The notes beneath the pieces are model-generated. The model was not told the origin of the DNA, made no database searches, and worked only from the letters and a program-made list of their open reading frames with translations. A DNA stretch of 64,000 nucleotides from an uncultured Chloroflexia bacterium. GTDB lineage: Bacteria; Chloroflexota; Limnocylindria; Limnocylindrales; CSP1-4. Of the stretch, positions 1 through 64,000 are shown in pieces. Where the stretch lies: assembly GCA_963837825.1 (NCBI GenBank), contig CAWIOR010000015.1:710235-774234 (forward strand), written 5' to 3'. Numbering within the stretch: position 1 is the stretch's first letter; each line of letters starts with the position of its first letter. The position numbers and the translations under genes were made by a program.

Positions 1-869
1 CGTTCGCCATCCCCCGGCCCGAGATCGCGATCTCGGGGGCGCTCCACGTCTCGTCCGGGTCGCCGTCCTCGTGGCTGGTCAGGTAGAACGCACCGTCGCC
101 GCGGCTGCTCCACAGGACGCCGACCCGACCCGGGCCGTAGGCCACGACTGGCGGCGACGTCGTCGGCGGTGACCAGGCTGCCGGGAGCCGGCAGGGCGAA
201 CGGCTGGCCCCAGAACAGGTCGTCGCCGGTCGGTCCGGTTGACCTTGACCTGGCCGTCGTCGGCGATGTAGGTCGTCCACAGCTTGCCGGTCGTGTCCTG
301 GGCCAAGACCATCGAGTCGACGCCGGCGTCGGTGATCCGGATCGGGAAGTTCGGGCTCGAGCGTGAAGGTCCGGGTCGTGGCGTCGAAGCTGTAGCGGAT
401 CAGGCGGGCCGCGCCGGATGCCGACTGTCGAGGGCGCGGCGCTGACGATGTAGAGGTGCTTGTCGCGGGCGTCCCACAGGCAGTCCGGCTGGGCGTTCGG
501 GCGCTCGTCGATGAGGGTGCCGGTGTCGCGCCAGGACTTCCCGCGGTCGACCAGCTCGTAGATGTGGTACGTCCGGCTGCGCGGCTCGAGCATCGCCGCC
601 CACCACGACCCCTCGGCGACCCACAGCTTGGACTGCGCACCGTGGCCGGTCGGCGACGATGGGCCGCCCGGTCCGACGACCTGGTCGAGGTAGGTGGCGG
701 CGACCGGCTCGGACGGCAGGGCCGGAGTCGGGCTCGGCCGGTTCGAGCTCGGGCTCGCGCTGGCGCCCGGCCCGCCCTGGGTCCCCGGCGTGGTCGCAGC
801 GGTCCAGACGATCGCGACGGTCAGGGCGGCGATCGCCCCGAGGCCGAGGAGCTTGATCCGGTTCGACAT
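1..869 (-). CDS. Secreted/membrane-anchored propeller-like protein, N-terminal part only (gene runs off the left edge); interrupted by frameshifts
   Basis: Minus-strand ATG at 869-867 preceded by GGAG. N-terminus MSNRIKLLGLGAIAALTVAIVW (signal/anchor), then SKLWVAEGSWWAAMLEPRSRTYHIYEL. Continuation lies in other frames (ORF 79..312: LAQDTTGKLWTTYIADDGQVKVN). Same motif order as the N-terminal domain of the 15575-18401 protein. Confidence 0.45.
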   Translation of the reverse strand, partial: MSNRIKLLGLGAIAALTVAIVWTAATTPGTQGGPGASASPSSNRPSPTPALPSEPVAATYLDQVVGPGGPSSPTGHGAQSKLWVAEGSWWAAMLEPRSRTYHIYELVDRGKSWRDTGTLIDERPNAQPDCLWDARDKHLYIVSAAPSTVGIRRGPPDPLQLRRHDPDLHARARTSRSGSPTPASTRWSWPRTRPASCGRPTSPTTARSRSTGPTGDDLFWGQPFALPAPGSLVTADDVAASRGLRPGSGRRPVEQPRRRCVLPDQPRGRRPGRDVERPRDRDLGPGDGE

Positions 870-999
870 GCGCTCCGATCTCCGCGCCCCGCCCCCGACA
901 CTCGGACGGGCGAATGGCGGCGGCGAGTATACGTCCCGGCCGGTCGCGACCCCGGGACGCGATGGACCGTGACCGGTCGTCGCCTCCTATAGTGGCCCG

Positions 1000-1267
1000 A
1001 TGCAGCAGGTCATCCTGTTCTCCGGGCTCGCCGGCCTGATCGGCGGGCTCGCCGCTGGTCGCGTCGCGCTGGACGTTCGGCGCGGGATCCGCCGGCAAGC
1101 GCCTGGTGCTCGGGGTCATCCCCGGGCTCGCCGGCGCGGTGCTCGTCGGGGTCTGGCAGACGGACCTGATGCCGGACCAGATGGAGTCCGCCCTGCTGCC
1201 GTTCCTGCTCGGGATCGGGTCGTTCGCCATCGGGCTGCTCGTCCTGCTCGAGCTCCGGGCTCGTTGA
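1000..1267 (+). CDS. Small two-TM membrane protein (one frameshift near 1080)
   Basis: ORF 1000..1275 starts MQQVILFSGLAGLIGGLAAGRVAL. A second frame continues GKRLVLGVIPGLAGAVLVGVWQTDLMPDQMESALLPFLLGIGSFAIGLLVLLELRAR, stop TGA 1265-1267. High GC3 in both pieces. Confidence 0.35.
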
Positions 1268-1282
1268 CGGGCTGACCGGCGG

Positions 1283-2423
1283 ATGACCGAACGTTCCGCC
1301 GGCAGGACCGGCCGACTTCGACCTGCACGGCGCCGTCGGCATCCGCCTGACCGGTGCCACGCCGAGCGACCTGGCGGCGGTCCGCCGCCAGCTCGGGCCG
1401 ATCGAGCGGGCGCTGACCCGCCCGCCCGAGATCGAGATCGAGTACGTCGATCGGCTGCCGGCCGACGGTCCGCTCCGGTCGATCGGCCGCGACGACGCCG
1501 CGTTCGACCGGTCGACCTTCGTCATCCTGCGCGGGCGGTTCAAGGCGCCCGTCCGGGTGGCCGATCCCGCTCGACCGCGTCGGCGGCCCGTGCCGGATCG
1601 TGGCCGAGCGTGGGGTCGGGACGATCCCGCTCCTCGTCCCGATCGTCAACCTCACCGCGCTCGGACGAGGCCTCCTGCCGATCCACGCCTCGGCCTTCGT
1701 CCACGCCGGGCTGGGCGTGCTCGTCACCGGCTGGGCCAAGGGCGGCAAGAGCGAGGTCCTGCTGGCCTTCGCCGCGCGCGGTGCGTCGTACGTCGGCGAC
1801 GAGTGGGTCTACCTGGCCGACGACGGGAGCCGGATGGTCGGGCTGCCCGAGCCGATCCGGCTGTGGGACTGGCAGCTCCGGGCGATGCCCGAGTTCGCCG
1901 CCCGGCTGACGCGCGGCCAGCGCGCTCGGCTCGCCTCGACCCGGGCCCTCGGGGTCGGCGCTCGGAGGCGCGGCCGGGGCACCGGTCGTCCGTTCGACCG
2001 CCGGCGGCCGGACGCTCCGTCGCGCTGCGCCCGTACGTGGATCGGCAGCTCGACGTCCAGATCCCGCCGGCGCGGCTGTTCGGTGGCCGGGTCCTGGCCG
2101 ACGGCGCCCCGCTCGACCGGGTCGTCTTCGTCGAGAGCGCGACGATGAGCCGCGGATCACGGTCGAGCCGATCGACGGCGCCGAGATCGCCCGCCGGATG
2201 GTCCACTCGATCCGCCACGAGTGGCTCGACCTGTGGACCGCCTACCTCAAGTGGCGCTACGCCTTCCCCGAGCGGCCCAACCCGGTCCTCGAGGGGCTCG
2301 AGGCGACCCTTGGCCGAGCGCCTGGACCGGGCCCTCGCGGGCCGGCCCGCGGTCGCCCTCCGCCACCCCTACCCGCCGGACATCCCGGCGCTCGCGGATG
2401 CCCTGGCGCCCCACCTCGGCTGA
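1283..2423 (+). CDS. HprK-related (HPr kinase C-terminal domain-like) P-loop kinase, interrupted by several frameshifts
   Basis: Stitched: DLHGAVGIRLTGATPSDLAAVRRQLGPIE...FVILRGRFKAPVRV, then ORF 1600..2148 (LLPIHASAFVHAGLGVLVTGWAKGGKSEVLLAFAARGASYVGDEWVYL; HprK-type G-x4-GKSE loop), then pieces in ORFs 2198.. and 1557..2423 (HEWLDLWTAYLKWRYAFPE ... RHPYPPDIPALADALAPHLG stop). Confidence 0.5.
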
Positions 2424-2444
2424 CGGCGCCGGTTCGGTGCCGAG

Positions 2445-2582
2445 GGGCAACGGTTCTTCGCCGATCGGGCCATCCGGAGCCCGCCGAAGGTCCCATCAGC
2501 GCGGCCGAATCCGTACACTGGTCTCTCCGCGCCGCTCAGTCTCCAGTCCATCCGACGCGAGGGTCAGGGGGAACCGTTGCCC
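2445..2582 (+). other. 138-nt intergenic element closed by a perfect 12-bp inverted repeat (candidate structured RNA)
   Basis: GGGCAACGGTTC (2445-2456) and GAACCGTTGCCC (2571-2582) are exact reverse complements. Internal hairpins: CGGGC-N8-GCCCG (2466-2483) and GCGCGG-N22-CCGCGC (2499-2532). Lies in the only sizeable gap (2424-2633) of the operon. Confidence 0.35.
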
Positions 2583-2633
2583 ACCGACCGCGAGACGCTC
2601 GCACGTGCGCAGCCGCGGTCGCGACGCCGACCG

Positions 2634-3352
2634 ATGGTGACCGTCGCGCTCGTCGGGCCCGACGGCGCCGGCAAGTCGACCGTCGCCCGGCGGGTGGTGG
2701 CCGAGCTGCCGTTCCCGGCCCGACGCGTGTACATGGGCGTGAACCTCGAGGCCAGCTCGACGATGCTCCCGACCACCCGCCTGGCGCTGGCCGTGAAGCG
2801 CGCCCGCGGCGGTCGACCGGACATGACCGGCCGGACGGGCTGCGGGCCGGGCGATCCGGAGCCGGCGCCGACGCGGCCGGCTGGCCGGGCTGCGGGCCGA
2901 GCCTGCGGATGGCGAACTGGATCGCCGAGGAGTGGTACCGCCAGGCGATCGCGGCCGTCCACCAGCGACGCGGCCGGGTGGTCGTGTTCGACCGCCACTT
3001 CTTCTGCGACTACTATGCTCACGACGTGGTCGACCGCCCGGGACGATCGCTGGCCGGCCGGGTGCACGGGTTCAACCTTCGTCGGCTCTACCCGAGACCC
3101 GACCTGGTCGTCCTCCTCGACGCCCCGGCGGAGGTCCTCCACGCCCGGAAGGGCGAAGGCTCGATCGAGACGCTCGAGGCGCGCCGACAGGAGTACCTCG
3201 GGCAGGCCGGTCTGTTCCGGCGGTTCGTCGTCGTCGATGCCAGCCAGCCGACCGAGGCGGTCGTGGCCGCCGTCCGAGCCCGGATCGTGGAGTTCGTGCG
3301 CGGCGCCCCGGGGGTCCCGGCCGCGGCCGTCGTGCCTGGAGGTGGTCAGTGA
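2634..3352 (+). CDS. P-loop nucleoside/nucleotide-kinase-like protein (thymidylate-kinase fold), one or two frameshifts near 2830-2900
   Basis: ATG 2634: MVTVALVGPDGAGKSTVARRVV (Walker A) in the ORF 2577.. frame. C-terminal two thirds lie in the ORF 2198..3352 frame (NWIAEEWYRQAIAAVHQRRGRVVVFDRHFFCDYY...PDLVVLLDAPAEVLHARKGEGS). Stop TGA 3350-3352 overlaps the next gene's GTG (GTGA). Confidence 0.55.
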
Positions 3353-4314
3353 GGATCCTCGTCGCCAGCCCGATCGACCCCGACGCCCTCAGCCGGCTGC
3401 AGGCGGACAACGACGTGGCGGTCGCCTTCGGGGCGCCCGAGGACGAGCTCCGCCGGCTGGTGGTCGACCGGGAGGCGATCGTCTTCCGGAGCGGCGTCGC
3501 GATCAGCTCGGAGGTCCTGGCCGCCGGTACCGACCTCCGCCTCCTGGTCCGGGCCGGCTCGGGCCTCGACAACCTCGACGTCGCCCAGGTCCGGCGACGC
3601 GGGATCGAGCTCCGACGGATCCCGGGGCCTGGCGCCCAGGCCGTCGCCGAGCTGACCTTCGGGCACATGCTGAGCCTGGCTCGCGGGATCGCCCTCGGTG
3701 ACCGACTGCTCCGCCAGGGCCACTGGGCGAAGACCGAGCTGGTCGGCTACAACCTGACCGGCAAGACCCTCGGCATCGTCGGACTGGGCTCGATCGGCAG
3801 CCGGGTGGCGGCCCTTGGGATCGCCTGGGGGATGCACCCGGTCGGCTGCGTCGAGACGCCCAGTCCGCACCGGGTGGAGGAGTTCGCAGCCCACGGGATC
3901 GTGCTGACCGAGCTCGACGAGGTCCTCGCCGCGGCCGACTTCCTGACCATCCACGTCCCGCTCAACGACCGGACCCGGGGGCTGATCGGGCGTGCGGAGC
4001 TGGCCCGGCTCAAGCCGGGGGCGTTCGTCGTCAACGTCGCCCGGGGCGGGGTCGTCGACGAGGCTGCCCTGTACGACGAGCTCCAGCCCGGCGGCCGGGT
4101 CCGGGCGGCCGGCCTGGACGTCCATGTCAACGAGGGCGAGGGCAAGGTCTCGCCGCTGGCGAGCCTGCCCAACGTCGTTCTCACCCCTCACATCGGCGCG
4201 TCGACCGTCGACGCCCAGCGCGAGATCGGCCGGGAGGTCGTCGCGATCTTCGAGGGGTACCACCCGGCGAAGGAGGATCCGGCCATGGGCGATGCCATCG
4301 CCGAACGAGCATGA
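3349..4314 (+). CDS. D-isomer-specific 2-hydroxyacid dehydrogenase (SerA/PGDH-like); candidate phosphonopyruvate reductase
   Basis: Intact 321 aa. NAD-binding GKTLGIVGLGSIGSRVA. Catalytic-domain motifs FLTIHVPL, FVVNVARGGVVDE, VLTPHIGAST. GTG 3349 overlaps the upstream stop and its own stop overlaps the ATG of the PepM-like gene. Confidence 0.85.
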   Translation: MRILVASPIDPDALSRLQADNDVAVAFGAPEDELRRLVVDREAIVFRSGVAISSEVLAAGTDLRLLVRAGSGLDNLDVAQVRRRGIELRRIPGPGAQAVAELTFGHMLSLARGIALGDRLLRQGHWAKTELVGYNLTGKTLGIVGLGSIGSRVAALGIAWGMHPVGCVETPSPHRVEEFAAHGIVLTELDEVLAAADFLTIHVPLNDRTRGLIGRAELARLKPGAFVVNVARGGVVDEAALYDELQPGGRVRAAGLDVHVNEGEGKVSPLASLPNVVLTPHIGASTVDAQREIGREVVAIFEGYHPAKEDPAMGDAIAERA

Positions 4315-5207
4315 ACCGCGCAGATCGCAAGCGAGCAACGCTCCGCGCCGGGCTCGCCGAGCCGCGGGCGGTCGTGGCCGTCGGCGCCCACGATGCCCTC
4401 AGCGCGAAACTCATCGGCAAGTACGGGTTCGACGCGGTGTGGGTCAGCGGCTTCGGCGTGGCCACGATGGCCCATGCCCTGCCCGACCTCAACCTGACGA
4501 CGATGACCGAGGCCCTGGCCGCCGCGGTCCGGATCGACGGGGCCACCGAGTTGCCGGTCATCGCCGACGTCGACAACGGCTTCGGTGGCCTGGGCAACGT
4601 CGTCCGGACGCTCGTCGAGTACGAGCGGGCGGGGATCTCGGCGATCTCGGTCGAGGACAACCTGTTCCCGAAGCGGAACAGCCTGTACACCGGCGAGTCG
4701 AAGCGTGAGCTCATCCCGCGCGACGAGCAGGCCCGCCGGATCAGGGCGGCCAAGCGCTTCCAGGACGGCGACGGGTTCATGCTCATCGCCCGGGTCGAGA
4801 GCCTCATCGCCGGACACGGCGTCGAGGACGCCTGCGCACGGGCCGACGCCTACGTCGAGGCCGGCGCGGACGCGATCCTCATCCACTCGCGGGACAAGAC
4901 GCTGGCCGAGATCGAGGGCTTCCTCGGCGCCTGGAAGGGGCTGGGCTCCGTCCCGCTGGTGGCCGTCCCGACCCTCTTCCCGACGTTCACCTCGGAGCAG
5001 CTCTACGGCAAGGGCTTCAACCTGGTGATCCTGGCCAACCACCCGATGCGGGCGGCGGTCAAGGCGATGGAGGAGACCCTCGAGGGGCTCGCCCGGGCCG
5101 GTCGGGCCGCCGACGTCGACCCGACCATCGCGACCGTCGACCACGTCTTCGATCTGGTCGGCACCAAGGAGGCCATCGCCCTCGAGGACGAGGTCGGAGG
5201 CGGCTGA
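4311..5207 (+). CDS. pepM: Phosphoenolpyruvate mutase-like enzyme (ICL/PEP-mutase superfamily)
   Basis: Intact 298 aa. GAHDALSAKL..GFDAVWVSGF, PVIADVDNGFGG, and SVEDNLFPKRNSL, which matches the PepM-diagnostic ED(K)-x5-NS motif except K to N. Lacks the KRCGH loop of isocitrate/methylisocitrate lyases. Confidence 0.75.
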   Translation: MNRADRKRATLRAGLAEPRAVVAVGAHDALSAKLIGKYGFDAVWVSGFGVATMAHALPDLNLTTMTEALAAAVRIDGATELPVIADVDNGFGGLGNVVRTLVEYERAGISAISVEDNLFPKRNSLYTGESKRELIPRDEQARRIRAAKRFQDGDGFMLIARVESLIAGHGVEDACARADAYVEAGADAILIHSRDKTLAEIEGFLGAWKGLGSVPLVAVPTLFPTFTSEQLYGKGFNLVILANHPMRAAVKAMEETLEGLARAGRAADVDPTIATVDHVFDLVGTKEAIALEDEVGGG

Positions 5208-5213
5208 CGGTCG

Positions 5214-6480
5214 ATGGCCGAGCGTCCCGCGACGCCGCCGACCCATCCGGCGGTCGTCGTCGCCCTCGACTGCATCACCGGGCTGCAGACGGCCCGGATC
5301 CTGGCCGCCCGCGGCGTGCCGGTCTTCGGGGTGGCTGCGGACCGGCGTCACTTCTGCGCCCGGACCCGGGTCGTCCGGCGCGTCGTCGAGAGCCCGACCT
5401 CGGGCGACGCGCTGATCGCGACCCTCGAGCGGCTTGGCCCCCAGCTGGGGGATCCGGCGACCGGCGGGCCCGCGGTCCTCGTCCCGTGCTCGGATGCATC
5501 GGTCCTGGCGATCTCGGCCGGACGCGACCGCCTGGCGCCGTGGTTCCGGTTCGTCCTCCCCCCGCACGACGTCGTCGAGCTGCTGATGGACAAGATCCGG
5601 TTCACCGAGCATGCCCAGGCCCACGGCCTGGCGATCCCGACGACCCGGATCCTGCGCAGCCGGGCGGATGCCGAGGCCGCGGCCGTCGAGCTCGACTACC
5701 CGGCCGTCATGAAGCCCGGGCTGAAGACCGCCCGCTGGCAGGCGGCGACCAAGGCCAAGGTCTTCCGGGTCGAGGACGCGGCCGAGCTGTTGGCGACCTA
5801 CGACCGCTGCGCCGAGCTGGACCGATGTCCTCATCGCCCAGGAGTGGGTCGACGGCGGCGAGGCCGACCTCTACTCGTCGAACGTCTACTTCGACCGCGC
5901 CTCGCAGCCCGCAGGTCACGTTCATCGCCCGGAAGATCCGCCAGTGGCCGGTCGAGACCGGGACGAGCTGCCTCGGGCAGGAGGTCCGCAACGACGCCGT
6001 CCTCGACGAGTCGATCCGGCTGTTCGGGAGCGTCGCCTACCAGGGTCTCGGCTACCTCGAGATGAAGCGCGACGCGCGGACCGGCCGCCACTTCATCATC
6101 GAGCCGAACATCGGCCGGCCGACCGGACGCTCCCCGATCGCCGAGCGGGGCGGCGTCGAGCTGATCATGACCGCCTACCGCGACGCGCTCGGCGAGCCGC
6201 TCCCGACGGCCCGGGTCCAGCGCTACCGGGGCGTCAAGTGGATCTACTGGCGCCACGACCTGCAGGCCTCGATCGTGGCGGCCCGACACGGGCGCCTGTC
6301 GCTGCGCGGCTGGTGGCGGTCGGTCCGCGGCCCCAAGATCGAGGCGGTCGGCTCGTGGCGCGACCCGGTCCCGTTCCTGGTCGACGGCTGGCGGACGCTG
6401 ACCGCCGTCGGCGGCCGGCGCCGGCCGACGTGCGGTCCGCCCGACCGGCCGGGCCCGATCCCGTTCGCGGGGAGGCCTGA
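5214..6480 (+). CDS. ATP-grasp domain ligase (frameshifted near 5820 and 5910; 3' end uncertain)
   Basis: ORF 5214..6065: VVALDCITGLQTARILAARGVPVFGV...DKIRFTEHAQAHGLAIPTT...LDYPAVMKPG. Short middle piece in another frame (DVLIAQEWVDGGEADLYSSNVYF). ORF 5486..6595 frame: CLGQEVRNDAVLDESIRLFGSVAYQGLGYLEMKRDARTGRHFIIEPNIGRPTG. Confidence 0.6.
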
Positions 6481-7479
6481 GTGGCCGCGACCCGCGACGC
6501 GGCGGCAGCGGTCGCCGCCACGCCGGTCTTCGGCGGGATCGTCCGCGCCCTCGAGGCGGTCGACCGGGATCGGCCCGACATCCTGCCGGTCCTGACCTAC
6601 CACCGCGTCGCCGAGCCGGACGACGACCACTACCCGGGCCTGATCAGCGCCAGCCCCGACTGGGTTCGCCGAGCAGGTCGAGGCGCTCGGCCGGCGGTTC
6701 TCGTTCGTCGGGCTCGACCGGTCCTCGACCGCCAGGCCGGCGGGCGGCCGATCCCGCCCCGGTCGATCCTGCTGACCTTCGACGACGCCTACCGCGACTT
6801 CGCCGAGTCGGCCTGGCCGGTCCTCAGGGCTCGCGGGATCCCGGCCGTCCTGTTCGTGCCGACGGCCTTCCCGGACAGCGGCCTGCGCGTTCTGGTGGGA
6901 CCGGCTCTACGCGGCGCTCATCCGGACCGACGCGGACCGAACCGCTCGAGACCGCCGGCGGGGCCGCTCGCCATCGCCACCCGGGCCGACCGGGCTCGCG
7001 GCGTTCCGGACGCTCCGCGGGCAGCTCAAGCGGCTCGCCCACCCGGCGGCGATGGCCGAGGTCGACCGCCTGGTCGACGGGCTCGGCGGTCCCGCCGCTC
7101 GGGTCGTCCGTCCTCGGCTGGGACGAGCTGCGCCGGCTGGCCGCCGAGGGCGTCACGCTCGCCCCGCACTCGCGCGTCCATCCCCTGCTCGAGCGGGTCG
7201 ACCCGGCCGAGCTCGATGCCGAGATCGACGGCTCGCGGACGGACCTCGTGCGCGAGATCGGACTCGCCCCGGCGGCCTTCGCGTATCCCAGCGGGAGCCA
7301 CTCGGACGCCGTCGTCGCGCGGGTCCGAGGCGCTCGGGATCCAGGCGGCGTTCACGACGGTCCGCGGGGTGAACGACCTTCGCCGGGCGGATTGGCTGCG
7401 GCTCCGACGGATCAACGTCGGCGGTCGCTCGAGCCCGGCGCTCATCCGGGCGCAGGCCCTCGGCTGGCTGGCTCGCTGA
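6481..7479 (+). CDS. Polysaccharide deacetylase (NodB/CE4 family), several frameshifts
   Basis: ILPVLTYHRV, SILLTFDDAYRDFAESAWPVLRARGIPAVLFVPTAF, later pieces WDELRRLAAEGVTLAPHSRVHPLL (other frame), FAYPSGSHSD, GIQAAFTTVRGVN...RINVGG. Stop at 7477-7479. Confidence 0.65.
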   Translation: MAATRDAAAAVAATPVFGGIVRALEAVDRDRPDILPVLTYHRVAEPDDDHYPGLISASPDWVRRAGRGARPAVLVRRARPVLDRQAGGRPIPPRSILLTFDDAYRDFAESAWPVLRARGIPAVLFVPTAFPDSGLRVLVGPALRGAHPDRRGPNRSRPPAGPLAIATRADRARGVPDAPRAAQAARPPGGDGRGRPPGRRARRSRRSGRPSSAGTSCAGWPPRASRSPRTRASIPCSSGSTRPSSMPRSTARGRTSCARSDSPRRPSRIPAGATRTPSSRGSEALGIQAAFTTVRGVNDLRRADWLRLRRINVGGRSSPALIRAQALGWLAR

Positions 7480-7556
7480 AGCGGGCGCCGATCGAGTTGA
7501 TGGTAGGCTGCGGGCTCCGAGGACCGTGCCGTCAGGGACGGTCGGCGGCGCCCGCT
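7480..7556 (+). terminator. GC-rich hairpin right after the deacetylase stop (11-bp perfect stem, 55-nt loop with an inner CCGTC-AGG-GACGG hairpin); intercistronic structure or terminator
   Basis: AGCGGGCGCCG (7480-7490) pairs with CGGCGCCCGCT (7546-7556). The GGAGGA SD of the next gene follows at about 7561. No U-tract. Confidence 0.3.
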
Positions 7557-7572
7557 CGATGGAGGAACCTAG

Positions 7573-9122
7573 GTGGAGCTCTCGGGCTACTTCGCGGTCG
7601 CGCGACGCTGGTGGTGGACGCTGCTCGTGGCCGCCTGGGTCGCCGGGCTCGCCGGTTTCTACGTCGCGAGCCGGATCGCAGCCGACCTACGAGTCGCAGG
7701 TCAAGCTGCTGGTCGGGCCGATCAACACCGACGCCGACACGCTGCGGGCGTCCGGCCAGCTGGTCCAGACCTACGCCCAGCTCGTGACGACGCGGATCGA
7801 TCCTCGAGCCGACGCTCGCGCGAGCTCGGCCTGACCGACAGATCTCGTCCGAGCGTGCTCGCGGCGAACACCCGGGTCACCGCCAACGACGTCACCCGGG
7901 TCCTGACGATCCGGGTCCAGGACGGCGAATCCGAGCGGGCGGCCGACCTGGCCAACGGGATGGCCGACCACGATGATCCAGATCTCGAGGAGCGGGGTCA
8001 ACCGTCCGGAGGGCGCCCTGTCCTATCATCCAGGAGGCGGTGCCGAACCCGAACCCGGTGGCGCCCGCAGGTCTCGCTGATCGTCCTCCTGGCGACGGCC
8101 GCGGGGATCCTCGCCGCGATCGTCCTCGTCCTCCTCATCGAGTACCTCAGCCGGAGCATCCGGACCCGCGAGGAGCTGGCCCGGCTGGCCGGCGCGCCCG
8201 TCCTCGGCTCGGTCCCCGCTCCGGCAGGGGGAACCCCGACCCGAAGCGACCTGGTCGACGAGGCGTCGTCCGCGGCGACCGTCTACCGGGTGCTCGCCGC
8301 CCGGATCGTCTACGGCGACCCGAGCGAGATCCTCCACAGCGTGGCCGTCGTCGACGCCGAGTCGGAGACCGGCGTCGGCGGTCGTCGCGATCAACCTCGG
8401 CCGGGCCCTGGCCCGGCTCGGGCGGCGGGTCGTCGTCATCGACGGCGGGAGCCGCGGCGAGCCTGGCCGCGCTGTACGGGGTCGAGCCGGCTCCCGGGCA
8501 TCCGCGACATCCTCGAGCCGCGAGGTCCAGCCGCGGTCGGCGATGCGGATGATCGGCGAGCGGCTCGCGCTCATCCCGGCCGGCTACGAGGGCGGCGACC
8601 TGATCGACCCCGAGCGGGCCGAGGCCGTCGTCCACGAGCTCCTCGCCTACGGCCGACGTGGTCATCGTCGCGACGCCACCCGTCCAGGCCGGTCCCGGCG
8701 GCCCTGTCGTGGGCCCGGGCGGTCGACGGACCGTCCTCGTCGCCCGCCGCGACCACGCCCGACGCGAGGACGTCGCGGCCGCCGCCGAGACCCTCGTCCA
8801 CGTCGGCGGCAGCCTCATCGGGACGATCCTCGCCGAGCGCCCGGCGCCGCTGGCCGGGCTGTTCGGTCGCGGTCGCTCGGGCTCGTCGCGGGCGCGTGTC
8901 GCCGTCCGCGCCGATGGCGAGCCCGATGGCGACGCCGATGGTCGAGCCGGTCGCGACCGCCACGCCGACGCCCGGCCCCGGACCGCGCCCAGCTCGTCCG
9001 CGACCGTCCGGCGGCGGGCCGTCGCCTACGACACCCGTCGTCGGCTCCGCCCGACGATCGTCCGGGCGAGTGCGCCGGCCGACGCCGGTCGAGCCGCCGA
9101 GGTGCCGCAGTCGCACCGGTGA
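7573..9122 (+). CDS. Polysaccharide co-polymerase (Wzz-type chain-length determinant) fused to a CapB/MinD-like P-loop ATPase domain; many frameshifts, 3' end uncertain
   Basis: GGAGGA-N6-GTG 7573. TM1 WWWTLLVAAWVAGLAGFYV. PTYESQVKLLVGP and VTANDVTRVLTIRVQD (Wzz-like). TM2 LIVLLATAAGILAAIVLVLLIEY. Then VVAINLGRALARLGRRVVVID...VVIVATPP...VLVARRD. No C-terminal tyrosine cluster seen. Confidence 0.55.
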
Positions 9123-9302
9123 CGCCGCCACGTCGCCCGGTCGGAGCGTGCCGACGTCGCCGTGGGCCGGCCGATCCTGCCGACCGCCGGCTCCCGAGCC
9201 CGCGTCGATCGGCAGCCGGTCGGCCATCGGCCAGGCCGCGTTCGAGTCGATCGACGGCGTCGCGGAGCGACCCGACCGACCACGCCCTGAGGCGACCCGG
9301 GG

Positions 9303-10328
9303 GTGCGCGTCCTGGTCACGGGCGGAGCCGGCTACATCGGGTCGGAGACCGTCCGGCTGCTGGCCGCCCGGGGTCACGAGCCGGTCGTGCTCGACACGCT
9401 CGAGCGCGGCCATCGGGCCGCGCGTCGAGGCCGCGCCGCTCGTCGTCGGCTCGGTCGCCGACGGCGGCCTGGTCGAGGCGACGATCCGCGAGCACGGCGA
9501 TCGAGGCGCGTGATCCACTTCGCCGCCCTGAAGTCGGTCGAGGCGTCGTTCAGCGACCCGGCGGGCTACTTCGCGACGAACGTCGGCGGCTCGTTCGCCC
9601 TGCTCGGGGCGATGGCCCGGAGCGGGGTCCGACGGCTCGTCTACTCGTCGTCGTGCGCGGTCTACGGCACGCCGTCCGACCTGCCGGTCCGCGAGACGAG
9701 CGAGCTCCGCCCGGAGAACCCGTACGGCGAGACCAAGCTCCTCGTCGAGCGAGCCCTGCGCCTGGTTCGCCGGCGCCGGGTTCAGCGCGATCAGCCTGCG
9801 CTACTTCAACGCCGCCGGGGCCGCCTTCGACGGGCGCCACGGCGAGGACTGGACCGATGCCCCGAACCTCGTCCCGGTCGTCATCAAGGCGGCCCTCGGT
9901 CTCGGGCCGCCGGTCCGGATCCTCGGCTCCGACTATCCGACGCCCGACGGGACCGCGATCCGCGACTACATCCACGTGGCCGACCTGGCCGACGCCCACG
10001 TCGCTCGCCGTCGAGGCGCTGGCCGACGGCCTCGCGGGCACGGTCCTCAACCTCGGGACCGGGGTCGGCTCGTCGGTCCGCGAGGTGATCGATGCGGTCG
10101 GCCCGGATCGCGGGCGGACCGTGCCGACGATCGAGGCGCCGCGACGGGCCGGCGACCCGGCGGCGATCTGGGCGGACGCGTCGCCTCGCCGAGGCGGTCC
10201 TCGGCTGGCGGGCGAGCCACGGCCTCGACGCGATCGTCGAGACCGCCTGGCGCTGGCACTCGACCCACCCCGACGGCTACGGCCCGGAGTCGGCCGAGAC
10301 GCCGGTCGCCGTCGCGGAGCGGCGATGA
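9303..10328 (+). CDS. galE: UDP-glucose 4-epimerase (at least 5 frame changes)
   Basis: MRVLVTGGAGYIGSETVRLL; VIHFAALKSVEAS...VYSSSCAVYG...PENPYGETKL (YxxxK); SLRYFNAAGA...DYPTPDGTAIRDYIHVADLADAH; LNLGTGVGSSVREVI; final piece ORF 10092..10328. The stop overlaps the next ATG (ATGA). Confidence 0.75.
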
Positions 10329-11674
10329 GCGCCCTCGCCGTGGCGACCGGCCCGAGCCGCCCGTGGTCGGACGATCCGGCTACCGGCGGGCGACCGGCGC
10401 GCGACGCCGCCGCGCTCCGGGTCGCCTACGTCATGTCCCGGTTCCCGAAGCTGACCGAGACGTTCGTCCTGTTCGAGATGGCCGCCGTCGAGCGGCAGGG
10501 CGTCGAGATCCGGCTGTTCCCGCTGCTCCGCCAGCGCGAGGCGACGATGCACCCGGAGGCGGCGCCGTACGTCGCCCGGGCGACCTACCTGCCGTTCGTC
10601 TCGGGCGCCGATCCTGGCCAGCCAGTGGCACTTCCTCCGGCGGTCGCCGCGACGCTATCTCGGCACGCTCGGGGCGATGCTCGGCGGAACCTGGCGGAGC
10701 CCGAACTTCCTGCTCGGCGGGATCGGGATCTTCCCCAAGGTCGTCCACGCCGCGCGGCTGATGGAGCGCGACGGGGTCGAGCCACGTCCACTGCCACTTC
10801 GCCACCCATCCGGCCCTCGCCGGCTGGCATCATCCACCGCCTGGTCGGGATCCCGTACTCGTTCACGGCCCACGGCTCCGACCTCCACGTCGATCGGACG
10901 ATGCTCTGCCAGAAGGTCGCCGAGGCCGCGTTCACGGTCACGATCTCGGACGACAACCGGGCGGTCTTCGAGCGCGAGTGCGGCGGCCCGATCGGCACCC
11001 TCGAGGTGATCCACTGCGGGGTCGACACCGAGCGTCTTCCACCCGATCCCGCGGCGTCGCGGACGCCGCGGCTCCGCTGGCGATCCTGTCGATCGGCACG
11101 CTCCACGAGGTCAAGGGCCAGACCCATCTCGTCGAGGCCTGCCGCCGCCTGGCCGCCGAGGGCGTCCCGTTCCGCTGCCGGTTCGTCGGGGAGGGGCCGG
11201 ACCGGCCGGCGCTCGAGCGCCAGGTCGCCGCCGCGGGCCTGACCGACCGGGTCGAGTTCCTCGGCCGCCGGACCCGCGACGAGGTCGCCGCGCCTGATCG
11301 GCTCGAGCGACGTGCTCGTCGCGCCGAGCGTCCCGACCAGGGGCGGCAAGCGCGAGGGCATCCCGGTCGTGCTGATGGAGGCGATGAGCGCCGGGCTGCC
11401 GGTCGTCGCCAGCGCCCTGTCGGGGATCCCCGAGCTCGTCGTCGACGGCTCGTCCGGGCTGACCGTCCCGCCCGGCGACGCGGCCGCGATCGCCGCGGCG
11501 CTGCGCCGCCTCCACGACGATCCGGAGCTGCGGGTCCGCCTCGGCGTCGCCGCTCGCGAGCGGGTCCTGGCCGAGTTCGACGTGGACCGCAACGCGGCCC
11601 GGCTGGTCGAGCGGTTCGCGGCCGTCGCCGCGCAGGCGACCCGTCCGGGCCGCTGGCCGAGGCGAGCCCGATGA
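10325..11674 (+). CDS. Glycosyltransferase family 4 (WcaL-like), several frameshifts
   Basis: RVAYVMSRFPKLTETFVLFEM, HCHFATHPA, IPYSFTAHGSDLH, SIGTLHEVKGQTHLVEA, GKREGIPVVLMEAMSAGLPVVAS (E-x7-E), ORF 11312..11674 tail. Confidence 0.7.
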
Positions 11675-12928
11675 CCCGGCTCGCGTTCTGGCTGGCGCTC
11701 GGCGACGATCGCCTACACCTACGTCGGGTTCCCGCTGCTCGTGCTCGCCCGGGCGTCGCTCCGGCGGCGACCGGTGCGGTCCGCGCCGATCGAGCCGAGC
11801 GTCAGCGTCGTGATGGCGGCCAGGAACGAGGCGGCGGCGATCGCCGCCCGTCTGGACAACCTGCTCGCGCTCGACTACCCGGCCGACCGGCTCGAGACGA
11901 TCGTCGCCTCGGACGGATCGGACGACGCGACCGTGGAGATCGCCGCGGGCTACGCCGATCGCGGCGTCCGCGTGCTCGGCGCTCGATCGGGTCGGCAAGG
12001 CCGACGCGCTCAACGCCGCCGTCGCGCGCGGCCGACAGGCGAGATCGTCGTGTTCACCGACGCCAACTCGATGTTCGAGCCCGGGGCGCTTCGCGCGCTC
12101 GTGGCCCCGTTCGCCGATCCCGAGGTCGGTGGCGTGGCCGGCGACCAGCGCTACCTGCCGGCCGGCGGAGCCGACCCGGATGCCGCGCGGCGAACGGAGC
12201 TACTGGGACCTCGACCGGCGGGTCAAGCTGGCCGAGAGCGCAGCCGGGCAGCACGGTCTCGGCGACCGGCGCGATCTACGCCATCCGGCGCGAGCTGTTC
12301 GAGCCGGTCCGACCGGCGTGACCGACGACTTCATCACCTCGACGGCAGTCATCGCCCGCGGGCCGGCGGCTCGTGTTCGCGCCCGACGCCGTCGCCTGGG
12401 AGCCGGTCGCCGGGTCGAACCGGCTCGAGTACGGCCGGAAGGTCCGGATCATGACCCGCGGGCTGCGCGGCGTCGCCGCCACGACGGGCGCTCCTCGACC
12501 CGCGCCGGACCGGCTTCTACGCGGTCCAGCTCGCCTCGCACAAGATCCTCCGCCGGGTGATGGCGGTGCCGCTCCTGATCGTCGCCGCGCGGCGCGCCGC
12601 TGCTCTGGCCGCAGGGCGCGCTCTACCAGCTGACGACGCTCGGCGCGGCCGCGGCTGGCCGGCGCTCGGGGCCATCGGCCTGGCAGCGCCGCGGTCACGG
12701 CTCGGCCGCCAGCGGCCGGTCGGCCTGGCCGCGTTCTTCGTCCTCGTCAACGTGGCCTCGCTCCAGGCGATCTGCAACCTGCTGACCGGGCGGCGGATCG
12801 ACCGCTGGGAGCCGCGCCGCGACCGTGCGACGGCGACACGGACGGCTGCGGCCGGCGCGCCGCCGAAGCGGCGCCGGACGATCCCGGCCGCCGGTCCCGA
12901 GCCGATCGAGATCGGAGCCGGCCGATGA
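11671..12928 (+). CDS. Glycosyltransferase family 2 (membrane-bound, GT-A), several frameshifts
   Basis: VSVVMAARNEAAAIAARLDNLLALDYP, IVASDGSDD, VVFTDANSMFEP, VAGDQRY, ATGAIYAIRRELF, RKVRIMTRG, then C-terminal TM segments. ATGA overlaps at both ends. Confidence 0.7.
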
Positions 12929-14471
12929 GCGAGCGCAGCGTGATCGTCGGGCCGCCGACCGCCGGCCGTCGCGCCCGAGGCGCCAGGTCGACCCGCGCTT
13001 CCGGTGGCCGCCGGTCATCGTCACCGTCCTCGCGATCGTGGCTGCGCGGCCATCGGCGCGATCGGCGGCGGACCGCCCGGAGATCGCCATCGCCGGCCTC
13101 GTCGCCCTGCTCCTCGGGCTGGCCGCGCTGATCCGACCCGAGGTGGCGACCCTCGTCGTCATCTTCCTGCTCTACAGCAACGCCGCCGTCATCGCCGTGA
13201 CCCGGTTCGGGGCGCCGCGTCTTCGTCGGCGCGATCGTGCCGATGATCCTCGTCGTCCCGCTCGGCTACGAGCTGCTGATCAGGCGCCGGACCGATCATC
13301 ATCACCCCGGCCTTCCCGTGGATCGCGCTGTTCCTCCTCGTCCAGATCGTCGGCACGCTGTTCGCCCGCGACATGATCGCGGCCACCGACGAGCTGGTGA
13401 CGTTCCTGCTCGAGGGGATCGGGCTCTACCTCCTCGTGGTCAACGTCGTCCGGACCCCGTCGGCGATGCGCAACGCGGTCTGGACCCTGCTCGCCGTCGG
13501 GGCCTTCCTCGGCGGCCTGTCGGTGTTCCAGGCGGTCACCGGGACGTACTCGAACGACTACTTCGGGTTCGCCCAGTCCGACGCCACCAACGATCTCGGG
13601 GTCGCGGTCCAGGGCCTGACCCGCCTGGCCGGCCCGATCGGCGAGAAGAACCGCTACGCCCAGATCATGCTGATGCTCGTGCCGCTCGCCCTGTTCCAGG
13701 GCTGGAGCGAGCGACGGCGCATCCTGAAGCTGGCGGCGTTCCGGTCGCGATCCTGGTCTCGGGCGCCGTGATCCTGACGCTTCTCGCGCGGCGCGGCAGT
13801 CGGTTTCGCCCTCGTCATCGTGATCATGACTGCTCCTGCGCTACATCAAGCCGATCCAGCTGTTCGCCGTCCTCGTGCTGGCCGGCTCGCTGCTGATCGC
13901 CGTGCCCCAGTACGCCGATCGGTTGACCACGCTCGGCGCGATCGTCGACGCCGTGACCGGCGGCGACGCCTCGAACACCGCCGACAACTCGATCCTCAGC
14001 CGGGCGACCGAGAACCTCGCCGCGCTGAGCGTCTTTGCCGACCACCCGATCATCGGCGTCGGACCGGGCCAGTTCAGCTCGTACTACCGGCAGTACGCGG
14101 ACGACATCGCGATCAGCGTCAGGACCACCGATCGGCAGGCCCACAACCTCTACCTGGCGACCGCGGCCGACACCGGGATCCTCGGGCTCGTCTGCTTCCT
14201 GATGGTCCTGTTCACGACGCTCTGGGAGCTGGCCAAGGCGCGCCGCAAGTGGCTCGGCAGACGGACCGACCTGGCGAACATGGCGACCGCCTTCAGCCTG
14301 TCGGTCGTGACCTACATGGCGACCGGCATCTTCCTCCACCTGTCCTACGCCCGCTACTTCTGGCTGATCATGGCCCTCGCCGGCGGCGGCCGCCGATCGC
14401 CCTGCGCGAGCCGGACCCCGAGGATCGGCCGAGCCCGAGACCGCACCGGCAGGACGTCCGTAGCCGGGTGA
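12925..14471 (+). CDS. O-antigen ligase / Wzy-type polymerase-like polytopic membrane protein, several frameshifts
   Basis: Many TM segments across three frames (LVALLLGLAALIRPEVATLVVIFLLYSN, FLLEGIGLYLLVVNVV, WTLLAVGAFLGGLSVF, AQIMLMLVPLALF). Periplasmic-loop motif GVGPGQF...AHNLYL typical of Wzy_C/O-antigen ligase proteins. Confidence 0.6.
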
Positions 14472-14475
14472 GCGC

Positions 14476-15537
14476 ATGAGTCCTGGCCGCGTCCTGCGCC
14501 ACGGGCCGGGCCGGACCGCCTCCGGCTGGCGGTCGCCGCGCTCGGGATCGTCGTCGCTCGTCGCCGGCGTCGCCTGGCTCGCTGGTCGGTCAGCCGGGTC
14601 CCGGACACGGGTCCGCCCGGAGACGGATGGCCCGATCCCGTCGCCGGTCGCGCGGCACTGCCCCGCGTTCCGGCCACGTCTACGTCGTGGTGCTCGAGAA
14701 CCACTCGTATCGGCGACGTCGTCGGCGACCCGGCCGCGCCGTACCTCAACAGCCTGATCGCGCGGGGCGGTCTCGCGACCGCAGTGGTTCGGGATCGCCA
14801 GGCCGTCCCAGCCGAACTACCTGGCGCTGTTCGCCGGGGAGACGCTCAACGTCCAGGACAACCTCCACCACGACTTCCAGGAGCGGACGCTCGCCGACCA
14901 GCTCGAGGAGCAGGGCTGACCTGGCGGGTCTTCGCCGAGAACGTCCCGCTCGGGCTGCTACACCGGCGCGACCGCGAAGGACGGCCCGGACGGACCGGGC
15001 ACGTACGCCCGCAAGCACGCGCCGGCGATCTCGTTCCGCCAGATCAGCGGGAACCCGGCCCGCTGCGCCAACATCACCGACTTCAGCCACTTCGCGACCG
15101 GCGCGGCGAACTTCAACCTGATCGTCCCGAACCTGTGCCACGACATGCACGACTGTCCGGTCGCCGCCGGCGACGCCTTCCTGGCCGGGTTCATCCCGCG
15201 GATCATCGACGCGCCCGACTGGGGGCCGAACGACCTGCTCGTGGTCACGTTCGACGAGGGCCACACGGGTGACCAGCCATCGGCACGATCGTCGTCTCGG
15301 ACGCGTGCCCGCCGGGCTTCCGGTCAGTCCGTCCGGCACGACCACTACTCGCTGCTGCGGACGCTCGAGGCCAGCTGGGGCCTCGGCTGCCTCGGGAACG
15401 CCTGCACGGCCAACGACCTCGCCGAGTTCTTCTCGCCGGGCGGGCCCGCGGCCGTCGTCGTCACCGTCCCCGTCCCCCGAGCCCGCCGTTCAGGCGACGG
15501 CCCCGCCGCCCCGGGAATCGAACGGCGCGGCCCGTGA
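14476..15537 (+). CDS. Phosphoesterase-family protein (acid phosphatase / phospholipase C-like), frameshifted
   Basis: HVYVVVLENHSY, SQPNYLALFAG, RKHAPAISF, NFNLIVPNLCHDMHD, LLVVTFDEG, HYSLLRTLEASWGL spread over three frames. N-terminal signal-like segment. Confidence 0.55.
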
Positions 15538-15574
15538 CCCGAGGGGGTGGGCCGCGCCGTAGGACGCTCTGAGG

Positions 15575-18401
15575 TCAGTAGGCGAGGAGGAAGGCGTCGA
15601 CGTCGACCCGCGGCCGGCCGCGGGTCCCGGCCACGACCACCTTGATCGTGTGGAGACCGGGTGTCGAGAAGGTCTTGTTGAAGACGATCCGCCGCGGCAG
15701 CAGCCGGGCCGCCCGAAGGTCGATCCGGGCCGAGGACACGAGCGAGCCGTCGATGGAGACGTTGGCCACACCGCGGCCCGGTCCGGCCGCCAGACCCAGG
15801 AGAACGAGCGGCCGGTGGCCGTGAACGTCGCCCAGGCACCATTCGTCCGGGAGTACTTGAGCGAGCGCCCCGAGGCGGTCGGGGTGACGGAGCGCCAGCT
15901 GCCGTGGAAGGCAACCCTGGCCGTGGCCGTCTGCTGGTAGCGCGCAACATTGAAGGCGGTCCCGACCGTGTAGCCGGCGTGGCCGAGCTTGTCGACCGCG
16001 TAGACGCGGAACTTGTAGCTCCTGCCGACCGTGGCGGTCAGGGCCGCCGAGCGGCTGAGGGCGTCCTGAGCGGGACGTTGACCCAGGTGGCGCCGTTGTT
16101 GGTCGACTTCGCGAGCCGGTAGCGGCGGATCCCGCTGGGGTCGCTCCCGGCCCACGAGACGGTCATCGGGATGGTCGTGCCGATCGCCGTCCTGACCTTG
16201 AACGACTGGTTCGGGCCGGTGACGGTGGGCGGCGACGCATCGGTCACGTGGACGTAGGCGGGACCTGTCAGGGTGCTACCCGCCGGCGTTGCCCGCGGTC
16301 AGCTTGACCGTGAAGTTGCCGGGCAGGGTGTAGACATGGGCCGGGTTTCGAGGGCCGAGGTCCCGCCGTCGCACGAAGTCCCAGGCCCAGGACGTCGGCA
16401 CGCCGGGTCCCGCCAGGTCGAAGCATCGGTGAACGTCACGCTGAGCGGCGTCCCACCGCCGAGCGGGGTGCCCGTGAAGTCGGCCGTCGGGATGGTCGTC
16501 GACGGGTCGGGGCGACTGATCGTCGTCCCGGCGCGGTCGAGGCTGGAGCCGCTGCCGTTGGTGGCGGTCAGCTTGACGATGAAGCTACCGGGCGCCGGCG
16601 TAGGTGTGGCTCGGGTTCTGGACGGTCGAGGCTGGCTCCGTCACCGAAGTCCCAGGACCAGCTGGTCGGGCCACCGGTCGACGTGTCGGTGAAGTTCACG
16701 CCCAGTGGCGCCGTCCCTGAGGTCGTGGATGCTGTGAAGTCGCGGTCGGGGCCGGGAGGACGGTGACGTAGTCGGTCTTGACCTCGGGGTCGCTACCCAG
16801 GATGTTCGTGACGGTCAGGCTGACCGTATAGCTCCCGGCGGTGCTGTAGATATGGCTCGGGCTCGGGAGCGCCGAGGTGTTGTTCGCCCCGGAGGCCGGT
16901 CGCCGAAGTTCCACGCCCAGGTCGCCGGCGTGCCGGTCGAGGCGTCGGCGAACGCGACCGTCAGCGGCCTGTGCCGGAGAGACGGGGTCGCGCTGAAGGC
17001 GGCGACCGGGACGGCCGGGCAGACCGATCCGGCGCAGCCATGGAGGTAGCGCCGGATGATGGGGGTCTCGGTCCGGTCCGACGCGAGGACGAGGATCCCC
17101 GAGGCGACAGTGGCCGCCTGCTTGCTCGACGTGGCGTCGCTGATCGCGGGATCGGCCGAGCTCTGATGAACGCTGTCCCGCGGATGGAGCGCCGAAGTCG
17201 AGCGTGCTGAGCGAGGCGGTCCGCCGGGTGATGAACCCGCCGTCGACCTGGCTGGTCATGAACACGTTGGCTTCGTTGTGCTCCTCGTCGATGACGAGGA
17301 TCGGCCGGGTCGCCGATCCGGGCTCCCGGTCGCGTCGTCGACGGTCTTCATGGCCTGCCACGTTCGGCCGGTCGTCCGGCGGAGGACGCCGATCAACGGC
17401 TCGGTGGTCGTGCCCTTCGTCTTGACGGCCGCGAGAACCTGACCGGTGGAGTCGGCCTTCACGCTCATATGGCCGTCGGCCTGCGGCCGACCCGCTGTAG
17501 GCCGTTTCACGCGCCTGCCAGGTCCCGTCCGGGCTGGCGTCGAGGTGCGCCTGGAAGTAGAACGCCTCGTCGCCGACGGTCTGGTTGCTCCAGAACACGC
17601 CGACACCGTTGTTGATCGTGACGATCGCCGCGAGGTCGCTGTGCGTGATCCCGCTGACACCGCCGGCCAGCTCCTGGGGCGCGGTCCAAGATTGACGCCC
17701 GTCGCATTGACCGACGAGACGACCCGGACGTGCGAGGTCGTCGCAGGCGACGGGTCGTCCTGGGTGTAGGCCACCCAGATCCGCGCCGTTCGGGCGCCTT
17801 GGCGATCGTGGCGGCGTCGGTGCCACCCTGGGCCACGACCTTGAACGATGTTCGTGGGGTTGCCGGTATCGAGGTCGACCGGGGCGTACGTGTGGGTGCC
17901 GGCGTTGTAGGTGAACTTGTAGACGCGCAGATCGCCGTTCGGAGGGATGTTCGTGCCCGACTCGTGGGACGACACGATCCACAGGGTGTTGCCGTCAGAG
18001 AGCGCGTCCCCGTGCGACTTGGTTCCGCTTATCAACCTGCGTCGCGGTGCCGCCGGTCGTCCAGGTCTGGGTCGTCATGTTAAGCTCTGGATCCGGTAGC
18101 TCGTGTCCGCCGCTCCGCTCTTGTCGAAGAGGAATCCGAACCAGCGCCCGTCATTGAACCAGACCTTGCTCTGATTGCGACTGACGGTGACATCGTCACC
18201 GCCGGTCGAGAAGTCGGGGCCGGCTTGTATGGAAGTCCTGGTAGCCGGGACCGGGACCGCGGGCGCGGCGGCGACCGGGCCGGCGGCGACCAGGCCGATG
18301 ACAAAGATCGCGATCAACGACGCGACCGAGGCCCGCCGTCCTGACTGCGAGCGGCGGAGGCGGTGAGCGAAGGACGACATCAAGAGTACCCCCTGCGGCA
18401 C
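15575..18401 (-). CDS. Large secreted protein: signal peptide, propeller-like N-domain, three PKD-like repeats, FN3-like region, C-terminal jelly-roll-like module; many frameshifts
   Basis: N-term MSSFAHRLRRSQSGRRASVASLIAIFVIGLVAAGPVAAAPA. Repeats with WDFGDG/WNFGD and SHxYxxxGxYTVxLTxxN (PKD signature). C-terminus NVSIDGSLVSSARIDL...GLHTIKVVVAGT...VDVDAFLLAY, stop 15575. Confidence 0.6.
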
Positions 18402-18469
18402 TGGAAGGGATGAAGCGAGGAGCGCAACTGAGGTGACCGATGGTACCCGACGTGTCGAACGATGGTCCT

Positions 18470-20261
18470 AGTCGAGCATGGAATTCGGTGACGGGCCGCA
18501 CCGCCCGTGAGCCGTGGGTCGAGACCGCCTCGGGTCGCGGGCTTGAGGAGCGCCCCACGGCCAGCGCGCCGAGCCGCTCGGTCAGCCGCAGGTTCTCGCG
18601 GTAGTCGATCGGCACCTCGACGAGCGACGGGCCCGGGGACGTCGAGCGCCCGCATCAGGGTCGGGTAGAGGTCGGCCGCCGAGCGAGCCGGAACCCGGCG
18701 ATCCCGAAGCTCTCGGCGAAGGCGACGAAGTCCGGGTTGCCGAAGTCGACCCCGAACGGCCGCCCGAACTCGTTGCGCTGCTTCCAGTCGATCAGCCCGT
18801 AGCCGTCGTCGCGCCAGACGACGACGGTCACGTTGGCCCCGATCCGCGTCGCCGTCTCGAGCTCCTGGCTGTTCATCAGGAAGCCGCCGTCGCCGCACAG
18901 CGCGACGACCTGCCGCTCGGGGTGGACGAGCTTGGCCGCGATCGCCCCGGGCAGCGAGATGCCCATCGCGGCGAAGCCGTTGGAGATGATCACCGTGTTC
19001 GGCTCGTAGGCCTGGTAGAGCCGGGCGACCCAGACCTTGTGGGCGCCGACGTCGGAGACGACGATGTCCTCCGGCCCGAGCGCCCGGCGCAGGTCGGCGA
19101 TGGCCCGCTGCGGCTTGATCGGGAAGCCGTCGTCGGCCTCGTACGCCTCGAGGTCGCGAGGAGCGCCTGCCGCAGGTCGGCGTTGACGAGGATCTCCTTC
19201 GCTGCGTGGCGCTCGGTCGCGTCGCGCCCGCCGATCCCGAGCGGCAGGACCGCCGCGAGGAGGCGCTGGAGCGTGCCGTCGATGTCGCCGATGAGCTCGA
19301 CCTCCGGCCGGTAGTCGGCGTCGACCTCGGCCGGCTGGGTGTCGATGTGGACGATCCGCTTGGTCCCGTCCGGGTTCCAGCGGGTCGGCGCGTACTCGAC
19401 CAGGTCGTAGCCGACGGAGACGACGAGGTCGGCCCGGTCGAAGCCGGTCAGGACGTGGTCGCGGGCCTGGAGCCCGACCGCCATCAGCGACAGGTGCGAG
19501 CGATCGTCGATCGCGCCCTTGCCCATGAACGTCACCGCGACCGGGACGTGGAGGCCCGCGGGCGAGCGCCCGGAGCGCGGCCGACGCGCGCCGCCGGAGG
19601 ACGCCGTTGCCGGCCAGGACGATCGGCCGGCTCGGACGCCGCGATGAGCCGCGCGGCATGGGCGATCGCCTCGTCGGTCGGCTCGGGGAAGTAGGCCCGG
19701 GTCGGCTCGAGCGGGCGGGTCGCGTCGCCCGACTCGGGCGGCATCGCGGCGAGGTTCTCGGGCAGCTCGATGTGGGTCGGGCCGGGCTTCTCCAGGTCGG
19801 CCACCCGGAACGCCTTGCGGACGATCTCGGGGATCGCGTCGATCCGCTCGACCCGGGTGTTCCACTTCGTGACCGGCTCGAACATCCGGACGATGTCGAC
19901 GACCTGGTGGGCCTCCTTGTGGAGCTTGTCCGAGCCCGCCTGGCCGGTGATCGCGACCATCGGCGCGCGGTCCAGGAAGGCGTCGGCGACGCCGGTGACG
20001 AGGTTCGTCGCGCCCGGGCCCGAGGGTCGCCATGCGCGACCGCCGCCCGGCCGGTCAGCCGGCCGTGGACGTCGGCCATGAACGCGGCGCCCTGCTCGTG
20101 GCGGGTCGTGACGTGGCGGATCCGCTCGGAGCGGCTGAGCGCGTCGAGGACGTCCATCGTCTCCTCGCCGGGGACCGAGAAGACGTACTCGCAGCCCTCG
20201 GCCTCGAGGCACTCGACGAGCAGGTCGGCGGCGGTCCGCGCGGCCGCGGGGGGACGGGCAT
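18470..20261 (-). CDS. Acetolactate-synthase-like thiamine-diphosphate enzyme (three-domain, AlsS-like), frameshifted; 3' end uncertain
   Basis: [69 protein letters not shown], ThDP motif ALCGDGGFLMNSQELETA...NVTVVVWRDDGYG. ATG 20261-20259 followed by a C-run (20248-20253) where the frame breaks. Confidence 0.65.
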
Positions 20262-20323
20262 GGCGCGGAGTGTACCCCGGCGGCGTGGCCCGGCGGCCAC
20301 GGCGTGGAAGGATCGCGAGTCGG

Positions 20324-20989
20324 TCAGCCCGGTCGACTCGACAACCGGACCTGCGGACGGAGCCGGCGACGTGCGTCGAGGTGACGGGCGACCCGACCCT
20401 CGAGCGGTGGTCCCACAAAGGCCGGCGCCAGCGCCGGATCCGAGCTCGTCCAGGGTCGCTCGGCAGTGGCCGGCCGAGGGTCCTCGAGGTCGTCGAGGAG
20501 GACTGCGAGGAGGACGAGGGTGATTCCGAGGCCGATCACGAAGACGATGCCCATCGGCAGGGACAGGAGGGCGAGCAGGTAGCCCGCGAACGGGATCGAC
20601 CAGCCGACCCGGCCGACGATCGACGAGGCCGGGGTCGTCGCCGGGTCCGGCGTCGAATCCGCGTCGCCCTTCGTCTCGACGTACGGCTGGCCGTCGCGGC
20701 TCAACAGCCCGACGATCCGATGGGTGAAGAACGATGGACCCGGGTCGGCCCGGATCGTCACGACGTCGCCGATCCTGAGCTGGGCGGCCGAGACCGGTTC
20801 GACGATCACGGCCGCGCCGATCGGGATCGTCGGCTCCATCGAGCGTCCGCCGATGATCAGCGTGTCGCGCCCGGTGAGAGCCACGCCGCGCCCGAGGAAG
20901 AGGCCGATCAGGACGACCAGGACGAGCGTGACGATCGCCGCGTCGGTGACGCGGCGGGCGAGGACGATCGGGCGATTGAGGGTGTCCAT
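20324..20989 (-). CDS. Signal peptidase I, archaeal/ER-type (SipW-like, S26B)
   Basis: Intact 221 aa. N-terminal TM, IIGGRSMEPTIPIGAAVIV (catalytic Ser box), FFTHRIVG (His box), ETKGDA, C-terminal TM LLALLSLPMGIVFVIGLGITLVLLAVLL. Confidence 0.7.
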   Translation of the reverse strand: MDTLNRPIVLARRVTDAAIVTLVLVVLIGLFLGRGVALTGRDTLIIGGRSMEPTIPIGAAVIVEPVSAAQLRIGDVVTIRADPGPSFFTHRIVGLLSRDGQPYVETKGDADSTPDPATTPASSIVGRVGWSIPFAGYLLALLSLPMGIVFVIGLGITLVLLAVLLDDLEDPRPATAERPWTSSDPALAPAFVGPPLEGRVARHLDARRRLRPQVRLSSRPG

Positions 20990-21138
20990 GGCAAGGGTCG
21001 TCCACGGCCGGGCCGCGACAGGTGTATCTCAGTGGCCGGGGGCCACGGTCCGCCATGGACCGGGAGCCCCACCCGGCGCGGTACCTTCGTCTCGGCCGAT
21101 CGGTCGCTCCAGGGGCGGAACCGTGCCGAGCGAGCCGG

Positions 21139-22008
21139 TCAGCGGGTCGGCGACTCCGGATCGCCCGCCGGGCGAGAGCCTTCCACCTCGTAACGCCGGT
21201 CCCGCCAGGCGAGGGCCGCCTTGAGGCCGTCCCGTCGGACGATCTCGTCCCACTCGCGCTGCTCGGGCGTGTCGGCGGCGTTGATGATCGCCCCGAGGTC
21301 GAGCCCGGCCTCGACCGCCGGCGGAACCCGGCGGCCTCCATCGCCCGGTTGAGCATCGGCTTCGTCGGGCGCCATCACCTCGGGCGGGGTCCGGGCGAGC
21401 CGGTCGGCCAGCGCGTCGACCTCGGCGGCCAGCCGGTCGGCCGGGACGACCCGGTTGACCAGCCCGATCCGCTCGGCCTCGGCCGCGTCGATGAGGTCGC
21501 CGGTGAGCAGCAGCTCGCGGGTCTTCTTCTGGCCGACGAGGGACGGCATCAGCAGGGTCACCGGCGCCGAGCCGTAGCGGATCTCCGGCTCGCCGAGCTG
21601 CGTCCCCTCGGCCGCCACGACGAGGTCGCAGGCCATCGCCAGCTCGAGGGCGCCGGCCAGGCAGTAGCCGTGGACCTGGGCGATGACCGGCTTCGGGCAG
21701 TCGCCAGACGCTCAGCGTCACCGCGACGTCCCGCGGCGAGCAGCGTCGCGCCAGCCGACGGGCCCTCGATGCGCCGCTCGACCTCCTCGGTGAGGTCGTA
21801 GCCGGCGCAGAAGGCCCGGCCGGCACCCTCGATCACGACGACGCGGACGTCCGGGTCGGCGGCGGCCTCGGCGATCGCGCCGATCGAGCGCGTCGACGAG
21901 CTGGCCCGACGAGGGCGTTGAGCTTCGCCGGCCGGTCGAGGACGAGGCGGACGCCCCACGGCGTCGGTCGGCAGGAGGACCGGCTCGGGCTCGGCGTCGA
22001 CGCGGCAT
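21139..22008 (-). CDS. Enoyl-CoA hydratase/isomerase (crotonase) family protein, frameshifted
   Basis: GGAGGA-N5-ATG at 22008. VRLVLDRPAKLNAL, VRVVVIEGAGRAFCAGYDL, VHGYCLAGALELAMACDLVVAAEGTQLGEPE, TGDLIDAAEAERIGLVNRVVP across three frames. Confidence 0.65.
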
Positions 22009-24265
22009 CGGCCTCCTCCAGGACGACGAGGGCGTCGACGGCCACGCGCGCCGCCGGCGGAGGCGATGACCGGGTTGAGGTCGACCTCGACGATGTCCGG
22101 GCCGTGCCAGCCGAGCGGCCGAGGGCCACGATGATCGGCGACGATGCGCCGCGGTCGACCGGCGGCCGGCCCGCGGACGCCGCGCAGGAGCGCGGCGCCC
22201 GCGCAGCTCGTCGAGCATCGCGAGCGCGCGGCCTCGCGTCGAGCGGCGCCAGCCGGATCGGCGACGTCGTCGAGGACCTCGGCGAAGACGCCGCCGAGCC
22301 CGACCAGGACCGCCGGGCCGAACTGGGGGTCGCGGTGCAGCCCGACGATCAGCTCGACGCCCGGGCTCGGCCATCGGCTCGACGAGCACGCCGCGGACCG
22401 TCGAGCGCCGCGGCGCCGCGGCCGAGCTCGAGCAGGTCCGGCGGCCGCCCGGACCGCGTCGTCGCCGACGAGGCCGAGCGCGGACGCCGCCGATGTCGCT
22501 CTTGTGGGCCAGGCCGACGCGCGTCGAGCTTCAGCGACCACCGGGCCAGCCGAGCGCGCCGCGCCGCGGCGACCGCGGCGCCGGCGTCCGGCGCGGCGAC
22601 GCCGCGCGTGACCGGCGAGGCCGGCGTCGCGCAGCAGCGCGAGGCTCTCGCGCTCGGACAGGACGGCGGCCGCGGGCCGGGACGGGCCGTCGAGTCGGCG
22701 TCGGGTCGTGGCCGTACGGCGTCCGGTCGGCGGCCAGCGCCGGCCAGGCGGGCCGGCCCGGCCCGTCCGCGCCGGCGCTCGGCGTGCCGGCGCTCCCACC
22801 GGGCGCCGCGGCGATCGCCGCTGAACGCCTCGCGCGCGCCGCGCAGGAGCGGGATCCCGCCGGCCGCGTCGAGCAGCGCCTGCGACCTCGGGCGTCGGCT
22901 CGCCGCGAGGTCAGCGAGACGTAGACCGGCAGGATCTCCGGGCGGTCGCGCGGTGGCCGCGAGCAGGGCCGGTGACGCTCGGTCGCGAGTCGCGACCTCG
23001 CCGGGCAGGGAGCGGTACGGGAAGTCGTGGACGAGGCCGAGGACGTCGTAGGCGCCGGACTCGGCGAACGCCGCGAAGCACGGCCGCGTAGCGCCGCCTC
23101 GGCGTCGCCGGCGCCCCACGGGTCGAGCGGGTTGCCGATGTAGCCCATCGTCGGCAGGTCGCGCAGGATCGCGCGCGCGGGCGGCTCCGGGACCGGCGGC
23201 AGGTCGAGCCCGGTCCGCGGCGCAGGTCGGCGATGAGCGATGCCTCGCCGGTCGACACGGTGACGATGCCCGTCCGGCCCCGGCCGACCCCCGGCCGAGG
23301 CGGCGGCAGCCCGCGATGCAGCTCGGCCGCCTCGAGCAGCTCGTCGAGGTCGGCGCAGCGGACGACGCCGGCCGCGTCGAGCGCCGCGTCGGTCACCCGG
23401 GCCTCGCCGGCGAGCGAGCCGGAGTGGGCGACCGCCGCCTCCTGGGCCTGGGCGCACCGCCCGACCTTCACGGCGAGGATCGGCTTGCCAGCTCGAGCGC
23501 CCGGTCGGCCAGGGCGAGGAACCGCTCCGGGCGCTTGAACCCCTCGACGAACAGGATGACCTGTCGGGTCTCCGGGTCGTCGAGGCAGTGGGCGAGGTAG
23601 TCGCAGACGTCGAGGACGACCTCGCGCCGCAGCCGATGATCCGCGACGAAGCCGATCCGGGTCCCCGAGTGGATGAACGCGTCGGTGACCGAGCCGGACT
23701 GGGCGATCCCGGCGACGCCGCCGCGGCGGCAGCCACGGGTTGACGTCGCCGATGTAGGCGGCCCTGTTCGTCGTAGGTCGACGATGCCCATGCAGTTCGG
23801 GCCGAGGAGGGCGATGCCGTGCCGGCGGGCGATCTCGCGGACCTCCGCTGCATCGCGGCCGCCGCCTCGCCGCCCTCGACGACGCCGCCGCCGGGGATGA
23901 TCGACGGCCGGCACCCCGGCGCCGCGGCCGCCTCGCGTGCACCGCCGTCGCGCGCAGCGGGTTGAGCGCGACGATCGACGGGGTCGGGGACCTCCGGCAG
24001 CGCCGTCGAGCGCCGGGATAGCACGGCTGGCCGACACGCTCGTCGTACTTGGGGTTGACGAAGTGGCAGCGGGTCGCGCTGCCGATGGACGCGCAGATTG
24101 TCCCGGACGGTCTTCGCGATGTCCGAGCGCGGCGAGGCCCCGACGACGGCGATCGAGCGCGGGGCGAAGAGCGGCCGGAGGTCGATGGCCGGGCGGGCGC
24201 GCGGCGCCGGCCGGCCCGGTCGAACGCCGGCGGCGCTCGACGTCCGGGACGCGATACCCGCTCAC
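22005..24265 (-). CDS. NDP-forming acyl-CoA synthetase (CoA-binding + CoA-ligase + ATP-grasp domains), heavily frameshifted; 3' end approximate
   Basis: SIAVVGASPRSDI, ALLGPNCMGIV, GIAQSGSVTDAF, VILFVEGFKRPERF, GKPILAVKVG, AHSGSLAG, IVTVSTGEASL, ATP-grasp part SERESLALL...VELIVGLHRDPQFGPAVLVGLGGVFAEVL...VEVDLNPV. The GTG start overlaps the ACAD stop (GTGA at 24262-24265). Confidence 0.6.
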
Positions 24266-25443
24266 CCGACCACCCGGCCGACGCCGCGCTTCTCGAGCGC
24301 CCGGGCGATGATCCAGGCGCTGGATCTCGCTGACGTCCCCTCCCAGATCCGGTCGACCCGGAGCTCGCGGAAGAACCGCTCGGCCGGCGTTCTCGCGCAT
24401 GTAGCCGCGGCCGCCGAACACCTGGACGACCCGGTCCGCGCAGCGGAAGGCCGCCTCGGACGCGAACAGCTTCGCCAGCGACGCCTTGGCGTGGACGACC
24501 TTCGGGTCGGCCCCGCCGTCGGCCAGCCAGGCGCACTCGCGGGTCAGCAGGCGGGCCGCCGACGCGTCGGCCGCGGAGTCGGCGAGCGGGAAGCTGACCC
24601 CCTGGAAGTCGTAGATCCGCTGGCCGAACTGGACGCGCTCGGTGGCCCACTCGACGGCCAGCGTCGAGCAGCCGCTCCATCGCCCCGCTGCAGCGGGCGC
24701 CGATGTGGATCCGCTCCTCGACGAACCACTCGTTGGTCAGCTCGTCGGCGGCGCCGATCTCGCCGAGGATCGCCGGCCGGGACGCGGACGTCCTCCAGCA
24801 CGAACTGGGGGTGCCGGTCGGCGAACGTGTGGGTGTAGTCCGGGTCGTGCTTGATGCGGAGGCCCGGGGTGTCGTAGTCGACGAGGAAGAGGGTCGGCCG
24901 GCGCGCCGTCGCCATCGACGACGTTGCAGTGGAAGATCATGAAGTCGGTGTCGTCCGGCCCGGTCACGAACCACTTCTCGCCGTTCAGGACGTAGTCGCC
25001 GGTCGCCGGGTCGCGGACCGCCGTGGCGGCCAGCGTCCGCGGCGTCCGAGCCGGCGCCGTCCTCGGTGATCGCGTAGGAGCCGGAGCGCTCGCCGCGCAG
25101 CGACGGGTCGAGGTAGCGCCGGCGCTGGTCGGCGTCGCAGTGGATCGAGCGACGTTGTAGGCGCCCGGGATGTACGACCAGAGACCGCCGGTGACCTGGC
25201 CGAGCTGCTCGTGGACGACCACGTGCTCCATGGCCGTCCAGCCCTGCCCGCCGAGCGCCCGCGGCAGCGAGCCGCCGTGGAGGCCGCGCCGCGATCGCGG
25301 CCCGGCGGAGCTCGCGGCCCGCTCGCGGGCAGCCGCCCGCCGGCCCGCTCGAACTCGACCTCGAGCGGCTGGAGGACGTCGCGGACGTAGGCGCGCGCGC
25401 GCGCCTGGAGCTCGAGCTCGGCCGGCGTGAGGGTCAGGTCCAT
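24262..25443 (-). CDS. Acyl-CoA dehydrogenase, frameshifted
   Basis: MDLTLTPAELELQARARAYVRDVLQPLE, YAITE..GAGSD, DYVLNGEKWFVTG, QFGQRIYDFQGVSFPLAD, QVFGGRGYMRE, IWEGTSEIQR pieces in three frames. Stop 24262-24264. Confidence 0.65.
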
Positions 25444-25569
25444 CGGCCCGATGGTGGCCCGCGCGCCGGACGGCGGGCCGAGCCGTCCCGAGCGACGGGA
25501 CGCGCCAGGTCGGAGAGGCGAGACAATCCGCCGGACGTGACACGGCACTGCGACGACGGAGAGTCCCCG

Positions 25570-27368
25570 ACCCGGAGGTTCGTCTTCCGGACGCCCTCGC
25601 GCTGGCGGGGCTGCTGGGGCTCGGTGTCGGCCTGCCGCTCCTGCTCGGCACGTTGTCCGGCGCATCGTCATCCCGCACAACGACGACCCCTCGATGCGCC
25701 GGGTCGCTCTCGGCCTGTCTCGAGACTCGGGTCGCCTCGAGCTGAACGGCTGGACCGCGATGATGCTCGATCGGCCAGATCGCCTTCGTCCAGCCGTTTC
25801 TGTGGGCGATCGGCGGCGGACCGTGGGCCTTCGCCGCCGGCCACGGTCGTCCCTGGCCGTCGTGGGGATCGTCGCGGGCTACATCCTGGTCCGGCGCATC
25901 CTGTCCGTGCCGCGGGCCACGGTGGCCGTCCTCGGTGTGCTGCTCTTCCCGGGCTTCCTCCTGAACACGACGTCGTTCATGACCGACGTGCCGGCCTGGG
26001 CGGTGTCGACCGCCTGTCTGGCCCTCGGAGCGGCTGCGCTCGACCGGACAGCGGCACCGGCCGATGGCGCTGGCTCATCGCCTCTCTCGTGCGTCGGCTG
26101 CTTCGCGTTCAGCATCCGCGAGTTCGCCATCGCCGCTCCGGTCGCGGTCCTGGTCGCCGCTGCGGCATCGCGGAGCCGGCTCGCGCCAGCCCGTACTGGA
26201 TCGCCGGCGCTGTCGCTGCTTGTCGGCATGCGCGGCGGCCTACCTGTTCGCTGTCCACATGCCCGGACGGAACGAGGTGCAGCTCGACCTCCTCTCGAGC
26301 TCGAGGATCCGGGGGCCTGAGCCGCGGCATTCGCGACGCTCGCCCTCGTCCTGTCGCCGGCGCTCGGACTCGCGGCCGCTGCGTGGTGGCGTCGCTGGCG
26401 GCTTCCGGAGGTGGTCGCTCGGAGGCGTGCGTCGGGGTGCTCGTCTATCGTGAGCCCCTGGTCACGCTCGCTGCGCACCGGCTGCGTCGTCGAGAGCTGC
26501 TCCTGGGCAACCTGCTCGAGCCGACCGGCAACCTTGGCGTCGGCGACGCTTACCGGGGGTCGCCCGGTGCTCTACCTCTCGCCGACGTGGCAGGTGCTCA
26601 ACACGATCGCGCTGCTCGCCGCCATGGGACTGTGCGCGATCGCGGGTGGGCGCGGCCGGAGCGTACCTGCGACGGGCTCGGCGGCGGACTCCAGCGACGG
26701 GCATGGTCTTCGGAGCATTCGCCGTCGACGTCGGATCGACGAAGGGGCTGCTGGCGGTCTTCGCGACGCTCGACGCCGGAGGGGATCTTCAGCTGGGGCT
26801 CCGTGGTCACACACGTTCGACCGATACCTCTGGCTGCTCGCCCTGCCGCTCTACGCGCTGCTCCTGACGCGGCCGGCTCCGGCCGCCAGCCGATCGACGA
26901 GACGAGCGCGGCCGGGGTCGGGCGGCGGAACGATCGGCGGGCCTCGCCGTCGGGCGGCCGTCGACAGACTGGCCACCGGAGCGTCGGCCGTCCTGCTCGC
27001 CGGCCTCGCGGTGACAACGGTCGTCCTCCTCGCCAACGCCAACGCGTTCGAGGCCGCCCGCTGGCGCATGGGCGAGCTTGCCGTGGCCCGCGGGCATCCA
27101 GGCGGGAACCGTCGATGCCGGGCTCGAATGGGTTTCCTTCCATGCGACGGGCGTCGCCACGCCGTACGCGAAGGCGCCGCCCGGGTGGAGCCGCTTCGAC
27201 GCGTGGTGGCCATCGTTCCGCCTGTGTGCGATGGTCTCGGCGTCCCCGCTCGACCGGCCGGACCTGAGCCTGATCGAGGCCGACCCGGCGGCCTACCGCC
27301 TCCTCCTGTTCGGCGGGCCGACCGAGCCGCTCTACCTCTATCGCGCGGCGGGAGCCGACTGCCCGTGA
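25570..27368 (+). CDS. Polytopic membrane glycosyltransferase-like protein (GT39/ArnT-PMT-like), many frameshifts; start approximate
   Basis: LALAGLLGLGVGLPLLLG, IPHNDD, LVRRILSVPRATVAVLGVLLFPGFLLNTTSFMTDVPAWAV, FAFSIREFAIAAPVAVLV, YLWLLALPLYALLL, C-terminal soluble piece GIQAGTVDAGLEWVSFHATG...LYLYRAAGADCP, stop 27368. Confidence 0.45.
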
Positions 27369-27450
27369 TGGGGCGTCGGCGATCGCCAGGGGATTGAAGC
27401 CCGCACGGCCAGGCCCGGACGCGTCGTCGAGGCCGGGCGCCGCGGTCGGA

Positions 27451-27699
27451 TCAGCCGCCGAGGATCTTGCGGCGGCGCTCGTACTCCTCGTCGTCGATCT
27501 CGCCCCGGGCGAAGCGCTCGCGGAGGATCTCCAGCGGGTCCGGACCGCGGGCGGCACCGCCGTGGCCGCGTTCCGCCCGCAGGAACCAGCGGATCGCCAG
27601 GATCAGCAGGGCGAGGACCAGTGCGACGAACAGGACCCACAGGAGGACCCAGACGAGCGCGACGACCCCGAACCCGCTGGATCCGTAGAACTCCATCAC
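27451..27699 (-). CDS. SHOCT-domain small membrane protein
   Basis: Intact 82 aa. One TM (VVALVWVLLWVLFVALVLALLILAI) followed by PLEILRERFARGEIDDEEYERRRKIL, the SHOCT signature. Confidence 0.75.
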   Translation of the reverse strand: MMEFYGSSGFGVVALVWVLLWVLFVALVLALLILAIRWFLRAERGHGGAARGPDPLEILRERFARGEIDDEEYERRRKILGG

Positions 27700-27719
27700 C
27701 GAACCCTCCTCCGCGAGCC

Positions 27720-29165
27720 TTACTGCGGCTGGGCCACGACCATGATCCGGAGCTCGGTCATGTCCTCGATCGCCCAGCGGAGACCCTCGCGGCCCAGGCC
27801 GGAGTCCTTGACCCCGCCGTAGGGCATGTGGTCGATCCGGTAGGTCGGGACATCGTTGACGATGACCCCGCCGACCTCGAGGCCCTCGAACGCGCGCCAG
27901 CTGTGGGCGAGGTCGTTGGTGAAGACGCCGGTCTGGAGCCCGAACATCGAGTCGTTGACCCGGGCGATCGCGTCGTCGAAGTCGCTGAACGGGAAGGCCA
28001 CGACGAGCGGCGCGAACGCCTCGTTCGAGCAGACCTGGGCGCTGACCGGGGTGTCGATCAGGATCGTCGGCGGGAAGAACGTCCCGTCGGCCTTGCCCCC
28101 GAGGAGCAGCTTGCCGCCGAGGGCGACGGCCTCGTCGACCCAGCGCTGGGTCCGCGACGCCGCGGCCGCGTCGACCATCGGACCGAGATCCGTCTGCGGA
28201 TCGGCCGGGTCGCCCAGCCTGAGGTTCCGGGCGCCCTCGACGAGCTTCGCCATGAACGGCTCCCAGACGTCCTGGTGGACGAACATCCGCTGGACGCTGA
28301 TGCAGACCTGGCCGGCGTAGCTGAACGCGCCGATGAGGATCCGTCGGACGGCCCAGTCGAGGTCGGCGGTCCGGTCGACGATGACCCCCGCGTTCCCGCC
28401 GAGCTCGAGGACGACCTTCTTCTTGCCGGCCCGGGCCTTCATCCGCCAGCCGACCGATGGGCTGCCGGTGAAGGTGAGGAGCTTGAACCGCTCGTCCTCG
28501 ACCATCCGGTCGCCGAGCTCGCGGGTCATCGGCAGGATGCTCACCGCCCCCTGGGGCAGGCCGGCCTCGGCGATGATCTCGCCGACGGTCAGCATCGTGA
28601 GCGGGTCCTTCGACGGCGGCTTGAGGACGACCGAGCAGCCCGCCGCGATCGCCGGCGACAGCTTGTGGCAGGCCAGGTTGAGCGGGAAGTTGAACGGGCT
28701 GATCGCCGCGACCGGGCCGATCGGGAAGCGCCGGGTGACCCCGAGCCGGCCCCGGGACGCCGGCATCAGGTCGAGCGGGATCGTCTCGCCGGTCATCCGC
28801 TCGGCCTCCTCGGCCCCGAGCCGGAAGGTCAGGACCGCCCGGTCGACCTCCACGAGCGCGTCACGGATCGGCTTGCCCGCCTCGGCGCAGATGAGCGCGC
28901 CGAGCTCCTCGCGCCGGGCGGCGATCCCGGCGCTGATCGCGCGGAGGATCCGACCGCGCTCGTAGGCCGGCAGCCGGCGGGTCTCCTCGAACGCGGCGAC
29001 CGCCGCGGACACCGCCTCCTCGTACTGGGCCTCGGTCGCGTGGAACGTGGCGCCGGCCGGGTGATCCGGGTGGGCCGGGTTCGTGACGGCGAGCGGATCC
29101 GGGGAGTCGACCCAGCGGCCGGCGAGGAGGATCGGATGCGGGCTGGTGATCGTGGCGGTGGCCAT
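27720..29165 (-). CDS. NAD(P)+-dependent aldehyde dehydrogenase
   Basis: Intact 481 aa from ATG 29165. SPFNFPLNL, KPPSKDPL, VLELGGNAG (catalytic Glu), AGQVCISVQR (catalytic Cys), EAFAP, PYGGVKDSGLGREG. The ORF-track N-terminal extension to 30224 is antisense to PPK2 and was rejected. Confidence 0.9.
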   Translation of the reverse strand: MATATITSPHPILLAGRWVDSPDPLAVTNPAHPDHPAGATFHATEAQYEEAVSAAVAAFEETRRLPAYERGRILRAISAGIAARREELGALICAEAGKPIRDALVEVDRAVLTFRLGAEEAERMTGETIPLDLMPASRGRLGVTRRFPIGPVAAISPFNFPLNLACHKLSPAIAAGCSVVLKPPSKDPLTMLTVGEIIAEAGLPQGAVSILPMTRELGDRMVEDERFKLLTFTGSPSVGWRMKARAGKKKVVLELGGNAGVIVDRTADLDWAVRRILIGAFSYAGQVCISVQRMFVHQDVWEPFMAKLVEGARNLRLGDPADPQTDLGPMVDAAAASRTQRWVDEAVALGGKLLLGGKADGTFFPPTILIDTPVSAQVCSNEAFAPLVVAFPFSDFDDAIARVNDSMFGLQTGVFTNDLAHSWRAFEGLEVGGVIVNDVPTYRIDHMPYGGVKDSGLGREGLRWAIEDMTELRIMVVAQPQ

Positions 29166-29348
29166 CTCGGGTCTCCTGGCGGGGCGACGGGCGGGCGTCC
29201 CAGGCTGCGCACGGCAAGGTCGGGTCCATGATACGCGGCGGCCGAACCGCGCCCGTTCCGCCGGTCCCTGTATCCTGCCGGCGACCGGTCGGTCGCCGTC
29301 CGTGGGACGCAGCCCCGGGACCAGCCTGCCGCCGACGCGAGGGACGCC

Positions 29349-30176
29349 ATGGCTCGAACCGTCTCGACCCGGAAGCTCGGCGACGCGCTCCGGGTGAAGC
29401 CCGGCTCGAAGGTCCGACTGACGGAGTTCGACGCCGACCAGACGTTCGGGCACGACAAGGCCGGGGCGGTCGAGACCGCGGACGCGCTCGAGGCGCGCCT
29501 GACCTCGCTCCAGGAGCGCCTGTGGGCGGAGGCCAGGCACCCCGTCCTCATCGTCCTCCAGGGGATCGACGCGGCCGGCAAGGACGGCACGATCCGCCAT
29601 GTCATGGACGCCTTCAACCCGCAGGGCTGCAGCGTGGTCGGCTTCAAGGTCCCGACTTCGCTCGAGCTCGCCCACGACTACCTGTGGCGGGTCCATCCCA
29701 ACACTCCGGCGAAGGGGACGATCTCGATCTTCAACCGCTCCCACTACGAGGACGTCCTGGTCGTCCGGGTCCACGAGCTGGTCCCGGAGACGGTCTGGCG
29801 CCCGCGCTACCGACACATCAACGAGTGGGAGCGGATGCTGACCGACGAGGGCACCACGATCATCAAGTTCTTCCTGTGCATCGACCGGGACGAGCAGAGG
29901 CAGCGCCTCGAGGCCCGCCGGGACGACCCGACCAAGAGCTGGAAGTTCTCGAAGACCGACCTCGCCGAGCGGGCGCTCTGGGACCGGTACGTCGAGGCCT
30001 TCGAGGAGTGCCTCGAGCGGACGTCCACCAGCTACGCCCCGTGGTACCTGGTCCCGGCCAACCGGAAGTGGTTCCGCAACCTGGCCGTCTCCCGGATCGT
30101 GGCCGAGACGATCGAGGCGCTCGATCCGCAGTACCCGCCGCCGGAGCCCGGCAGCCAGGACCTCGTCGTCGAGTAG
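29349..30176 (+). CDS. Polyphosphate kinase 2 family (polyphosphate:nucleotide phosphotransferase)
   Basis: Intact 275 aa. [20 protein letters not shown] (Walker A), [42 protein letters not shown]. Confidence 0.85.
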
Positions 30177-30261
30177 CGCCACCGTCCCCCGTTCGGCCCG
30201 AACCGCACCGGACCAACGGGGCATCGACGCCGCCGACGGTCCTGTCTACGGTCGGGGTCGA

Positions 30262-31630
30262 GTGGATACATACCGCCGCGGCCGCTTGCCGCTGATCCGG
30301 TTTGTGGCGCCTTCGCTCGTCGTGGCGATGGTGCTCGGCTTCAGCGCGCCCTTGGTCACCCCCGTTGCGGCGGAGTCCTGCACACAAACCAATAGCTCGC
30401 ACACGACTTCGCTCAACGGCGGCACCGTGAGCCCTCCTTCCGGATTGACGTCCCAGACGTTCACGTTCTCTGTTGTCTACAGTGACAACCGCGGCCGCAC
30501 GCCATATCAGGACGCTGTGACCGTAACCGTATCCGGGGCCGGAACGTATCCCATGACCACGGTTGGCGGGGACTACAGCAGCGGCGTGACGTACACCTTC
30601 GGGACGAAGCTACCGGCTGGAAACCACACCTACTCCTTCAGTACGACCGGTCGCACAAGGATCCGGAAACCCGGAACCTGCACCGTCGTCCTGAGCGCAG
30701 TCAGCCCGACCAGCGTCAAGGTATCCGCTCCCACCCCCAAGCCGAAGCCGAAGCCGAAGCCGACGGCGAAGCCCACGCCCAGGCCGACGCCGAAGCCAAC
30801 GCCGAAGCCAACGCCGAAGCCGACGCCGAAGCCCACGCCGAAGCCGGCGGTCGTGACCCCGACTCCGGGATCGACCCCGACACCAACGGCGACCGACGCG
30901 CCCACCGCCACCGCGTCGGCGGCGCCGACGCCCACCGGCGGAGGAATCGGCGCCATCGGCGGGGACCGGGGGCACGGGCGGTGGCGGGTCGGGCGGATCG
31001 GATGGCGGTGGCGGGTCGGGCGGGCCCGACCTGACCGGCGCGGAAGTCCCGGGTGGCCTCGGGCTGTGGATGACCGCGGCCCTGCTCGGCGGGCTCGGGT
31101 TCATCTTCCTGTTGTTCACGCGTCGTCGGCGCCGGCCGGAGGAGGCCCTCGACGCCGGCGGGGCGATGGCGCTCGCGGCCGCCGGGCCGCTCCCGGTCGT
31201 GCCGCCACCGACGGCGCCGCGGCCCGCCCCGGTCCTGCCCGACACGCCGGACGAGGAAGCTCACATGCCGCGCTGGCGCCGGCCGTCGGTCCAGTCGGCC
31301 CGCAAGGCCTCGAGCCGCGGGATCGAGCTGCCCCACGTGCCCGTGGCGTTCCGGGACGCGGCGACCGACGTCGAGCGGCGGCGCATCCGCTACCGCCTGG
31401 TCCGGGTCTCCTCGATCCCCGACGAGATCATGGGCGACGAGGTCGCCCGGCTCGACCGCGGCGACGAGGTCGAGCTGATCCGGTCGGCCGGCGCCTACTG
31501 GCTGGTCCGCACTCCGTTCGGCGCCGAGGGCTGGGTCCACCAGATGACCCTCGAGACGAGCGCCCCCGAGCCGGACGACGACGCCCCGATCGACGACGCG
31601 CCCATCGACGACAACGAGCCGCCGTTCTGA
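30262..31630 (+). CDS. Type-I membrane-anchored protein: signal peptide, Ig-like ectodomain, (T/K)P repeat linker, Gly-rich spacer, TM, cytoplasmic SH3-like domain; one frameshift near 30950
   Basis: [19 protein letters not shown]; FTFSVVYSD...GNHTYSF; [37 protein letters not shown]; second frame [21 protein letters not shown]...[24 protein letters not shown] (ORF 31070..31630); [28 protein letters not shown]. Confidence 0.55.
30735..30847 (+). repeat. Coding tandem repeat (CCGAAG x3-4 then about five 12-nt units NCGCCGAAGCCN) encoding PK/TPKP linker
   Basis: Read directly: cccaagccgaagccgaagccgaagccgacggcgaagcccacgcccaggccgacgccgaagccaacgccgaagccaacgccgaagccgacgccgaagcccacgccgaagccg. Confidence 0.85.
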
Positions 31631-31645
31631 CCGACCCGGGCCCGC

Positions 31646-33318
31646 CTAGCCCTTGCCGCCGAAGAGCGTCCCGAACACCCCGCGCAGGAGCGACTGGCCC
31701 GCCCGCGAGGTGACGACCCGACCACCGGTCCGGATGGCCGAGTCGATCGACCGCTGGCGAGCTCGGTCGGCCGCCTTGCGCTCCCGCTCCGCGGCGGCCT
31801 CGGCGCGCGCCTGGGCGCGGGCCTCGCGCTCGGCCGCTGCGCGCTGACGCTCGAGCTCCCGGGCCTGGCGCTCGATCTCGCGCTGCTGCTGGGCCGGGTT
31901 GAGCATGACCGGCGGCGGGACCGCATTCGGGTCCGCGCCGGCCCGCTCGGCGGCGACCTGCTTGGCCGCCACGATCCGGGCCGAGATGATCTCGTGGGCG
32001 CTCTCCCGGTCGACCGTCTGACCGTACTTCGCGGTCAGCTGGCTGGTCGCGATGCGACCCTGGAACTGGACCGGGTCGAGGGCGGCCATCAGCGAGTCGG
32101 GAGGCACCAGCCGGGTCGCGGCGAGCGGCGTCGGGACGCCGCGGGCCGACAGGACCGTGATCAGCGCCTCGCCGATCCCGAGCGACTGGATCGTCTCCTC
32201 CACGTCGTAGAACTCGGTGATCGGGAACGTCCGAACGGTCTTCTTGAGGTTGTCGGCGTCCTGCGGGGTGAACGCCCGCAGGGCGTGCTCGACCCGGTTC
32301 CCGAGCTGGGCGAGGACCGAGCTCGGGATGTCGGCCGGGGTCTGGGTCGCGAAGTAGACGCCGACCCCCTTCGAGCGGATGAGCCGGGCGGTCCGCTCGA
32401 CCTGCTCCATCAGCGCGTCCGACGCGTCGTCGAACAGGAGGTGCGCCTCGTCGAAGAAGAAGCACAGCTTCGGCTTCGGCAGGTCGCCCGCCTCGGGCAG
32501 GCTGTGGTAGAGCTGGGCGAGCATCCAGAGCATGAACGTGCTGAACAGGCGCGGCCGGTCCATGACGTCGGACAGCTCGAGGATGCTGATGACGCCGGCC
32601 CCGTCGGGCGTCGTCCGGAGCAGGTCGCCGACGTCGAACTCGGGCTCGCCGAAGAAGACGTCGGCGCCTTCCTGCTCGAGGGTCACGATCGAGCGCAGGA
32701 GGACCCCCAGCGAGGCGCTCGACATCCCGCCGTACTCGTCGAGGATCGGCTTGCCCGCGTCCGAGCCCAGGTAGCGCAGGGTCGTCGACAGGTCGGCCAG
32801 GTCGAGCAGCGGCAGCTCGTTGTCGTCGCAGTACTTGAAGACGAGGCTGAGGATCGACGTCTGGGTGTCGTTGAGGTCGAGGACCTTGCCCAGCAGGAGG
32901 GGCCCGAAGCTGTGGACCGTGGCCCGGACCTGGGCGCCGAGCTTCCCGCTGAGCGACAGGAACTCGACCGGGTGGCCGGCCGGCTCGAACGTCCAGGCCG
33001 AGGCTCGTGCAGCGCTCGACGAGCTTCGGGTTGGTGGCGTCGCCGGGGACGGCCAGGCCGGTCAGGTCGCCCTTGATGTCGGCCACGAAGCACGGGACGC
33101 CGGCCCTGGACAGCTCGCCGGCCATGACCTGGAGCGTCTTCGTCTTGCCGGTGCCGGTCGCCCCGGCGATGAGCCCGTGCCGGTTGAGCATCGACAGCCC
33201 GACCTGGACGCGGACGTCCGAGGCGACCTCCGTCGCCGAGCATCGGGCTGCCGAGGACGACGGTCGGCTCGCTCGCGGCGTAGCCGGTCGCCATCGCGTC
33301 GCGGAAGGCCTGGTCCAC
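31646..33318 (-). CDS. DUF853 / HerA-like P-loop ATPase (YjgR family), frameshifted in the N-terminal half
   Basis: AAGGAGG-N6-GTG at 33318. [43 protein letters not shown] (Walker A). Intact C-terminal 359 aa (ORF 31646..32725) with [13 protein letters not shown] (Walker B), [11 protein letters not shown], charged coiled-coil tail. Confidence 0.75.
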
Positions 33319-33377
33319 GGGCTGCCTCCTTGGTCCGACGAGCGACGACCGGTGGACGCCGGACCGGACGGTCGGAA

Positions 33378-33406
33378 TTGAATCGTGCGGGTCCCGAGCG
33401 TACCAT
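33378..33406 (+). promoter_or_regulatory. Candidate sigma70-type promoter TTGAAT-N17-TACCAT for the DUF4332 genes
   Basis: TTGAAT 33378-33383, 17-nt spacer, TACCAT 33401-33406, about 90 nt upstream of ATG 33495 in a 176-bp divergent intergenic region. Confidence 0.3.
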
Positions 33407-33436
33407 CCGGGACACGATCCGGGCCGTCCCGGATGG
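33403..33436. promoter_or_regulatory. Perfect 11-bp inverted repeat CCATCCGGGAC-N12-GTCCCGGATGG overlapping the candidate -10 (operator or 5'-UTR hairpin)
   Basis: Arms 33403-33413 and 33426-33436 are exact reverse complements (read from sequence). Confidence 0.4.
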
Positions 33437-33494
33437 CCCCCGCCCGACGCGCCCATGAGCGGCTCCCCGCGGGCCGGCTCGAGGAGGACTTGAG

Positions 33495-34076
33495 ATGCGG
33501 ATCGAGGAGGTCGAGGGGATCGGCCCGGCCCACGGCCAGACGCTGGTCGAGGCCGGCGTCGCCACGACCGAGGCCCTGCTCGAGCGGGGCGCGACGCCGG
33601 CCGGCCGGAGCGCCCTGTCCGAGGCGACCGGGATCAGCGGCACGCTCATCCTCGAGTGGGTCAACCACGTCGACCTGATGCGGATCGATGGGGTCGGGTC
33701 GGAGTACTCGGACCTGCTCGAGGCTGCCGGCGTCGACTCGCCGCCCGAGCTCGCCCAGCGCAACGCGGCCAGCCTGGCGATCACGTTCCAGGAGGTCGTG
33801 GCCGCCCGGCCGGGCATCGTCCGGCGGATCCCGACCGAGGCCGAGGTCGCCGGCTGGATCGCCCAGGCCAGGACCCTGCCGAAGGTCGTCACCCACGGCG
33901 GCTCGTCGAGCGGCGGCGGCCCGGCGGCCGAGCCGGTCAGCACGGCTCCCGACGCGGGCGCGCCGGCCACGTCGCCGGCCCCGGGGCCGTCATCGTCCGC
34001 TCGGGCGGTCGTCGGCCAGGCCAGGGCGTCGAGCGAGGGATTGTGGGCGCGGATCAAGCGCCTCTTTGGCGGGTAG
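33495..34076 (+). CDS. DUF4332 domain protein (helix-hairpin-helix-like) with Gly/Ser/Pro/Ala-rich C-terminal tail
   Basis: Intact 193 aa. IEEVEGIGPAHGQTLVEAGVATTEALL, LILEWVNHVDLMRIDGVGSEYSDLLEAAGVDSPPELA. Confidence 0.7.
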   Translation: MRIEEVEGIGPAHGQTLVEAGVATTEALLERGATPAGRSALSEATGISGTLILEWVNHVDLMRIDGVGSEYSDLLEAAGVDSPPELAQRNAASLAITFQEVVAARPGIVRRIPTEAEVAGWIAQARTLPKVVTHGGSSSGGGPAAEPVSTAPDAGAPATSPAPGPSSSARAVVGQARASSEGLWARIKRLFGG

Positions 34077-34099
34077 TCGAAGACCGGGAGGGATCTGAC

Positions 34100-34504
34100 A
34101 TGCGGATCGAAGAAGTCGAGGGCATCGGGCCGGCCCACGGCCAGAAGCTCGCCGCGGCGGGCGTGGCCACGACCGACGACCTGCTCACCCAGGGGGCCAA
34201 GCCGGGCGGTCGGGACAAGCTCGCCGAGGCGACCGGGATCAGCGGCAAGCTCATCCTCGAGTGGGTCAACCACGTCGACCTGATGCGGCTCGACGGGGTC
34301 GGGTCGGAGTACTCCGACCTGCTCGAGGCGGCCGGCGTCGACTCGCCCGCCGAGCTCGCCCAGCGCAATCCGGCCAACCTGGCGATCACGTTCCAGGAGG
34401 TCGTGGCCGCCCGGCCGGGGATCGTCCGGCGGACGCCGTCCGAGGAGACGATCCAGGGCTGGGTCGCCGAGGCCAGGAAGCTGCCGAAGGTCGTCGAGCA
34501 CTGA
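34100..34504 (+). CDS. DUF4332 domain protein, tandem paralog (about 80% aa identity to 33495-33893 by eye)
   Basis: Intact 134 aa from ATG 34100: MRIEEVEGIGPAHGQKLAAAGVATTDDLL...LILEWVNHVDLMRLDGVGSEYSDLLEAAGVDSPAELA...KLPKVVEH. Confidence 0.7.
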   Translation: MRIEEVEGIGPAHGQKLAAAGVATTDDLLTQGAKPGGRDKLAEATGISGKLILEWVNHVDLMRLDGVGSEYSDLLEAAGVDSPAELAQRNPANLAITFQEVVAARPGIVRRTPSEETIQGWVAEARKLPKVVEH

Positions 34505-34537
34505 CCCGCGATCCCCGGGAGCCGCCGGGGAGCCGAG

Positions 34538-34576
34538 ACGACCCGGGCCGGTCCCGCCGCCCGGGTCGTTCTGTGT
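34538..34576 (+). terminator. Intrinsic-terminator-like hairpin after the DUF4332 pair (between convergent genes)
   Basis: ACGACCCGGGC (34538-34548), 10-nt loop, GCCCGGGTCGT (34559-34569), followed by TCTGTGT. Confidence 0.5.
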
Positions 34577-34585
34577 CCGGGCGGG

Positions 34586-35455
34586 TCAGCCCCGGAGGTC
34601 CGCGGGTACGACCCGAGGACGCGGACCATCGTGGTCACCGAACGGAGCTCGTCCAGCGCGGCCACCGTCGGCCGGGGCCGTCCGGTCGGCGTCGAGATCG
34701 ACCCAGAAGACGTACTCCCAGGCGCGCTCGCGGCTCGGCCGCGACTCGATCGTGCTCATGTTCAGGCCGTGCGTCGGCGAACACGGCCAGCACGCGCAGG
34801 AGCGCGCCCGGCTCGTTGCGCACGGCCAGGACGAGGGTCGTCCGCATCGCCTCGCCGCGCCGGCGATCGAGCCGCGGGAGCGATCGCGCCGGGCCGGGCG
34901 ACGACCAGGAACCGGGTCCGGTTGTCGTCCACGTCCTGGATGCGGTCGGCCAGGACCTCCAGCCCGAACAGCGCCGCCGCCCGCGGCGACAGGACGGCCG
35001 CCGAGCCGCGCTCCGCGCGGTCGACGATGAGCCGGCCGGCGCCGGCCGTGTTGTAGGTCGTCAGCAGCGCCCACGGCCGGGTCCGCAGGAACGCCTCCGC
35101 CTGGCCGAGCGCCTGGATGTGCGAGTAGACCCGCTCGATTCCGTCGAGCCGCTCGCCGGGCAGCGCGGCCAGGCACAGCCGGACCGGGACGACGACCTCG
35201 GCCCGGAGCTCCAGGTCGTGCTCGAGGAGGAGGTCGTAGTTCTCGCGGACGGTCCCGTTGACGCTGTTCTCGATCGGGACGACGCCGGCCGACCGATCGG
35301 CCCGCCTCGACCTCCTCGAAGACCTGGCGGAAGCCCGGCAGGCCGACCCGCTCGACCTCGCCGAAGGCCGCCCGGACGGCGTCCTCGGCGAACGCCCCCG
35401 GCTCGCCGGAGAACGCGATCCGCGTGCCGGCCGGGACGGCCTCCGGCTCGGTCAC
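34586..35455 (-). CDS. pheA: Prephenate dehydratase, frameshifted
   Basis: RIAFSGEPGAFAEDAV, VVPIENSVNGTVRENYDLL, ACT-domain pieces TTLVLAVRNEPGALLRVL and ESRPSRERAWEYVFWVDL, VRVLGSYP near the stop, spread over three frames. Confidence 0.7.
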   Translation of the reverse strand: MTEPEAVPAGTRIAFSGEPGAFAEDAVRAAFGEVERVGLPGFRQVFEEVEAGRSVGRRRPDREQRQRDRPRELRPPPRARPGAPGRGRRPGPAVPGRAARRAARRNRAGLLAHPGARPGGGVPADPAVGAADDLQHGRRRPAHRRPRGARLGGRPVAAGGGAVRAGGPGRPHPGRGRQPDPVPGRRPARRDRSRGSIAGAARRCGRPSSWPCATSRARSCACWPCSPTHGLNMSTIESRPSRERAWEYVFWVDLDADRTAPADGGRAGRAPFGDHDGPRPRVVPADLRG

Positions 35456-35462
35456 CTCGGCG

Positions 35463-35998
35463 TCAGCGCTCGAACCAGGCGACCGTGTCGTGCTCGGCGG
35501 CCTCCTCGTCGAGCTCGGCCCGGCGCGGCGCGTTGGCGACGGCGGCCGCCTTCGCCCGGCGCCGGTTGCCGGCCGCCTCGGTGGCGCCCTGCCAGTGGAC
35601 CTCGGCCAGGAGCTGGTCGATCGCGCCGATGTAGGCCTCGATCGAGGCGGCGATGATGTTCACGTCGCTCGACGTCCCGGTGTACTTGCCGCGTCGCGCG
35701 CTCGCCCTCGGCCGACGACGGCGGCGCGATCCGGACGGTCACCAGGCCCTCGGCGTCGGGGCCCTCGGCGACCGCGTGGACGTCGTAGGCGATCAGCCGC
35801 GGATGGCCGGTCAGCACGCCCTCGAGGGCGGCGTCGACGGCGCGGAACAGGGCGTCGACCGGGCCGTTGCCCTCGGCCGCGCCGTCCCACTGGTGGTCGC
35901 CCGAGCCGATCACCACGGCGCCCCGGCTCTGGACGTTCGAGCCGGACGAGACCGTCCAGCGCTCGAGGTGGAGGGTCGGGCTGGCGGTCGTCGGTCAT
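35463..35998 (-). CDS. Stand-alone LeuA-type allosteric/dimerisation domain protein (about 175 aa), two frameshifts
   Basis: GGAGGTGA-N5-ATG at 35998, just after the cimA stop (36004-36006). [52 protein letters not shown]...[21 protein letters not shown]...[24 protein letters not shown]. Aligns with the C-terminal domains of the leuA and cimA products in this window. Confidence 0.55.
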
Positions 35999-36003
35999 CG
36001 GGG

Positions 36004-37729
<1,726 letters not shown>

Positions 37730-37768
37730 CGCGTGGGGCTCCATCGGGGCGGGTCGTCGCAGGTCGGA

Positions 37769-38947
<1,179 letters not shown>

Positions 38948-38951
<4 letters not shown>

Positions 38952-40569
38952 GGGAGGTCCTCGGCCCGGGCGCGGGTCACGAACGCCGCGTCGACCCCGT
39001 TGATCTCGGCCCCGTGGAGCTTGTTCGTGGCGACCAGGTAGGCCTCGAGCGAGGCCTCGATGATGTTCGTCGACAGGCCGTGGCCGCTGACGACGAGCGC
39101 GCCCGGGCCCTCGTCGGACGAGCGCCGGCAGCGGACCAGGACCTGGCCCTGGGCGTCCTCGCCGGCGGACACCGCCTTGATCTCGTACTCGGTCAGGACC
39201 GGCCGCCAGCCGAGGACCGGCTGGATCGCCTTGTCGACCGCGCTGAACAGCGCGTTGACCGGGCCGTTGCCGGTCGATTCGGCCGACCGGACGTCGCCGC
39301 CGATCGACAGCGAGACCGTGCCCGTGGCGTTCCCGCCGTGCGAGCTGGTCACGCTCCAGCCCTCGAGCGCGATCGAGGCCGGGACCTCGGACGTCCGCGC
39401 CTCGACGAGCGCCAGGAGGTCGGCGTCGGTGACCTCCTTCTTCGCGTCGGCCAGGGCGATCGCCTGGCGATAGACGGCGTCGAGCGCCTCGCCCTCGAGG
39501 TCGTGGCCGAGCTCGCGCAGCTTGCCCTGCAGGCCGCGCCGGCCGGACAGCTTGCCGATCGTCAGCTGGCTGCCGGCCAGCCCGACCGACTGCGGGGTCA
39601 TGATCTCGTAGGTCAGCGGGTTCTTGATCACGCCGTCCTGGTGGATGCCCGACTCGTGGGCGAAGGCGTTCCCGCCGACGACCGCCTTGTTGGGCTGGAC
39701 GGCGAACCCGGTCAGGTAGCTGACCAGCCGGCTGGCGGCGGTGAGCTGCTCGGTCTGGACGCCCGAGCCGAGGTCGGGGAACTGGGTCGGGCCGGGTCCG
39801 GAGGGCCATGACGACCTCTTCGAGCGAGGCGTTGCCGGCCCGCTCGCCGAGGCCGTTGATGGTGACCTCGACCTGGCGCGCGCCGGCCTGGACCGCGGCC
39901 AGGGTGTTGGCCGTCGCCAGCCCGAGGTCGTTGTGGCAGTGGACGCGAGATCGTGGCGTCGCGGCCGACCCGGTCGACGACCCGGCCGACCAGCGTGCCG
40001 AACTCGGCCGGGATCGCGTAGCCGACGGTGTCCGGGATGTTGACCGTGCTCGCCCCGGCCCCGACGACCGCCTCGTAGACGTCGAGCAGGTAGTCGACGT
40101 CGGTCCGGCTGGCGTCCTCGGCCGAGAACTCGATCTCGGCGTCGCGGCCGAGCGCCTTGCGTCCGTAGCGGACCCACTCGACGGCCTGCTTGAGCGCCTC
40201 GTCGCGATCCATCCGGAGCTTGTGCTTGAGGTGGATGTCGCTGGTCGCGATGAACACGTGGAGGTGAGGGCGCTCGGCGATCCGGATCGCCTCGACCGCC
40301 CGCTGCGGGTCGCCGTCCCGGCAGCGAGCCAGCGCGGCCACGGCCACGCCCTTCGTCTCGCGGGCGATCCGCTGGACGGCCTCGAAGTCGCCCGGCGAGG
40401 CGGCCGGGAAGCCGGCCTCGATGACGTCGACCTTGAGCCGGACGAGCTGGCGGGCGACCTCGAGCTTCTCGGCGGCCGTCAGCCCGGCGCCCGGCGCCTG
40501 CTCGCCGTCGCGCAGGGTCGTGTCGAAGATCCGGACCGAGCCTCCGGCGGCGGCCGCGCGGGCGCTCAC
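38948..40569 (-). CDS. leuA: 2-isopropylmalate synthase, one or two frameshifts near 39830-39960
   Basis: [111 protein letters not shown], regulatory domain [16 protein letters not shown]. The GTG overlaps the ilvC stop. Confidence 0.85.
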
Positions 40570-41631
40570 CGGCTCGACTCCGCGACCCGGCGCGGCGTGC
40601 TGGCCGCGGCCTGGGCCTGGCCGGCCTTGACGACGACCGGGTCGAGGAAGGCCATCTGGCTCCGGAGCTCCTCGCCGACCCGCTCGATGAGGTGGTCGTG
40701 GTCCTGCCTGGCGCATCCGCTCGAAGTCCGGTCGACCGGCCTCGTTCTCGGCGATCCAGCGGCGCGGCGAAGGTGCCGTCCTGGATCTCGGCCAGGACCT
40801 GCTTCATCGTCGCCCGCACGTGGTCGTCGATGATCCGCGGGCCGCTGACGTAGTCGCCGAACTCGGCGGTGTCGCTGACGCTGAAGCGCATGAAGTTCAG
40901 GCCGCCGCGGTACATCAGGTCGACGATGAGCTTGAGCTCGTGCATCGTCTCGAAGTAGGCCAGCTCCGGCTGGTAGCCGGCCTCGACGAGGGTCTCGAAG
41001 GCCATCTTGACCAGGGCGGCGGTGCCGCCGCAGAGGACCGACTGCTCGCCGAACAGGTCGGTCTCGGTCTCCTCGGCGAACGTCGTCTCGAGGACGCCGG
41101 CCCGGGTGCAGCCGAGGGCGCGAGCGTAGGCCAGGACGCGGGCCCGGGCCGTCCCGCTCGGATCGCGGTGGACGGCGAACAGGGCGGGCACGCCGCCGCC
41201 GGCCTGGTAGACGCTCCGGACGAGATGGCCGGGGCCCTTCGGGGCGACCATCCCCACGTCGACGTCGGCCGGCGGGTCGATCCGCTTGAAGTGGATGTTG
41301 AAGCCGTGGGCGAACATCAGCAGCTGGCCGGCTCGGAGGTGCGGTCCGATCTCGGCGTCGTAGACGGCCTTCTGGGCCGTGTCCGGGACGAGGATCATCA
41401 CGACGTCCGCCGCCTTGACCGCCTCGCCGACGGTCATCACCCGGAGCCCGGCGTCCTCGACCATCGTCCGGCTCTGGCTCGCGGGGCGAGACCGACCACC
41501 ACGTCGACCCCGGACTCGTGGAGGTTCAGCGCGTGGGCATGGCCCTGGCTGCCGTAGCCGATGATCGCGACGGTCTGACCGGCCAGGGCGGCCGGATCCG
41601 CGTCGTCGTCGTAGTACATCTTCGCGGTCAT
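40566..41631 (-). CDS. ilvC: Ketol-acid reductoisomerase (class I), about three frameshifts
   Basis: [113 protein letters not shown] overlap with the ilvN stop. Confidence 0.85.
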
Positions 41632-42215
41632 CGCTTGATCGCCTCCTCGATGGATCCCGAGCCGCGCGCCATGACCACGGTCCCGGTGCGAACGAGTTCC
41701 CTCACCCCGTAGGTTCGCAGGAGCGCGACGAGCGCGTCGATCTCCGCCTCCGTGCCGGTCGCCTCGACGACGACCGACGTGTCGGAGATGTCGACGACCC
41801 GGGCCCGGTACAGCTCGACGATCCTGACGATCTCGCCCCGGTTCGCATCCGAGGCGCGGACCTTGACCAGGGCGAGCTCGTGCTCGACCGTGGGCTCGTC
41901 GGTCAGGTCCTGGACCTTGAGCACGTCGATCAGCCGGTAGAGCTGCTTGATCGCCTGCTCGACCAGGACGTCGTCCCCGTGGAGGGTGATCGTCATCCGG
42001 CTGATGTCCGGCTGGTCGGTGTGGCTGACCGCGAGCGACTCGATGTTGAAGTTGCGCGCCCGCATCAGGCTCGACACGCGGTTCAGGACGCCCGGCTTGT
42101 CGAGGACCAGGACGACCAGGACGTGGCGATGCTGGGCGCCCGTCCCCGGCAGCGCCCTGGCGGGCGGCGTGGCGTGGGCGGGCGCCCCGGACGAGGCCGG
42201 CTCGGTCGCGCTCAC
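41628..42215 (-). CDS. ilvN: Acetolactate synthase small (regulatory) subunit
   Basis: Intact 195 aa from GTG 42215 (GTGA overlap with the ilvB stop). [33 protein letters not shown] (ACT domain), [25 protein letters not shown]. Confidence 0.85.
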
Positions 42216-44119
42216 TCGTCCGCCCCTCCCCAGTTCTCGATCAGGTCGGACAGGCCCTTGCCGGCCGGCATCATCGGGAAGACGTTCTGCTCCTCGGCGA
42301 TCTCGAACCAGACGAGCGCCGGCCCGTCGACCGCCCGGGCGGCCCGGATCGCGTCGTCGACCTCGTCCGGCCGGGAGGCCTTGAAGCCCGGGATCCCGAA
42401 CGCCTCGGCCAGCTTGAGGTAGTCGGGCCCGAGCAGGTGGGCCGAGTGGTAGTTCCCGGCATAGAAGATCTCCTGCCACTGCCGGATCATCCCGAGCTTC
42501 TTGTTGTCGAACAGGGCGATCTTGACCGGGATCCGGTCCTGGACCAGGGTCATCAGCTCCTGGAACGTCATCTGGAACCCGCCGTCGCCGGTGATCGCCC
42601 AGGTCTCGCGGTCCGGCCGGCCGAGCGCGGCGCCCATCGCCGCCGGGACGCTGAAGCCCATCGTCCCGAGGCCGCCCGAGCTGACGTGGCTGTTCGGGCT
42701 TCGGAAGCCGGTGTAGCGGGCCAGCCACATCTGGTTCTGGCCGACGTCGGCCACGTAGGTCGCCCGGTGCTCGGTCAGCTCGCCGATCCGCTCGACGACG
42801 TAGTCGGCCGACAGGAGCCCGTCACGCCAGGCACCCGAACCGTGCCAGCTCGACGCCTCCGACTCGCGCTTCCATTCGGCCAGCTGGGCCAGGTAGTCGG
42901 CCCGCTCGGCCGGCTCGGTCCGCTCGACCATCGGCAGCAGCGCCCGGAGGACCCGGCCGGCGTCGCCGACGATCGGGACCTCGACCGCCACGTTCTTGCC
43001 GATCTCGGCCGGGTCGATGTCGACGTGGATGATCCGGGCATACGGAGCGTACGTCCGGACGTTGCCGGTCACCCGGTCGTCGAAGCGCATCCCGAACGCG
43101 ATCAGCAGGTCGGCCGACTGGATCGCCCGGTTGACGTGCTTCCAGCCGTGCATCCCCATGTAGCCGTAGGCCAGCGGGTGGGTCTCGTCGATCGCGCCGA
43201 TCCCGAGCAGGGTCCAGGCGACCGGGATGCTGGTCTTCTCGGCGAACGCCCGCAGGTCGTCCCAGGCCTCGGCGTGGAGGACGCCGTGGCCGGCCATGAT
43301 CACCGGCCGCTGGGCCCGGGCGATCTCGGCGGCGGCCAGCTTGAGCTGGCGGGGGTGCCCGTCGAAGGTCGGCCGGAAGCCCGGCAGGCCGGCGACGATC
43401 TCGGCCTCGGAGGGGTGCGCGGCGGTCGTCTCCTGCTGGAGCGCGTCCTTGGTGATGTCGACGTGGACGGGCCCGGGCCGCCCGGTCCGGGCGATGTGGA
43501 ACGCCTCGGCGATGACCCGCGGCAGGTCGTCGGCGTTGCGGACGAGGTAGTTGTGCTTGGTCATCGGCAGGGTGATCCCGGTGATGTCGATCTCCTGGAA
43601 GGCATCCTTGCCGATGAGCGCCGCCGGGACGTTGCCGGTGATCGCGACGATCGGGACCGAGTCGAGCATCGCCGTGCCGATGCCGGTGACCAGGTTCGTG
43701 GCTCCCGGTCCCGAGGTGCCCATGCACACCCCGACCCGACCGGTGACCCGGGCGTAGCCGTCCGCGGCATGGGCGCCGCCCTGCTCGTGGCGGACGAGGA
43801 TGTGGCGGAGCTCGGGGTAGTCGCCCAGGATGTCGTAGAGCGGGAGGATGACACCGCCCGGGTACGAGAACAGGACGTCGACCCCCTGGCGGATGAGGGC
43901 CTCGCAGACGACGTCGGCGCCGATCCGGGTCCGCTTCCGGGGCTTGACCTCGTGGAGCATCGCCGACCGCGCCCGCTCGACGGCGGCTGCGGTCGGGGAG
44001 CCGTCGGCGGGCACGTGGCTCCGGCGGGCGCGTCCGCCCGGGCTCGGCGGGGCGGAGCTCTGGCCGGGGCCGTCCGCCGGCGGCGCGCCGCCGTCCGGCG
44101 TCCCCTTGGTCATCGTCAT
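42212..44119 (-). CDS. ilvB: Acetolactate synthase large (catalytic) subunit
   Basis: Intact 635 aa from ATG 44119. [104 protein letters not shown]. Confidence 0.92.
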
Positions 44120-44193
44120 CGCGTCAGGCCCCTCCGTGGTGTCGTCCCTGTCGGTCCCGTCGACTGTCGGCGCTCCCGGGATCCTCCCGGCCC

Positions 44194-44233
44194 GAGAAAC
44201 GACAAGACCCCCGCCTCCCGGCGAGGGTCCCTT
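44194..44233 (-). terminator. Candidate attenuator terminator in the ilvB leader
   Basis: Minus strand: AAGGGACCCUCGCC-GGGA-GGCGGGGGUCUU (12 pairs including 3 G-U, GNRA loop) followed by GUCGUUUCUC. Lies 24 nt after the leader-ORF stop and about 75 nt before the ilvB ATG. Confidence 0.45.
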
Positions 44234-44256
44234 CGGTTCTCGGTGGCGCTGCCCGC

Positions 44257-44454
44257 TTACCTCCGCGATCCTCCGTTCTCCCGCCGGGCGATCCGGCCGA
44301 TAAGGCCATCGAGCCCGATAAGGAGCGAGCGAAGAAGAGCGAGCGCGGATACCTCGACGGCGCGGGCGTCGCTCAGCGGCAGGTGCGCGCGGCGGCCGTC
44401 GGTCGTGACCACGATGGCGACCCGCTGGCGTTCCTGGCCGTTGAACAGACCCAA
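44257..44454 (-). CDS. Candidate ilv-leu leader peptide ORF (65 codons, TTG start)
   Basis: GGAG-N6-TTG. MGLFNGQERQRVAIVVTTDGRRAHLPLSDARAVEVSALALLRSLLIGLDGLIGRIARRENGGSRR. The last third is about 50% Leu/Ile/Val and uses four CTT Leu codons, unusual against this window's strong G/C third-position bias. High GC3 in the 5' two thirds. Confidence 0.3.
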   Translation of the reverse strand: MGLFNGQERQRVAIVVTTDGRRAHLPLSDARAVEVSALALLRSLLIGLDGLIGRIARRENGGSRR

Positions 44455-44506
44455 GTCCGTCTCCGTGAGCTCGCGTCGGCCACATCGGGGCCGACGGTGT
44501 TCGCGC

Positions 44507-44534
44507 AGTCTACCAGCCTTCGTCGATTCCGCAA
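44507..44534 (-). promoter_or_regulatory. Candidate sigma70-type promoter TTGCGG-N16-TAGACT for the ilv-leu supraoperon
   Basis: Minus strand TTGCGG (44534-44529), 16-nt spacer, TAGACT (44512-44507), about 50 nt upstream of the leader ORF start. Confidence 0.3.
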
Positions 44535-44943
44535 CCACCCCGACCGCACCCGGCCGCACCGGCTCCGGTCGATCGACCCGCGGCGCGGGCCCGTCGCCGG
44601 CCGGAGCGACCGACGTCCCTTGCGGGCGACCTTGCTGCACGACCTGCCGGGAGGGCGCATACTCCAGCGAACCCGTGCTCGGGTCCCAGTCCGCTGCGCG
44701 TCCCCAGGCGCGTGGCCCCAGTCCTCCTTCGCCGGACGCCGCGACCCCCGTGCCCACGGTCGCCGCGCCGCCCCCCGAAGGTCAGCTCTCCGCTCGTCGC
44801 GCTGGCCGCGCGGCGTCCTGGTAGGGAGGAGGCAAGAGTTTGCCGCGGTCACCAAGAGGCGCCCAGAGGGCGTCCAGTCGAGTCTTCACCTTCGGTCCGT
44901 GCCGACCCACTCAGGCACGCGACCCGCAGCGGCGAGGTGACCG

Positions 44944-46467
44944 ATGAACCGGATCGCCTCGCGTACCCTGCCCCTCCGTTCGCGTCCGTCCCGCATCGTC
45001 GAGGCGAGCGCAGCGGCCCTCCTGGCGATGGCCCTCCTGACCGGCCTCGGACCGGCGCTCGACGGCGTCGGGCTGCCGGGCATCCGGGCGACCGACGCCG
45101 CCAGCGGCCCCCACCTCATCGCATCCGCCGCCGAGATCGCCAGGCTCCCGACGTCGGGCGCCGCGTGGCAGAACCTGAAGGCGGCGGCCGACTCGAGCGC
45201 CGGCACGCCCGACCTGTCGAACCAGGACTCGAACACCGACGTCAAGGTCCTCGCCAAGGCGCTCGTGTACGCCCGGACGAAGGTCGTGTCGTATCGGACC
45301 CAGGTGATGGCCAGCCTCAGGGCGGTCGTCGGGACGGAGGCCGGCGGGCGGACCCTGGCCGCGGGTCGCGGGATCCCGGCGTACGTCATCGCGGCGGACC
45401 TGATCAGCCTGCCGACGTACAACCCCACGTTCAACAGCGGGACGTTCCGGCCGTGGCTCAAGAGGCTGCTGACCGAGGATCTCCAGGGAAACACCCTGAT
45501 CAGCACCCAGGAGACGCGTCCGAACAACTGGGGGACCCACGCCGGCGCCGCTCGAGCGGCGATCGCCATCTACCTCGGCGACAAGACCCAGCTCGCCCGG
45601 ACGGCTCGCGTGTTCAAGGGCTGGCTCGGCGACCGGACGTCGTACGCCGGGTTCGACTTCGGCGACGTGTCATGGCAGTGCAACCCGGCAAAGCCGGTCG
45701 GGATCGACCCGGCTGGCTGCATCAAGGGCGGCGTCCTGATCGACGGCGCCCTCCCCGACGACATGCGTCGCGGCGGGACGTTCCGGTGGCCGCCCGCCAC
45801 GACGGGATACGCGTGGGAGGGGATGCAGGGGGCGGTCGTCGAGGCCGAGCTGCTCCAGCGGGCCGGCTACCCCGCCTGGTCGTGGCAGAACAAGGCCCTC
45901 CTGCGGGCCGCCAAGTTCCTCTACAACCGGGCGCACTGGCCGGCGGATTCGAACGACGACTGGCAACCGTGGCTGCTCGACTACCGCTACGGGACGAGCT
46001 TCCGGTCGTCGGGCAAGACGCACTTCGGGAAGAACTTCGGCTGGACCGACTGGCTGTACGGCCGGCAGGTCAAGGGTTCGGCGGGCCCGTCGAACGGCTG
46101 GCACCGCTACGGCGACTCGAGCAACCTGGTCGTCTACCGCGGCAGCTGGTCGCGCTCGTCATCGACTCGTCACATCGGCGGCTCGGTCATGGCGTCGCGG
46201 CGAGCCCGCTCGAAGGCCGTCGTCAAGTTCACCGGCGACTCGGTCGTCTGGCTCGGGCCGAACGGGCCGAGCCAGGGCCGGGCGGCGGTCTACATCGACG
46301 GCAGGCTGGTCAAGATCGTCAACCTCCACAGCCCGATCCGGCACTACCGGGTGAGGCTGTACACCGCCAAGTTCAGCAAGGTCGGCACCCACTACCTGTC
46401 GATCAAGGTCCTGGGGACAGCCGGTCACCCGGTCGTCGCCATCGACGGGTTCCTCATCCACCGTTAG
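44944..46467 (+). CDS. Secreted polysaccharide-lyase-like protein (alginate-lyase-type alpha/alpha toroid) with C-terminal jelly-roll-like module
   Basis: Intact 507 aa. Signal-like N-terminus, AAWQNLKAAAD, TRPNNWGTHAG, C-terminal 110 aa (YRGSWSRSS...AAVYIDGRLVKIVNL...GTHYLSIKVLGT...VAIDGFLIH) homologous to the C-terminus of the 15575-18401 protein. Confidence 0.5.
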   Translation: MNRIASRTLPLRSRPSRIVEASAAALLAMALLTGLGPALDGVGLPGIRATDAASGPHLIASAAEIARLPTSGAAWQNLKAAADSSAGTPDLSNQDSNTDVKVLAKALVYARTKVVSYRTQVMASLRAVVGTEAGGRTLAAGRGIPAYVIAADLISLPTYNPTFNSGTFRPWLKRLLTEDLQGNTLISTQETRPNNWGTHAGAARAAIAIYLGDKTQLARTARVFKGWLGDRTSYAGFDFGDVSWQCNPAKPVGIDPAGCIKGGVLIDGALPDDMRRGGTFRWPPATTGYAWEGMQGAVVEAELLQRAGYPAWSWQNKALLRAAKFLYNRAHWPADSNDDWQPWLLDYRYGTSFRSSGKTHFGKNFGWTDWLYGRQVKGSAGPSNGWHRYGDSSNLVVYRGSWSRSSSTRHIGGSVMASRRARSKAVVKFTGDSVVWLGPNGPSQGRAAVYIDGRLVKIVNLHSPIRHYRVRLYTAKFSKVGTHYLSIKVLGTAGHPVVAIDGFLIHR

Positions 46468-46501
46468 TCCGCCTGCCCACGGCGCCGGCGTCGTGGCGTG
46501 A

Positions 46502-46538
46502 ACACAGGACGACCGCCGTTCAGGCGGTCGTCCTGTGT
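46502..46538. terminator. Strong bidirectional hairpin terminator between convergent units
   Basis: ACACAGGACGACCGCC (46502-46517), loop GTTCA, GGCGGTCGTCCTGTGT (46523-46538): 16-bp perfect stem. Confidence 0.65.
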
Positions 46539-46609
46539 CTGCGGATCGAGGCCCCGCTGGGCCTCGGGTAGGTCCTACCAGCGATGGCCCAGAAGCGGTT
46601 CCATGGCCG

Positions 46610-46699
46610 TCAGTACCAACGCATGCCGGCGCCAAGGCTGAGGGCGATGGTCGCCAGCAGCGCGATGGCAGTGGTGAAGCGCGCCAGGTTCGCCTTCAC
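46610..46699 (-). CDS. 29-codon hydrophobic micro-ORF downstream of the riboswitch
   Basis: GAGGTG-N7-GTG. VKANLARFTTAIALLATIALSLGAGMRWY, stop TGA 46612-46610. 26 of 29 codons end in G/C. Not in the ORF track (too short). Confidence 0.35.
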   Translation of the reverse strand: MKANLARFTTAIALLATIALSLGAGMRWY

Positions 46700-46732
46700 G
46701 TCGTTGCACCTCGTCTCCGAGATCGCGCCTCA

Positions 46733-46824
46733 GGTCCGGCGGCCGGGCGGCCTCGAGTGGCTCGAGGTCCCTGGCTTTGCGTCTCCGCCTCGCGACGGGT
46801 TTGCCCTGGACGGCCCTGTGGCGG
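46733..46824 (-). promoter_or_regulatory. c-di-GMP-I (GEMM-I) riboswitch aptamer
   Basis: Minus strand: CAGGGCAAACC-CGUC[GCGA]GGCG-G-AGACGCAAAGCC-AGGGA-CCUCGAG[CCA]CUCGAGG-CCGCCCGG. Both 11-mers match the conserved junction strands of the Vc2 aptamer as I recall it. The GNRA-capped P2 and a P3 hairpin are in the expected positions. Confidence 0.75.
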
Positions 46825-46945
46825 AGGACGATCGTCGCCCTCGATCGGAACGCTAGGGCCAGGAGAGGCCCAGGACGAATGACCCATCGGTACCGGTCGG
46901 CGCCCGATTCCGGGGGAGGTTCCACGATGCACCGCCCGGAGCGCC

Positions 46946-47494
46946 TCAGGTCGGGCGGAGCCCCGCCGGGTCTGGGTGGCGGCGCATCGCGGCGACGATC
47001 GCCAGCGCGATCCCCGCTCCGATCAGGACGTCGCCGATGCTGAAGACGTTCGCGAACGGGACCACCGGCGGCAGGGCGAAGATGTCGGTCAGCGGGGCGA
47101 GCGCCGGAGCGGCCAGGACGGCGCTGTTCGAGTAGCCGTCGGGCGGGAGCTTCCCGGCCGCAGCCAGGGCCGCCGCCGAGGCCGGCATGTACCCCCCGTT
47201 GGCGGCGATCGCCACCAGGTTGCAGGCCGCCCCGAGGGCGACGATCGGCAGACCACCGATCCGGATGTTGGCGAGGAGGACCGCGAACACCACGACGGTC
47301 GACGCGACGTACAGCGGGGCGCCCAGGTCGCCGATCCGCTCGCTCACCGGGGCGGAGAAGATCACCACCTGGGCGGCGAAGCCGACGACCGCCAGCGTGC
47401 CGAAGCGGAACTTGAGGGCGGCCAGCCCGCCAGGCCGACCGCCGAGGGCGAAGCCGACGACGAGACCGGCCAGGACCGCGTAGAGGATGAACAT
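46946..47494 (-). CDS. Small polytopic membrane protein (DUF5317-like)
   Basis: Intact 182 aa, 5-6 TM segments (MFILYAVLAGLVVGFALGG..., VVGFAAQVVIF, VVVFAVLLANI, IVALGAACNLVAIAANGG, GDVLIGAGIALAIVAA). Starts 6 nt after the GGDEF-EAL stop. Confidence 0.55.
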   Translation of the reverse strand: MFILYAVLAGLVVGFALGGRPGGLAALKFRFGTLAVVGFAAQVVIFSAPVSERIGDLGAPLYVASTVVVFAVLLANIRIGGLPIVALGAACNLVAIAANGGYMPASAAALAAAGKLPPDGYSNSAVLAAPALAPLTDIFALPPVVPFANVFSIGDVLIGAGIALAIVAAMRRHPDPAGLRPT

Positions 47495-47500
47495 CGAGGC

Positions 47501-50152
47501 CTACCCCGCCCGGCTGCGGACCGGGAAGACGATCGGCTGGACCGCCGGACGGTCGACGGCCGGAGGTGGCGGCAGGACCATCGGGAGCGGGGTCACCCCC
47601 AGCAGCCGGGCGAGGTGGTCGGCCGGCAGGGGCCGGGCGAACAGGAAGCCCTGGCCGAACTCGCAGCCGAGGGTTCGCAGCCGTTCGAGCTGGCCGGGCT
47701 CCTCGATCCCCTCGGCCACGATCCGCAGCCCGAGCGTCTGCCCGAGCGCGACGATCGCGTGGGCGAACGCCCAGGTCTCGGGATCGGCCGCCCCCGACAC
47801 GACGAAGTCCCGGGCGATCTTCAGGATGTCGACCGGGAACCGGCGCAGGTAGCCGAGCGACGAGTAGCCGGTCCCGAAGTCGTCGACGGCGATCCGGATC
47901 CCGAGCGCCCGGAGGGCCTCCAGCCGGGCGATGGTGGTCGTCGTGTCGCGGAACATCGCGGTCTCGGTCATCTCGAGCACGAGGTCGGCCGGGTCGAAGC
48001 CGGTCTCCCGGAGAACGGTCTCGATCTCCTCGACGATGTCGGTCCTCTGGAGCTGGAGCGGCGACACGTTGACGCTCAGCAGGAGATGCGCCGGCGCGCC
48101 GGCCGCCCGCAGCCCGACGACCGTCCGGCAGGCCTCGGCCAGGACCCACCGTCCGAGGGCGAGGATCGTCCCGTTCTCCTCGGCCAGGCTGATGAACTCG
48201 TCGGGTTGAGTCAGGCCGCGGATCGGGTGGCGCCACCGGACGAGCGCCTCGACGCCGATCGTCTCGCCGCTGTCGAGGGCGACGATCGGCTGGTAGTGGA
48301 CGACGAGCTCGTCGCGGGCGACGCTCCGGGCCAGCTCCGCCGACAGCTCGTGGCGGGCGACGATCGTGGCGTGCATCGCGGGATCGAACACGGCGAAGCG
48401 GCGCTTGCCGGCGGCCTTGGCCGTGTACATCGCCACGTCGGCGTTGCGGAGCAGGTCGTCGGCTCCGGCGTTGACCCCGGGCCCTCGGGCGCTGGCGATC
48501 CCGATGCTCGCTCCCACGACCGTGTCCTTGCCGAGGATCGGGAACGACATCCCGAGGACGTCGATCAGCCGACGGGCGACGGCGATCGAATGGGTCAGGT
48601 CGGGCCGATCGACGACGAGGATGGCGAACTCGTCACCGCCCAGCCGAGCCGCCAGGTCGCCCTCGCGGATCGTCGTCCGGATCCGGCCGGCGACGGCCAC
48701 CAGGAGCTGGTCGCCGGCCGCGTGGCCGAGCGTGTCGTTGACGACCTTGAAGTCGTCGAGGTCGAGGAACAGGACGACCGGGACCCGGTCGTCCTCACGA
48801 TCGCGGAGCCGGAGGGCGACCTGCTCGGCGAACAGGGCCCGGTTCGGGAGGTCGGTCAGCGGGTCGTGGTAGGCCTGGTAGCGAAGCTGCTCCTTGAGCC
48901 GGCTGAGCTCGGCCAGCGACTGCTCGAGCTGACCATTCTCGAGCGCGACCGCGACCTGGTTGGCGAGCGTCTCGAGCAGGCGCAGGTCGTCGTCGCCGAA
49001 GCTCGTCCCCTCGGTCAGCCGGTTCGCGATGGTGATCGTGCCGATGGTCGTCGACTCGCCGACGAGCGGCGCGATCATGGCCTGGCGGATCGCCATCGTC
49101 CGGCCGCCCGGCGTCCGGTGGGGCATCGCGAAGAACGCCCGCCGCTCGACCGCAGCGCGCGTCCGGACGGGGTCGCCGGCGGCCAGGTCCACCGGGGCCA
49201 TCAGCTCGGCGTCGGCGTCCTGGAGCGAGGTCGTCCGCAGGCCCTGACCACCGTCGCGGGTCGATTCGAGGAGGATCTCGGCCAGTTCGGCATGGAACAT
49301 GTCACGGGCGTGGTCGAGCAGGGCGACGAGGGCGAGGTCGAGCTCAGGCGAGTGCTGGAGGATCCGGCTGGACTGATAGAGGAGCTCGAGCCGTTCGTGT
49401 TTCTCGCGCTCCGAGACGTACGCCCGGTAGGCGACGAACAGGGTGATCAACGGGACGGCGAGCAGGCCGAGGGCGATCGGCGAGGTCCACATCATCGTCA
49501 CCGCGAGCAGGGCCAGGCTCGTGTTGGCCAGGGCGACGAGGCCGCCGAACTCGATCATCTCCGGGAGCTTCTGGAACTGGGGCGCGCCGCCGCTCAGGAC
49601 GATGACCGTGGCGATCGTCACCGCGCCGATCACCGCGCCGATGAGCGTCGCGACCATCGCGGCCAGCCAGTCGATCGGGACAGGCTGCCCGCCGAACCGC
49701 CCGATCGCCCGGAAGACGGTCAGGGTCACCACCGCGACGAACGCGTAGTTGGCCAGGTTGAAGGCGACCTTGAGCGCCGGCTGCCGGGAATGGAACGTGA
49801 GCGCCACGCCGGACCCGACGAGCAGGGCGATGAGATACTCGGTCGGCGGCAGGAAGAAGAAGCCGATGACCGACGGCAGTTCGCTCAGCGAGAAGGAGTG
49901 GCTCTCCCGCCTGAAGTGGACATCGATGACCTTCGCCTCGGTCAGGAAGAAGCCCACGGCGAGCAGGGGCCACGGGATCGCCACCGGAGTCGGCAGCGAG
50001 GGGAGCCCCCGGATCGCGACGAAGTACCCGACGACAGCCGCGGTCGCCAGCCCGAGGCTGAGCAGCCACACCCGGATCACGGCGGCCTGGCTGGCCAGGC
50101 GCGACCGTACGGTCCCGATGACCGCCTCGGGCGGTCGAGGTGCGTGGCCCAC
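47501..50152 (-). CDS. Membrane-bound GAF-GGDEF-EAL protein (diguanylate cyclase/phosphodiesterase)
   Basis: Intact 883 aa from GTG 50152 (GAGGA upstream). About 8 N-terminal TMs, GAF-like segment, YHDPLTDLPNR...RLGGDEFAIL (GGDEF), QPIV...EALVRW, DDFGTGYSSL, EGIE, GQGF (EAL). The ORF-track extension to 50941 was rejected. Confidence 0.88.
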   Translation of the reverse strand: MGHAPRPPEAVIGTVRSRLASQAAVIRVWLLSLGLATAAVVGYFVAIRGLPSLPTPVAIPWPLLAVGFFLTEAKVIDVHFRRESHSFSLSELPSVIGFFFLPPTEYLIALLVGSGVALTFHSRQPALKVAFNLANYAFVAVVTLTVFRAIGRFGGQPVPIDWLAAMVATLIGAVIGAVTIATVIVLSGGAPQFQKLPEMIEFGGLVALANTSLALLAVTMMWTSPIALGLLAVPLITLFVAYRAYVSEREKHERLELLYQSSRILQHSPELDLALVALLDHARDMFHAELAEILLESTRDGGQGLRTTSLQDADAELMAPVDLAAGDPVRTRAAVERRAFFAMPHRTPGGRTMAIRQAMIAPLVGESTTIGTITIANRLTEGTSFGDDDLRLLETLANQVAVALENGQLEQSLAELSRLKEQLRYQAYHDPLTDLPNRALFAEQVALRLRDREDDRVPVVLFLDLDDFKVVNDTLGHAAGDQLLVAVAGRIRTTIREGDLAARLGGDEFAILVVDRPDLTHSIAVARRLIDVLGMSFPILGKDTVVGASIGIASARGPGVNAGADDLLRNADVAMYTAKAAGKRRFAVFDPAMHATIVARHELSAELARSVARDELVVHYQPIVALDSGETIGVEALVRWRHPIRGLTQPDEFISLAEENGTILALGRWVLAEACRTVVGLRAAGAPAHLLLSVNVSPLQLQRTDIVEEIETVLRETGFDPADLVLEMTETAMFRDTTTTIARLEALRALGIRIAVDDFGTGYSSLGYLRRFPVDILKIARDFVVSGAADPETWAFAHAIVALGQTLGLRIVAEGIEEPGQLERLRTLGCEFGQGFLFARPLPADHLARLLGVTPLPMVLPPPPAVDRPAVQPIVFPVRSRAG

Positions 50153-50332
50153 GTTGGGATTGTCCTCTTCGAGGATGGCAGCGGCGGGTACCCCTAAGTA
50201 CCGCCCGTCGACGGTACCGATGGGGGAGGACCGTCGGTCAGGAGCTCGACACTCGACCCAGACCGAGCCCCAGGACCGAGCCCCGGCGGCCTCCGAGCAG
50301 CCCGAGGCGACGCCTCTGGTACCCTCCTGCGC

Positions 50333-51778
50333 ATGCCTGCCGAGCGACCCCGCACCCTCGTCGAGAAGATCTGGGACGACCACGTCGTCGCCGACGAGCC
50401 GGGCGCCCCGACCGTCCTCGGGATCGACCTCCACCTCGTCCACGAGGTGACCAGCCCCCAGGCGTTCACCGGGCTCCGGGCGCGCGGCCTGGGGGTCCGC
50501 CGTCCGGGACAGACGGTGGCCACCGCGGACCACTCGATCCCGACCCACGATCGCAGCCTGCCGATCGTCGACGTGCTCGCCGCGGCCCAGGTCCAGCAGC
50601 TGACCGACAACTGCCGCGAGTTCGGCATCCCGCTCCATGGGATCGGCTCGCCGAACCAGGGGATCGTCCACATCATCGGGCCCGAGATGGGCCTCACCCA
50701 GCCGGGGATGACGATCGTCTGCGGCGACTCGCACACGGCGACCCACGGCGCGTTCGGGGCGCTCGCCTTCGGGATCGGGACGAGCGAGGTCGAGATGGTC
50801 CTGGCCACCCAGTGCCTGCTCCAGCGACGCCCGAAGACCTACGAGGTCCGGGTCGACGGGCGGCTCGCGCCCGGGGTCGGGGCCAAGGACATCATCCTGG
50901 CCCTGATCGCCCGGATCGGCGTCGGCGGCGGGACCGGTCACGTCTTCGAGTACACCGGTGAGGCGATCCGCGCCCTGACGATGGAGCAGCGGATGACGGT
51001 CTGCAACATGAGCATCGAAGGCGGTGCCCGAGCCGGCCTGATCGCCCCCGACGAGACCACCTTCGCCTACGTCGAGGGCCGGCCGTTCGCGCCGCGAGGA
51101 CGGGCCTGGGACGAGGCGATCGCCGGCTGGCGGCGGCTCCCGACCGACGACGGGGCGAGCTACGACCGGTCGATCACGATCGATGCGAACCGCCTCGAGC
51201 CGATGGTGACCTACGGCACGAACCCCGGGATGGGCATCCCGATCACCGCCCGGATCCCGTCGCCGGAGGACCAGGCCGACCCGAGCCAGCGCCGTGCCCT
51301 GGAACGCGCCCTCGAGTACATGGACCTGGTGCCGGGCGAGCCGATCCTCGGCCGCCGCGTCGACGTCGTGTTCATCGGCAGCTGCACCAACGGCCGGATC
51401 AGCGACCTGCGCCTGGCCGCCTCGGTCCTGCGCGATCGCAAGGTGGCCGATGGGGTCCGGGTGATGGTCGTCCCGGGCAGTCAGGAGGTGAAGAAGGAGG
51501 CCGAGAACGAGGGCCTGGCCGAGGTCTTCCGGGCCGCCGGCGCCGAGTGGCGGGAGGCCGGCTGCTCGATGTGCATCGCGATGAACGGCGACCAGCTGGA
51601 CCCCGGCCAGTACGCCATCTCGACCTCGAACCGGAATTTCGAGGGACGCCAGGGCAAGGGCGGTCGGTCCTTCCTCGCCTCGCCGCTCACCGCCGCGGCC
51701 GCCGCCGTGACCGGGGTCGTCACCGACCCGCGGACGCTGCCCGGGATCGAGGCCGCGGTCGGTCTGGGGGGTCGCTGA
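50333..51778 (+). CDS. leuC: 3-isopropylmalate dehydratase large subunit
   Basis: Intact 481 aa. [63 protein letters not shown]. Confidence 0.93.
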
Positions 51779-51779
51779 G

Positions 51780-52418
51780 ATGGCCGCGCCCTACGGATCG
51801 TTCAGCAGCGCGGTGATCCCGCTCCCGGCCGAGAACGTCGACACCGACCAGATCGTCCCGGCTCGCTACCTCAAGGTCACCGACAAGGACGGTCTGCGCG
51901 ACGCGCTGTTCCACGACTGGCGCTACGACGCCGACGGCGGGCTCAAGGAGCCGCTGTTCGTGATGGACCGGCTGGCGATGGCCGACCGCAGGATCCTCCT
52001 CGTCGGCGACAACTTCGGGACCGGCTCGTCGCGCGAGCATGCGCCGTGGGCGCTCGTGGCCTGGGGGATCCGGGCGGTCGTCTCGACCGGCTTCGCCGAC
52101 ATCTTCCGCAGCAACTGCCTGAAGAACGGGCTGCTCCCGATCGTCGTCGACCCCGAGAAGCACCGTCAGCTGTTCGAGCTCGTCGAGGCCCAGCCGGGGG
52201 TCAGCCTGACGGTCGACCTCGAGGCCCAGGTCGTCCACCTGCCGGGGGACGAGGACCTCCCGTTCGACGTCGACCCGTTCGCCAAGCAGATGCTCCTCGC
52301 CGGGACCGACGAGCTGGGCTGGCTGCTGGCTCGGGAGCCGGCGATCGCCGCCTACGAGGCGGCTCACCCGGCGCGGGTCGACACGCTCGCCGGCGCGGGC
52401 CAGGCACGCCGGCCGTGA
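51780..52418 (+). CDS. leuD: 3-isopropylmalate dehydratase small subunit
   Basis: Intact 212 aa. VIPLPAENVDTDQIVPARYL, LLVGDNFGTGSSREHAPWAL, GIRAVVSTGFADIFRSNCLKNGLLPI. Confidence 0.92.
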   Translation: MAAPYGSFSSAVIPLPAENVDTDQIVPARYLKVTDKDGLRDALFHDWRYDADGGLKEPLFVMDRLAMADRRILLVGDNFGTGSSREHAPWALVAWGIRAVVSTGFADIFRSNCLKNGLLPIVVDPEKHRQLFELVEAQPGVSLTVDLEAQVVHLPGDEDLPFDVDPFAKQMLLAGTDELGWLLAREPAIAAYEAAHPARVDTLAGAGQARRP

Positions 52419-52565
52419 CCGCAGCCGATCGCCACCGCCATCGGAACGTGCCCGAGTTCGTCGGCGACATCGACGCCGCGGCGCCGTACCGGCCCGAACG
52501 CCGCGTCTGAGTCGCTCGGAACCGGCCCGAGGACGCCCTTCGCCGTCGTCGTCGATACTTGACCG

Positions 52566-53747
52566 GTGAACCTCATCGACGTCGGGATCGTCGTCCTCCT
52601 CGGATTCGGCCTCGTCGCGGGCTGGCGCTCGGGCTTCTTCCCCCAGCTGCTCGGGCTCGTCGGAGCCGCGGTCGGCGGCGTCGTGGTCGTCCTGGCCCTC
52701 CCGTTCGCGCACGACGTCCTCGAGAGCATCGACCCCGCCCTGCGCGCGATCGGGGTCCTGGTCAGCCTGCTCATCGCGATCGGGATCGGCGAAGCGATCG
52801 GCTCGGCCATCGGCGCGGCGATCGGGCGGAGCCTGGGCGAGGGCGTTCTCGGCGGCATCGACCGGCTCGCCGGAGCGCTGGCCGGCCTGGCCCAGGGCCT
52901 GCTGGTCGTCTGGCTGGTCGGTGGCCTCCTCGCGGCCGGTCCGGTCCCCCAGATGGCGGCGCAGGCCCAGCGGTCGCTGTTCATCCGGACGATCACCGAC
53001 GTCCTCCCGCCGCCGACCGCATATGTCGACGAGCTGGCCGGATGGCTCGACGCGACCGGCCTTCCGGAGGTGTTCATCGGCCTCGAACCGTTCCCGGCGG
53101 CGCCGGTCGACCGGCCCACCGACGCCGAGGCCGAGCGGATCGCCGCGGCCGCCGAGAAGAGCACCCTGGTGGTCCGGGCGACCGCCTGTGGACGGGTCTC
53201 GACCGGGACCGGGTTCGTCGTCGGAAGCGGTGGCTACCTCGTCACGAACGCCCACGTCGTGGCCGGCTCGAAGGCCGTCGTGGTCGCCTTCGACGGTGGC
53301 CGTCCGGCCGATGCCGACGTCGTCCTGTTCGACCCGAAGCTGGACATCGCCGTGCTCCTGGCGCCGACGGTCAAGGCGCCGCCGCTGGCGTTCGCCGCGA
53401 GCGACCCGGCCCGCGGGACGGTCGGCGCCGCCCTCGGCCATCCCGGAGGCTCGCCCCTCCGGATCATCCCGGCCGCTGTCTCCGACAGCTACGCCGCAGA
53501 GGGTCGCGACCTGTACGGGATCGGCCGGGTGACCCGGCGGATCGTCGAGCTGCGGGCGGACATCGCGCGTGGCGACAGCGGCGGTCCGCTCGTCCTGCCC
53601 GACGGCACGGTCGGTGGCGTCGTCTACGCGGAGGCGCTGAGCGACCCGACGGTCGGCTACGCCCTCGCGCCGGTCGCCGTGGCGACCCGCATCCGACCGG
53701 CGCTCGACTCGACCACGAGCGCCTCGACCGGGGCCTGCACCCGATGA
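52566..53747 (+). CDS. CvpA-domain membrane-anchored trypsin-like serine protease (MarP-like)
   Basis: Intact 393 aa. Four N-terminal TMs (CvpA-like), then GTGFVV..GYLVTNAHVV, DIAVLL, ARGDSGGPLVL (catalytic triad contexts). Confidence 0.8.
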   Translation: MNLIDVGIVVLLGFGLVAGWRSGFFPQLLGLVGAAVGGVVVVLALPFAHDVLESIDPALRAIGVLVSLLIAIGIGEAIGSAIGAAIGRSLGEGVLGGIDRLAGALAGLAQGLLVVWLVGGLLAAGPVPQMAAQAQRSLFIRTITDVLPPPTAYVDELAGWLDATGLPEVFIGLEPFPAAPVDRPTDAEAERIAAAAEKSTLVVRATACGRVSTGTGFVVGSGGYLVTNAHVVAGSKAVVVAFDGGRPADADVVLFDPKLDIAVLLAPTVKAPPLAFAASDPARGTVGAALGHPGGSPLRIIPAAVSDSYAAEGRDLYGIGRVTRRIVELRADIARGDSGGPLVLPDGTVGGVVYAEALSDPTVGYALAPVAVATRIRPALDSTTSASTGACTR

Positions 53748-55456
53748 CCGCCGGCGGGCCGGTCGCGTCGTCCGCCGACGCCCTCGCCCGGCTCGCCGAG
53801 GAGGCGTGGGACGGGACCCTCGCCGCCCAGCCGCTGATGGCCACGTCGATCGGCGACCGGCGGTTCGACGACCGCCTGCCCGACAACCGGCCCGAGGCGG
53901 ACGCCGCCGAGCGACGGCGCCTCGCCGAGCTCCTCGATCGGGCCCGGGCCATCCCGGCCGCCGACCTCGGGCCGGCCGACGAGGTCACCCGGACCGCCCT
54001 CATCGCCTTCCTCGAGATGCGGCTCGACCTGACCACGGCGGCGCTCGAGCGCTGGTCGATCGACCCGCTCGAGGGTCCCCAGGTCGGGTTCCTCAACATC
54101 CCCTCGTACCAGGCCGTCGAGTCGCCGGCCGACGGCGACCGGCTGCTCGGGCGGTGGAGGGCGATGGGCCCGTTCGTGGACCAGCACGCCGCGAACGTCC
54201 TGGCCGCCGTGTCCGAAGGCATCGTCTCCCCGGAGGGCCCGATCCGCAAGGTGATCGATGAGCTCGACGACCTGCTCGGGCAGCCGGTCGAGGCGTGGCC
54301 GCTGCTGGCTCCCGCCGCGGCCGACCGGCCAGGCTGGTCGGAGACCGATCGACAGCGCTTCGCGACGGCGCTCGAGTCGGTCGTCAGCGAGGAGATCCGT
54401 CCGGCGTTCCTGCGCTATCGGGACGTCCTCGTCGAGCGGGTCCTCCCCCGGGCGCGGTCGAACGACCGGCCGGGACTCGGGGCCGTGCCCGGCGGTGACG
54501 AGGCGTACCGCCGGCTGGTGCGCGCCCACACGTCGCTCGACCTGGCCCCCGACCGGATCCATGCCATCGGCCTGGGCGAGGTCGAGCGGATCGATGGAGA
54601 GCTCGAGGCGGCGGCCGCGCGGGCCCTCGGGAGCCGCGGCCGCGAGGCTGCCCTCGACCGGCTGCGCCACGACCCGGCCCTCCACTTCGCCACCCGGGAG
54701 GAGGTCTTCGCGACCGCCGCGAGCGCCCTGGCCCGGGCCAACGCGGCGATCGCCGACTGGTTCGGGATCCTCCCGCGAGCCGGCTGCGAGGTCGTCGAGA
54801 TGGGCGCCCATGAGACGAAGCACTCGACCATCGCCTACTACCTCCAGCCCGCCAAGGACGGCAGCCGCCCGGGCCGCTACTACCTCAATACGACCGCCCC
54901 GGAGACCCGCCCGCGCTACGAGGCCGAGTCGCTCGCCTTCCACGAGTCCGTCCCCGGCCACCACCTCCAGCTGGCCATCGCCCAGGAGCTCACGGGGCTG
55001 CCGGCCTTCCGGCGCCACGAGGGCTCGACCGCGTTCTTCGAGGGCTGGGGCCTGTACACCGAGCGCCTGAGCGACGAGATGGGGCTCTACTCGGGTGACC
55101 TCGACCGGATCGGGATCGCCTCGTTCGACGGGTGGCGCGCCTGCCGGCTCGTCGTCGACACCGGGATCCACGCCCTCGGCTGGTCGCGCGACCGAGCGAT
55201 CGGGTTCATGCTCGAGCACACCGCCCTGGCCGAGAACAATGTCGTCAACGAGGTCGACCGGTACATCACCTGGCCGGGCCAGGCCCTCGCCTACAAGCTC
55301 GGCCAGCTCGAGATCCGCCGCTTGCGCGACGAGGCCCGGGCGAGGCTCGGGGCCGGCTTCGACATCCGGGCGTTCCACGATGCGGTCCTGTCCAACGGGG
55401 CGCTGCCGCTGTCGGCGCTGCGAGCCGTGATCGAGAGCGCGCTCTCTCCGAGCTGA
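53744..55456 (+). CDS. DUF885 family protein (metallopeptidase-like fold)
   Basis: Intact 570 aa. ATGA overlap with the upstream stop. FHESVPGHHLQLAIAQE, FFEGWGLYTERL, VDTGIHALGWSRD, VDRYITWPGQALAYKLG. Confidence 0.8.
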   Translation: MTAGGPVASSADALARLAEEAWDGTLAAQPLMATSIGDRRFDDRLPDNRPEADAAERRRLAELLDRARAIPAADLGPADEVTRTALIAFLEMRLDLTTAALERWSIDPLEGPQVGFLNIPSYQAVESPADGDRLLGRWRAMGPFVDQHAANVLAAVSEGIVSPEGPIRKVIDELDDLLGQPVEAWPLLAPAAADRPGWSETDRQRFATALESVVSEEIRPAFLRYRDVLVERVLPRARSNDRPGLGAVPGGDEAYRRLVRAHTSLDLAPDRIHAIGLGEVERIDGELEAAAARALGSRGREAALDRLRHDPALHFATREEVFATAASALARANAAIADWFGILPRAGCEVVEMGAHETKHSTIAYYLQPAKDGSRPGRYYLNTTAPETRPRYEAESLAFHESVPGHHLQLAIAQELTGLPAFRRHEGSTAFFEGWGLYTERLSDEMGLYSGDLDRIGIASFDGWRACRLVVDTGIHALGWSRDRAIGFMLEHTALAENNVVNEVDRYITWPGQALAYKLGQLEIRRLRDEARARLGAGFDIRAFHDAVLSNGALPLSALRAVIESALSPS

Positions 55457-55489
55457 CCGCGGGCCGCGGGCACGACCGGCCCGCGCGGG

Positions 55490-56671
55490 TCAGACGACGT
55501 GGGCCTCGCCGACGAGGCGGCCGGTGCCGAACCGGTCGAGCCCGAGCGACGACACGTCGACGGTCGTCGCGACCCCGTCGACCACGATCTCGGCGATGAG
55601 CTTGCCGACGATCGGGGCGTGCTGGAAGCCGTGACCGCTGAACCCGTTGGCCAGGAGGAGGCCGGCCAGCCCCGGGACGGGTCCGATGATCGGGTGCCGA
55701 TCGGGGGTCATCTCGTACAGCCCGACCCAGCTGTGGGCGATCGCCGCATCCTCGAGGGCGGGCAGGATCCGGATCGCGGTCGGCAGGAGCTGCTCGGCGA
55801 CGAACCGCTCGTCGACCCTGGTCTCGAAGGTCGGGCGCTGGGCCGGGTCGCCCATCCCCATCAGGATCCCCTCCCCCTCGCGGTGGAAGTAGAAGCTCGT
55901 TCCGGCGTCGATGACCAGCGTCCGGCGAGGCGGGACTCCCTGGAACGGGCCGGTCACCAGGACGACCCGCGGGATCGGCTCGAGCGGCAGGTCGACCCCC
56001 GCGGTCGCGGCCAGGAGGCCGGCCCATGGTCCGGCGGCGTCGACGACCGTCCCGCTGGCGACGGGTCCACCGGTCGTTTCCACGCCGGTCACCCGACCGC
56101 CGTCGGTGACGATCCGGGTGACCTCGACGCCGGTCCGGATGGTCGCGCCGGCACGCCGGGCCGCCGTCGCGTAGCCGAGCGTCAGGCCGGACGGATCGGC
56201 GATCCCGTCCTGAGCGCAGAAGGTGGCGCCGATGACGCCGTCGACGTCGAGGCCGGGGACCAGCCCGGCCGCCTCGCGGGCGGTCAGCAGCCGGACGTCG
56301 ACGCCGAGGTCCCGCTGCATCCCGGCGGCGGCCTGGTACTCCGACCACTCCGCCTCCTCCCGAAGGAGGAACAGGTAGCCGTCCTGGACCACGTCGAGCG
56401 GCAGGCCGTGGGTCGCGCTGAAGCCGATGATCAGCGGGATGCTGGCGAGCGAGAGCTGGACGTTCACCCGGCTCGAGAACTGGTGGCGGAACCCGCCGGC
56501 GCACAGGCCGGTCGAACCGGTCCCCAGCTCGGCCGCGCGCTCGAGGAGGAGGACAGATCCCGCCCCAGCGGCCGCCAGGTGATAGGCGACGCTCAGCCCG
56601 ACCGCGCCGCCCCCGACGACGACGACGTCGGCGGTCAGCGGGAGGCTGGACCGGTCCGGCTCGCTGGTCAT
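55490..56671 (-). CDS. FAD-dependent oxidoreductase (DAO family; sarcosine/glycine oxidase-like)
   Basis: Intact 393 aa. [19 protein letters not shown] (dinucleotide fold), [27 protein letters not shown]. Confidence 0.8.
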
Positions 56672-56749
56672 CGCGCCTGCATCGTAGCCGTCGGGCCCGG
56701 CTCGTACACTGGAGTCTCGCCGCCAGCCGACCCATCGAGGACATCCACG

Positions 56750-58489
56750 ATGACCGACCACCCCTTGCCGTACGACCAGCCGACCGACCCGGCCAAGCGC
56801 CACTCCCACGCCCTTACCGACGGGCCCGACCGGGCCGCCGCGCGGGCGATGCTGAAGGCGATCGGGTTCACCGACGACGACCTCGCCAAGCCGCTCGTCG
56901 GCGTCGCGACGACGTGGATCGAGACGATGCCCTGCAACTACAACCAGCGACGCCTGGCCGACTTCGTCAAGCAGGGGATCCGGGCCGCCGGCGGCACCCC
57001 GATGGAGTTCAACACGATCTCGATCAGCGACGGGGTGTCGATGGGCTCGGAGGGGATGAAGGCGAGCCTGGTCAGCCGGGAGGTCATCGCCGACTCGATC
57101 GAGCTGGTCTGCCGGGGGCACCTGTTCGACGGCGTCGTCTGCCTGGTCGGCTGCGACAAGACGATCCCCGGCGCGGCGATGGCACTCGGCCGGCTCGACA
57201 TCCCCGGGGTCGTCCTCTACAACGGGACGATCTACCCGGGCACCTACAAGGGCAAGCGGAACGCGACCGTGGTGACCGTCTTCGAGGCGATCGGCGCCTA
57301 CCGGGCCGGGAAGATCAGCCTCGAGGAGCTGTACGAGGTCGAGAACGTGGCCTGCCCCGGCCCGGGCGCCTGTGGCGGCCAGTTCACGGCCAACACGATG
57401 AGCACGGTCATGGAGTTCATCGGGCTGTCGCCGGCGGGGCTAAACGGGATCCCGGCCGAGGACCCGGCCAAGGACGAGGCGGCCCGGCGGACCGGCGAGC
57501 TGGTCATGGACCTCGTCCGCCGTGACATCCGCCCATCAACCTTCGTGACCCGGGCCGCGCTCGACAACGGGATCGCCTCGGTCGCGGCCACGGGCGGCTC
57601 GACCAACGGCGTCCTCCACCTCCTGGCGATCGCCCACGAGTTCGGGATCGAGCTCGACATCGACGAGTTCGGCACGGTCGCCGACCGGACCCCGATCGTC
57701 GCCGACATGCAGCCCGGCGGCCGGTTCACCGCGGCCGACATCTACGACGCCGGCGGCGTGGCGCTCGTCATGCGCGAGCTGCTGAAGCGGGACCTGCTCC
57801 ACGGCGACGCCCCCACGGTCGACGGCCGGACCATCGCCCAGATCGCCGCGGCCGTCCGGGAGACGCCGGGGCAGGAGGTCGTCGTCCCGATCGAGCGACC
57901 GATCAAGCCGGTCGGCGGGCTGGCCATCCTGCGCGGCAGCCTGGCCCCCGACGGCTGCGTGGTGAAGCTGGCCGGCCACGAGCGGCGCAGCCATCGCGGC
58001 CCGGCCCGGGTCTTCGACTCCGAAGGGGCGGCCTACGAGGCGGTCCGCGACCGGCGGATCGTGGCCGGCGACGTCGTCGTCATCCGCTACGAGGGCCCGG
58101 TCGGTGGACCCGGGATGCAGGAGATGTTGAGCGTGACGGGAGCGCTCGTCGGCGAGGGCCTCGGCGATTCGGTCGCCCTCATCACCGACGGCCGGTTCTC
58201 CGGCGGGACGCACGGGCTGATGATCGGGCACATCGCTCCGGAGGCCGCGCTGGGCGGCCCGATCGGGCTGGTCGAGGAGGGCGACCCGATCGTGATCGAC
58301 GTCGACCGGAAGGCTCTCGACCTCGACGTCCCGGCCGACGAGCTCGCCCGCCGCCGGGCCCGCTGGTCGCCCCCTGCCCCGCGCTACCCCGGCGGGGTGA
58401 TGGCCAAGTACGCGGCCCAGGTCAGCTCCGCCTCGGTCGGCGCGGTCACGACCGGCGAGCGGATGGCGGCCGGGCTGCGCGGACGGTGA
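56750..58489 (+). CDS. ilvD: Dihydroxy-acid dehydratase
   Basis: Intact 579 aa from ATG 56750. [71 protein letters not shown]. The upstream part of ORF 55499..58489 is antisense to the FAD oxidoreductase. Confidence 0.93.
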
Positions 58490-58529
58490 GCCGGCGGCGC
58501 AGGATCGCCGGGCGGGGCATCATGACAGC

Positions 58530-58850
58530 GTGAATCGATCGACCGACCCCGGCCACCCCGCCGTGCCCGACACCGGGCCGCGGACATCGTCGCCGCACGA
58601 ACCCGACCCGGGCCCGGCCGCCGTGACCTCTCATCCGGGCCGGCCCATGCCGTGGCCGCCGACCGAGCACCAGCGCGGCCTCGCGTCGCCGTACCCGCCG
58701 GGTGGTCTCGACCCGGACCCGGACGCCGGCCGGCGCGAGGACCGCTTCTATCTGCGCCTCCTGATCGCGATGGTCCTGCTCATCGTCGTCGGAGGGTTCG
58801 TGGTCAGCCTCATCGGCATCCTCCTCGGCTTCGCCGGCAGCGCCGGCTGA
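58530..58850 (+). CDS. Hypothetical Pro-rich protein with one C-terminal TM
   Basis: High GC3. C-terminus FYLRLLIAMVLLIVVGGFVVSLIGILLGFAG. Start uncertain (GTG 58530 or ATG 58647). Confidence 0.4.
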   Translation: MNRSTDPGHPAVPDTGPRTSSPHEPDPGPAAVTSHPGRPMPWPPTEHQRGLASPYPPGGLDPDPDAGRREDRFYLRLLIAMVLLIVVGGFVVSLIGILLGFAGSAG

Positions 58851-58852
58851 CC

Positions 58853-60298
58853 GTGGCTGCGCTCGACCGGGGCGGTGACCGGCGACCGTCGGACCTGGTC
58901 GAGGACGCGGACTGGGAGCGAGCCCACGCCGAACTCGTCGAGGACCTCCGCGAGCTGATCCGGATCCCGAGCGTCAACCCGCCGCCGGCGCCGGGCGACG
59001 GTGAGCTCCGGGCGGCCCGGCGGGTCACGGCGGTCCTGGCGGCGGCCGGCGTCCCGTCCGACATCCTCGAGCCGGTGCCCGGACGCGGCTCGGTCGTCGC
59101 GCGGCTCCACGGGGACGGCAGCGGGGGCGACCCGCTCCTGCTCCTGTCCCACCTGGACGTGGTCCCGGCTGCGCCGGAGGGCTGGTCGCACGACCCGTTC
59201 GGCGCCGACCTGGCCGACGGCTACGTGTGGGGCCGCGGCGCGGTCGACATGAAGGGGATGGTGGCGATGGAGGTCGCGGTCATCCGGCGCCTCGCGGCCG
59301 AGGCCCTGGCCGCCGGGCGGGACCCGGCCAGCGACCCGATCCCCGGTCTGACCCGCGACGTCCTGTTCGCGGCGACGGCCGACGAGGAGGCCGGCGGGCT
59401 CCACGGAGCCGGCTGGATCGTCGACCATGACCCGGATCGACTCCGGGCGGCGGGAGCCCTCAACGAGTGCGGCGGCGTCTCGGTGGCGTTCGCCGGGCGG
59501 CGGTTCTATCCGATCGGGGTCGCGGAGAAGGGCTACGCGAACTTCCGGATCACGATCCGCGGCACCTGGGCTCATGGCTCGATGCCACGGCCGGACAACG
59601 CCGCCGTCTTGGCGGCCGCGATCGTCAGCCGCCTGGCCGAGCCCGGGCCGCCCCGCCTGACGCCGGCGATGAGCCGGTTCTTCGCGGCGGTCGCCGACGA
59701 GCTCGGCGGCCCGATCGGCGACCTCGTCCGCCGGATCGCCTCACCCGACGGTGCCGAGAGCGAGGCCGCCATCGCCGCCGTCTGCGACGAGATGTACGGT
59801 CGGGCCGCACGAGCGCTGCTCCGCGACACGGCCTCGCCGAACGTCATCCGGGCCGGGGTCAAGTACAACGTCATCCCCGGCCTGGCCGAGATCGAGGTCG
59901 ACTGCCGGACCCTGCCCGGCACCGACGAGGCGGCCATGCTGGCCGAGCTCAGGCGACGGATCGGCGAGGAGCTGTGGGCGCACTGCGAGGCCGAGTGCTT
60001 CCTCGCCGCCCCGCCGGTCGAAGCGCCGCTCGACACGGACCTGTACCGGATCCTCGAGGCGACCGTCCGCGACCACGACCCGCAGGGCATCCCCGTGCCG
60101 GTGATGGCCCCGTTCGCGACGGACGCCAAGCAGACCGCCCGTCTGGCGGTCCCGACCTACGGCTTCTCCCCGCTCCGGCTCGCCCCCGACGAGCGATTCC
60201 TCGAACGGTTCCACGGCGTCGACGAGCGGGTCGGGCTCGACGCGCTCCGGTTCGGCCTGCCGGTCCTGTACGACGTCGTCCGGCGGTTCTGCGGCTGA
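58853..60298 (+). CDS. M20/M25/M40 family metallopeptidase (ArgE/DapE/CPG2-like)
   Basis: Intact about 481 aa from GTG 58853. LIRIPSVNPP, LLLLSHLDVVP, YVWGRGAVDMKG, ATADEEAGG, IPGLAEIEVDCR, FATDAK. Confidence 0.8.
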   Translation: MAALDRGGDRRPSDLVEDADWERAHAELVEDLRELIRIPSVNPPPAPGDGELRAARRVTAVLAAAGVPSDILEPVPGRGSVVARLHGDGSGGDPLLLLSHLDVVPAAPEGWSHDPFGADLADGYVWGRGAVDMKGMVAMEVAVIRRLAAEALAAGRDPASDPIPGLTRDVLFAATADEEAGGLHGAGWIVDHDPDRLRAAGALNECGGVSVAFAGRRFYPIGVAEKGYANFRITIRGTWAHGSMPRPDNAAVLAAAIVSRLAEPGPPRLTPAMSRFFAAVADELGGPIGDLVRRIASPDGAESEAAIAAVCDEMYGRAARALLRDTASPNVIRAGVKYNVIPGLAEIEVDCRTLPGTDEAAMLAELRRRIGEELWAHCEAECFLAAPPVEAPLDTDLYRILEATVRDHDPQGIPVPVMAPFATDAKQTARLAVPTYGFSPLRLAPDERFLERFHGVDERVGLDALRFGLPVLYDVVRRFCG

Positions 60299-60432
60299 TC
60301 GGAGGTCGCGATCCAGGCCGAACGGCCGTGGTCGGTGACCGTGCGCACCGCGATAGAATCTCGGGGTGATCCGCTGGTGATCAGCCGGTCTTAGGATGGG
60401 CCTACCGCCGCGTTGGTCGGTGGAGGTCGAGC

Positions 60433-62247
60433 ATGCGTCGGGTCCTCGGGATCCTCATCGCCGTCGTCGTCGCCGGAGCCCTGGTCGGGCCGGTCGCGGC
60501 TGCCCGGCCGGAACCGCGGGTCGCGGTCATCGTCGGGCCGGTCGGCGGCCTGACCGACTTCTACCGTTCGGTCGGGGCGGCCGCGGCCCGCCAGGCGCGG
60601 CGCTGGACGAGCGACGTGGTCAGCGTCGTCTCGCCGGATGCCACGTGGCCGGCGGTCAGACGAGCGCTGCGCGGCGCGACGATCGTGATCTACCTCGGCC
60701 ACGGCAACGGCTGGCCGTCGCCCTACCGCGATGCGCTCTACCCGCCGACCCAGAACGGGCTCGGGCTGAACCCGGTCGCCGGCGGGGACGACAGCGCCCA
60801 CCAGTACTTCGGCGAGGCGTTCCTGGCGCGGGATGTCCGACTGGCCCCGGGCGCGGTCGTCCTCCTCCATCACCTGTGCTATGCGAGCGGGAACTCCGAG
60901 CCAGGCCTGGCCGAGGGGTCGCTCGAGGTCGCCAGGCAGCGGGTCGATAACTACGCGGCCGGCTGGCTCGCGGCGGGCGCCGGCGCGGTCATCGCCGACA
61001 CGTACGGCGATCCCGGGCCGTACCTGCGCGGACTGCTCGGCACGGACGAGACGGTCGATCGGATCTGGCGCCAGGCGCCGACCTCCCACGGCCACGTCCT
61101 CACCTTCCCGAGCATCCGCTCGCCGGGCAACGTCGCGGCGATGGACCCGACCAGGTCGGACTCGGGCTTCAACCGCTCGATGGTCTCCCGGCCGGGCCTC
61201 GACGCGACCGAGGTCCGGAGCGGCGCCGGGCGGGTCGCGACCCTGCCGATCGGTGGGGGGACGATCCAGCCGCCGGTCCTGTCGCTGGCGTCGCTCGGCG
61301 TCACGTTCCGTACCCCTGGCCTCGTGGCCGCCGGGACGATCCCGAGCGGGCTCGTCGCCGGGACGCGGGCCAACCTGAGCCTGCCGGTCAAGCTGCCGGC
61401 GGGGGTCAGCCTGCCGGACCGGCTCGAGCTCGGGGTGCGCTGGGATCCGCTCTCCATCGACACGGGCGGCTCGGGCTCATCGGGCTCGTCGGCCGGCCCG
61501 ACGCCGAGTCCCAGCCCGACGCCGAGCGCCAGCCCGACGCCGCGGGGTCGGCCGGTCCCCGGTGACCTCCCCGCCCCGACGCCGGCGACCGAGCCACCCG
61601 GGATCGAGCCGGTCGCCCCCGAGGTCCTCGGGTCGGTCGTCACCCCCGTCCGCGCACTGCTCTATCGCGGACGACTCCTGGCGACCCTCCAGCTCCCGGC
61701 CACGCCCGGGACCTACCGCCTGGTCACCACCGTCCACGGCGCCGACGGGGTGGCCTACGATGGCGCCACCCAGGCTCTCGTACCCGCGGTCGCCGTTCGG
61801 GTCAGTCGGCCGCTGTCGGTGGCGTTCGGCGTCGTCCCGAACCTGTCCGTCGAAGCCGGAGCGCGGGTCTCGCTGGCCGTCCGGGTCGTCAACGACGGCG
61901 CGGTCGCCTGGGCCGACCGCCCCGATCCGACCGCCCTGTCCGAGGATGTGCTCGACCCGCGGGTCACCCGCGCCCACCCGAGCGCCCGTCTGGTCGCCCG
62001 CTGGGTGCCGCTCGCGACCGCCGGTCCGGACACGCCGGGACCCCTCGAAGCCTCGGCATCCGTGGCGGTCGATCCGGGCTCCCAGCTGACCGTCCAGCTC
62101 GCACTTGTCGCCCCGGCTGTCCCGGGGTCGTACCTGCTCGTCCTCGACATCGACAGCCCGCTCCACGGCTCGCTCGCGGCCTCGGGCGTCGTGCCGGGCC
62201 AGGTCCGGGTGACGGTCGAGCCGGCGGCTACTCCCGAGGCGCCTTGA
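60433..62247 (+). CDS. Secreted protein: N-terminal domain with clan-CD-like (gingipain/caspase-fold) His/Cys dyad, Ser/Pro/Thr linker, two Ig-like C-terminal domains
   Basis: Intact 604 aa. Signal MRRVLGILIAVVVAGALVGPVAAA. ATIVIYLGHGNGWPSPY and AVVLLHHLCYASGN (beta-strand then HG, beta-strand then C). Linker GGSGSSGSSAGPTPSPSPTPSASPTP. Repeated VxVxNxGxxxW-type segments. Confidence 0.45.
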   Translation: MRRVLGILIAVVVAGALVGPVAAARPEPRVAVIVGPVGGLTDFYRSVGAAAARQARRWTSDVVSVVSPDATWPAVRRALRGATIVIYLGHGNGWPSPYRDALYPPTQNGLGLNPVAGGDDSAHQYFGEAFLARDVRLAPGAVVLLHHLCYASGNSEPGLAEGSLEVARQRVDNYAAGWLAAGAGAVIADTYGDPGPYLRGLLGTDETVDRIWRQAPTSHGHVLTFPSIRSPGNVAAMDPTRSDSGFNRSMVSRPGLDATEVRSGAGRVATLPIGGGTIQPPVLSLASLGVTFRTPGLVAAGTIPSGLVAGTRANLSLPVKLPAGVSLPDRLELGVRWDPLSIDTGGSGSSGSSAGPTPSPSPTPSASPTPRGRPVPGDLPAPTPATEPPGIEPVAPEVLGSVVTPVRALLYRGRLLATLQLPATPGTYRLVTTVHGADGVAYDGATQALVPAVAVRVSRPLSVAFGVVPNLSVEAGARVSLAVRVVNDGAVAWADRPDPTALSEDVLDPRVTRAHPSARLVARWVPLATAGPDTPGPLEASASVAVDPGSQLTVQLALVAPAVPGSYLLVLDIDSPLHGSLAASGVVPGQVRVTVEPAATPEAP

Positions 62248-62830
62248 TCAGACGCCCACGGCGGGAGATCGCACCGGTGGCCAGGGCCGCCACGCCCATC
62301 GCGATCAGCTTCCGCTCGGCCGGCGGGAGCGCGCGCACCGCCGACAGGAACTGGTCCGCCCGGCCGCGGTCGACGACCCGAAGGAGGGCGTGGCCGCGCT
62401 GGGTCAGCCAGAGCGATCGCTGACGACGGTCCTCCTCCTCCCGGCGCCGTTCGACCAGCCGCCGCCGGACGAGACCGTCCACCAGCCGCGACGTCGCCGA
62501 TGGTGAGCGACCGAGCGCGTCCGCCAGGTCGGCGACGGTCGTCGTCCCGGTATCGGCCAGGACGTAGAGCGCGGCAAGCTGGGTGAAGCCGAGCCGCAGC
62601 TCGCCGAGCTGCCAGGCGAACCCGACGACGAGCTCGCGCCAGAGCGCCCGGCCCATCGCGACCCGCTCGGAGATCTGGCGCGGGTTCTGGATCGACGTCC
62701 CGGCAGCCAGGACCGGCGCGCTGAGCGCGGCCTCGAACGTCCGGGCGATCGCCCGGCGCGGCGCAGCACGACGCATCGGTCGCGGGCCGCCGCGCGGGCC
62801 CGGGCGTTGAGCGGTGGGGTCGGTGGCCAT
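62228..62830 (-). CDS. MarR-family transcriptional regulator
   Basis: Intact 200 aa from ATG 62830. LGFTQLAALYVLADTGTTTVADLADALGRSPSATSRLVDGLVRRRLVERRREEEDRRQRSLWLTQRG (winged HTH). The 3' end overlaps the convergent 60433 gene by 20 nt. Confidence 0.8.
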   Translation of the reverse strand: MATDPTAQRPGPRGGPRPMRRAAPRRAIARTFEAALSAPVLAAGTSIQNPRQISERVAMGRALWRELVVGFAWQLGELRLGFTQLAALYVLADTGTTTVADLADALGRSPSATSRLVDGLVRRRLVERRREEEDRRQRSLWLTQRGHALLRVVDRGRADQFLSAVRALPPAERKLIAMGVAALATGAISRRGRLIKAPRE

Positions 62831-62835
62831 GACGG

Positions 62836-62911
62836 CAGGGTACGGCCCAGGACGGATGCATGCAATGTTGCACACGCTCGACGCGTGCAGGTCGTCCCGG
62901 GCCGTACCCTG
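62836..62911. promoter_or_regulatory. Nested inverted repeats in the MarR/fabD divergent intergenic region (candidate operator(s))
   Basis: CAGGGTACGGCCC (62836-62848) and GGGCCGTACCCTG (62899-62911) are a perfect 13-bp pair, extendable by GGACG/CGTCC. They enclose ATGCAT, TGCAA-TG-TTGCA and CACGC-N5-GCGTG palindromes. Confidence 0.45.
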
Positions 62912-62964
62912 ACCACGGCGAGCCGCGTGGCGGTCGCCGCACGCGCGTGCCCGACAGGAGCCAG

Positions 62965-63930
62965 ATGCCACCGCTCGCCTTCGTCTTCCCCGGTCAGGGG
63001 TCCCAGTCTGTCGGGATGGGCCGAGCGCTGGCCGCGGCGAGCCCGGCGGCGGCGGCGGTCTTCGCCGCGGCGGACGCGGCCCTGGGCGAGTCGATCTCGA
63101 CCCTCGCCTGGGAGGGCCCCACGGAGGTCCTCGACCGGACGGAGAACGCCCAGCCGGCCCTCCTCGCGACATCGATCGCCTACCTGGCCGCGCTCCGTGA
63201 GCGCTGGTCGGCGCTCGACGTCCCCGCCCTGCGGCCGGCCTTCTTCGCCGGTCATTCGATGGGCCAGTACAGCGCGATGGTCGCCGCCGGGGTGATCGAG
63301 CTCGGCGACGGCGTCCGGCTCGTCCGCGAGCGGGGCCGGCTGATGCAGGCCTCCGGCGCCGGTCGCGAAGGTCGGATGGCCGCGCTCATCGGCCTGGACG
63401 ACGCCCGGCTGCCCGAGCTCGTCGAGCGTGCCGGCGCCCACGGCGTGTTCGGGGTGGCCAACCGGAACTCACCGGGGCAGGTCGTCGTGTCGGGCGAGCG
63501 GCGAGCCGTGGAGGCCGCGGTCGAGCTGGCGCGAGCGCTGGGCGCGAAGCGGGCGATCGAGCTCCCGGTCTCGGTCGCGGCTCACTCGCCCCTGATGGCC
63601 GAGGCCGCCGACGGGATGCGGGTCGCCCTGGCCGGCGTCCGCTTCGCCGATCCCGCCGCACCCCTCCTGGCCAACCGCGACGCCCGGACGCTGACCACCG
63701 GCGAAGCCGCCCGGGGCGAGCTCGTGGAGCACCTGACCACGGGCGTCGACTGGGTCCGGGCCGTCGAGGCGATGACCGAGGCCGGCGTCGGCACGTTCGT
63801 GGAGGTCGGTCCGGGTCGCGTCCTGACCGGCCTGATCAAGCGGATCGCCCCGGCCGCCGAGGCGATCGCGACCGACGCCCCCAACGCCCCGGACGGCCTG
63901 GCCGTGCCGGGCATCGAGATCCCCGCCTGA
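62965..63930 (+). CDS. fabD: Malonyl-CoA:ACP transacylase
   Basis: Intact 321 aa. AGGAG-N4-ATG. FVFPGQGSQSVGMG, FAGHSMGQYSA (active-site GHSxG), VANRNSPGQVVVSG, VSVAAHSPLM. Confidence 0.9.
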   Translation: MPPLAFVFPGQGSQSVGMGRALAAASPAAAAVFAAADAALGESISTLAWEGPTEVLDRTENAQPALLATSIAYLAALRERWSALDVPALRPAFFAGHSMGQYSAMVAAGVIELGDGVRLVRERGRLMQASGAGREGRMAALIGLDDARLPELVERAGAHGVFGVANRNSPGQVVVSGERRAVEAAVELARALGAKRAIELPVSVAAHSPLMAEAADGMRVALAGVRFADPAAPLLANRDARTLTTGEAARGELVEHLTTGVDWVRAVEAMTEAGVGTFVEVGPGRVLTGLIKRIAPAAEAIATDAPNAPDGLAVPGIEIPA

Positions 63931-63952
63931 CCAGCCCGAGGAGAACCACCAC

Positions 63953-64000
63953 GTGCGAGCCCCCGACCACACCCGCCGCGTCGTCGTCACCGGTCTCGGC
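63953..64000 (+). CDS. fabF: Beta-ketoacyl-ACP synthase (KAS I/II type), first 16 codons only
   Basis: GAGGAG upstream. VRAPDHTRRVVVTGLG matches the usual KAS N-terminus (RRVVVTGxG). Truncated by the window edge. Confidence 0.4.
   Translation, partial: MRAPDHTRRVVVTGLG

Follow-up and report, generated by a model that had tools for sequence, protein, structure and literature searches.

The surface phosphonoglycans and phosphonolipids of Bacteroides fragilis (PS-B), Treponema and Glycomyces/Stackebrandtia follow the canonical route of PEP mutase (PepM), phosphonopyruvate decarboxylase (Ppd) and AEP transaminase with CMP activation by PntC/LicC. A 2-hydroxyacid dehydrogenase of the VlpB type is also accepted as a pull on the unfavourable PepM reaction, leading to phosphonolactate (PMC8942020; PMC12871164). 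NTP-transferase and ThDP domains are the hallmark partners of true PepMs (Rice 2019). The published PepM inventories filter by motif and discard EDN-type sequences (PMC8942020; Rice 2019).

Here, we analysed a 64-kb window, meaning the whole stretch of DNA taken from an uncultured Chloroflexia bacterium, with a PepM-like gene in a polysaccharide locus (Table 1). Judging from the sequences, we give a rough probability of 0.6 to the reading that PEP would be converted to phosphonopyruvate and then phosphonolactate, processed by kinases and an ATP-grasp ligase, and attached to a Wzy-type glycan. The cassette probably puts a three-carbon phosphonate on a surface sugar polymer and has been overlooked by the motif-based surveys. 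No published description of a PepM/dehydrogenase/kinase glycan cassette was found in the searchable literature library, in line with the earlier note, which was aware of none.

The Pfam/NCBIfam profiles and tblastn bear out the cassette genes and their order on the + strand as the earlier note had them, namely HprK-like kinase, P-loop kinase, dehydrogenase, PepM-like, ATP-grasp and NodB genes. The downstream run of Wzz, epimerase, GT4, GT2, Wzy-like and phosphoesterase genes to 15537 is likewise found by tblastn and Pfam. The claimed stop-start overlaps and short gaps were read directly from the sequence: GTGA at 3349 (kinase/dehydrogenase), ATGA at 4311 (dehydrogenase/PepM-like), 6 nt ahead of 5214 (PepM-like/ATP-grasp) and TGA-GTG at 6478–6481 (ATP-grasp/deacetylase). 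The HprK-like kinase is present, but the ATG at 1283, where the earlier note starts it, does not share a reading frame with the homologous N-terminus. The latter lies in frame 3 and is read from about 1290, so the gene has at least 3–4 frame disruptions.

Table 1. Features of the cassette and its flanks in the window
Feature	Position	Strand	Basis
Homologue of conserved secreted protein 'unk629', family not recognised	2..776	-	tblastn with L002 protein, 33% identity
HprK/FomB-superfamily P-loop kinase, disrupted	about 1283..2423	+	Hpr_kinase_C, HprK_rel_B, FomB matches
Intergenic gap, 210 bp, between HprK-like and P-loop kinase genes	2424-2633		
Thymidylate-kinase-like (Tmk-like; NMP-kinase fold) P-loop kinase, one frameshift about 2852-2900	2634..3352	+	Pfam Thymidylate_kin, TIGR00041
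D-2-hydroxyacid dehydrogenase, short (type III) 3-phosphoglycerate-dehydrogenase (PGDH) kind, intact	3349..4314	+	PF02826, PF00389
PEP-mutase-like enzyme, intact	4311..5207	+	PF13714, 180 bits; TIGR02320 PepM, 252 bits
ATP-grasp carboxylate-amine-ligase-like enzyme (COG3919)	5214..about 6480	+	tblastn frame map; indels vs L008
NodB-family polysaccharide deacetylase, single frame	6481..7479	+	PF01522; one tblastn HSP over 6550-7455
Wzz/PCP-type chain-length regulator + P-loop domain, frameshifted	7573..8840	+	tblastn to L002 Wzz, three frames; orthologues Pfam Wzz
NAD-dependent sugar epimerase (GalE-like), four frame segments	9303..10298	+	tblastn; orthologues Pfam Epimerase
GT4 glycosyltransferase, single frame	10421..11620	+	one tblastn HSP, 47% identity; orthologues Glyco_transf_4, Glycos_transf_1
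GT2 glycosyltransferase, frameshifted	11699..12814	+	tblastn, 3-4 frame segments; orthologues Pfam Glycos_transf_2
Wzy_C (O-antigen-ligase/polymerase-like) membrane protein, frameshifted	13020..14420	+	tblastn; orthologues Pfam Wzy_C
Phosphoesterase-family (PF04185) fragment, distal locus edge	14920..15537	+	Pfam E = 7.8e-8

The cassette is syntenic and, frameshifts of sister long-read MAGs aside, intact in 32 related loci of Chloroflexota MAGs and Actinomycetota, including the cultured Blastococcus and Geodermatophilus. Its carriers are described as soil Chloroflexia and Actinomycetota. The Tmk-like kinase, the dehydrogenase and the PepM-like protein co-occur as an invariant trio across these loci, and some loci (L027, L029 and L032) lack the ATP-grasp and HprK genes. 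The deacetylase adjoins the cassette in the Chloroflexota loci and is absent from the actinobacterial ones. The unk629 gene, without a Pfam match, flanks it in most Chloroflexota loci and occurs in L001–L012, L015, L020, L021, L027, L029 and L031.

In every long contig the cassette sits in a surface-polysaccharide locus, with Wzx, Wzz, Wzy, GT or CBM genes within 10 kb; the co-occurrence with glycan genes that the earlier note proposed to check thus holds in the relatives. The neighbours are Wzx, Wzz, Wzy, GTs and the deacetylase in Chloroflexota, Wzx, GT2, Wzz-like and sulfotransferase genes in Blastococcus, and CBM96, beta-helix and sugar-activation genes in L027. The 'Wzx/Wzy-type' description fits the window in part, as Wzy_C, Wzz and GTs are there but no Wzx flippase is found anywhere in the 64 kb, though it is adjacent in L001/L002 and the actinobacterial loci. 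The PF04185 fragment aligns with profile positions 201–292 of 356 only, and its place in the glycan/cassette system is uncertain.

The PepM-like protein scores best with the PepM profile, followed by phosphonopyruvate hydrolase (PPH, 203 bits) and PrpB (172 bits), and its 252 bits fall under the NCBIfam TIGR02320 cutoff of 319.55 bits. Its gating loop is EDNLFPKRNS (window residues 115–124) against the standard EDKX5NS. All the mutagenesis-defined PEP-mutase residues are kept, including Asn122-Ser123, and the sole change in the catalytic set is K116N. Conserved in the clade are W44, S46, G47, D58, D85, D87, E114, K120, N122, S123, R159 and H190 (Mytilus numbering). The clade has N-S like PepM, not T-S as in PPH and not C as in lyases.

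EDN is present in all 120 of the 120 nearest homologues, and the EDN clade is isolated with at least 64% identity inside and at most 49% outside. In a neighbour-joining tree, it takes a long branch among uncharacterised EDN..NS, EDN..CS and EDx..SS groups, apart from the crown in which both validated PepMs fall. Because of the EDN loop, the score under the cutoff and the place outside the crown, we infer the mutase activity rather than take it as established. The one-residue departure from the standard motif also leaves the clade out of all motif-based phosphonate surveys. The EDN loop is both a caveat and a novelty that the earlier note missed.

The same departures would suit an unlikely alternative, that the EDN-loop protein is a non-mutase member of the PEP-mutase/isocitrate-lyase superfamily and works on a 2-oxo or 2-hydroxy acid as a lyase, hydrolase or decarboxylase. 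The PGDH-like enzyme would then have 3-phosphoglycerate or hydroxypyruvate as its substrate, with the phosphate coming from the kinases, and the result would be an ordinary phosphate- or carboxylate-bearing C3 decoration of phosphoglycerate, glycerate or lactate type. The failed EDKX5NS motif and PepM equivalog cutoff favour it, as do an N at position 116 nearer to the lyase Q than to the K of PepM/PPH, a basal or intermediate clade beside EDN..CS and EDQ..CG sequences, real PGDHs as the dehydrogenase's nearest relatives, and the several kinases in the locus. However, the protein lacks the lyase catalytic Cys, N122-S123 (phosphoryl-holding in PepM), R159 and H190 are all invariant, and PepM is the top-scoring family. 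Moreover, the non-canonical loops beside or fused to Ppd-like, PntC-like and 2-hydroxyacid-dehydrogenase partners are hard to explain without phosphonopyruvate.

The loop EDNLFPKRNS recurs identically in a Streptomyces/Nocardioides lineage. There, Ppd/sulfopyruvate-decarboxylase alpha/beta-like genes precede the EDN-loop gene in 7 of 7 Streptomyces loci and adjoin it in Nocardioides (L033); against this counts that the Streptomyces Ppd-like partner scores nearly as high as sulfopyruvate decarboxylase. Further non-canonical PepM variants carry a fused MobA-like NTP-transferase, ThDP or 2-hydroxyacid-dehydrogenase domain. One of them, P0168, joins PepM (EDQ...NS) and a 2-hydroxyacid dehydrogenase in a single polypeptide, and its dehydrogenase domain aligns end to end with that of the window (E = 2e-29). 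Judging by the gene partners and fusions, the non-Lys loops look functional, and this association evidence supports the PepM-like protein as a real PEP mutase.

We propose the dehydrogenase as a candidate phosphonopyruvate reductase. Its best profile is TIGR01327 PGDH (266 bits, under the cutoff of 454), and its best PDB relatives are the PGDHs 1WWK, 1YGY and 2G76. The PGDH keto-acid substrate phosphohydroxypyruvate and phosphonopyruvate differ solely by a bridging oxygen. The translational coupling with PepM, claimed earlier, is seen in the ATGA overlap, and the two genes stand side by side in 30 of 32 clade loci across two phyla; L027 and L029 have a pair of CBM96 genes (about 7 kb) between them. 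A role as the pulling step, also suggested earlier, is in line with the published VlpB-type driver (PMC8942020; PMC12871164).

The Streptomyces-locus Ppd-like proteins, used as queries, have no match in the 64-kb window, as the earlier note had claimed, or in the 32 related loci. Of ThDP enzymes, the window has just ilvB acetolactate synthase, at 42212–44509 on the - strand (TIGR00118, 705 bits). In the syntenic loci L001 and L002, Pfam annotates neither an aminotransferase nor a nucleotidyltransferase.

When intact, the HprK-like kinase is about 365–390 aa long. The FomB model is matched by 9 of 10 orthologues (best E = 1.5e-6), with the similarity confined to about 70 residues round the P-loop and far under the cutoff. 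When an AF2 model of a Tmk-like orthologue (pLDDT 83) is compared with the PDB by Foldseek, thymidylate kinases fill all of the top 50 places (TM 0.5–0.6). The ATP-grasp protein, labelled 'D-aspartate ligase' in some sources, gives an AF2 model of pLDDT 84.7; Foldseek finds no close characterised relative but generic matches only (biotin carboxylase, Ddl and PurK). The glycolysis-like kinase/reductase steps expected earlier are absent, as the kinases are Tmk-like and HprK/FomB-like and an aldehyde-dehydrogenase-type reductase is lacking. The oxidation level of phosphonolactate is probably kept in the product.

In the phosphonate-decoration reading, the cassette would be a horizontally mobile 'decoration' unit within a Wzy-type surface-polysaccharide locus. 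The EDN-loop enzyme would quite probably isomerise PEP to phosphonopyruvate. Given this, the PGDH-type dehydrogenase would likely reduce phosphonopyruvate to 3-phosphonolactate with NAD(P)H, pulling the unfavourable mutase equilibrium in place of Ppd. The Tmk-like and HprK/FomB-like kinases may then form a phosphono-(di)phosphate or otherwise phosphorylate the C3 unit, an activation without the usual CMP/PntC route; this is speculative and its exact form doubtful, drawn from the thymidylate-kinase-like class phosphorylating a phosph(on)ate oxygen. Also speculatively, the ATP-grasp ligase would activate the carboxylate and couple the C3 unit to an amino or hydroxyl group; the acceptor in Chloroflexota is plausibly an amino sugar exposed by the adjoining NodB deacetylase. 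The outcome would be an exported glycan bearing a C3 hydroxy-phosphonate substituent. No phosphonate-ester transferase was identified, which we count against this reading. The deacetylase lacking in the actinobacterial loci, the ATP-grasp/HprK genes missing in L027, L029 and L032, and the want of a Wzx in the window were counted likewise.

It is improbable that the product is a soluble small-molecule phosphonate of valinophos/phosphonoalamide kind, with the ATP-grasp enzyme ligating an amino acid and the polysaccharide genes as mere neighbours. The combination of PepM, a VlpB-like dehydrogenase and ATP-grasp follows the known phosphonopeptide/valinophos logic, and the cassette moves among differing glycan-locus backgrounds. 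However, it comes with no exporter, resistance gene or NRPS-like gene and without the valinophos downstream enzymes, and its same-strand, overlapping or near-abutting genes are embedded in the glycan loci of two phyla. The ATP-grasp enzyme also falls within COG3919, the 'D-aspartate-ligase-like' proteins; the member that gives them their name is a modifier of a cell-wall precursor.

The window has 16 in-gene frame changes from 1311 to 14420, those in the ATP-grasp gene at about 5809 and 5909 and probably about 6436. They do not single out the neighbours of the dehydrogenase and PepM-like genes, because the deacetylase and GT4 genes are also in single frame. The earlier note was right that these two genes are intact, but their contrast with frameshifted neighbours is not meaningful, as a clean run of at least 2.9 kb, such as 2900–5808, arises by chance with p = 0.29 and frame switching goes on at equal density over about 42 kb, well past the locus. 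The contrast is an artefact of assembly quality, not a sign of selection, and the frameshifts are most likely consensus errors of the long-read assembly, not biology. A genuinely decaying pseudogene cluster with selection keeping only the dehydrogenase and PepM, as the earlier note implied, would explain the clean stretch and its freedom from indels against L008, but is very improbable with the error-like profile of those indels elsewhere (mostly single-base insertions in non-homopolymer context), the independent frameshifts of sister long-read MAGs (e.g. inside the dehydrogenase of L009) and the intact genes of L010, L012, short-read MAGs and isolates.

Among the known systems, PPH (PalA of Variovorax; PDB 2DUA) has the same fold as the PepM-like protein and high similarity to it (194 bits), with all metal and substrate ligands in common. 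It has Thr (EDKTFPKDTS) at the position of Asn122 in PepM and the EDN clade. PPH is catabolic and not paired with biosynthetic glycan genes, whereas the PepM-like gene sits among glycan genes.

FomA and FomB phosphorylate a phosphonate sequentially with ATP to the mono- and diphosphate. The FomB model fits the HprK-like kinase about as closely as the HPr kinase model does, although over the short P-loop region only, and its partner in the cassette is an NMP-kinase-fold enzyme. FomA is of the amino-acid-kinase family, not Tmk-like. The FomA/FomB role is self-resistance, not glycan decoration.

The valinophos system of Streptomyces durhamensis (VlpA PepM and VlpB) is, like the cassette, Ppd-independent with a PGDH-family D-2-hydroxyacid dehydrogenase beside PepM as the pull, a likeness to VlpA/VlpB drawn from their published description. 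An ATP-grasp ligase is common to both. The cassette differs in its EDN rather than EDK loop, its Tmk-like and HprK/FomB-like kinases, and its lack of homologues for the glycolysis-like steps to 2,3-dihydroxypropylphosphonate. The one is a small-molecule BGC and the other belongs to Wzy-type glycan loci of Chloroflexota and Actinomycetota.

The canonical phosphonoglycan systems share with the cassette a PepM-family enzyme in a cell-surface glycan locus and a presumed phosphonate decoration of the exported polymer. They use Ppd, which the window and the 32 related loci lack, and the place of their CMP activation is taken in the cassette by two kinases and an ATP-grasp enzyme. Their unit is C2 (AEP, HEP or methylphosphonate), whereas that of the cassette would be C3 and derived from phosphonolactate.

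With about 74% G+C, the window gives noisy raw ORF lists, so the genes were defined by GC3 frame analysis and by tblastn with intact orthologues. Profile searches and tblastn confirm the gene order that the earlier note had read from the HprK-like gene to the phosphoesterase fragment, including the intergenic gap after the first gene. Its tight junctions are also seen on direct reading, with GTGA at 3349, ATGA at 4311, a 6-nt gap before 5214 and TGA-GTG at 6478-6481. The start it gave to the HprK-like gene is wrong: the homologous HprK N-terminus is read in another frame than the ATG at 1283. The naming of the locus as Wzx/Wzy-type holds by half: orthologues of Wzy_C, Wzz, GT4 and GT2 are encoded at 7573-14420, but no Wzx flippase homologue is found across the 64-kb window, nor within 10 kb in the closest related loci (L007-L012). 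Wzx adjoins the cassette in other related loci (L001, L002, L014, L015, L018, L020, L024, L026, L028 and L030).

Positions of the cassette and glycan genes in the window and of selected features in related loci
Feature	Sequence	Position	Strand	Basis
HprK-like kinase	window	~1283-2423	+	profile matches, tblastn
Gap, 210 bp	window	between HprK-like gene and P-loop kinase		
P-loop kinase (Tmk-like)	window	2634-3352	+	
2-hydroxyacid dehydrogenase	window	3349-4314	+	
PEP_mutase-family protein	window	4311-5207	+	
ATP-grasp	window	5214 to ~6480	+	
NodB deacetylase	window	6481-7479	+	
Wzz, epimerase, GT4, GT2, Wzy_C, phosphoesterase fragment	window	in this order after NodB deacetylase	+	
APH-like kinase	L001	4194-5264	-	
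APH-like kinase	L002	4165-5256	-	
APH-like kinase	L014/L020	~640-1790	-	
APH-like kinase	L024-L030			
Divergent EDNLFPKRNS lineage	L035-L041, e.g. L038 (Streptomyces nogalater JCM 4799)	7640-18122 (L038)		
Divergent EDNLFPKRNS lineage	L033 (Nocardioides MAG)			

Elsewhere in the window, for which the annotation is coarse, polyphosphate kinase 2 is encoded at 29232-30176 (+) and a HerA-like ATPase at 31646-33061 (-). A branched-chain amino-acid block at 42212-58489 holds the ilvB acetolactate synthase, an aconitase-family/LeuC-like protein and IlvD, and the ilvD ORF (55457-58489) has an N-terminal extension of about 470 aa in its stop-to-stop frame. A c-di-GMP-I riboswitch aptamer (RF01051) scores 47 bits, over the gathering score, at 46735-46815 (-). 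It is placed just past the 3′ end of an alginate-lyase-like ORF at 44941-46467 (+), a homologue of the lyase-like genes that flank the cassette in L001 and L002. The 96-nt tRNA-Arg(GCG) called by ARAGORN at 61202-61297 (+) is probably a false positive; it lies within a long high-GC3 ORF (60370-62247), and Rfam at the gathering score gives no tRNA in the window.

The PepM-like protein has the PF13714 barrel (180 bits, residues 12-259) and aligns end-to-end with the PepM structures 5UNC and 1M1B. Its best family is PepM, with 252 bits for TIGR02320, below the equivalog cutoff of 319.55, versus 203 for phosphonopyruvate hydrolase and 172 for PrpB. The diagnostic motif EDKX5NS is absent, the loop being EDNLFPKRNS with K116 (Mytilus PepM numbering) changed to N, and this change is fixed in 120 of 120 nearest homologues and in the clade. 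W44, S46, G47, D58, D85, D87, E114, K120, N122, S123, R159 and H190, the structurally or mutationally important sites of Mytilus PepM, are conserved in the window protein and in all nine clade members compared. The Asn-Ser pair is present in the clade, where the hydrolase has Thr-Ser and the lyases have Cys. Identity with phosphonopyruvate hydrolase (loop ...PKDTS) is ruled out by the clade's Asn at the PepM Asn122 position, which is T in the hydrolase group.

The clade is isolated, with at least 64% identity inside and at most 49% outside in an exhaustive search of 50%-identity representatives. A PepM phylogeny was among the checks proposed in the earlier note. In a neighbour-joining tree without bootstrap support and with poorly resolved deep nodes, the clade sits on a long stem among uncharacterised EDN..NS, EDN..CS and EDx..SS proteins. 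It falls outside the EDK..NS crown that holds the validated 1M1B and 5UNC, and outside the hydrolase group as well. From the sequence and the phylogeny, mutase activity is plausible but unproven.

The partner enzymes bear on the substrate. The dehydrogenase is a short PGDH, with TIGR01327 as its best family (266 bits) and the PGDHs 1WWK, 1YGY and 2G76 as its best structures. It keeps the R-S and R-A-G positions, the anchors of the substrate phosphate in PGDH. Phosphonopyruvate differs from the keto-acid substrate of PGDH solely in the bridging oxygen. The PepM equilibrium favours PEP by more than 500 to 1, and a dehydrogenase (VlpB) is one of the four known pulls on it (PMC8942020, PMC12871164). 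Coupling of the PepM-like enzyme to such a phosphonopyruvate consumer is seen in the ATGA overlap of the two genes, in the dehydrogenase lying directly upstream in 30 of the 32 clade loci (the exceptions are L027 and L029) and in the fusion protein P0168. There, a non-Lys PepM-like domain is joined to a D-2-hydroxyacid dehydrogenase that aligns full-length with the window one (E = 2e-29).

The kinases and the ligase are less specific in their matches. The invariant P-loop kinase is modelled with a pLDDT of 83, and its top 50 structural matches are thymidylate kinases without exception (50/50), a class that phosphorylates a phosph(on)ate oxygen. The NCBIfam model of FomB, a phosphonate monophosphate kinase, matches the HprK-like protein in nine of ten orthologues, over about 70 residues at the P-loop only, and is the top match in two cultured actinobacteria; the PDB sequence search of this protein gives generic superfamily matches only. 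The ATP-grasp protein has a genuine three-domain fold (pLDDT 84.7) and is named carboxylate-amine ligase or D-aspartate ligase in its sources. Foldseek on its model and the PDB sequence search return generic superfamily matches and no close characterised relative.

A pattern scan finds the identical ten-residue loop in seven Streptomyces loci and one Nocardioides locus, in proteins that share only 30-35% overall identity with the window protein. Each of the seven Streptomyces loci has the EDN domain fused to an FMN-dependent L-2-hydroxyacid dehydrogenase (682 aa in total), and split alpha/beta-like ORFs of the Ppd/sulfopyruvate decarboxylase family stand directly before the fusion. The beta subunit scores 120 bits as Ppd versus 112 bits as ComE. 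The genes that follow encode a methyltransferase, an MFS transporter, two proteins like nucleotidyltransferases and, in most of the loci, an amidohydrolase. This conserved ten-gene cluster is a candidate phosphonate cluster and would fail the EDKX5NS filter. Among the PF13714 proteins near the PepM radiation (P0124-P0193), many loops are EDN..NS, EDN..CS, EDQ..NS or EDH..NS and several proteins carry a fused NTP_transf_3, TPP_enzyme_N, AMP-binding or 2-Hacid_dh domain. In the EDN..CS group, Cys stands in place of Asn122, yet there are PntC-like or Ppd-like fusion partners.

About one quarter of the 150 nearest 50%-identity representatives lack Lys at position 116. Such non-Lys PepM-like domains are fused to a MobA-like NTP-transferase in P0124, P0126, P0136, P0154 and P0163, and to a ThDP N-domain in P0130. 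NTP-transferase and ThDP fusion partners are hallmarks of true PepMs (Rice 2019). These fusions and neighbours are hard to explain unless phosphonopyruvate is made, and for this reason we put the EDN-loop enzyme as a putative PEP mutase at a probability of about 0.75. The lost Lys and the position outside the validated crown would suit a non-mutase reaction of the superfamily, by which the decoration would be a C3 phosphate or carboxylate, but with these partners we consider it unlikely.

Over 1,500 homologues of the putative mutase are found with E ≤ 1e-10, the top 120 being 74-96% identical and P0001 the closest at 96%. A scan of species-representative genomes gave the 32 clade loci. Their hosts are uncultured Chloroflexia MAGs (92-96% identical), further Chloroflexota including Limnocylindria and Anaerolineales, and Actinomycetota, among them the cultured Geodermatophilaceae URHB0062, Blastococcus carthaginiensis BMG 814 and Geodermatophilus sp. 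LHW52908, and also Nocardioides MAGs. The Tmk-like kinase and the ATP-grasp gene almost always adjoin the pair of dehydrogenase and PepM. An HprK-like gene (except in L027 and L029) and a Wzx flippase (except in L007-L012) lie within 10 kb where the contig is long enough.

The co-occurrence with glycan genes in relatives, on which the earlier note would have its proposal judged, is seen in every long contig among the 32 loci. In L001 and L002, the entire 14-gene locus is syntenic with the window and has extra Wzx, APH-like kinase and alginate-lyase-like genes. In Blastococcus, the core stands among Wzx, GT2, a Wzz-like protein, an APH-like kinase and two sulfotransferases. The sulfotransferase genes (6921-7844 and 12291-13184 in L020, the locus of Blastococcus carthaginiensis) are on either side of the cassette, and one glycan there may be both sulfated and putatively phosphonylated. 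In L027 ('UCB3' unclassified MAG, 3207-15630) and L029 (Anaerolineales MAG), two CBM96 genes (about 7 kb; proteins of 986 and 1218 aa) interrupt the trio between dehydrogenase and PepM. After the trio come a CotH-kinase-beta-helix, VTC and DUF4956 module and genes for a sugar nucleotidyltransferase and a GHMP kinase; neither an ATP-grasp nor an HprK gene is present within 20 kb. Many loci have, close to the cassette, a third kinase-like gene of the APH/phosphotransferase family (about 360 aa), which is missing from the window and its closest relatives.

Because the loci differ otherwise, the invariant core is the trio of Tmk-like kinase, dehydrogenase and PepM, and its context is always an extracellular glycan. 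A soluble valinophos-like metabolite would need the same pair of PepM and dehydrogenase, but beside this constant glycan context we regard it as quite improbable.

The earlier note had set an intact dehydrogenase and PepM against frameshifted neighbours. Both genes are indeed in one frame, but so are the deacetylase and GT4; the HprK-like gene, P-loop kinase, ATP-grasp, Wzz, epimerase, GT2 and Wzy align in multiple frames, with 16 in-gene frame changes between 1311 and 14420 by tblastn with intact orthologues. Viterbi segmentation of the codon-position G+C finds frame switches each 100-700 nt over about the first 42 kb of the window, and segments of normal gene length in the last 22 kb only. 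Such unevenness suggests a consensus of varying quality, to which strain heterogeneity, partial polishing or differences in coverage could lead, and not a uniform error. Sister loci in long-read soil MAGs of this kind have frameshifts of their own, one of them within the dehydrogenase (L009), and the loci of L010, L012, short-read MAGs and cultured isolates are intact. Most indels relative to L008 are insertions of one base in the window, outside homopolymers, although this reference is only 87% identical in DNA and some 'indels' in divergent stretches are alignment artefacts.

A clean stretch of at least 2.9 kb arises by chance with p = 0.29 in a spacing simulation of 16 events in 13.1 kb. 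Since the frame switching is not locus-specific, the sister loci differ and the stretch is expected by chance this often, the frameshifts are most likely consensus errors and the contrast has no biological signal. Selection on the dehydrogenase and PepM as its origin is ruled out by the same three lines. True pseudogenisation, to which the frame changes in the window could point, is very improbable beside the intact loci of relatives.

In the mutase reading, the PepM-like enzyme would convert PEP to phosphonopyruvate, which the dehydrogenase would reduce to phosphonolactate. More speculatively, the kinases may phosphorylate or activate the C3 unit, and the ATP-grasp enzyme may link its carboxylate with an acceptor. 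For Chloroflexota, a plausible acceptor is an amino sugar that the neighbouring deacetylase would set free. In this way, a Wzy-type glycan would be decorated with a C3 phosphonate. A wider proposal is tentative and in our judgement has the odds against it: that soil Chloroflexota and Actinomycetota make unrecognised phosphonolactyl (C3 hydroxy-phosphonate) exopolysaccharides by an EDN-loop mutase, with activation by kinases (NMP-kinase-like and FomB-like) and ATP-grasp, not by the 'predominant' CMP/PntC route, and that EDKX5NS is too strict and hides a sizeable environmental C-P biosynthesis.

Phosphonates are a significant organic phosphorus pool and a source of antibiotics and herbicides, and the estimates of their producers depend on detecting PepM by a single exact motif. 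Should the EDN-loop enzymes prove to be true mutases, counts of C-P biosynthesis based on this filter are systematically too low, chiefly in soil Chloroflexota and Actinomycetota. To our knowledge, the phosphonolactate branch has so far come from one Streptomyces small-molecule pathway only. With true mutases, it would also feed cell-surface glycans, and a nucleotide-free activation of phosphonates for glycan attachment would exist. The cultured carriers (BMG 814, URHB0062 and LHW52908) make the idea directly testable.

Among the known systems, the cassette resembles the valinophos pathway (VlpA-E) in its PepM and adjacent 2-Hacid_dh (VlpB-like) reductase, VlpB being of the family PF02826 (PMC8942020). 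The glycolysis-like kinase and reductase steps that the earlier note placed after phosphonolactate are not borne out, as no PGK-, GAPDH-, aldehyde-dehydrogenase- or aldehyde-reductase-like gene is in the locus. Unlike the valinophos pathway in its published description, the cassette is without the steps to 2,3-dihydroxypropylphosphonate. This is based on L002, where each locus gene has an orthologue of annotated family, only Hpr_kinase_C, Thymidylate_kin, ATP-grasp, deacetylase and glycan-assembly families being present.

The Ppd, AEP transaminase and PntC/LicC of the AEP-type phosphonoglycan systems are not found in the locus of the window, in line with the absences first noted. By tblastn, Ppd alpha/beta-like queries have no match in the window or in the 32 clade loci, so Ppd is not the conserved partner in related loci either. 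The ThDP enzyme at 42.2-44.5 kb was considered as a hidden Ppd and ruled out, being ilvB and the window's sole ThDP enzyme. Probing for Ppd by tblastn with this acetolactate synthase gave no match and was uninformative, and the Ppd-like queries were used instead. The Pfam annotations of L001 and L002 have no aminotransferase or NTP_transf_3 within 10 kb on each side, which extends to the locus in the window, as each of its genes is orthologous to one of theirs.

Three previous surveys applied EDKX5NS as an exact filter on PF13714 and took the remainder as non-Ppm (PMC6697681, PMC8942020, PMC12723261), and in a 2026 preprint the candidate PepMs were manually checked for 'the correct sequence motif' (PMC12871164). 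The clade would drop out of each survey because its loop fails EDKX5NS. Full-text literature searches give no account of the cassette, as the earlier note had supposed, nor any report that glycans carry phosphonolactate or that the cultured hosts synthesise phosphonates. Dehydrogenase-driven PepM, phosphonoglycans and ATP-grasp tailoring are each already known singly; what is new is the variant loop, a glycan setting for the phosphonolactate branch and the proposed kinase processing in place of CMP activation.

Follow-up and report, generated by a model that had tools for sequence, protein, structure and literature searches.

The window analyzed here, a stretch of 64,000 nucleotides of Chloroflexota DNA, contains on its minus strand a gene predicted to act in cyclic-di-GMP (c-di-GMP) turnover and a DUF5317 gene, followed by a c-di-GMP-I (GEMM-I) aptamer with two micro-ORFs (together, the cassette). 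The first gene (47501..50110, minus strand), which forms part of the genomic context of the aptamer, has a GTG start and encodes a GAF-GGDEF-EAL membrane protein of 869 amino acids, predicted to synthesize and break down c-di-GMP. In the Pfam comparison, EAL (9.4e-69) and GGDEF (2.8e-41) were matched together with GAF, and across 869 amino acids the protein was 93% identical to that called in the nearest relative. RLGGDEF and EALVRW were both present, as expected from the original prediction of an enzyme with intact GGDEF and EAL motifs. This gene precedes that of a DUF5317 membrane protein (46946..47494, minus strand; 182 amino acids; PF17248, 7.6e-26), the conserved neighbor upstream of the cassette. 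The DUF5317 gene ends at 46946, approximately 130 nt upstream of the aptamer on the same strand, close to the earlier estimate of approximately 120 nt past the operon stop.

The aptamer occupies positions 46735..46815 of the minus strand, with P1 extending out to 46729..46819 and a P2 loop of GCGA. The scan with RF01051 that had been proposed for it gave 47.3 bits, above the gathering cut-off of 35 (E = 3.9e-6, model positions 1-87 of 87), and this was the sole Rfam hit when cmscan was run over the whole 64-kb window; with a model made in this analysis (R1), the aptamer scored 86 bits. The window contains the combination CAGGGCAAACC...GACGCAAAGCC a single time, at 46808..46773 on the minus strand; 100 dinucleotide-preserving shuffles gave no occurrence. 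The two 11-mers flank a helix with a GCGA cap, and a CCUCGAG/CUCGAGG hairpin follows them, in the places where a GNRA-capped P2 and a P3 hairpin had been predicted. Across 85 distinct copies, 94.2% of the cells were paired and 11 pairs were changed on both sides, in an alignment that was fitted to the model and thus somewhat favors the structure; this pairing level was reached by 0 of 500 shuffles, and slid controls had at most 48% of cells paired. P1, P2, and P3 all covary among the relatives. The P1 helix had been described as weak, which is right for the window copy (four of five pairs formed), yet P1 covaries across the relatives.

The original prediction had also considered that the ligand-contacting positions might be missing, and all three proved canonical. 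In Vc2 numbering (PMC4744006), the ligand contacts are G20, A47, and C92, which correspond to G at 46805, A at 46778, and C at 46739 in the window; among the relatives, they are kept in 85/85, 85/85, and 84/85 copies, respectively. The interhelical C-G pair that links P2 and P3 and is universally conserved in the class (C44-G83 in Vc2) is taken to correspond to the C of GACGC (column 41 of alignment A4) and to an unpaired G that precedes the CCC strand of P3 (column 131); both were found in 85/85 copies, and the two columns were equated to C44 and G83 via alignment to the Rfam consensus. The P2 tetraloop, G-[C/U]-G-A, is conserved in 84-85 of the 85 copies at each loop position. In the window copy and its nearest relatives, P2 has a C.A mismatch as its basal pair (at 46784 in the window) and P3 an A.C mismatch as its outer pair, and these might lower the affinity. 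When 12 aptamers were folded jointly with RNAalifold, the consensus wrongly paired GGGC with GCCC in the junction, and the Rfam-derived architecture was used instead. On comparative sequence evidence, the RF01051 score above gathering, the three retained contacts, and the covariation of P1, P2, and P3 confirm that the minus-strand element is a genuine GEMM-I aptamer with the c-di-GMP contact set, for which c-di-GMP sensing is predicted.

The scores by themselves could be read otherwise, as those of a specificity variant that does not sense c-di-GMP, of either the c-di-GMP-I-GGC (RF03167) or the c-AMP-GMP (GEMM-Ib) type. Nine relatives scored best to RF03167 and passed its cut-off (59.8-65.6 against 59), and the window copy scored 49.4 bits with RF03167 against 47.3 bits with RF01051, although 49.4 is below the RF03167 gathering value of 59. 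The GGC variant, reportedly defined by Weinberg et al. in PNAS in 2017, resembles the copies described here in architecture, with an explicit P1 and a short P3, and the higher RF03167 scores arise because the short P3 is held in common, not because of the binding site. By the two Rfam consensus lines, on which the "GGC" reading is based here, the discriminating position is GACGC-G-AAG in RF03167 and GACGC-A-AAG in RF01051; the variant consensus GACGCGAAG has G at A47, whereas all 85 copies have A. The c-AMP-GMP riboswitches of Geobacter and relatives share the GEMM-I scaffold but are altered at the G20 position, their key pocket nucleotide (PMC9481103), whereas G20 is invariant here and C92 is C in 84/85 copies. 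A change of ligand class is therefore very improbable. This is also an annotation pitfall, in that clan competition in Rfam calls most of the copies the "GGC" variant despite a canonical binding site.

The first micro-ORF, sORF1 (46610..46699, minus strand), begins 35 nt past the aptamer in the window and encodes 29 amino acids, MKANLARFTTAIALLATIALSLGAGMRWY (MKANLARFT...LGAGMRWY), with a basic N-terminus, a hydrophobic core, and a C-terminal GAGxRW. A Shine-Dalgarno sequence, GAGG (46709..46712, minus strand), was read from the sequence 9 nt before the GTG start, and a purine-rich Shine-Dalgarno sequence at such a distance was found in 80/81 linkers. A homologue of sORF1 followed 97 of the 97 evaluable aptamers. 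When metagenomes were searched by a degenerate-DNA scan that used the peptide motif only, 80 loci were returned, 77 of which had an aptamer 24-36 nt upstream; one exception was cut by a contig end, and in the L066/L067 lineage the peptide is kept with no GEMM aptamer. At residues 11-27, the amino acids are conserved and the codon choice is free: Ala19, Leu20, Ala24, and Gly25 are invariant and Gly23 is near-invariant, each with three to five codons. By exact look-up, the 29-amino-acid gene is called by JGI and is a "hypothetical protein" in NCBI, and sORF1 matched no family in Pfam-A (E <= 0.01). This ORF was not mentioned in the original prediction. Its product resembles a signal peptide with a cargo of three or four residues.

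The second micro-ORF, sORF2 (46575..46604, minus strand), encodes only nine amino acids in the window (MEPLLGHRW) and a TM-like peptide of 32-34 amino acids in many relatives. It was found in 67 of 75 distinct cassettes, with a start between -7 and +24 nt relative to the sORF1 stop, in most cases between -7 and +11, a spacing from which translational coupling to sORF1 is predicted. Its sole constant part is the C-terminal AG[HQ]RW, and the codons of the A-G-H-R-W tail vary freely at synonymous positions; L112/L113, L032, and L033 retain the nine-codon form. Neither sORF1 nor sORF2 matched a family in NCBIfam (E <= 1). As judged from these codon patterns, both peptides are under protein-level selection.

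The cassette also has boundaries of its own. A -10-like hexamer, TAGCGT (46850..46855, minus strand), is a putative cassette promoter of the form TAnnGT; it came from the comparative alignment only, in which A was found in 75/77 and T in 77/77 upstream regions, and the box lies 11-12 nt before a 5' hairpin, P0. This hairpin (46824..46842, minus strand), GAGGGCG-ACGAU-CGUCCUC (GAGGGCGACGAUCGUCCUC), is the 8-bp hairpin noted earlier just upstream of the aptamer. It is conserved and covaries, in that three of its pairs alternate among G-C, A-U, and G-U across 77 sequences, with a change from G.U to A-U in the nearest relatives. At the other end, a GC-rich terminator hairpin (46501..46543, minus strand; 17 bp, approximately -36 kcal/mol) is held in common with the convergent gene at 44944..46467 on the plus strand, and a terminator-like hairpin ends all 72 cassettes with enough sequence (median -28 kcal/mol). 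The terminator scan gave a single terminator-like match, outside the element and in the convergent gene. Furthermore, 13 loci hold two or three tandem cassettes, and the upstream region with the box is repeated ahead of each. Each cassette may thus have its own promoter at the TAnnGT box, with the inferred transcript starting at P0. A simple sigma-70 consensus scan detected no promoter, and the -35 region was not recognizable, so read-through from DUF5317 is possible.

These data bear on whether the aptamer regulates the ORFs at all. Some small RNAs derived from riboswitches have no gene under their control, such as the merRNA of Bdellovibrio. With this precedent, the aptamer, which lies approximately 130 nt beyond the end of the DUF5317 gene in the same orientation and for which no sigma-70 consensus promoter was found, could belong to the tail end of that operon or be a small RNA that binds c-di-GMP as a sponge, followed by accidental ORFs. 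Such an orphan or 3'-UTR element is highly unlikely, given that an ORF with a Shine-Dalgarno sequence follows 97/97 aptamers at a fixed distance, that the codons bear strong signs of protein selection, and that the cassettes are repeated together with their upstream region and terminator. The region 46855..46501 of the minus strand is probably a self-contained transcription unit consisting of a c-di-GMP-I leader and two translationally coupled micro-ORFs.

In terms of the expression platform, which had been described as not obvious, a candidate is now proposed within the first 26 nt of sORF1 on the basis of codon constraint and a hairpin. Codons 1-8 of sORF1 show almost no synonymous variation (H <= 0.18), whereas equally conserved later residues have H of 1.0-1.85; for example, early codons are GCG in 71/71, CTG in 76/77, and CGC in 77/77. 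This segment forms a predicted start-codon hairpin, GUGAAGGCG-AACCUGG-CGCGCUUCAC (46674..46699, minus strand; approximately -11 kcal/mol), with the loop CCUGGC at 46683..46688; the window contains the hairpin sequence a single time. Almost every variant is predicted to form the hairpin, and four copies with three co-occurring substitutions retain it in a shifted register. The proposed partner of its loop is the nearly invariant J1/2 strand UCCAGG (46805..46810, minus strand), which holds G20 and is complementary to ORF positions +12..+16. In L004, J1/2 is CUCAGG and the ORF has CCUGAG, a double compensatory change with ORF +16/+17, and in the L089/L095 lineage both the J1/2 and loop partners are lost; the pairing spans no more than 5-6 bp, and the covariation in its favor comes from this one lineage and this one lineage of co-loss.

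Three other pairings were considered and set aside. A mini-hairpin in the linker that would sequester the Shine-Dalgarno sequence had -7.2 kcal/mol against -6.7 in mononucleotide shuffles and paired at least three of the four Shine-Dalgarno bases in only 37/80 linkers. Pairing of the ORF loop with the 5' strand of P3 (GCCAGG) appeared in ensemble folding, and the P3 variants were unmatched by ORF changes, so J1/2 was preferred. Pairing of the aptamer CAGGGC with ORF +54..+59 (GCCCUG), also seen in folding, is probably a GC-rich accident because the Leu20 codons vary freely.

The start-codon hairpin, the near-zero synonymous variation, and the complementarity to J1/2 together point to control at translation initiation. 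In the proposed mechanism, the start codon would sit at the base of the hairpin formed by ORF nucleotides 1-26, and the loop CCUGG would pair with CCAGG of J1/2, which includes the ligand-contacting G20. The J1/2 strand could thus serve either the ligand or the hairpin loop, but not both at once, so that c-di-GMP would alter the accessibility of the initiation region. We compared constrained with unconstrained folding for the sign of the switch. With the aptamer enforced, the probability that the loop is unpaired was approximately 0.7, against approximately 0.35, and the modeled start-codon accessibility shifted modestly (0.13-0.23 against 0.23-0.30). The folding gave no clear preference for ON or OFF. 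We lean slightly toward an ON switch, in which the ligand would free a pseudoknot that otherwise encloses the Shine-Dalgarno sequence and the start codon.

The small size of this accessibility change would also be consistent with regulation of the same micro-ORF operon via transcription, through Rho-dependent termination or translation-coupled RNA decay, with the 26 nt serving, for example, as a protein site or ribosome standby site. High-GC organisms often lack canonical U-tract terminators, so a cryptic attenuator could escape detection. However, the start lies only approximately 35 nt from the aptamer, with no terminator-like hairpin and U-run between them; the nucleotide constraint coincides exactly with the start codon plus the 23 nt after it, a segment predicted to form a hairpin; and the compensatory change in L004 involves J1/2. 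We regard transcriptional control as unlikely, and translational control as the reading to be preferred.

The wider setting of the cassette is conserved. In a Limnocylindria-like clade of soil Chloroflexota, the cassette adjoins DUF5317 and a membrane GGDEF-EAL gene. DUF5317 lies directly upstream on the same strand at 62 of 66 metagenome loci with enough flanking sequence and directly upstream in 8 of 10 close genome loci, and a GGDEF-EAL homologue occurs near the cassette in three arrangements. In distant phyla, DUF5317 follows MASE9-HD-GYP genes. This conserved synteny supports the earlier proposition of a single local module made up of sensor RNA and c-di-GMP enzyme genes; the part that did not stand is the position of the RNA, which appears to be a leader in its own right rather than the tail of the operon. 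As for DUF5317 itself, a sequence search of the PDB gave no match, the 2611 homologues had only "hypothetical" names, and exact look-up of the window's protein returned no record. Its AlphaFold2 model was usable (pLDDT 82) and had no match in the PDB with Foldseek (best E = 6), and a literature search on DUF5317 found no paper.

From synteny, the peptides may be small products, inserted into the membrane or exported, that share a c-di-GMP circuit with DUF5317 and the GGDEF-EAL protein. Tentatively, and with rather low confidence, the micro-peptides (GAGx[RK]W and AG[HQ]RW) could be the output of a c-di-GMP feedback circuit, in which the riboswitch would set their synthesis and the peptides would act on DUF5317 and/or the membrane domain of the GGDEF-EAL protein, altering c-di-GMP turnover. 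They would work either as membrane-embedded micro-proteins or, once exported or processed, as short extracellular signals. If this is true, a riboswitch would drive a peptide that regulates a second-messenger enzyme, and the expression platform would be a ligand-contacting aptamer strand that pairs directly with a hairpin loop in the coding sequence. Such an ORF-embedded platform, if real, would be an economical design, the signs of which are 26 nt with almost no synonymous variation and the complementarity to the G20 strand.

The riboswitch class is already known, and the cassettes add a well-supported GEMM-I clade of at least 85 distinct sequences in poorly studied soil Chloroflexota. Of more interest are the regulated genes, an unannotated family of peptides of 29 and 9-34 amino acids with conserved C-terminal motifs; neither this family nor its link with DUF5317 has been described before. 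The tight association of the peptides with DUF5317 and with GGDEF-EAL or HD-GYP enzymes provides a testable entry to the role of DUF5317 and to c-di-GMP signaling in Chloroflexota.

By analogy only, the peptides resemble the small Phr, SHP/XIP, and AgrD pro-peptides that Gram-positive signaling systems export or process in their length (20-45 amino acids), basic N-terminus, hydrophobic core, and short conserved C-terminal motif, and the variable N-terminus of sORF2 with its constant AG[HQ]RW might recall a leader and core; however, there is no homology, and no RRNPP or AgrB/C-type gene lies nearby. The aptamers share with the RF01051 riboswitches (Vc2 and Vc1 of V. cholerae and Bc1 of Bacillus thuringiensis) the three-helix junction, the junction strands GGCAAACC and GACGCAAAGCC, the GNRA-type P2 loop, the G20/A47/C92 contacts, and a 5' leader position on the same strand. 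They differ in their short P3 without the 11-nt tetraloop receptor, a lineage-specific J1/2 (UCCAGG), and the extra conserved 5' hairpin P0. Their targets are two micro-ORFs rather than annotated motility, adhesion, or enzyme genes, and the putative expression platform lies within the coding sequence. As in the tandem c-di-GMP-I arrangements (PMC9481103), several GEMM-I aptamers can occur per 1-1.5 kb, at 13 loci; in contrast to aptamers stacked on one gene, whole cassettes are repeated here, each with a promoter-like region, ORFs, and a terminator.

The junction strings CAGGGCAAACC and GACGCAAAGCC, equated with those of the Vc2 aptamer in the original prediction, lie in that order at 46808..46773 of the minus strand, with a GCGA-capped helix between them and a CCUCGAG/CUCGAGG hairpin after them. 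The window contains a single such pair, and 100 dinucleotide-preserving shuffles contained none. The only above-gathering match in the whole 64-kb window in cmscan against Rfam 15 was a full-length match to RF01051 (c-di-GMP-I) at 46815..46735 of the minus strand (score 47.3 bits, cut-off 35; E = 3.9e-6). The GEMM-I call was correct. Across 85 distinct copies, in an alignment that was fitted to the model and thus somewhat favors the structure, 94% of the cells were in standard pairs and both partners had changed in 11 of the 24 pairs; none of 500 shuffles was as good, and slid controls were at most 48% paired. The ligand contacts of Vc2 are G20, A47, and C92 (PMC4744006). By alignment column, they correspond to 46805, 46778, and 46739 of the minus strand, and were occupied by G in 85/85, A in 85/85, and C in 84/85 copies, respectively. 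The columns that we assigned to the interhelical C-G pair were invariant in the 85 copies, and the P2 loop was G-Y-G-A. The pair that closes the P2 base beside the binding junction is a C.A mismatch in the window (46784 A opposite 46799 C). This mismatch was found in one of the 85 distinct copies and in the two nearest relatives added later (L112 and L113), which have compensatory substitutions in P2 and the 5' hairpin as well. The mismatch is thus a trait of the lineage, whose structure is still under selection, rather than an error; it may tune affinity. The outermost P3 pair of the window copy is A.C.

Nine relatives scored best to a different family, RF03167 (c-di-GMP-I-GGC), at 59.8–65.6 bits, above its cut-off of 59, and Rfam clan competition places most relatives there (loci L001, L002, L004–L008, and L028), whereas the window copy (46734..46814) scored 49.4 bits, under that cut-off. 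We take the "GGC" in the name to mean G20/G47/C92; the A47 position distinguishes the two Rfam consensus sequences (GACGC-G-AAG in RF03167 versus GACGC-A-AAG in RF01051). Because all copies have A at this position, a GGC specificity variant is very unlikely, and the higher RF03167 scores derive from the shared short P3, not from the binding site. Automatic annotation would thus mislabel the RNAs of this clade as a specificity variant despite their canonical A47 position.

The element does lie downstream of the operon, with the DUF5317 gene upstream on the same strand, but its own micro-ORF, 35 nt downstream, had gone unseen. On the minus strand, a Shine-Dalgarno GAGG (46712..46709) is followed by sORF1, which has 29 codons and a GTG start (46699..46610; MKANLARFTTAIALLATIALSLGAGMRWY), five nucleotides later by the nine-codon sORF2 (46604..46575; MEPLLGHRW), and then by a 17-bp GC-rich hairpin of about -36 kcal/mol by folding (46543..46501). 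In GTDB genomes, the DUF5317 relatives belonged to Chloroflexota MAGs (Limnocylindria-like and "Chloroflexia"), not to Actinobacteria. A GEMM-I-type aptamer was located 3' of DUF5317 on the same strand in nine of the 10 closest loci, mostly 130–180 nt away, and two of the 10 contained two and three copies. Approximately 35 nt downstream of every copy, an ORF homologous to sORF1 begins; in most cases, a second ORF with the C-terminus AGHRW and a hairpin come next. In a reverse test, metagenome contigs were scanned with the peptide motif alone (AL[TS][LI]GAGx[RK]W), without RNA information. This yielded 164 confirmed relatives; 80 loci were retained. When these loci and the earlier ones were searched with a covariance model built from 12 aptamers, 100 aptamers (85 distinct) were detected, each on the same strand as the peptide. 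The aptamer lay 24–36 nt 5' of the peptide start in 77 of the 80 peptide loci, and the ORF followed the aptamer in 97/97 evaluable cases. One of the three remaining loci was cut by a contig end; the other two represent a single lineage (L066:4800-5090 and L067:3005-3290), in which the 29-aa peptide is kept with a TTG start, the 5' region of the ORF is changed to AAT GTT, and the covariance model found no GEMM aptamer upstream. The upstream RNA of this lineage may have decayed or may be a different leader.

Thirteen loci contained two or three cassettes (three in L002; two each in L005, L040, L047, L049, L050, L060, L068, L070, L080, L101, L107, and L109). The tandem repeats comprise whole cassettes, from the promoter-like region through the aptamer and sORFs to the terminator, spaced approximately 500–630 nt apart, and in several pairs the sORF1 of the first copy has a C-terminal extension of 6–10 aa (e.g., ...IRWNALLAWH and ...MRWDALSSLRAF).

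The micro-ORFs behave as genes. Invariant or near-invariant residues of sORF1 are each encoded by several codons (Ala19, four; Leu20, five, including TTG; Gly23, three; Ala24, four; Gly25, four; Arg27, five), indicating selection on the protein, which is 29 aa long in 53/81 copies. Of 75 distinct cassettes, 67 contained sORF2, as a TM-like form of 32–34 aa, a hydrophilic form of 24–30 aa, or the ultrashort form of 9–10 aa seen in the window. Its only constant part is the C-terminal AG[HQ]RW, in which the Ala, Gly, and His codons vary freely at synonymous sites. Translational coupling is suggested by the distance between the sORF1 stop and the sORF2 start, -7 to +24 nt and mostly -7 to +11. Neither peptide matched NCBIfam, and sORF1 had no Pfam match; it appears in public records as "hypothetical protein", and in the nearest relative the 29-aa ORF was called by the JGI gene caller without annotation.

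Approximately 120 nt upstream of every aptamer are conserved and recur before each tandem cassette. Within this region, a TAnnGT hexamer (46855..46850, minus strand, from the comparative alignment) lies 11–12 nt 5' of the P0 hairpin, with A in 75 and T in 77 of 77 upstream regions; P0 itself (46842..46824, minus strand) has three pairs that alternate among G-C, A-U, and G-U. A strong hairpin was found at the 3' end of all 72 cassettes with room. The cassette would thus have its own promoter, with a putative TSS near 46843. A consensus scan identified no sigma-70 promoter and the -35 element was not recognizable, so some read-through from DUF5317 is possible. Two more conserved blocks occur 5' of the -10-like box (46870..46935 of the window, minus strand, and the 77 aligned regions), one reading CGGTGC-N6-GCAC(TGACCC) or GGAACCTCCCCC and the other GGTAC-N4-5-GGGTCAT; these blocks could bind a regulator, serve as a -35/UP region, or be the 3' terminus of the DUF5317 transcript. 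The terminator hairpin lies 34 nt from the end of a convergent plus-strand gene of 507 aa (44944..46467; alginate-lyase-like, weak domain) and probably functions on both strands. Only the nearest relatives (L112–L114) share this neighboring gene with the window.

The original prediction found no expression platform; a probable one can now be proposed inside sORF1. Codons 1–8 (GTG AAG GCG AAC CTG GCG CGC TTC) show essentially no synonymous variation (GCG 71/71, CTG 76/77, GCG 71/73, CGC 77/77), whereas later codons vary, indicating an RNA-level constraint on nt 1–26 in addition to coding. These nucleotides are predicted to form a hairpin (about -11 kcal/mol) whose loop is AACCUGG and whose base holds the start codon, and four copies with three co-occurring substitutions retain it in a shifted register. 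The loop CCUGG(C) is complementary both to (U)CCAGG of the aptamer junction strand J1/2, the last G of which is G20, and to the P3 5' strand GCCAGG, and natural variation discriminates between these two partners. Pairing with P3 was rejected, as P3-strand variants occurred without matching ORF changes. For J1/2, L004 contains a double compensatory change (J1/2 CUCAGG with ORF CCUGAG), and neither motif survives in the L089/L095 lineage. When the aptamer was enforced in silico, the loop was unpaired at about 0.7 versus about 0.35, and the start-codon hairpin formed more fully. Ligand binding and J1/2–loop pairing would be mutually exclusive, which would alter access to the initiation region. 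The evidence for this reading, from a single lineage with compensation, a single lineage with joint loss, and the signal at synonymous sites, is suggestive, not conclusive. For the sign of the switch, we lean slightly toward ON, because a ligand-free pseudoknot would enclose the Shine-Dalgarno sequence and the start codon.

The proposed local module of sensor RNA and c-di-GMP enzyme is backed by conserved neighbor genes. The upstream genes are as originally described: DUF5317 (47494..46946) and a GAF-GGDEF-EAL protein (50110..47501) with both the GGDEF and EAL motifs present. Of the 66 metagenome loci with room, 62 had a DUF5317 homologue ending 100–258 nt upstream in the same orientation. A GGDEF-EAL homologue (≥45% identity) preceded the cassette on its strand in 25 loci, followed it on that strand in 13, and lay upstream in divergent orientation in four. 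The nearest relative has the gene order of the window, with identities of 90% (DUF5317) and 93% (GGDEF-EAL). From synteny and their signal-peptide-like shape, the peptides might act on DUF5317 or the GGDEF-EAL enzyme, or might be exported signals. Putative genes for branched-chain amino acids lie on both sides of the module (41628..44100, minus strand; 50333..51778, plus strand): the ilvN/ilvB-like assignment comes from ORF translations, supported by TPP-enzyme domains in the syntenic L112 gene, and the leuC-like assignment from ORF translation alone. In L008, a leuC-like gene starts just after the cassette.

The 2611 DUF5317 homologues are named only "hypothetical"; a literature search found no paper on the family, and neither a sequence search nor a structure search (AF2 model, pLDDT 82; best Foldseek E = 6) identified a PDB relative. 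An HD-GYP (PF13487) gene lies immediately upstream of the DUF5317 gene in Bipolaricaulota, Desulfobacteria, Spirochaetes, and Thermotogae (L010:4826-5998, L018:4750-6000, L019:2601-3917, L012:42-815, and L016:75-821). Where this gene is full-length (L010, L018, and L019), a MASE9 membrane domain is recognizable, weakly in two of the three. This arrangement in distant phyla indicates that DUF5317 generally shares operons with membrane enzymes of c-di-GMP turnover. The cassette is absent from two paralogue-like DUF5317 loci, L003 and L009.

The riboswitch itself is a new representative of a known class, c-di-GMP-I. What is added to it is the micro-peptide target, the probable in-ORF expression platform, and the DUF5317 link: the target is a pair of micro-peptide genes that is undescribed, and the association of DUF5317 with c-di-GMP phosphodiesterases is general and unreported, the riboswitch–peptide cassette being an addition in one Chloroflexota clade.
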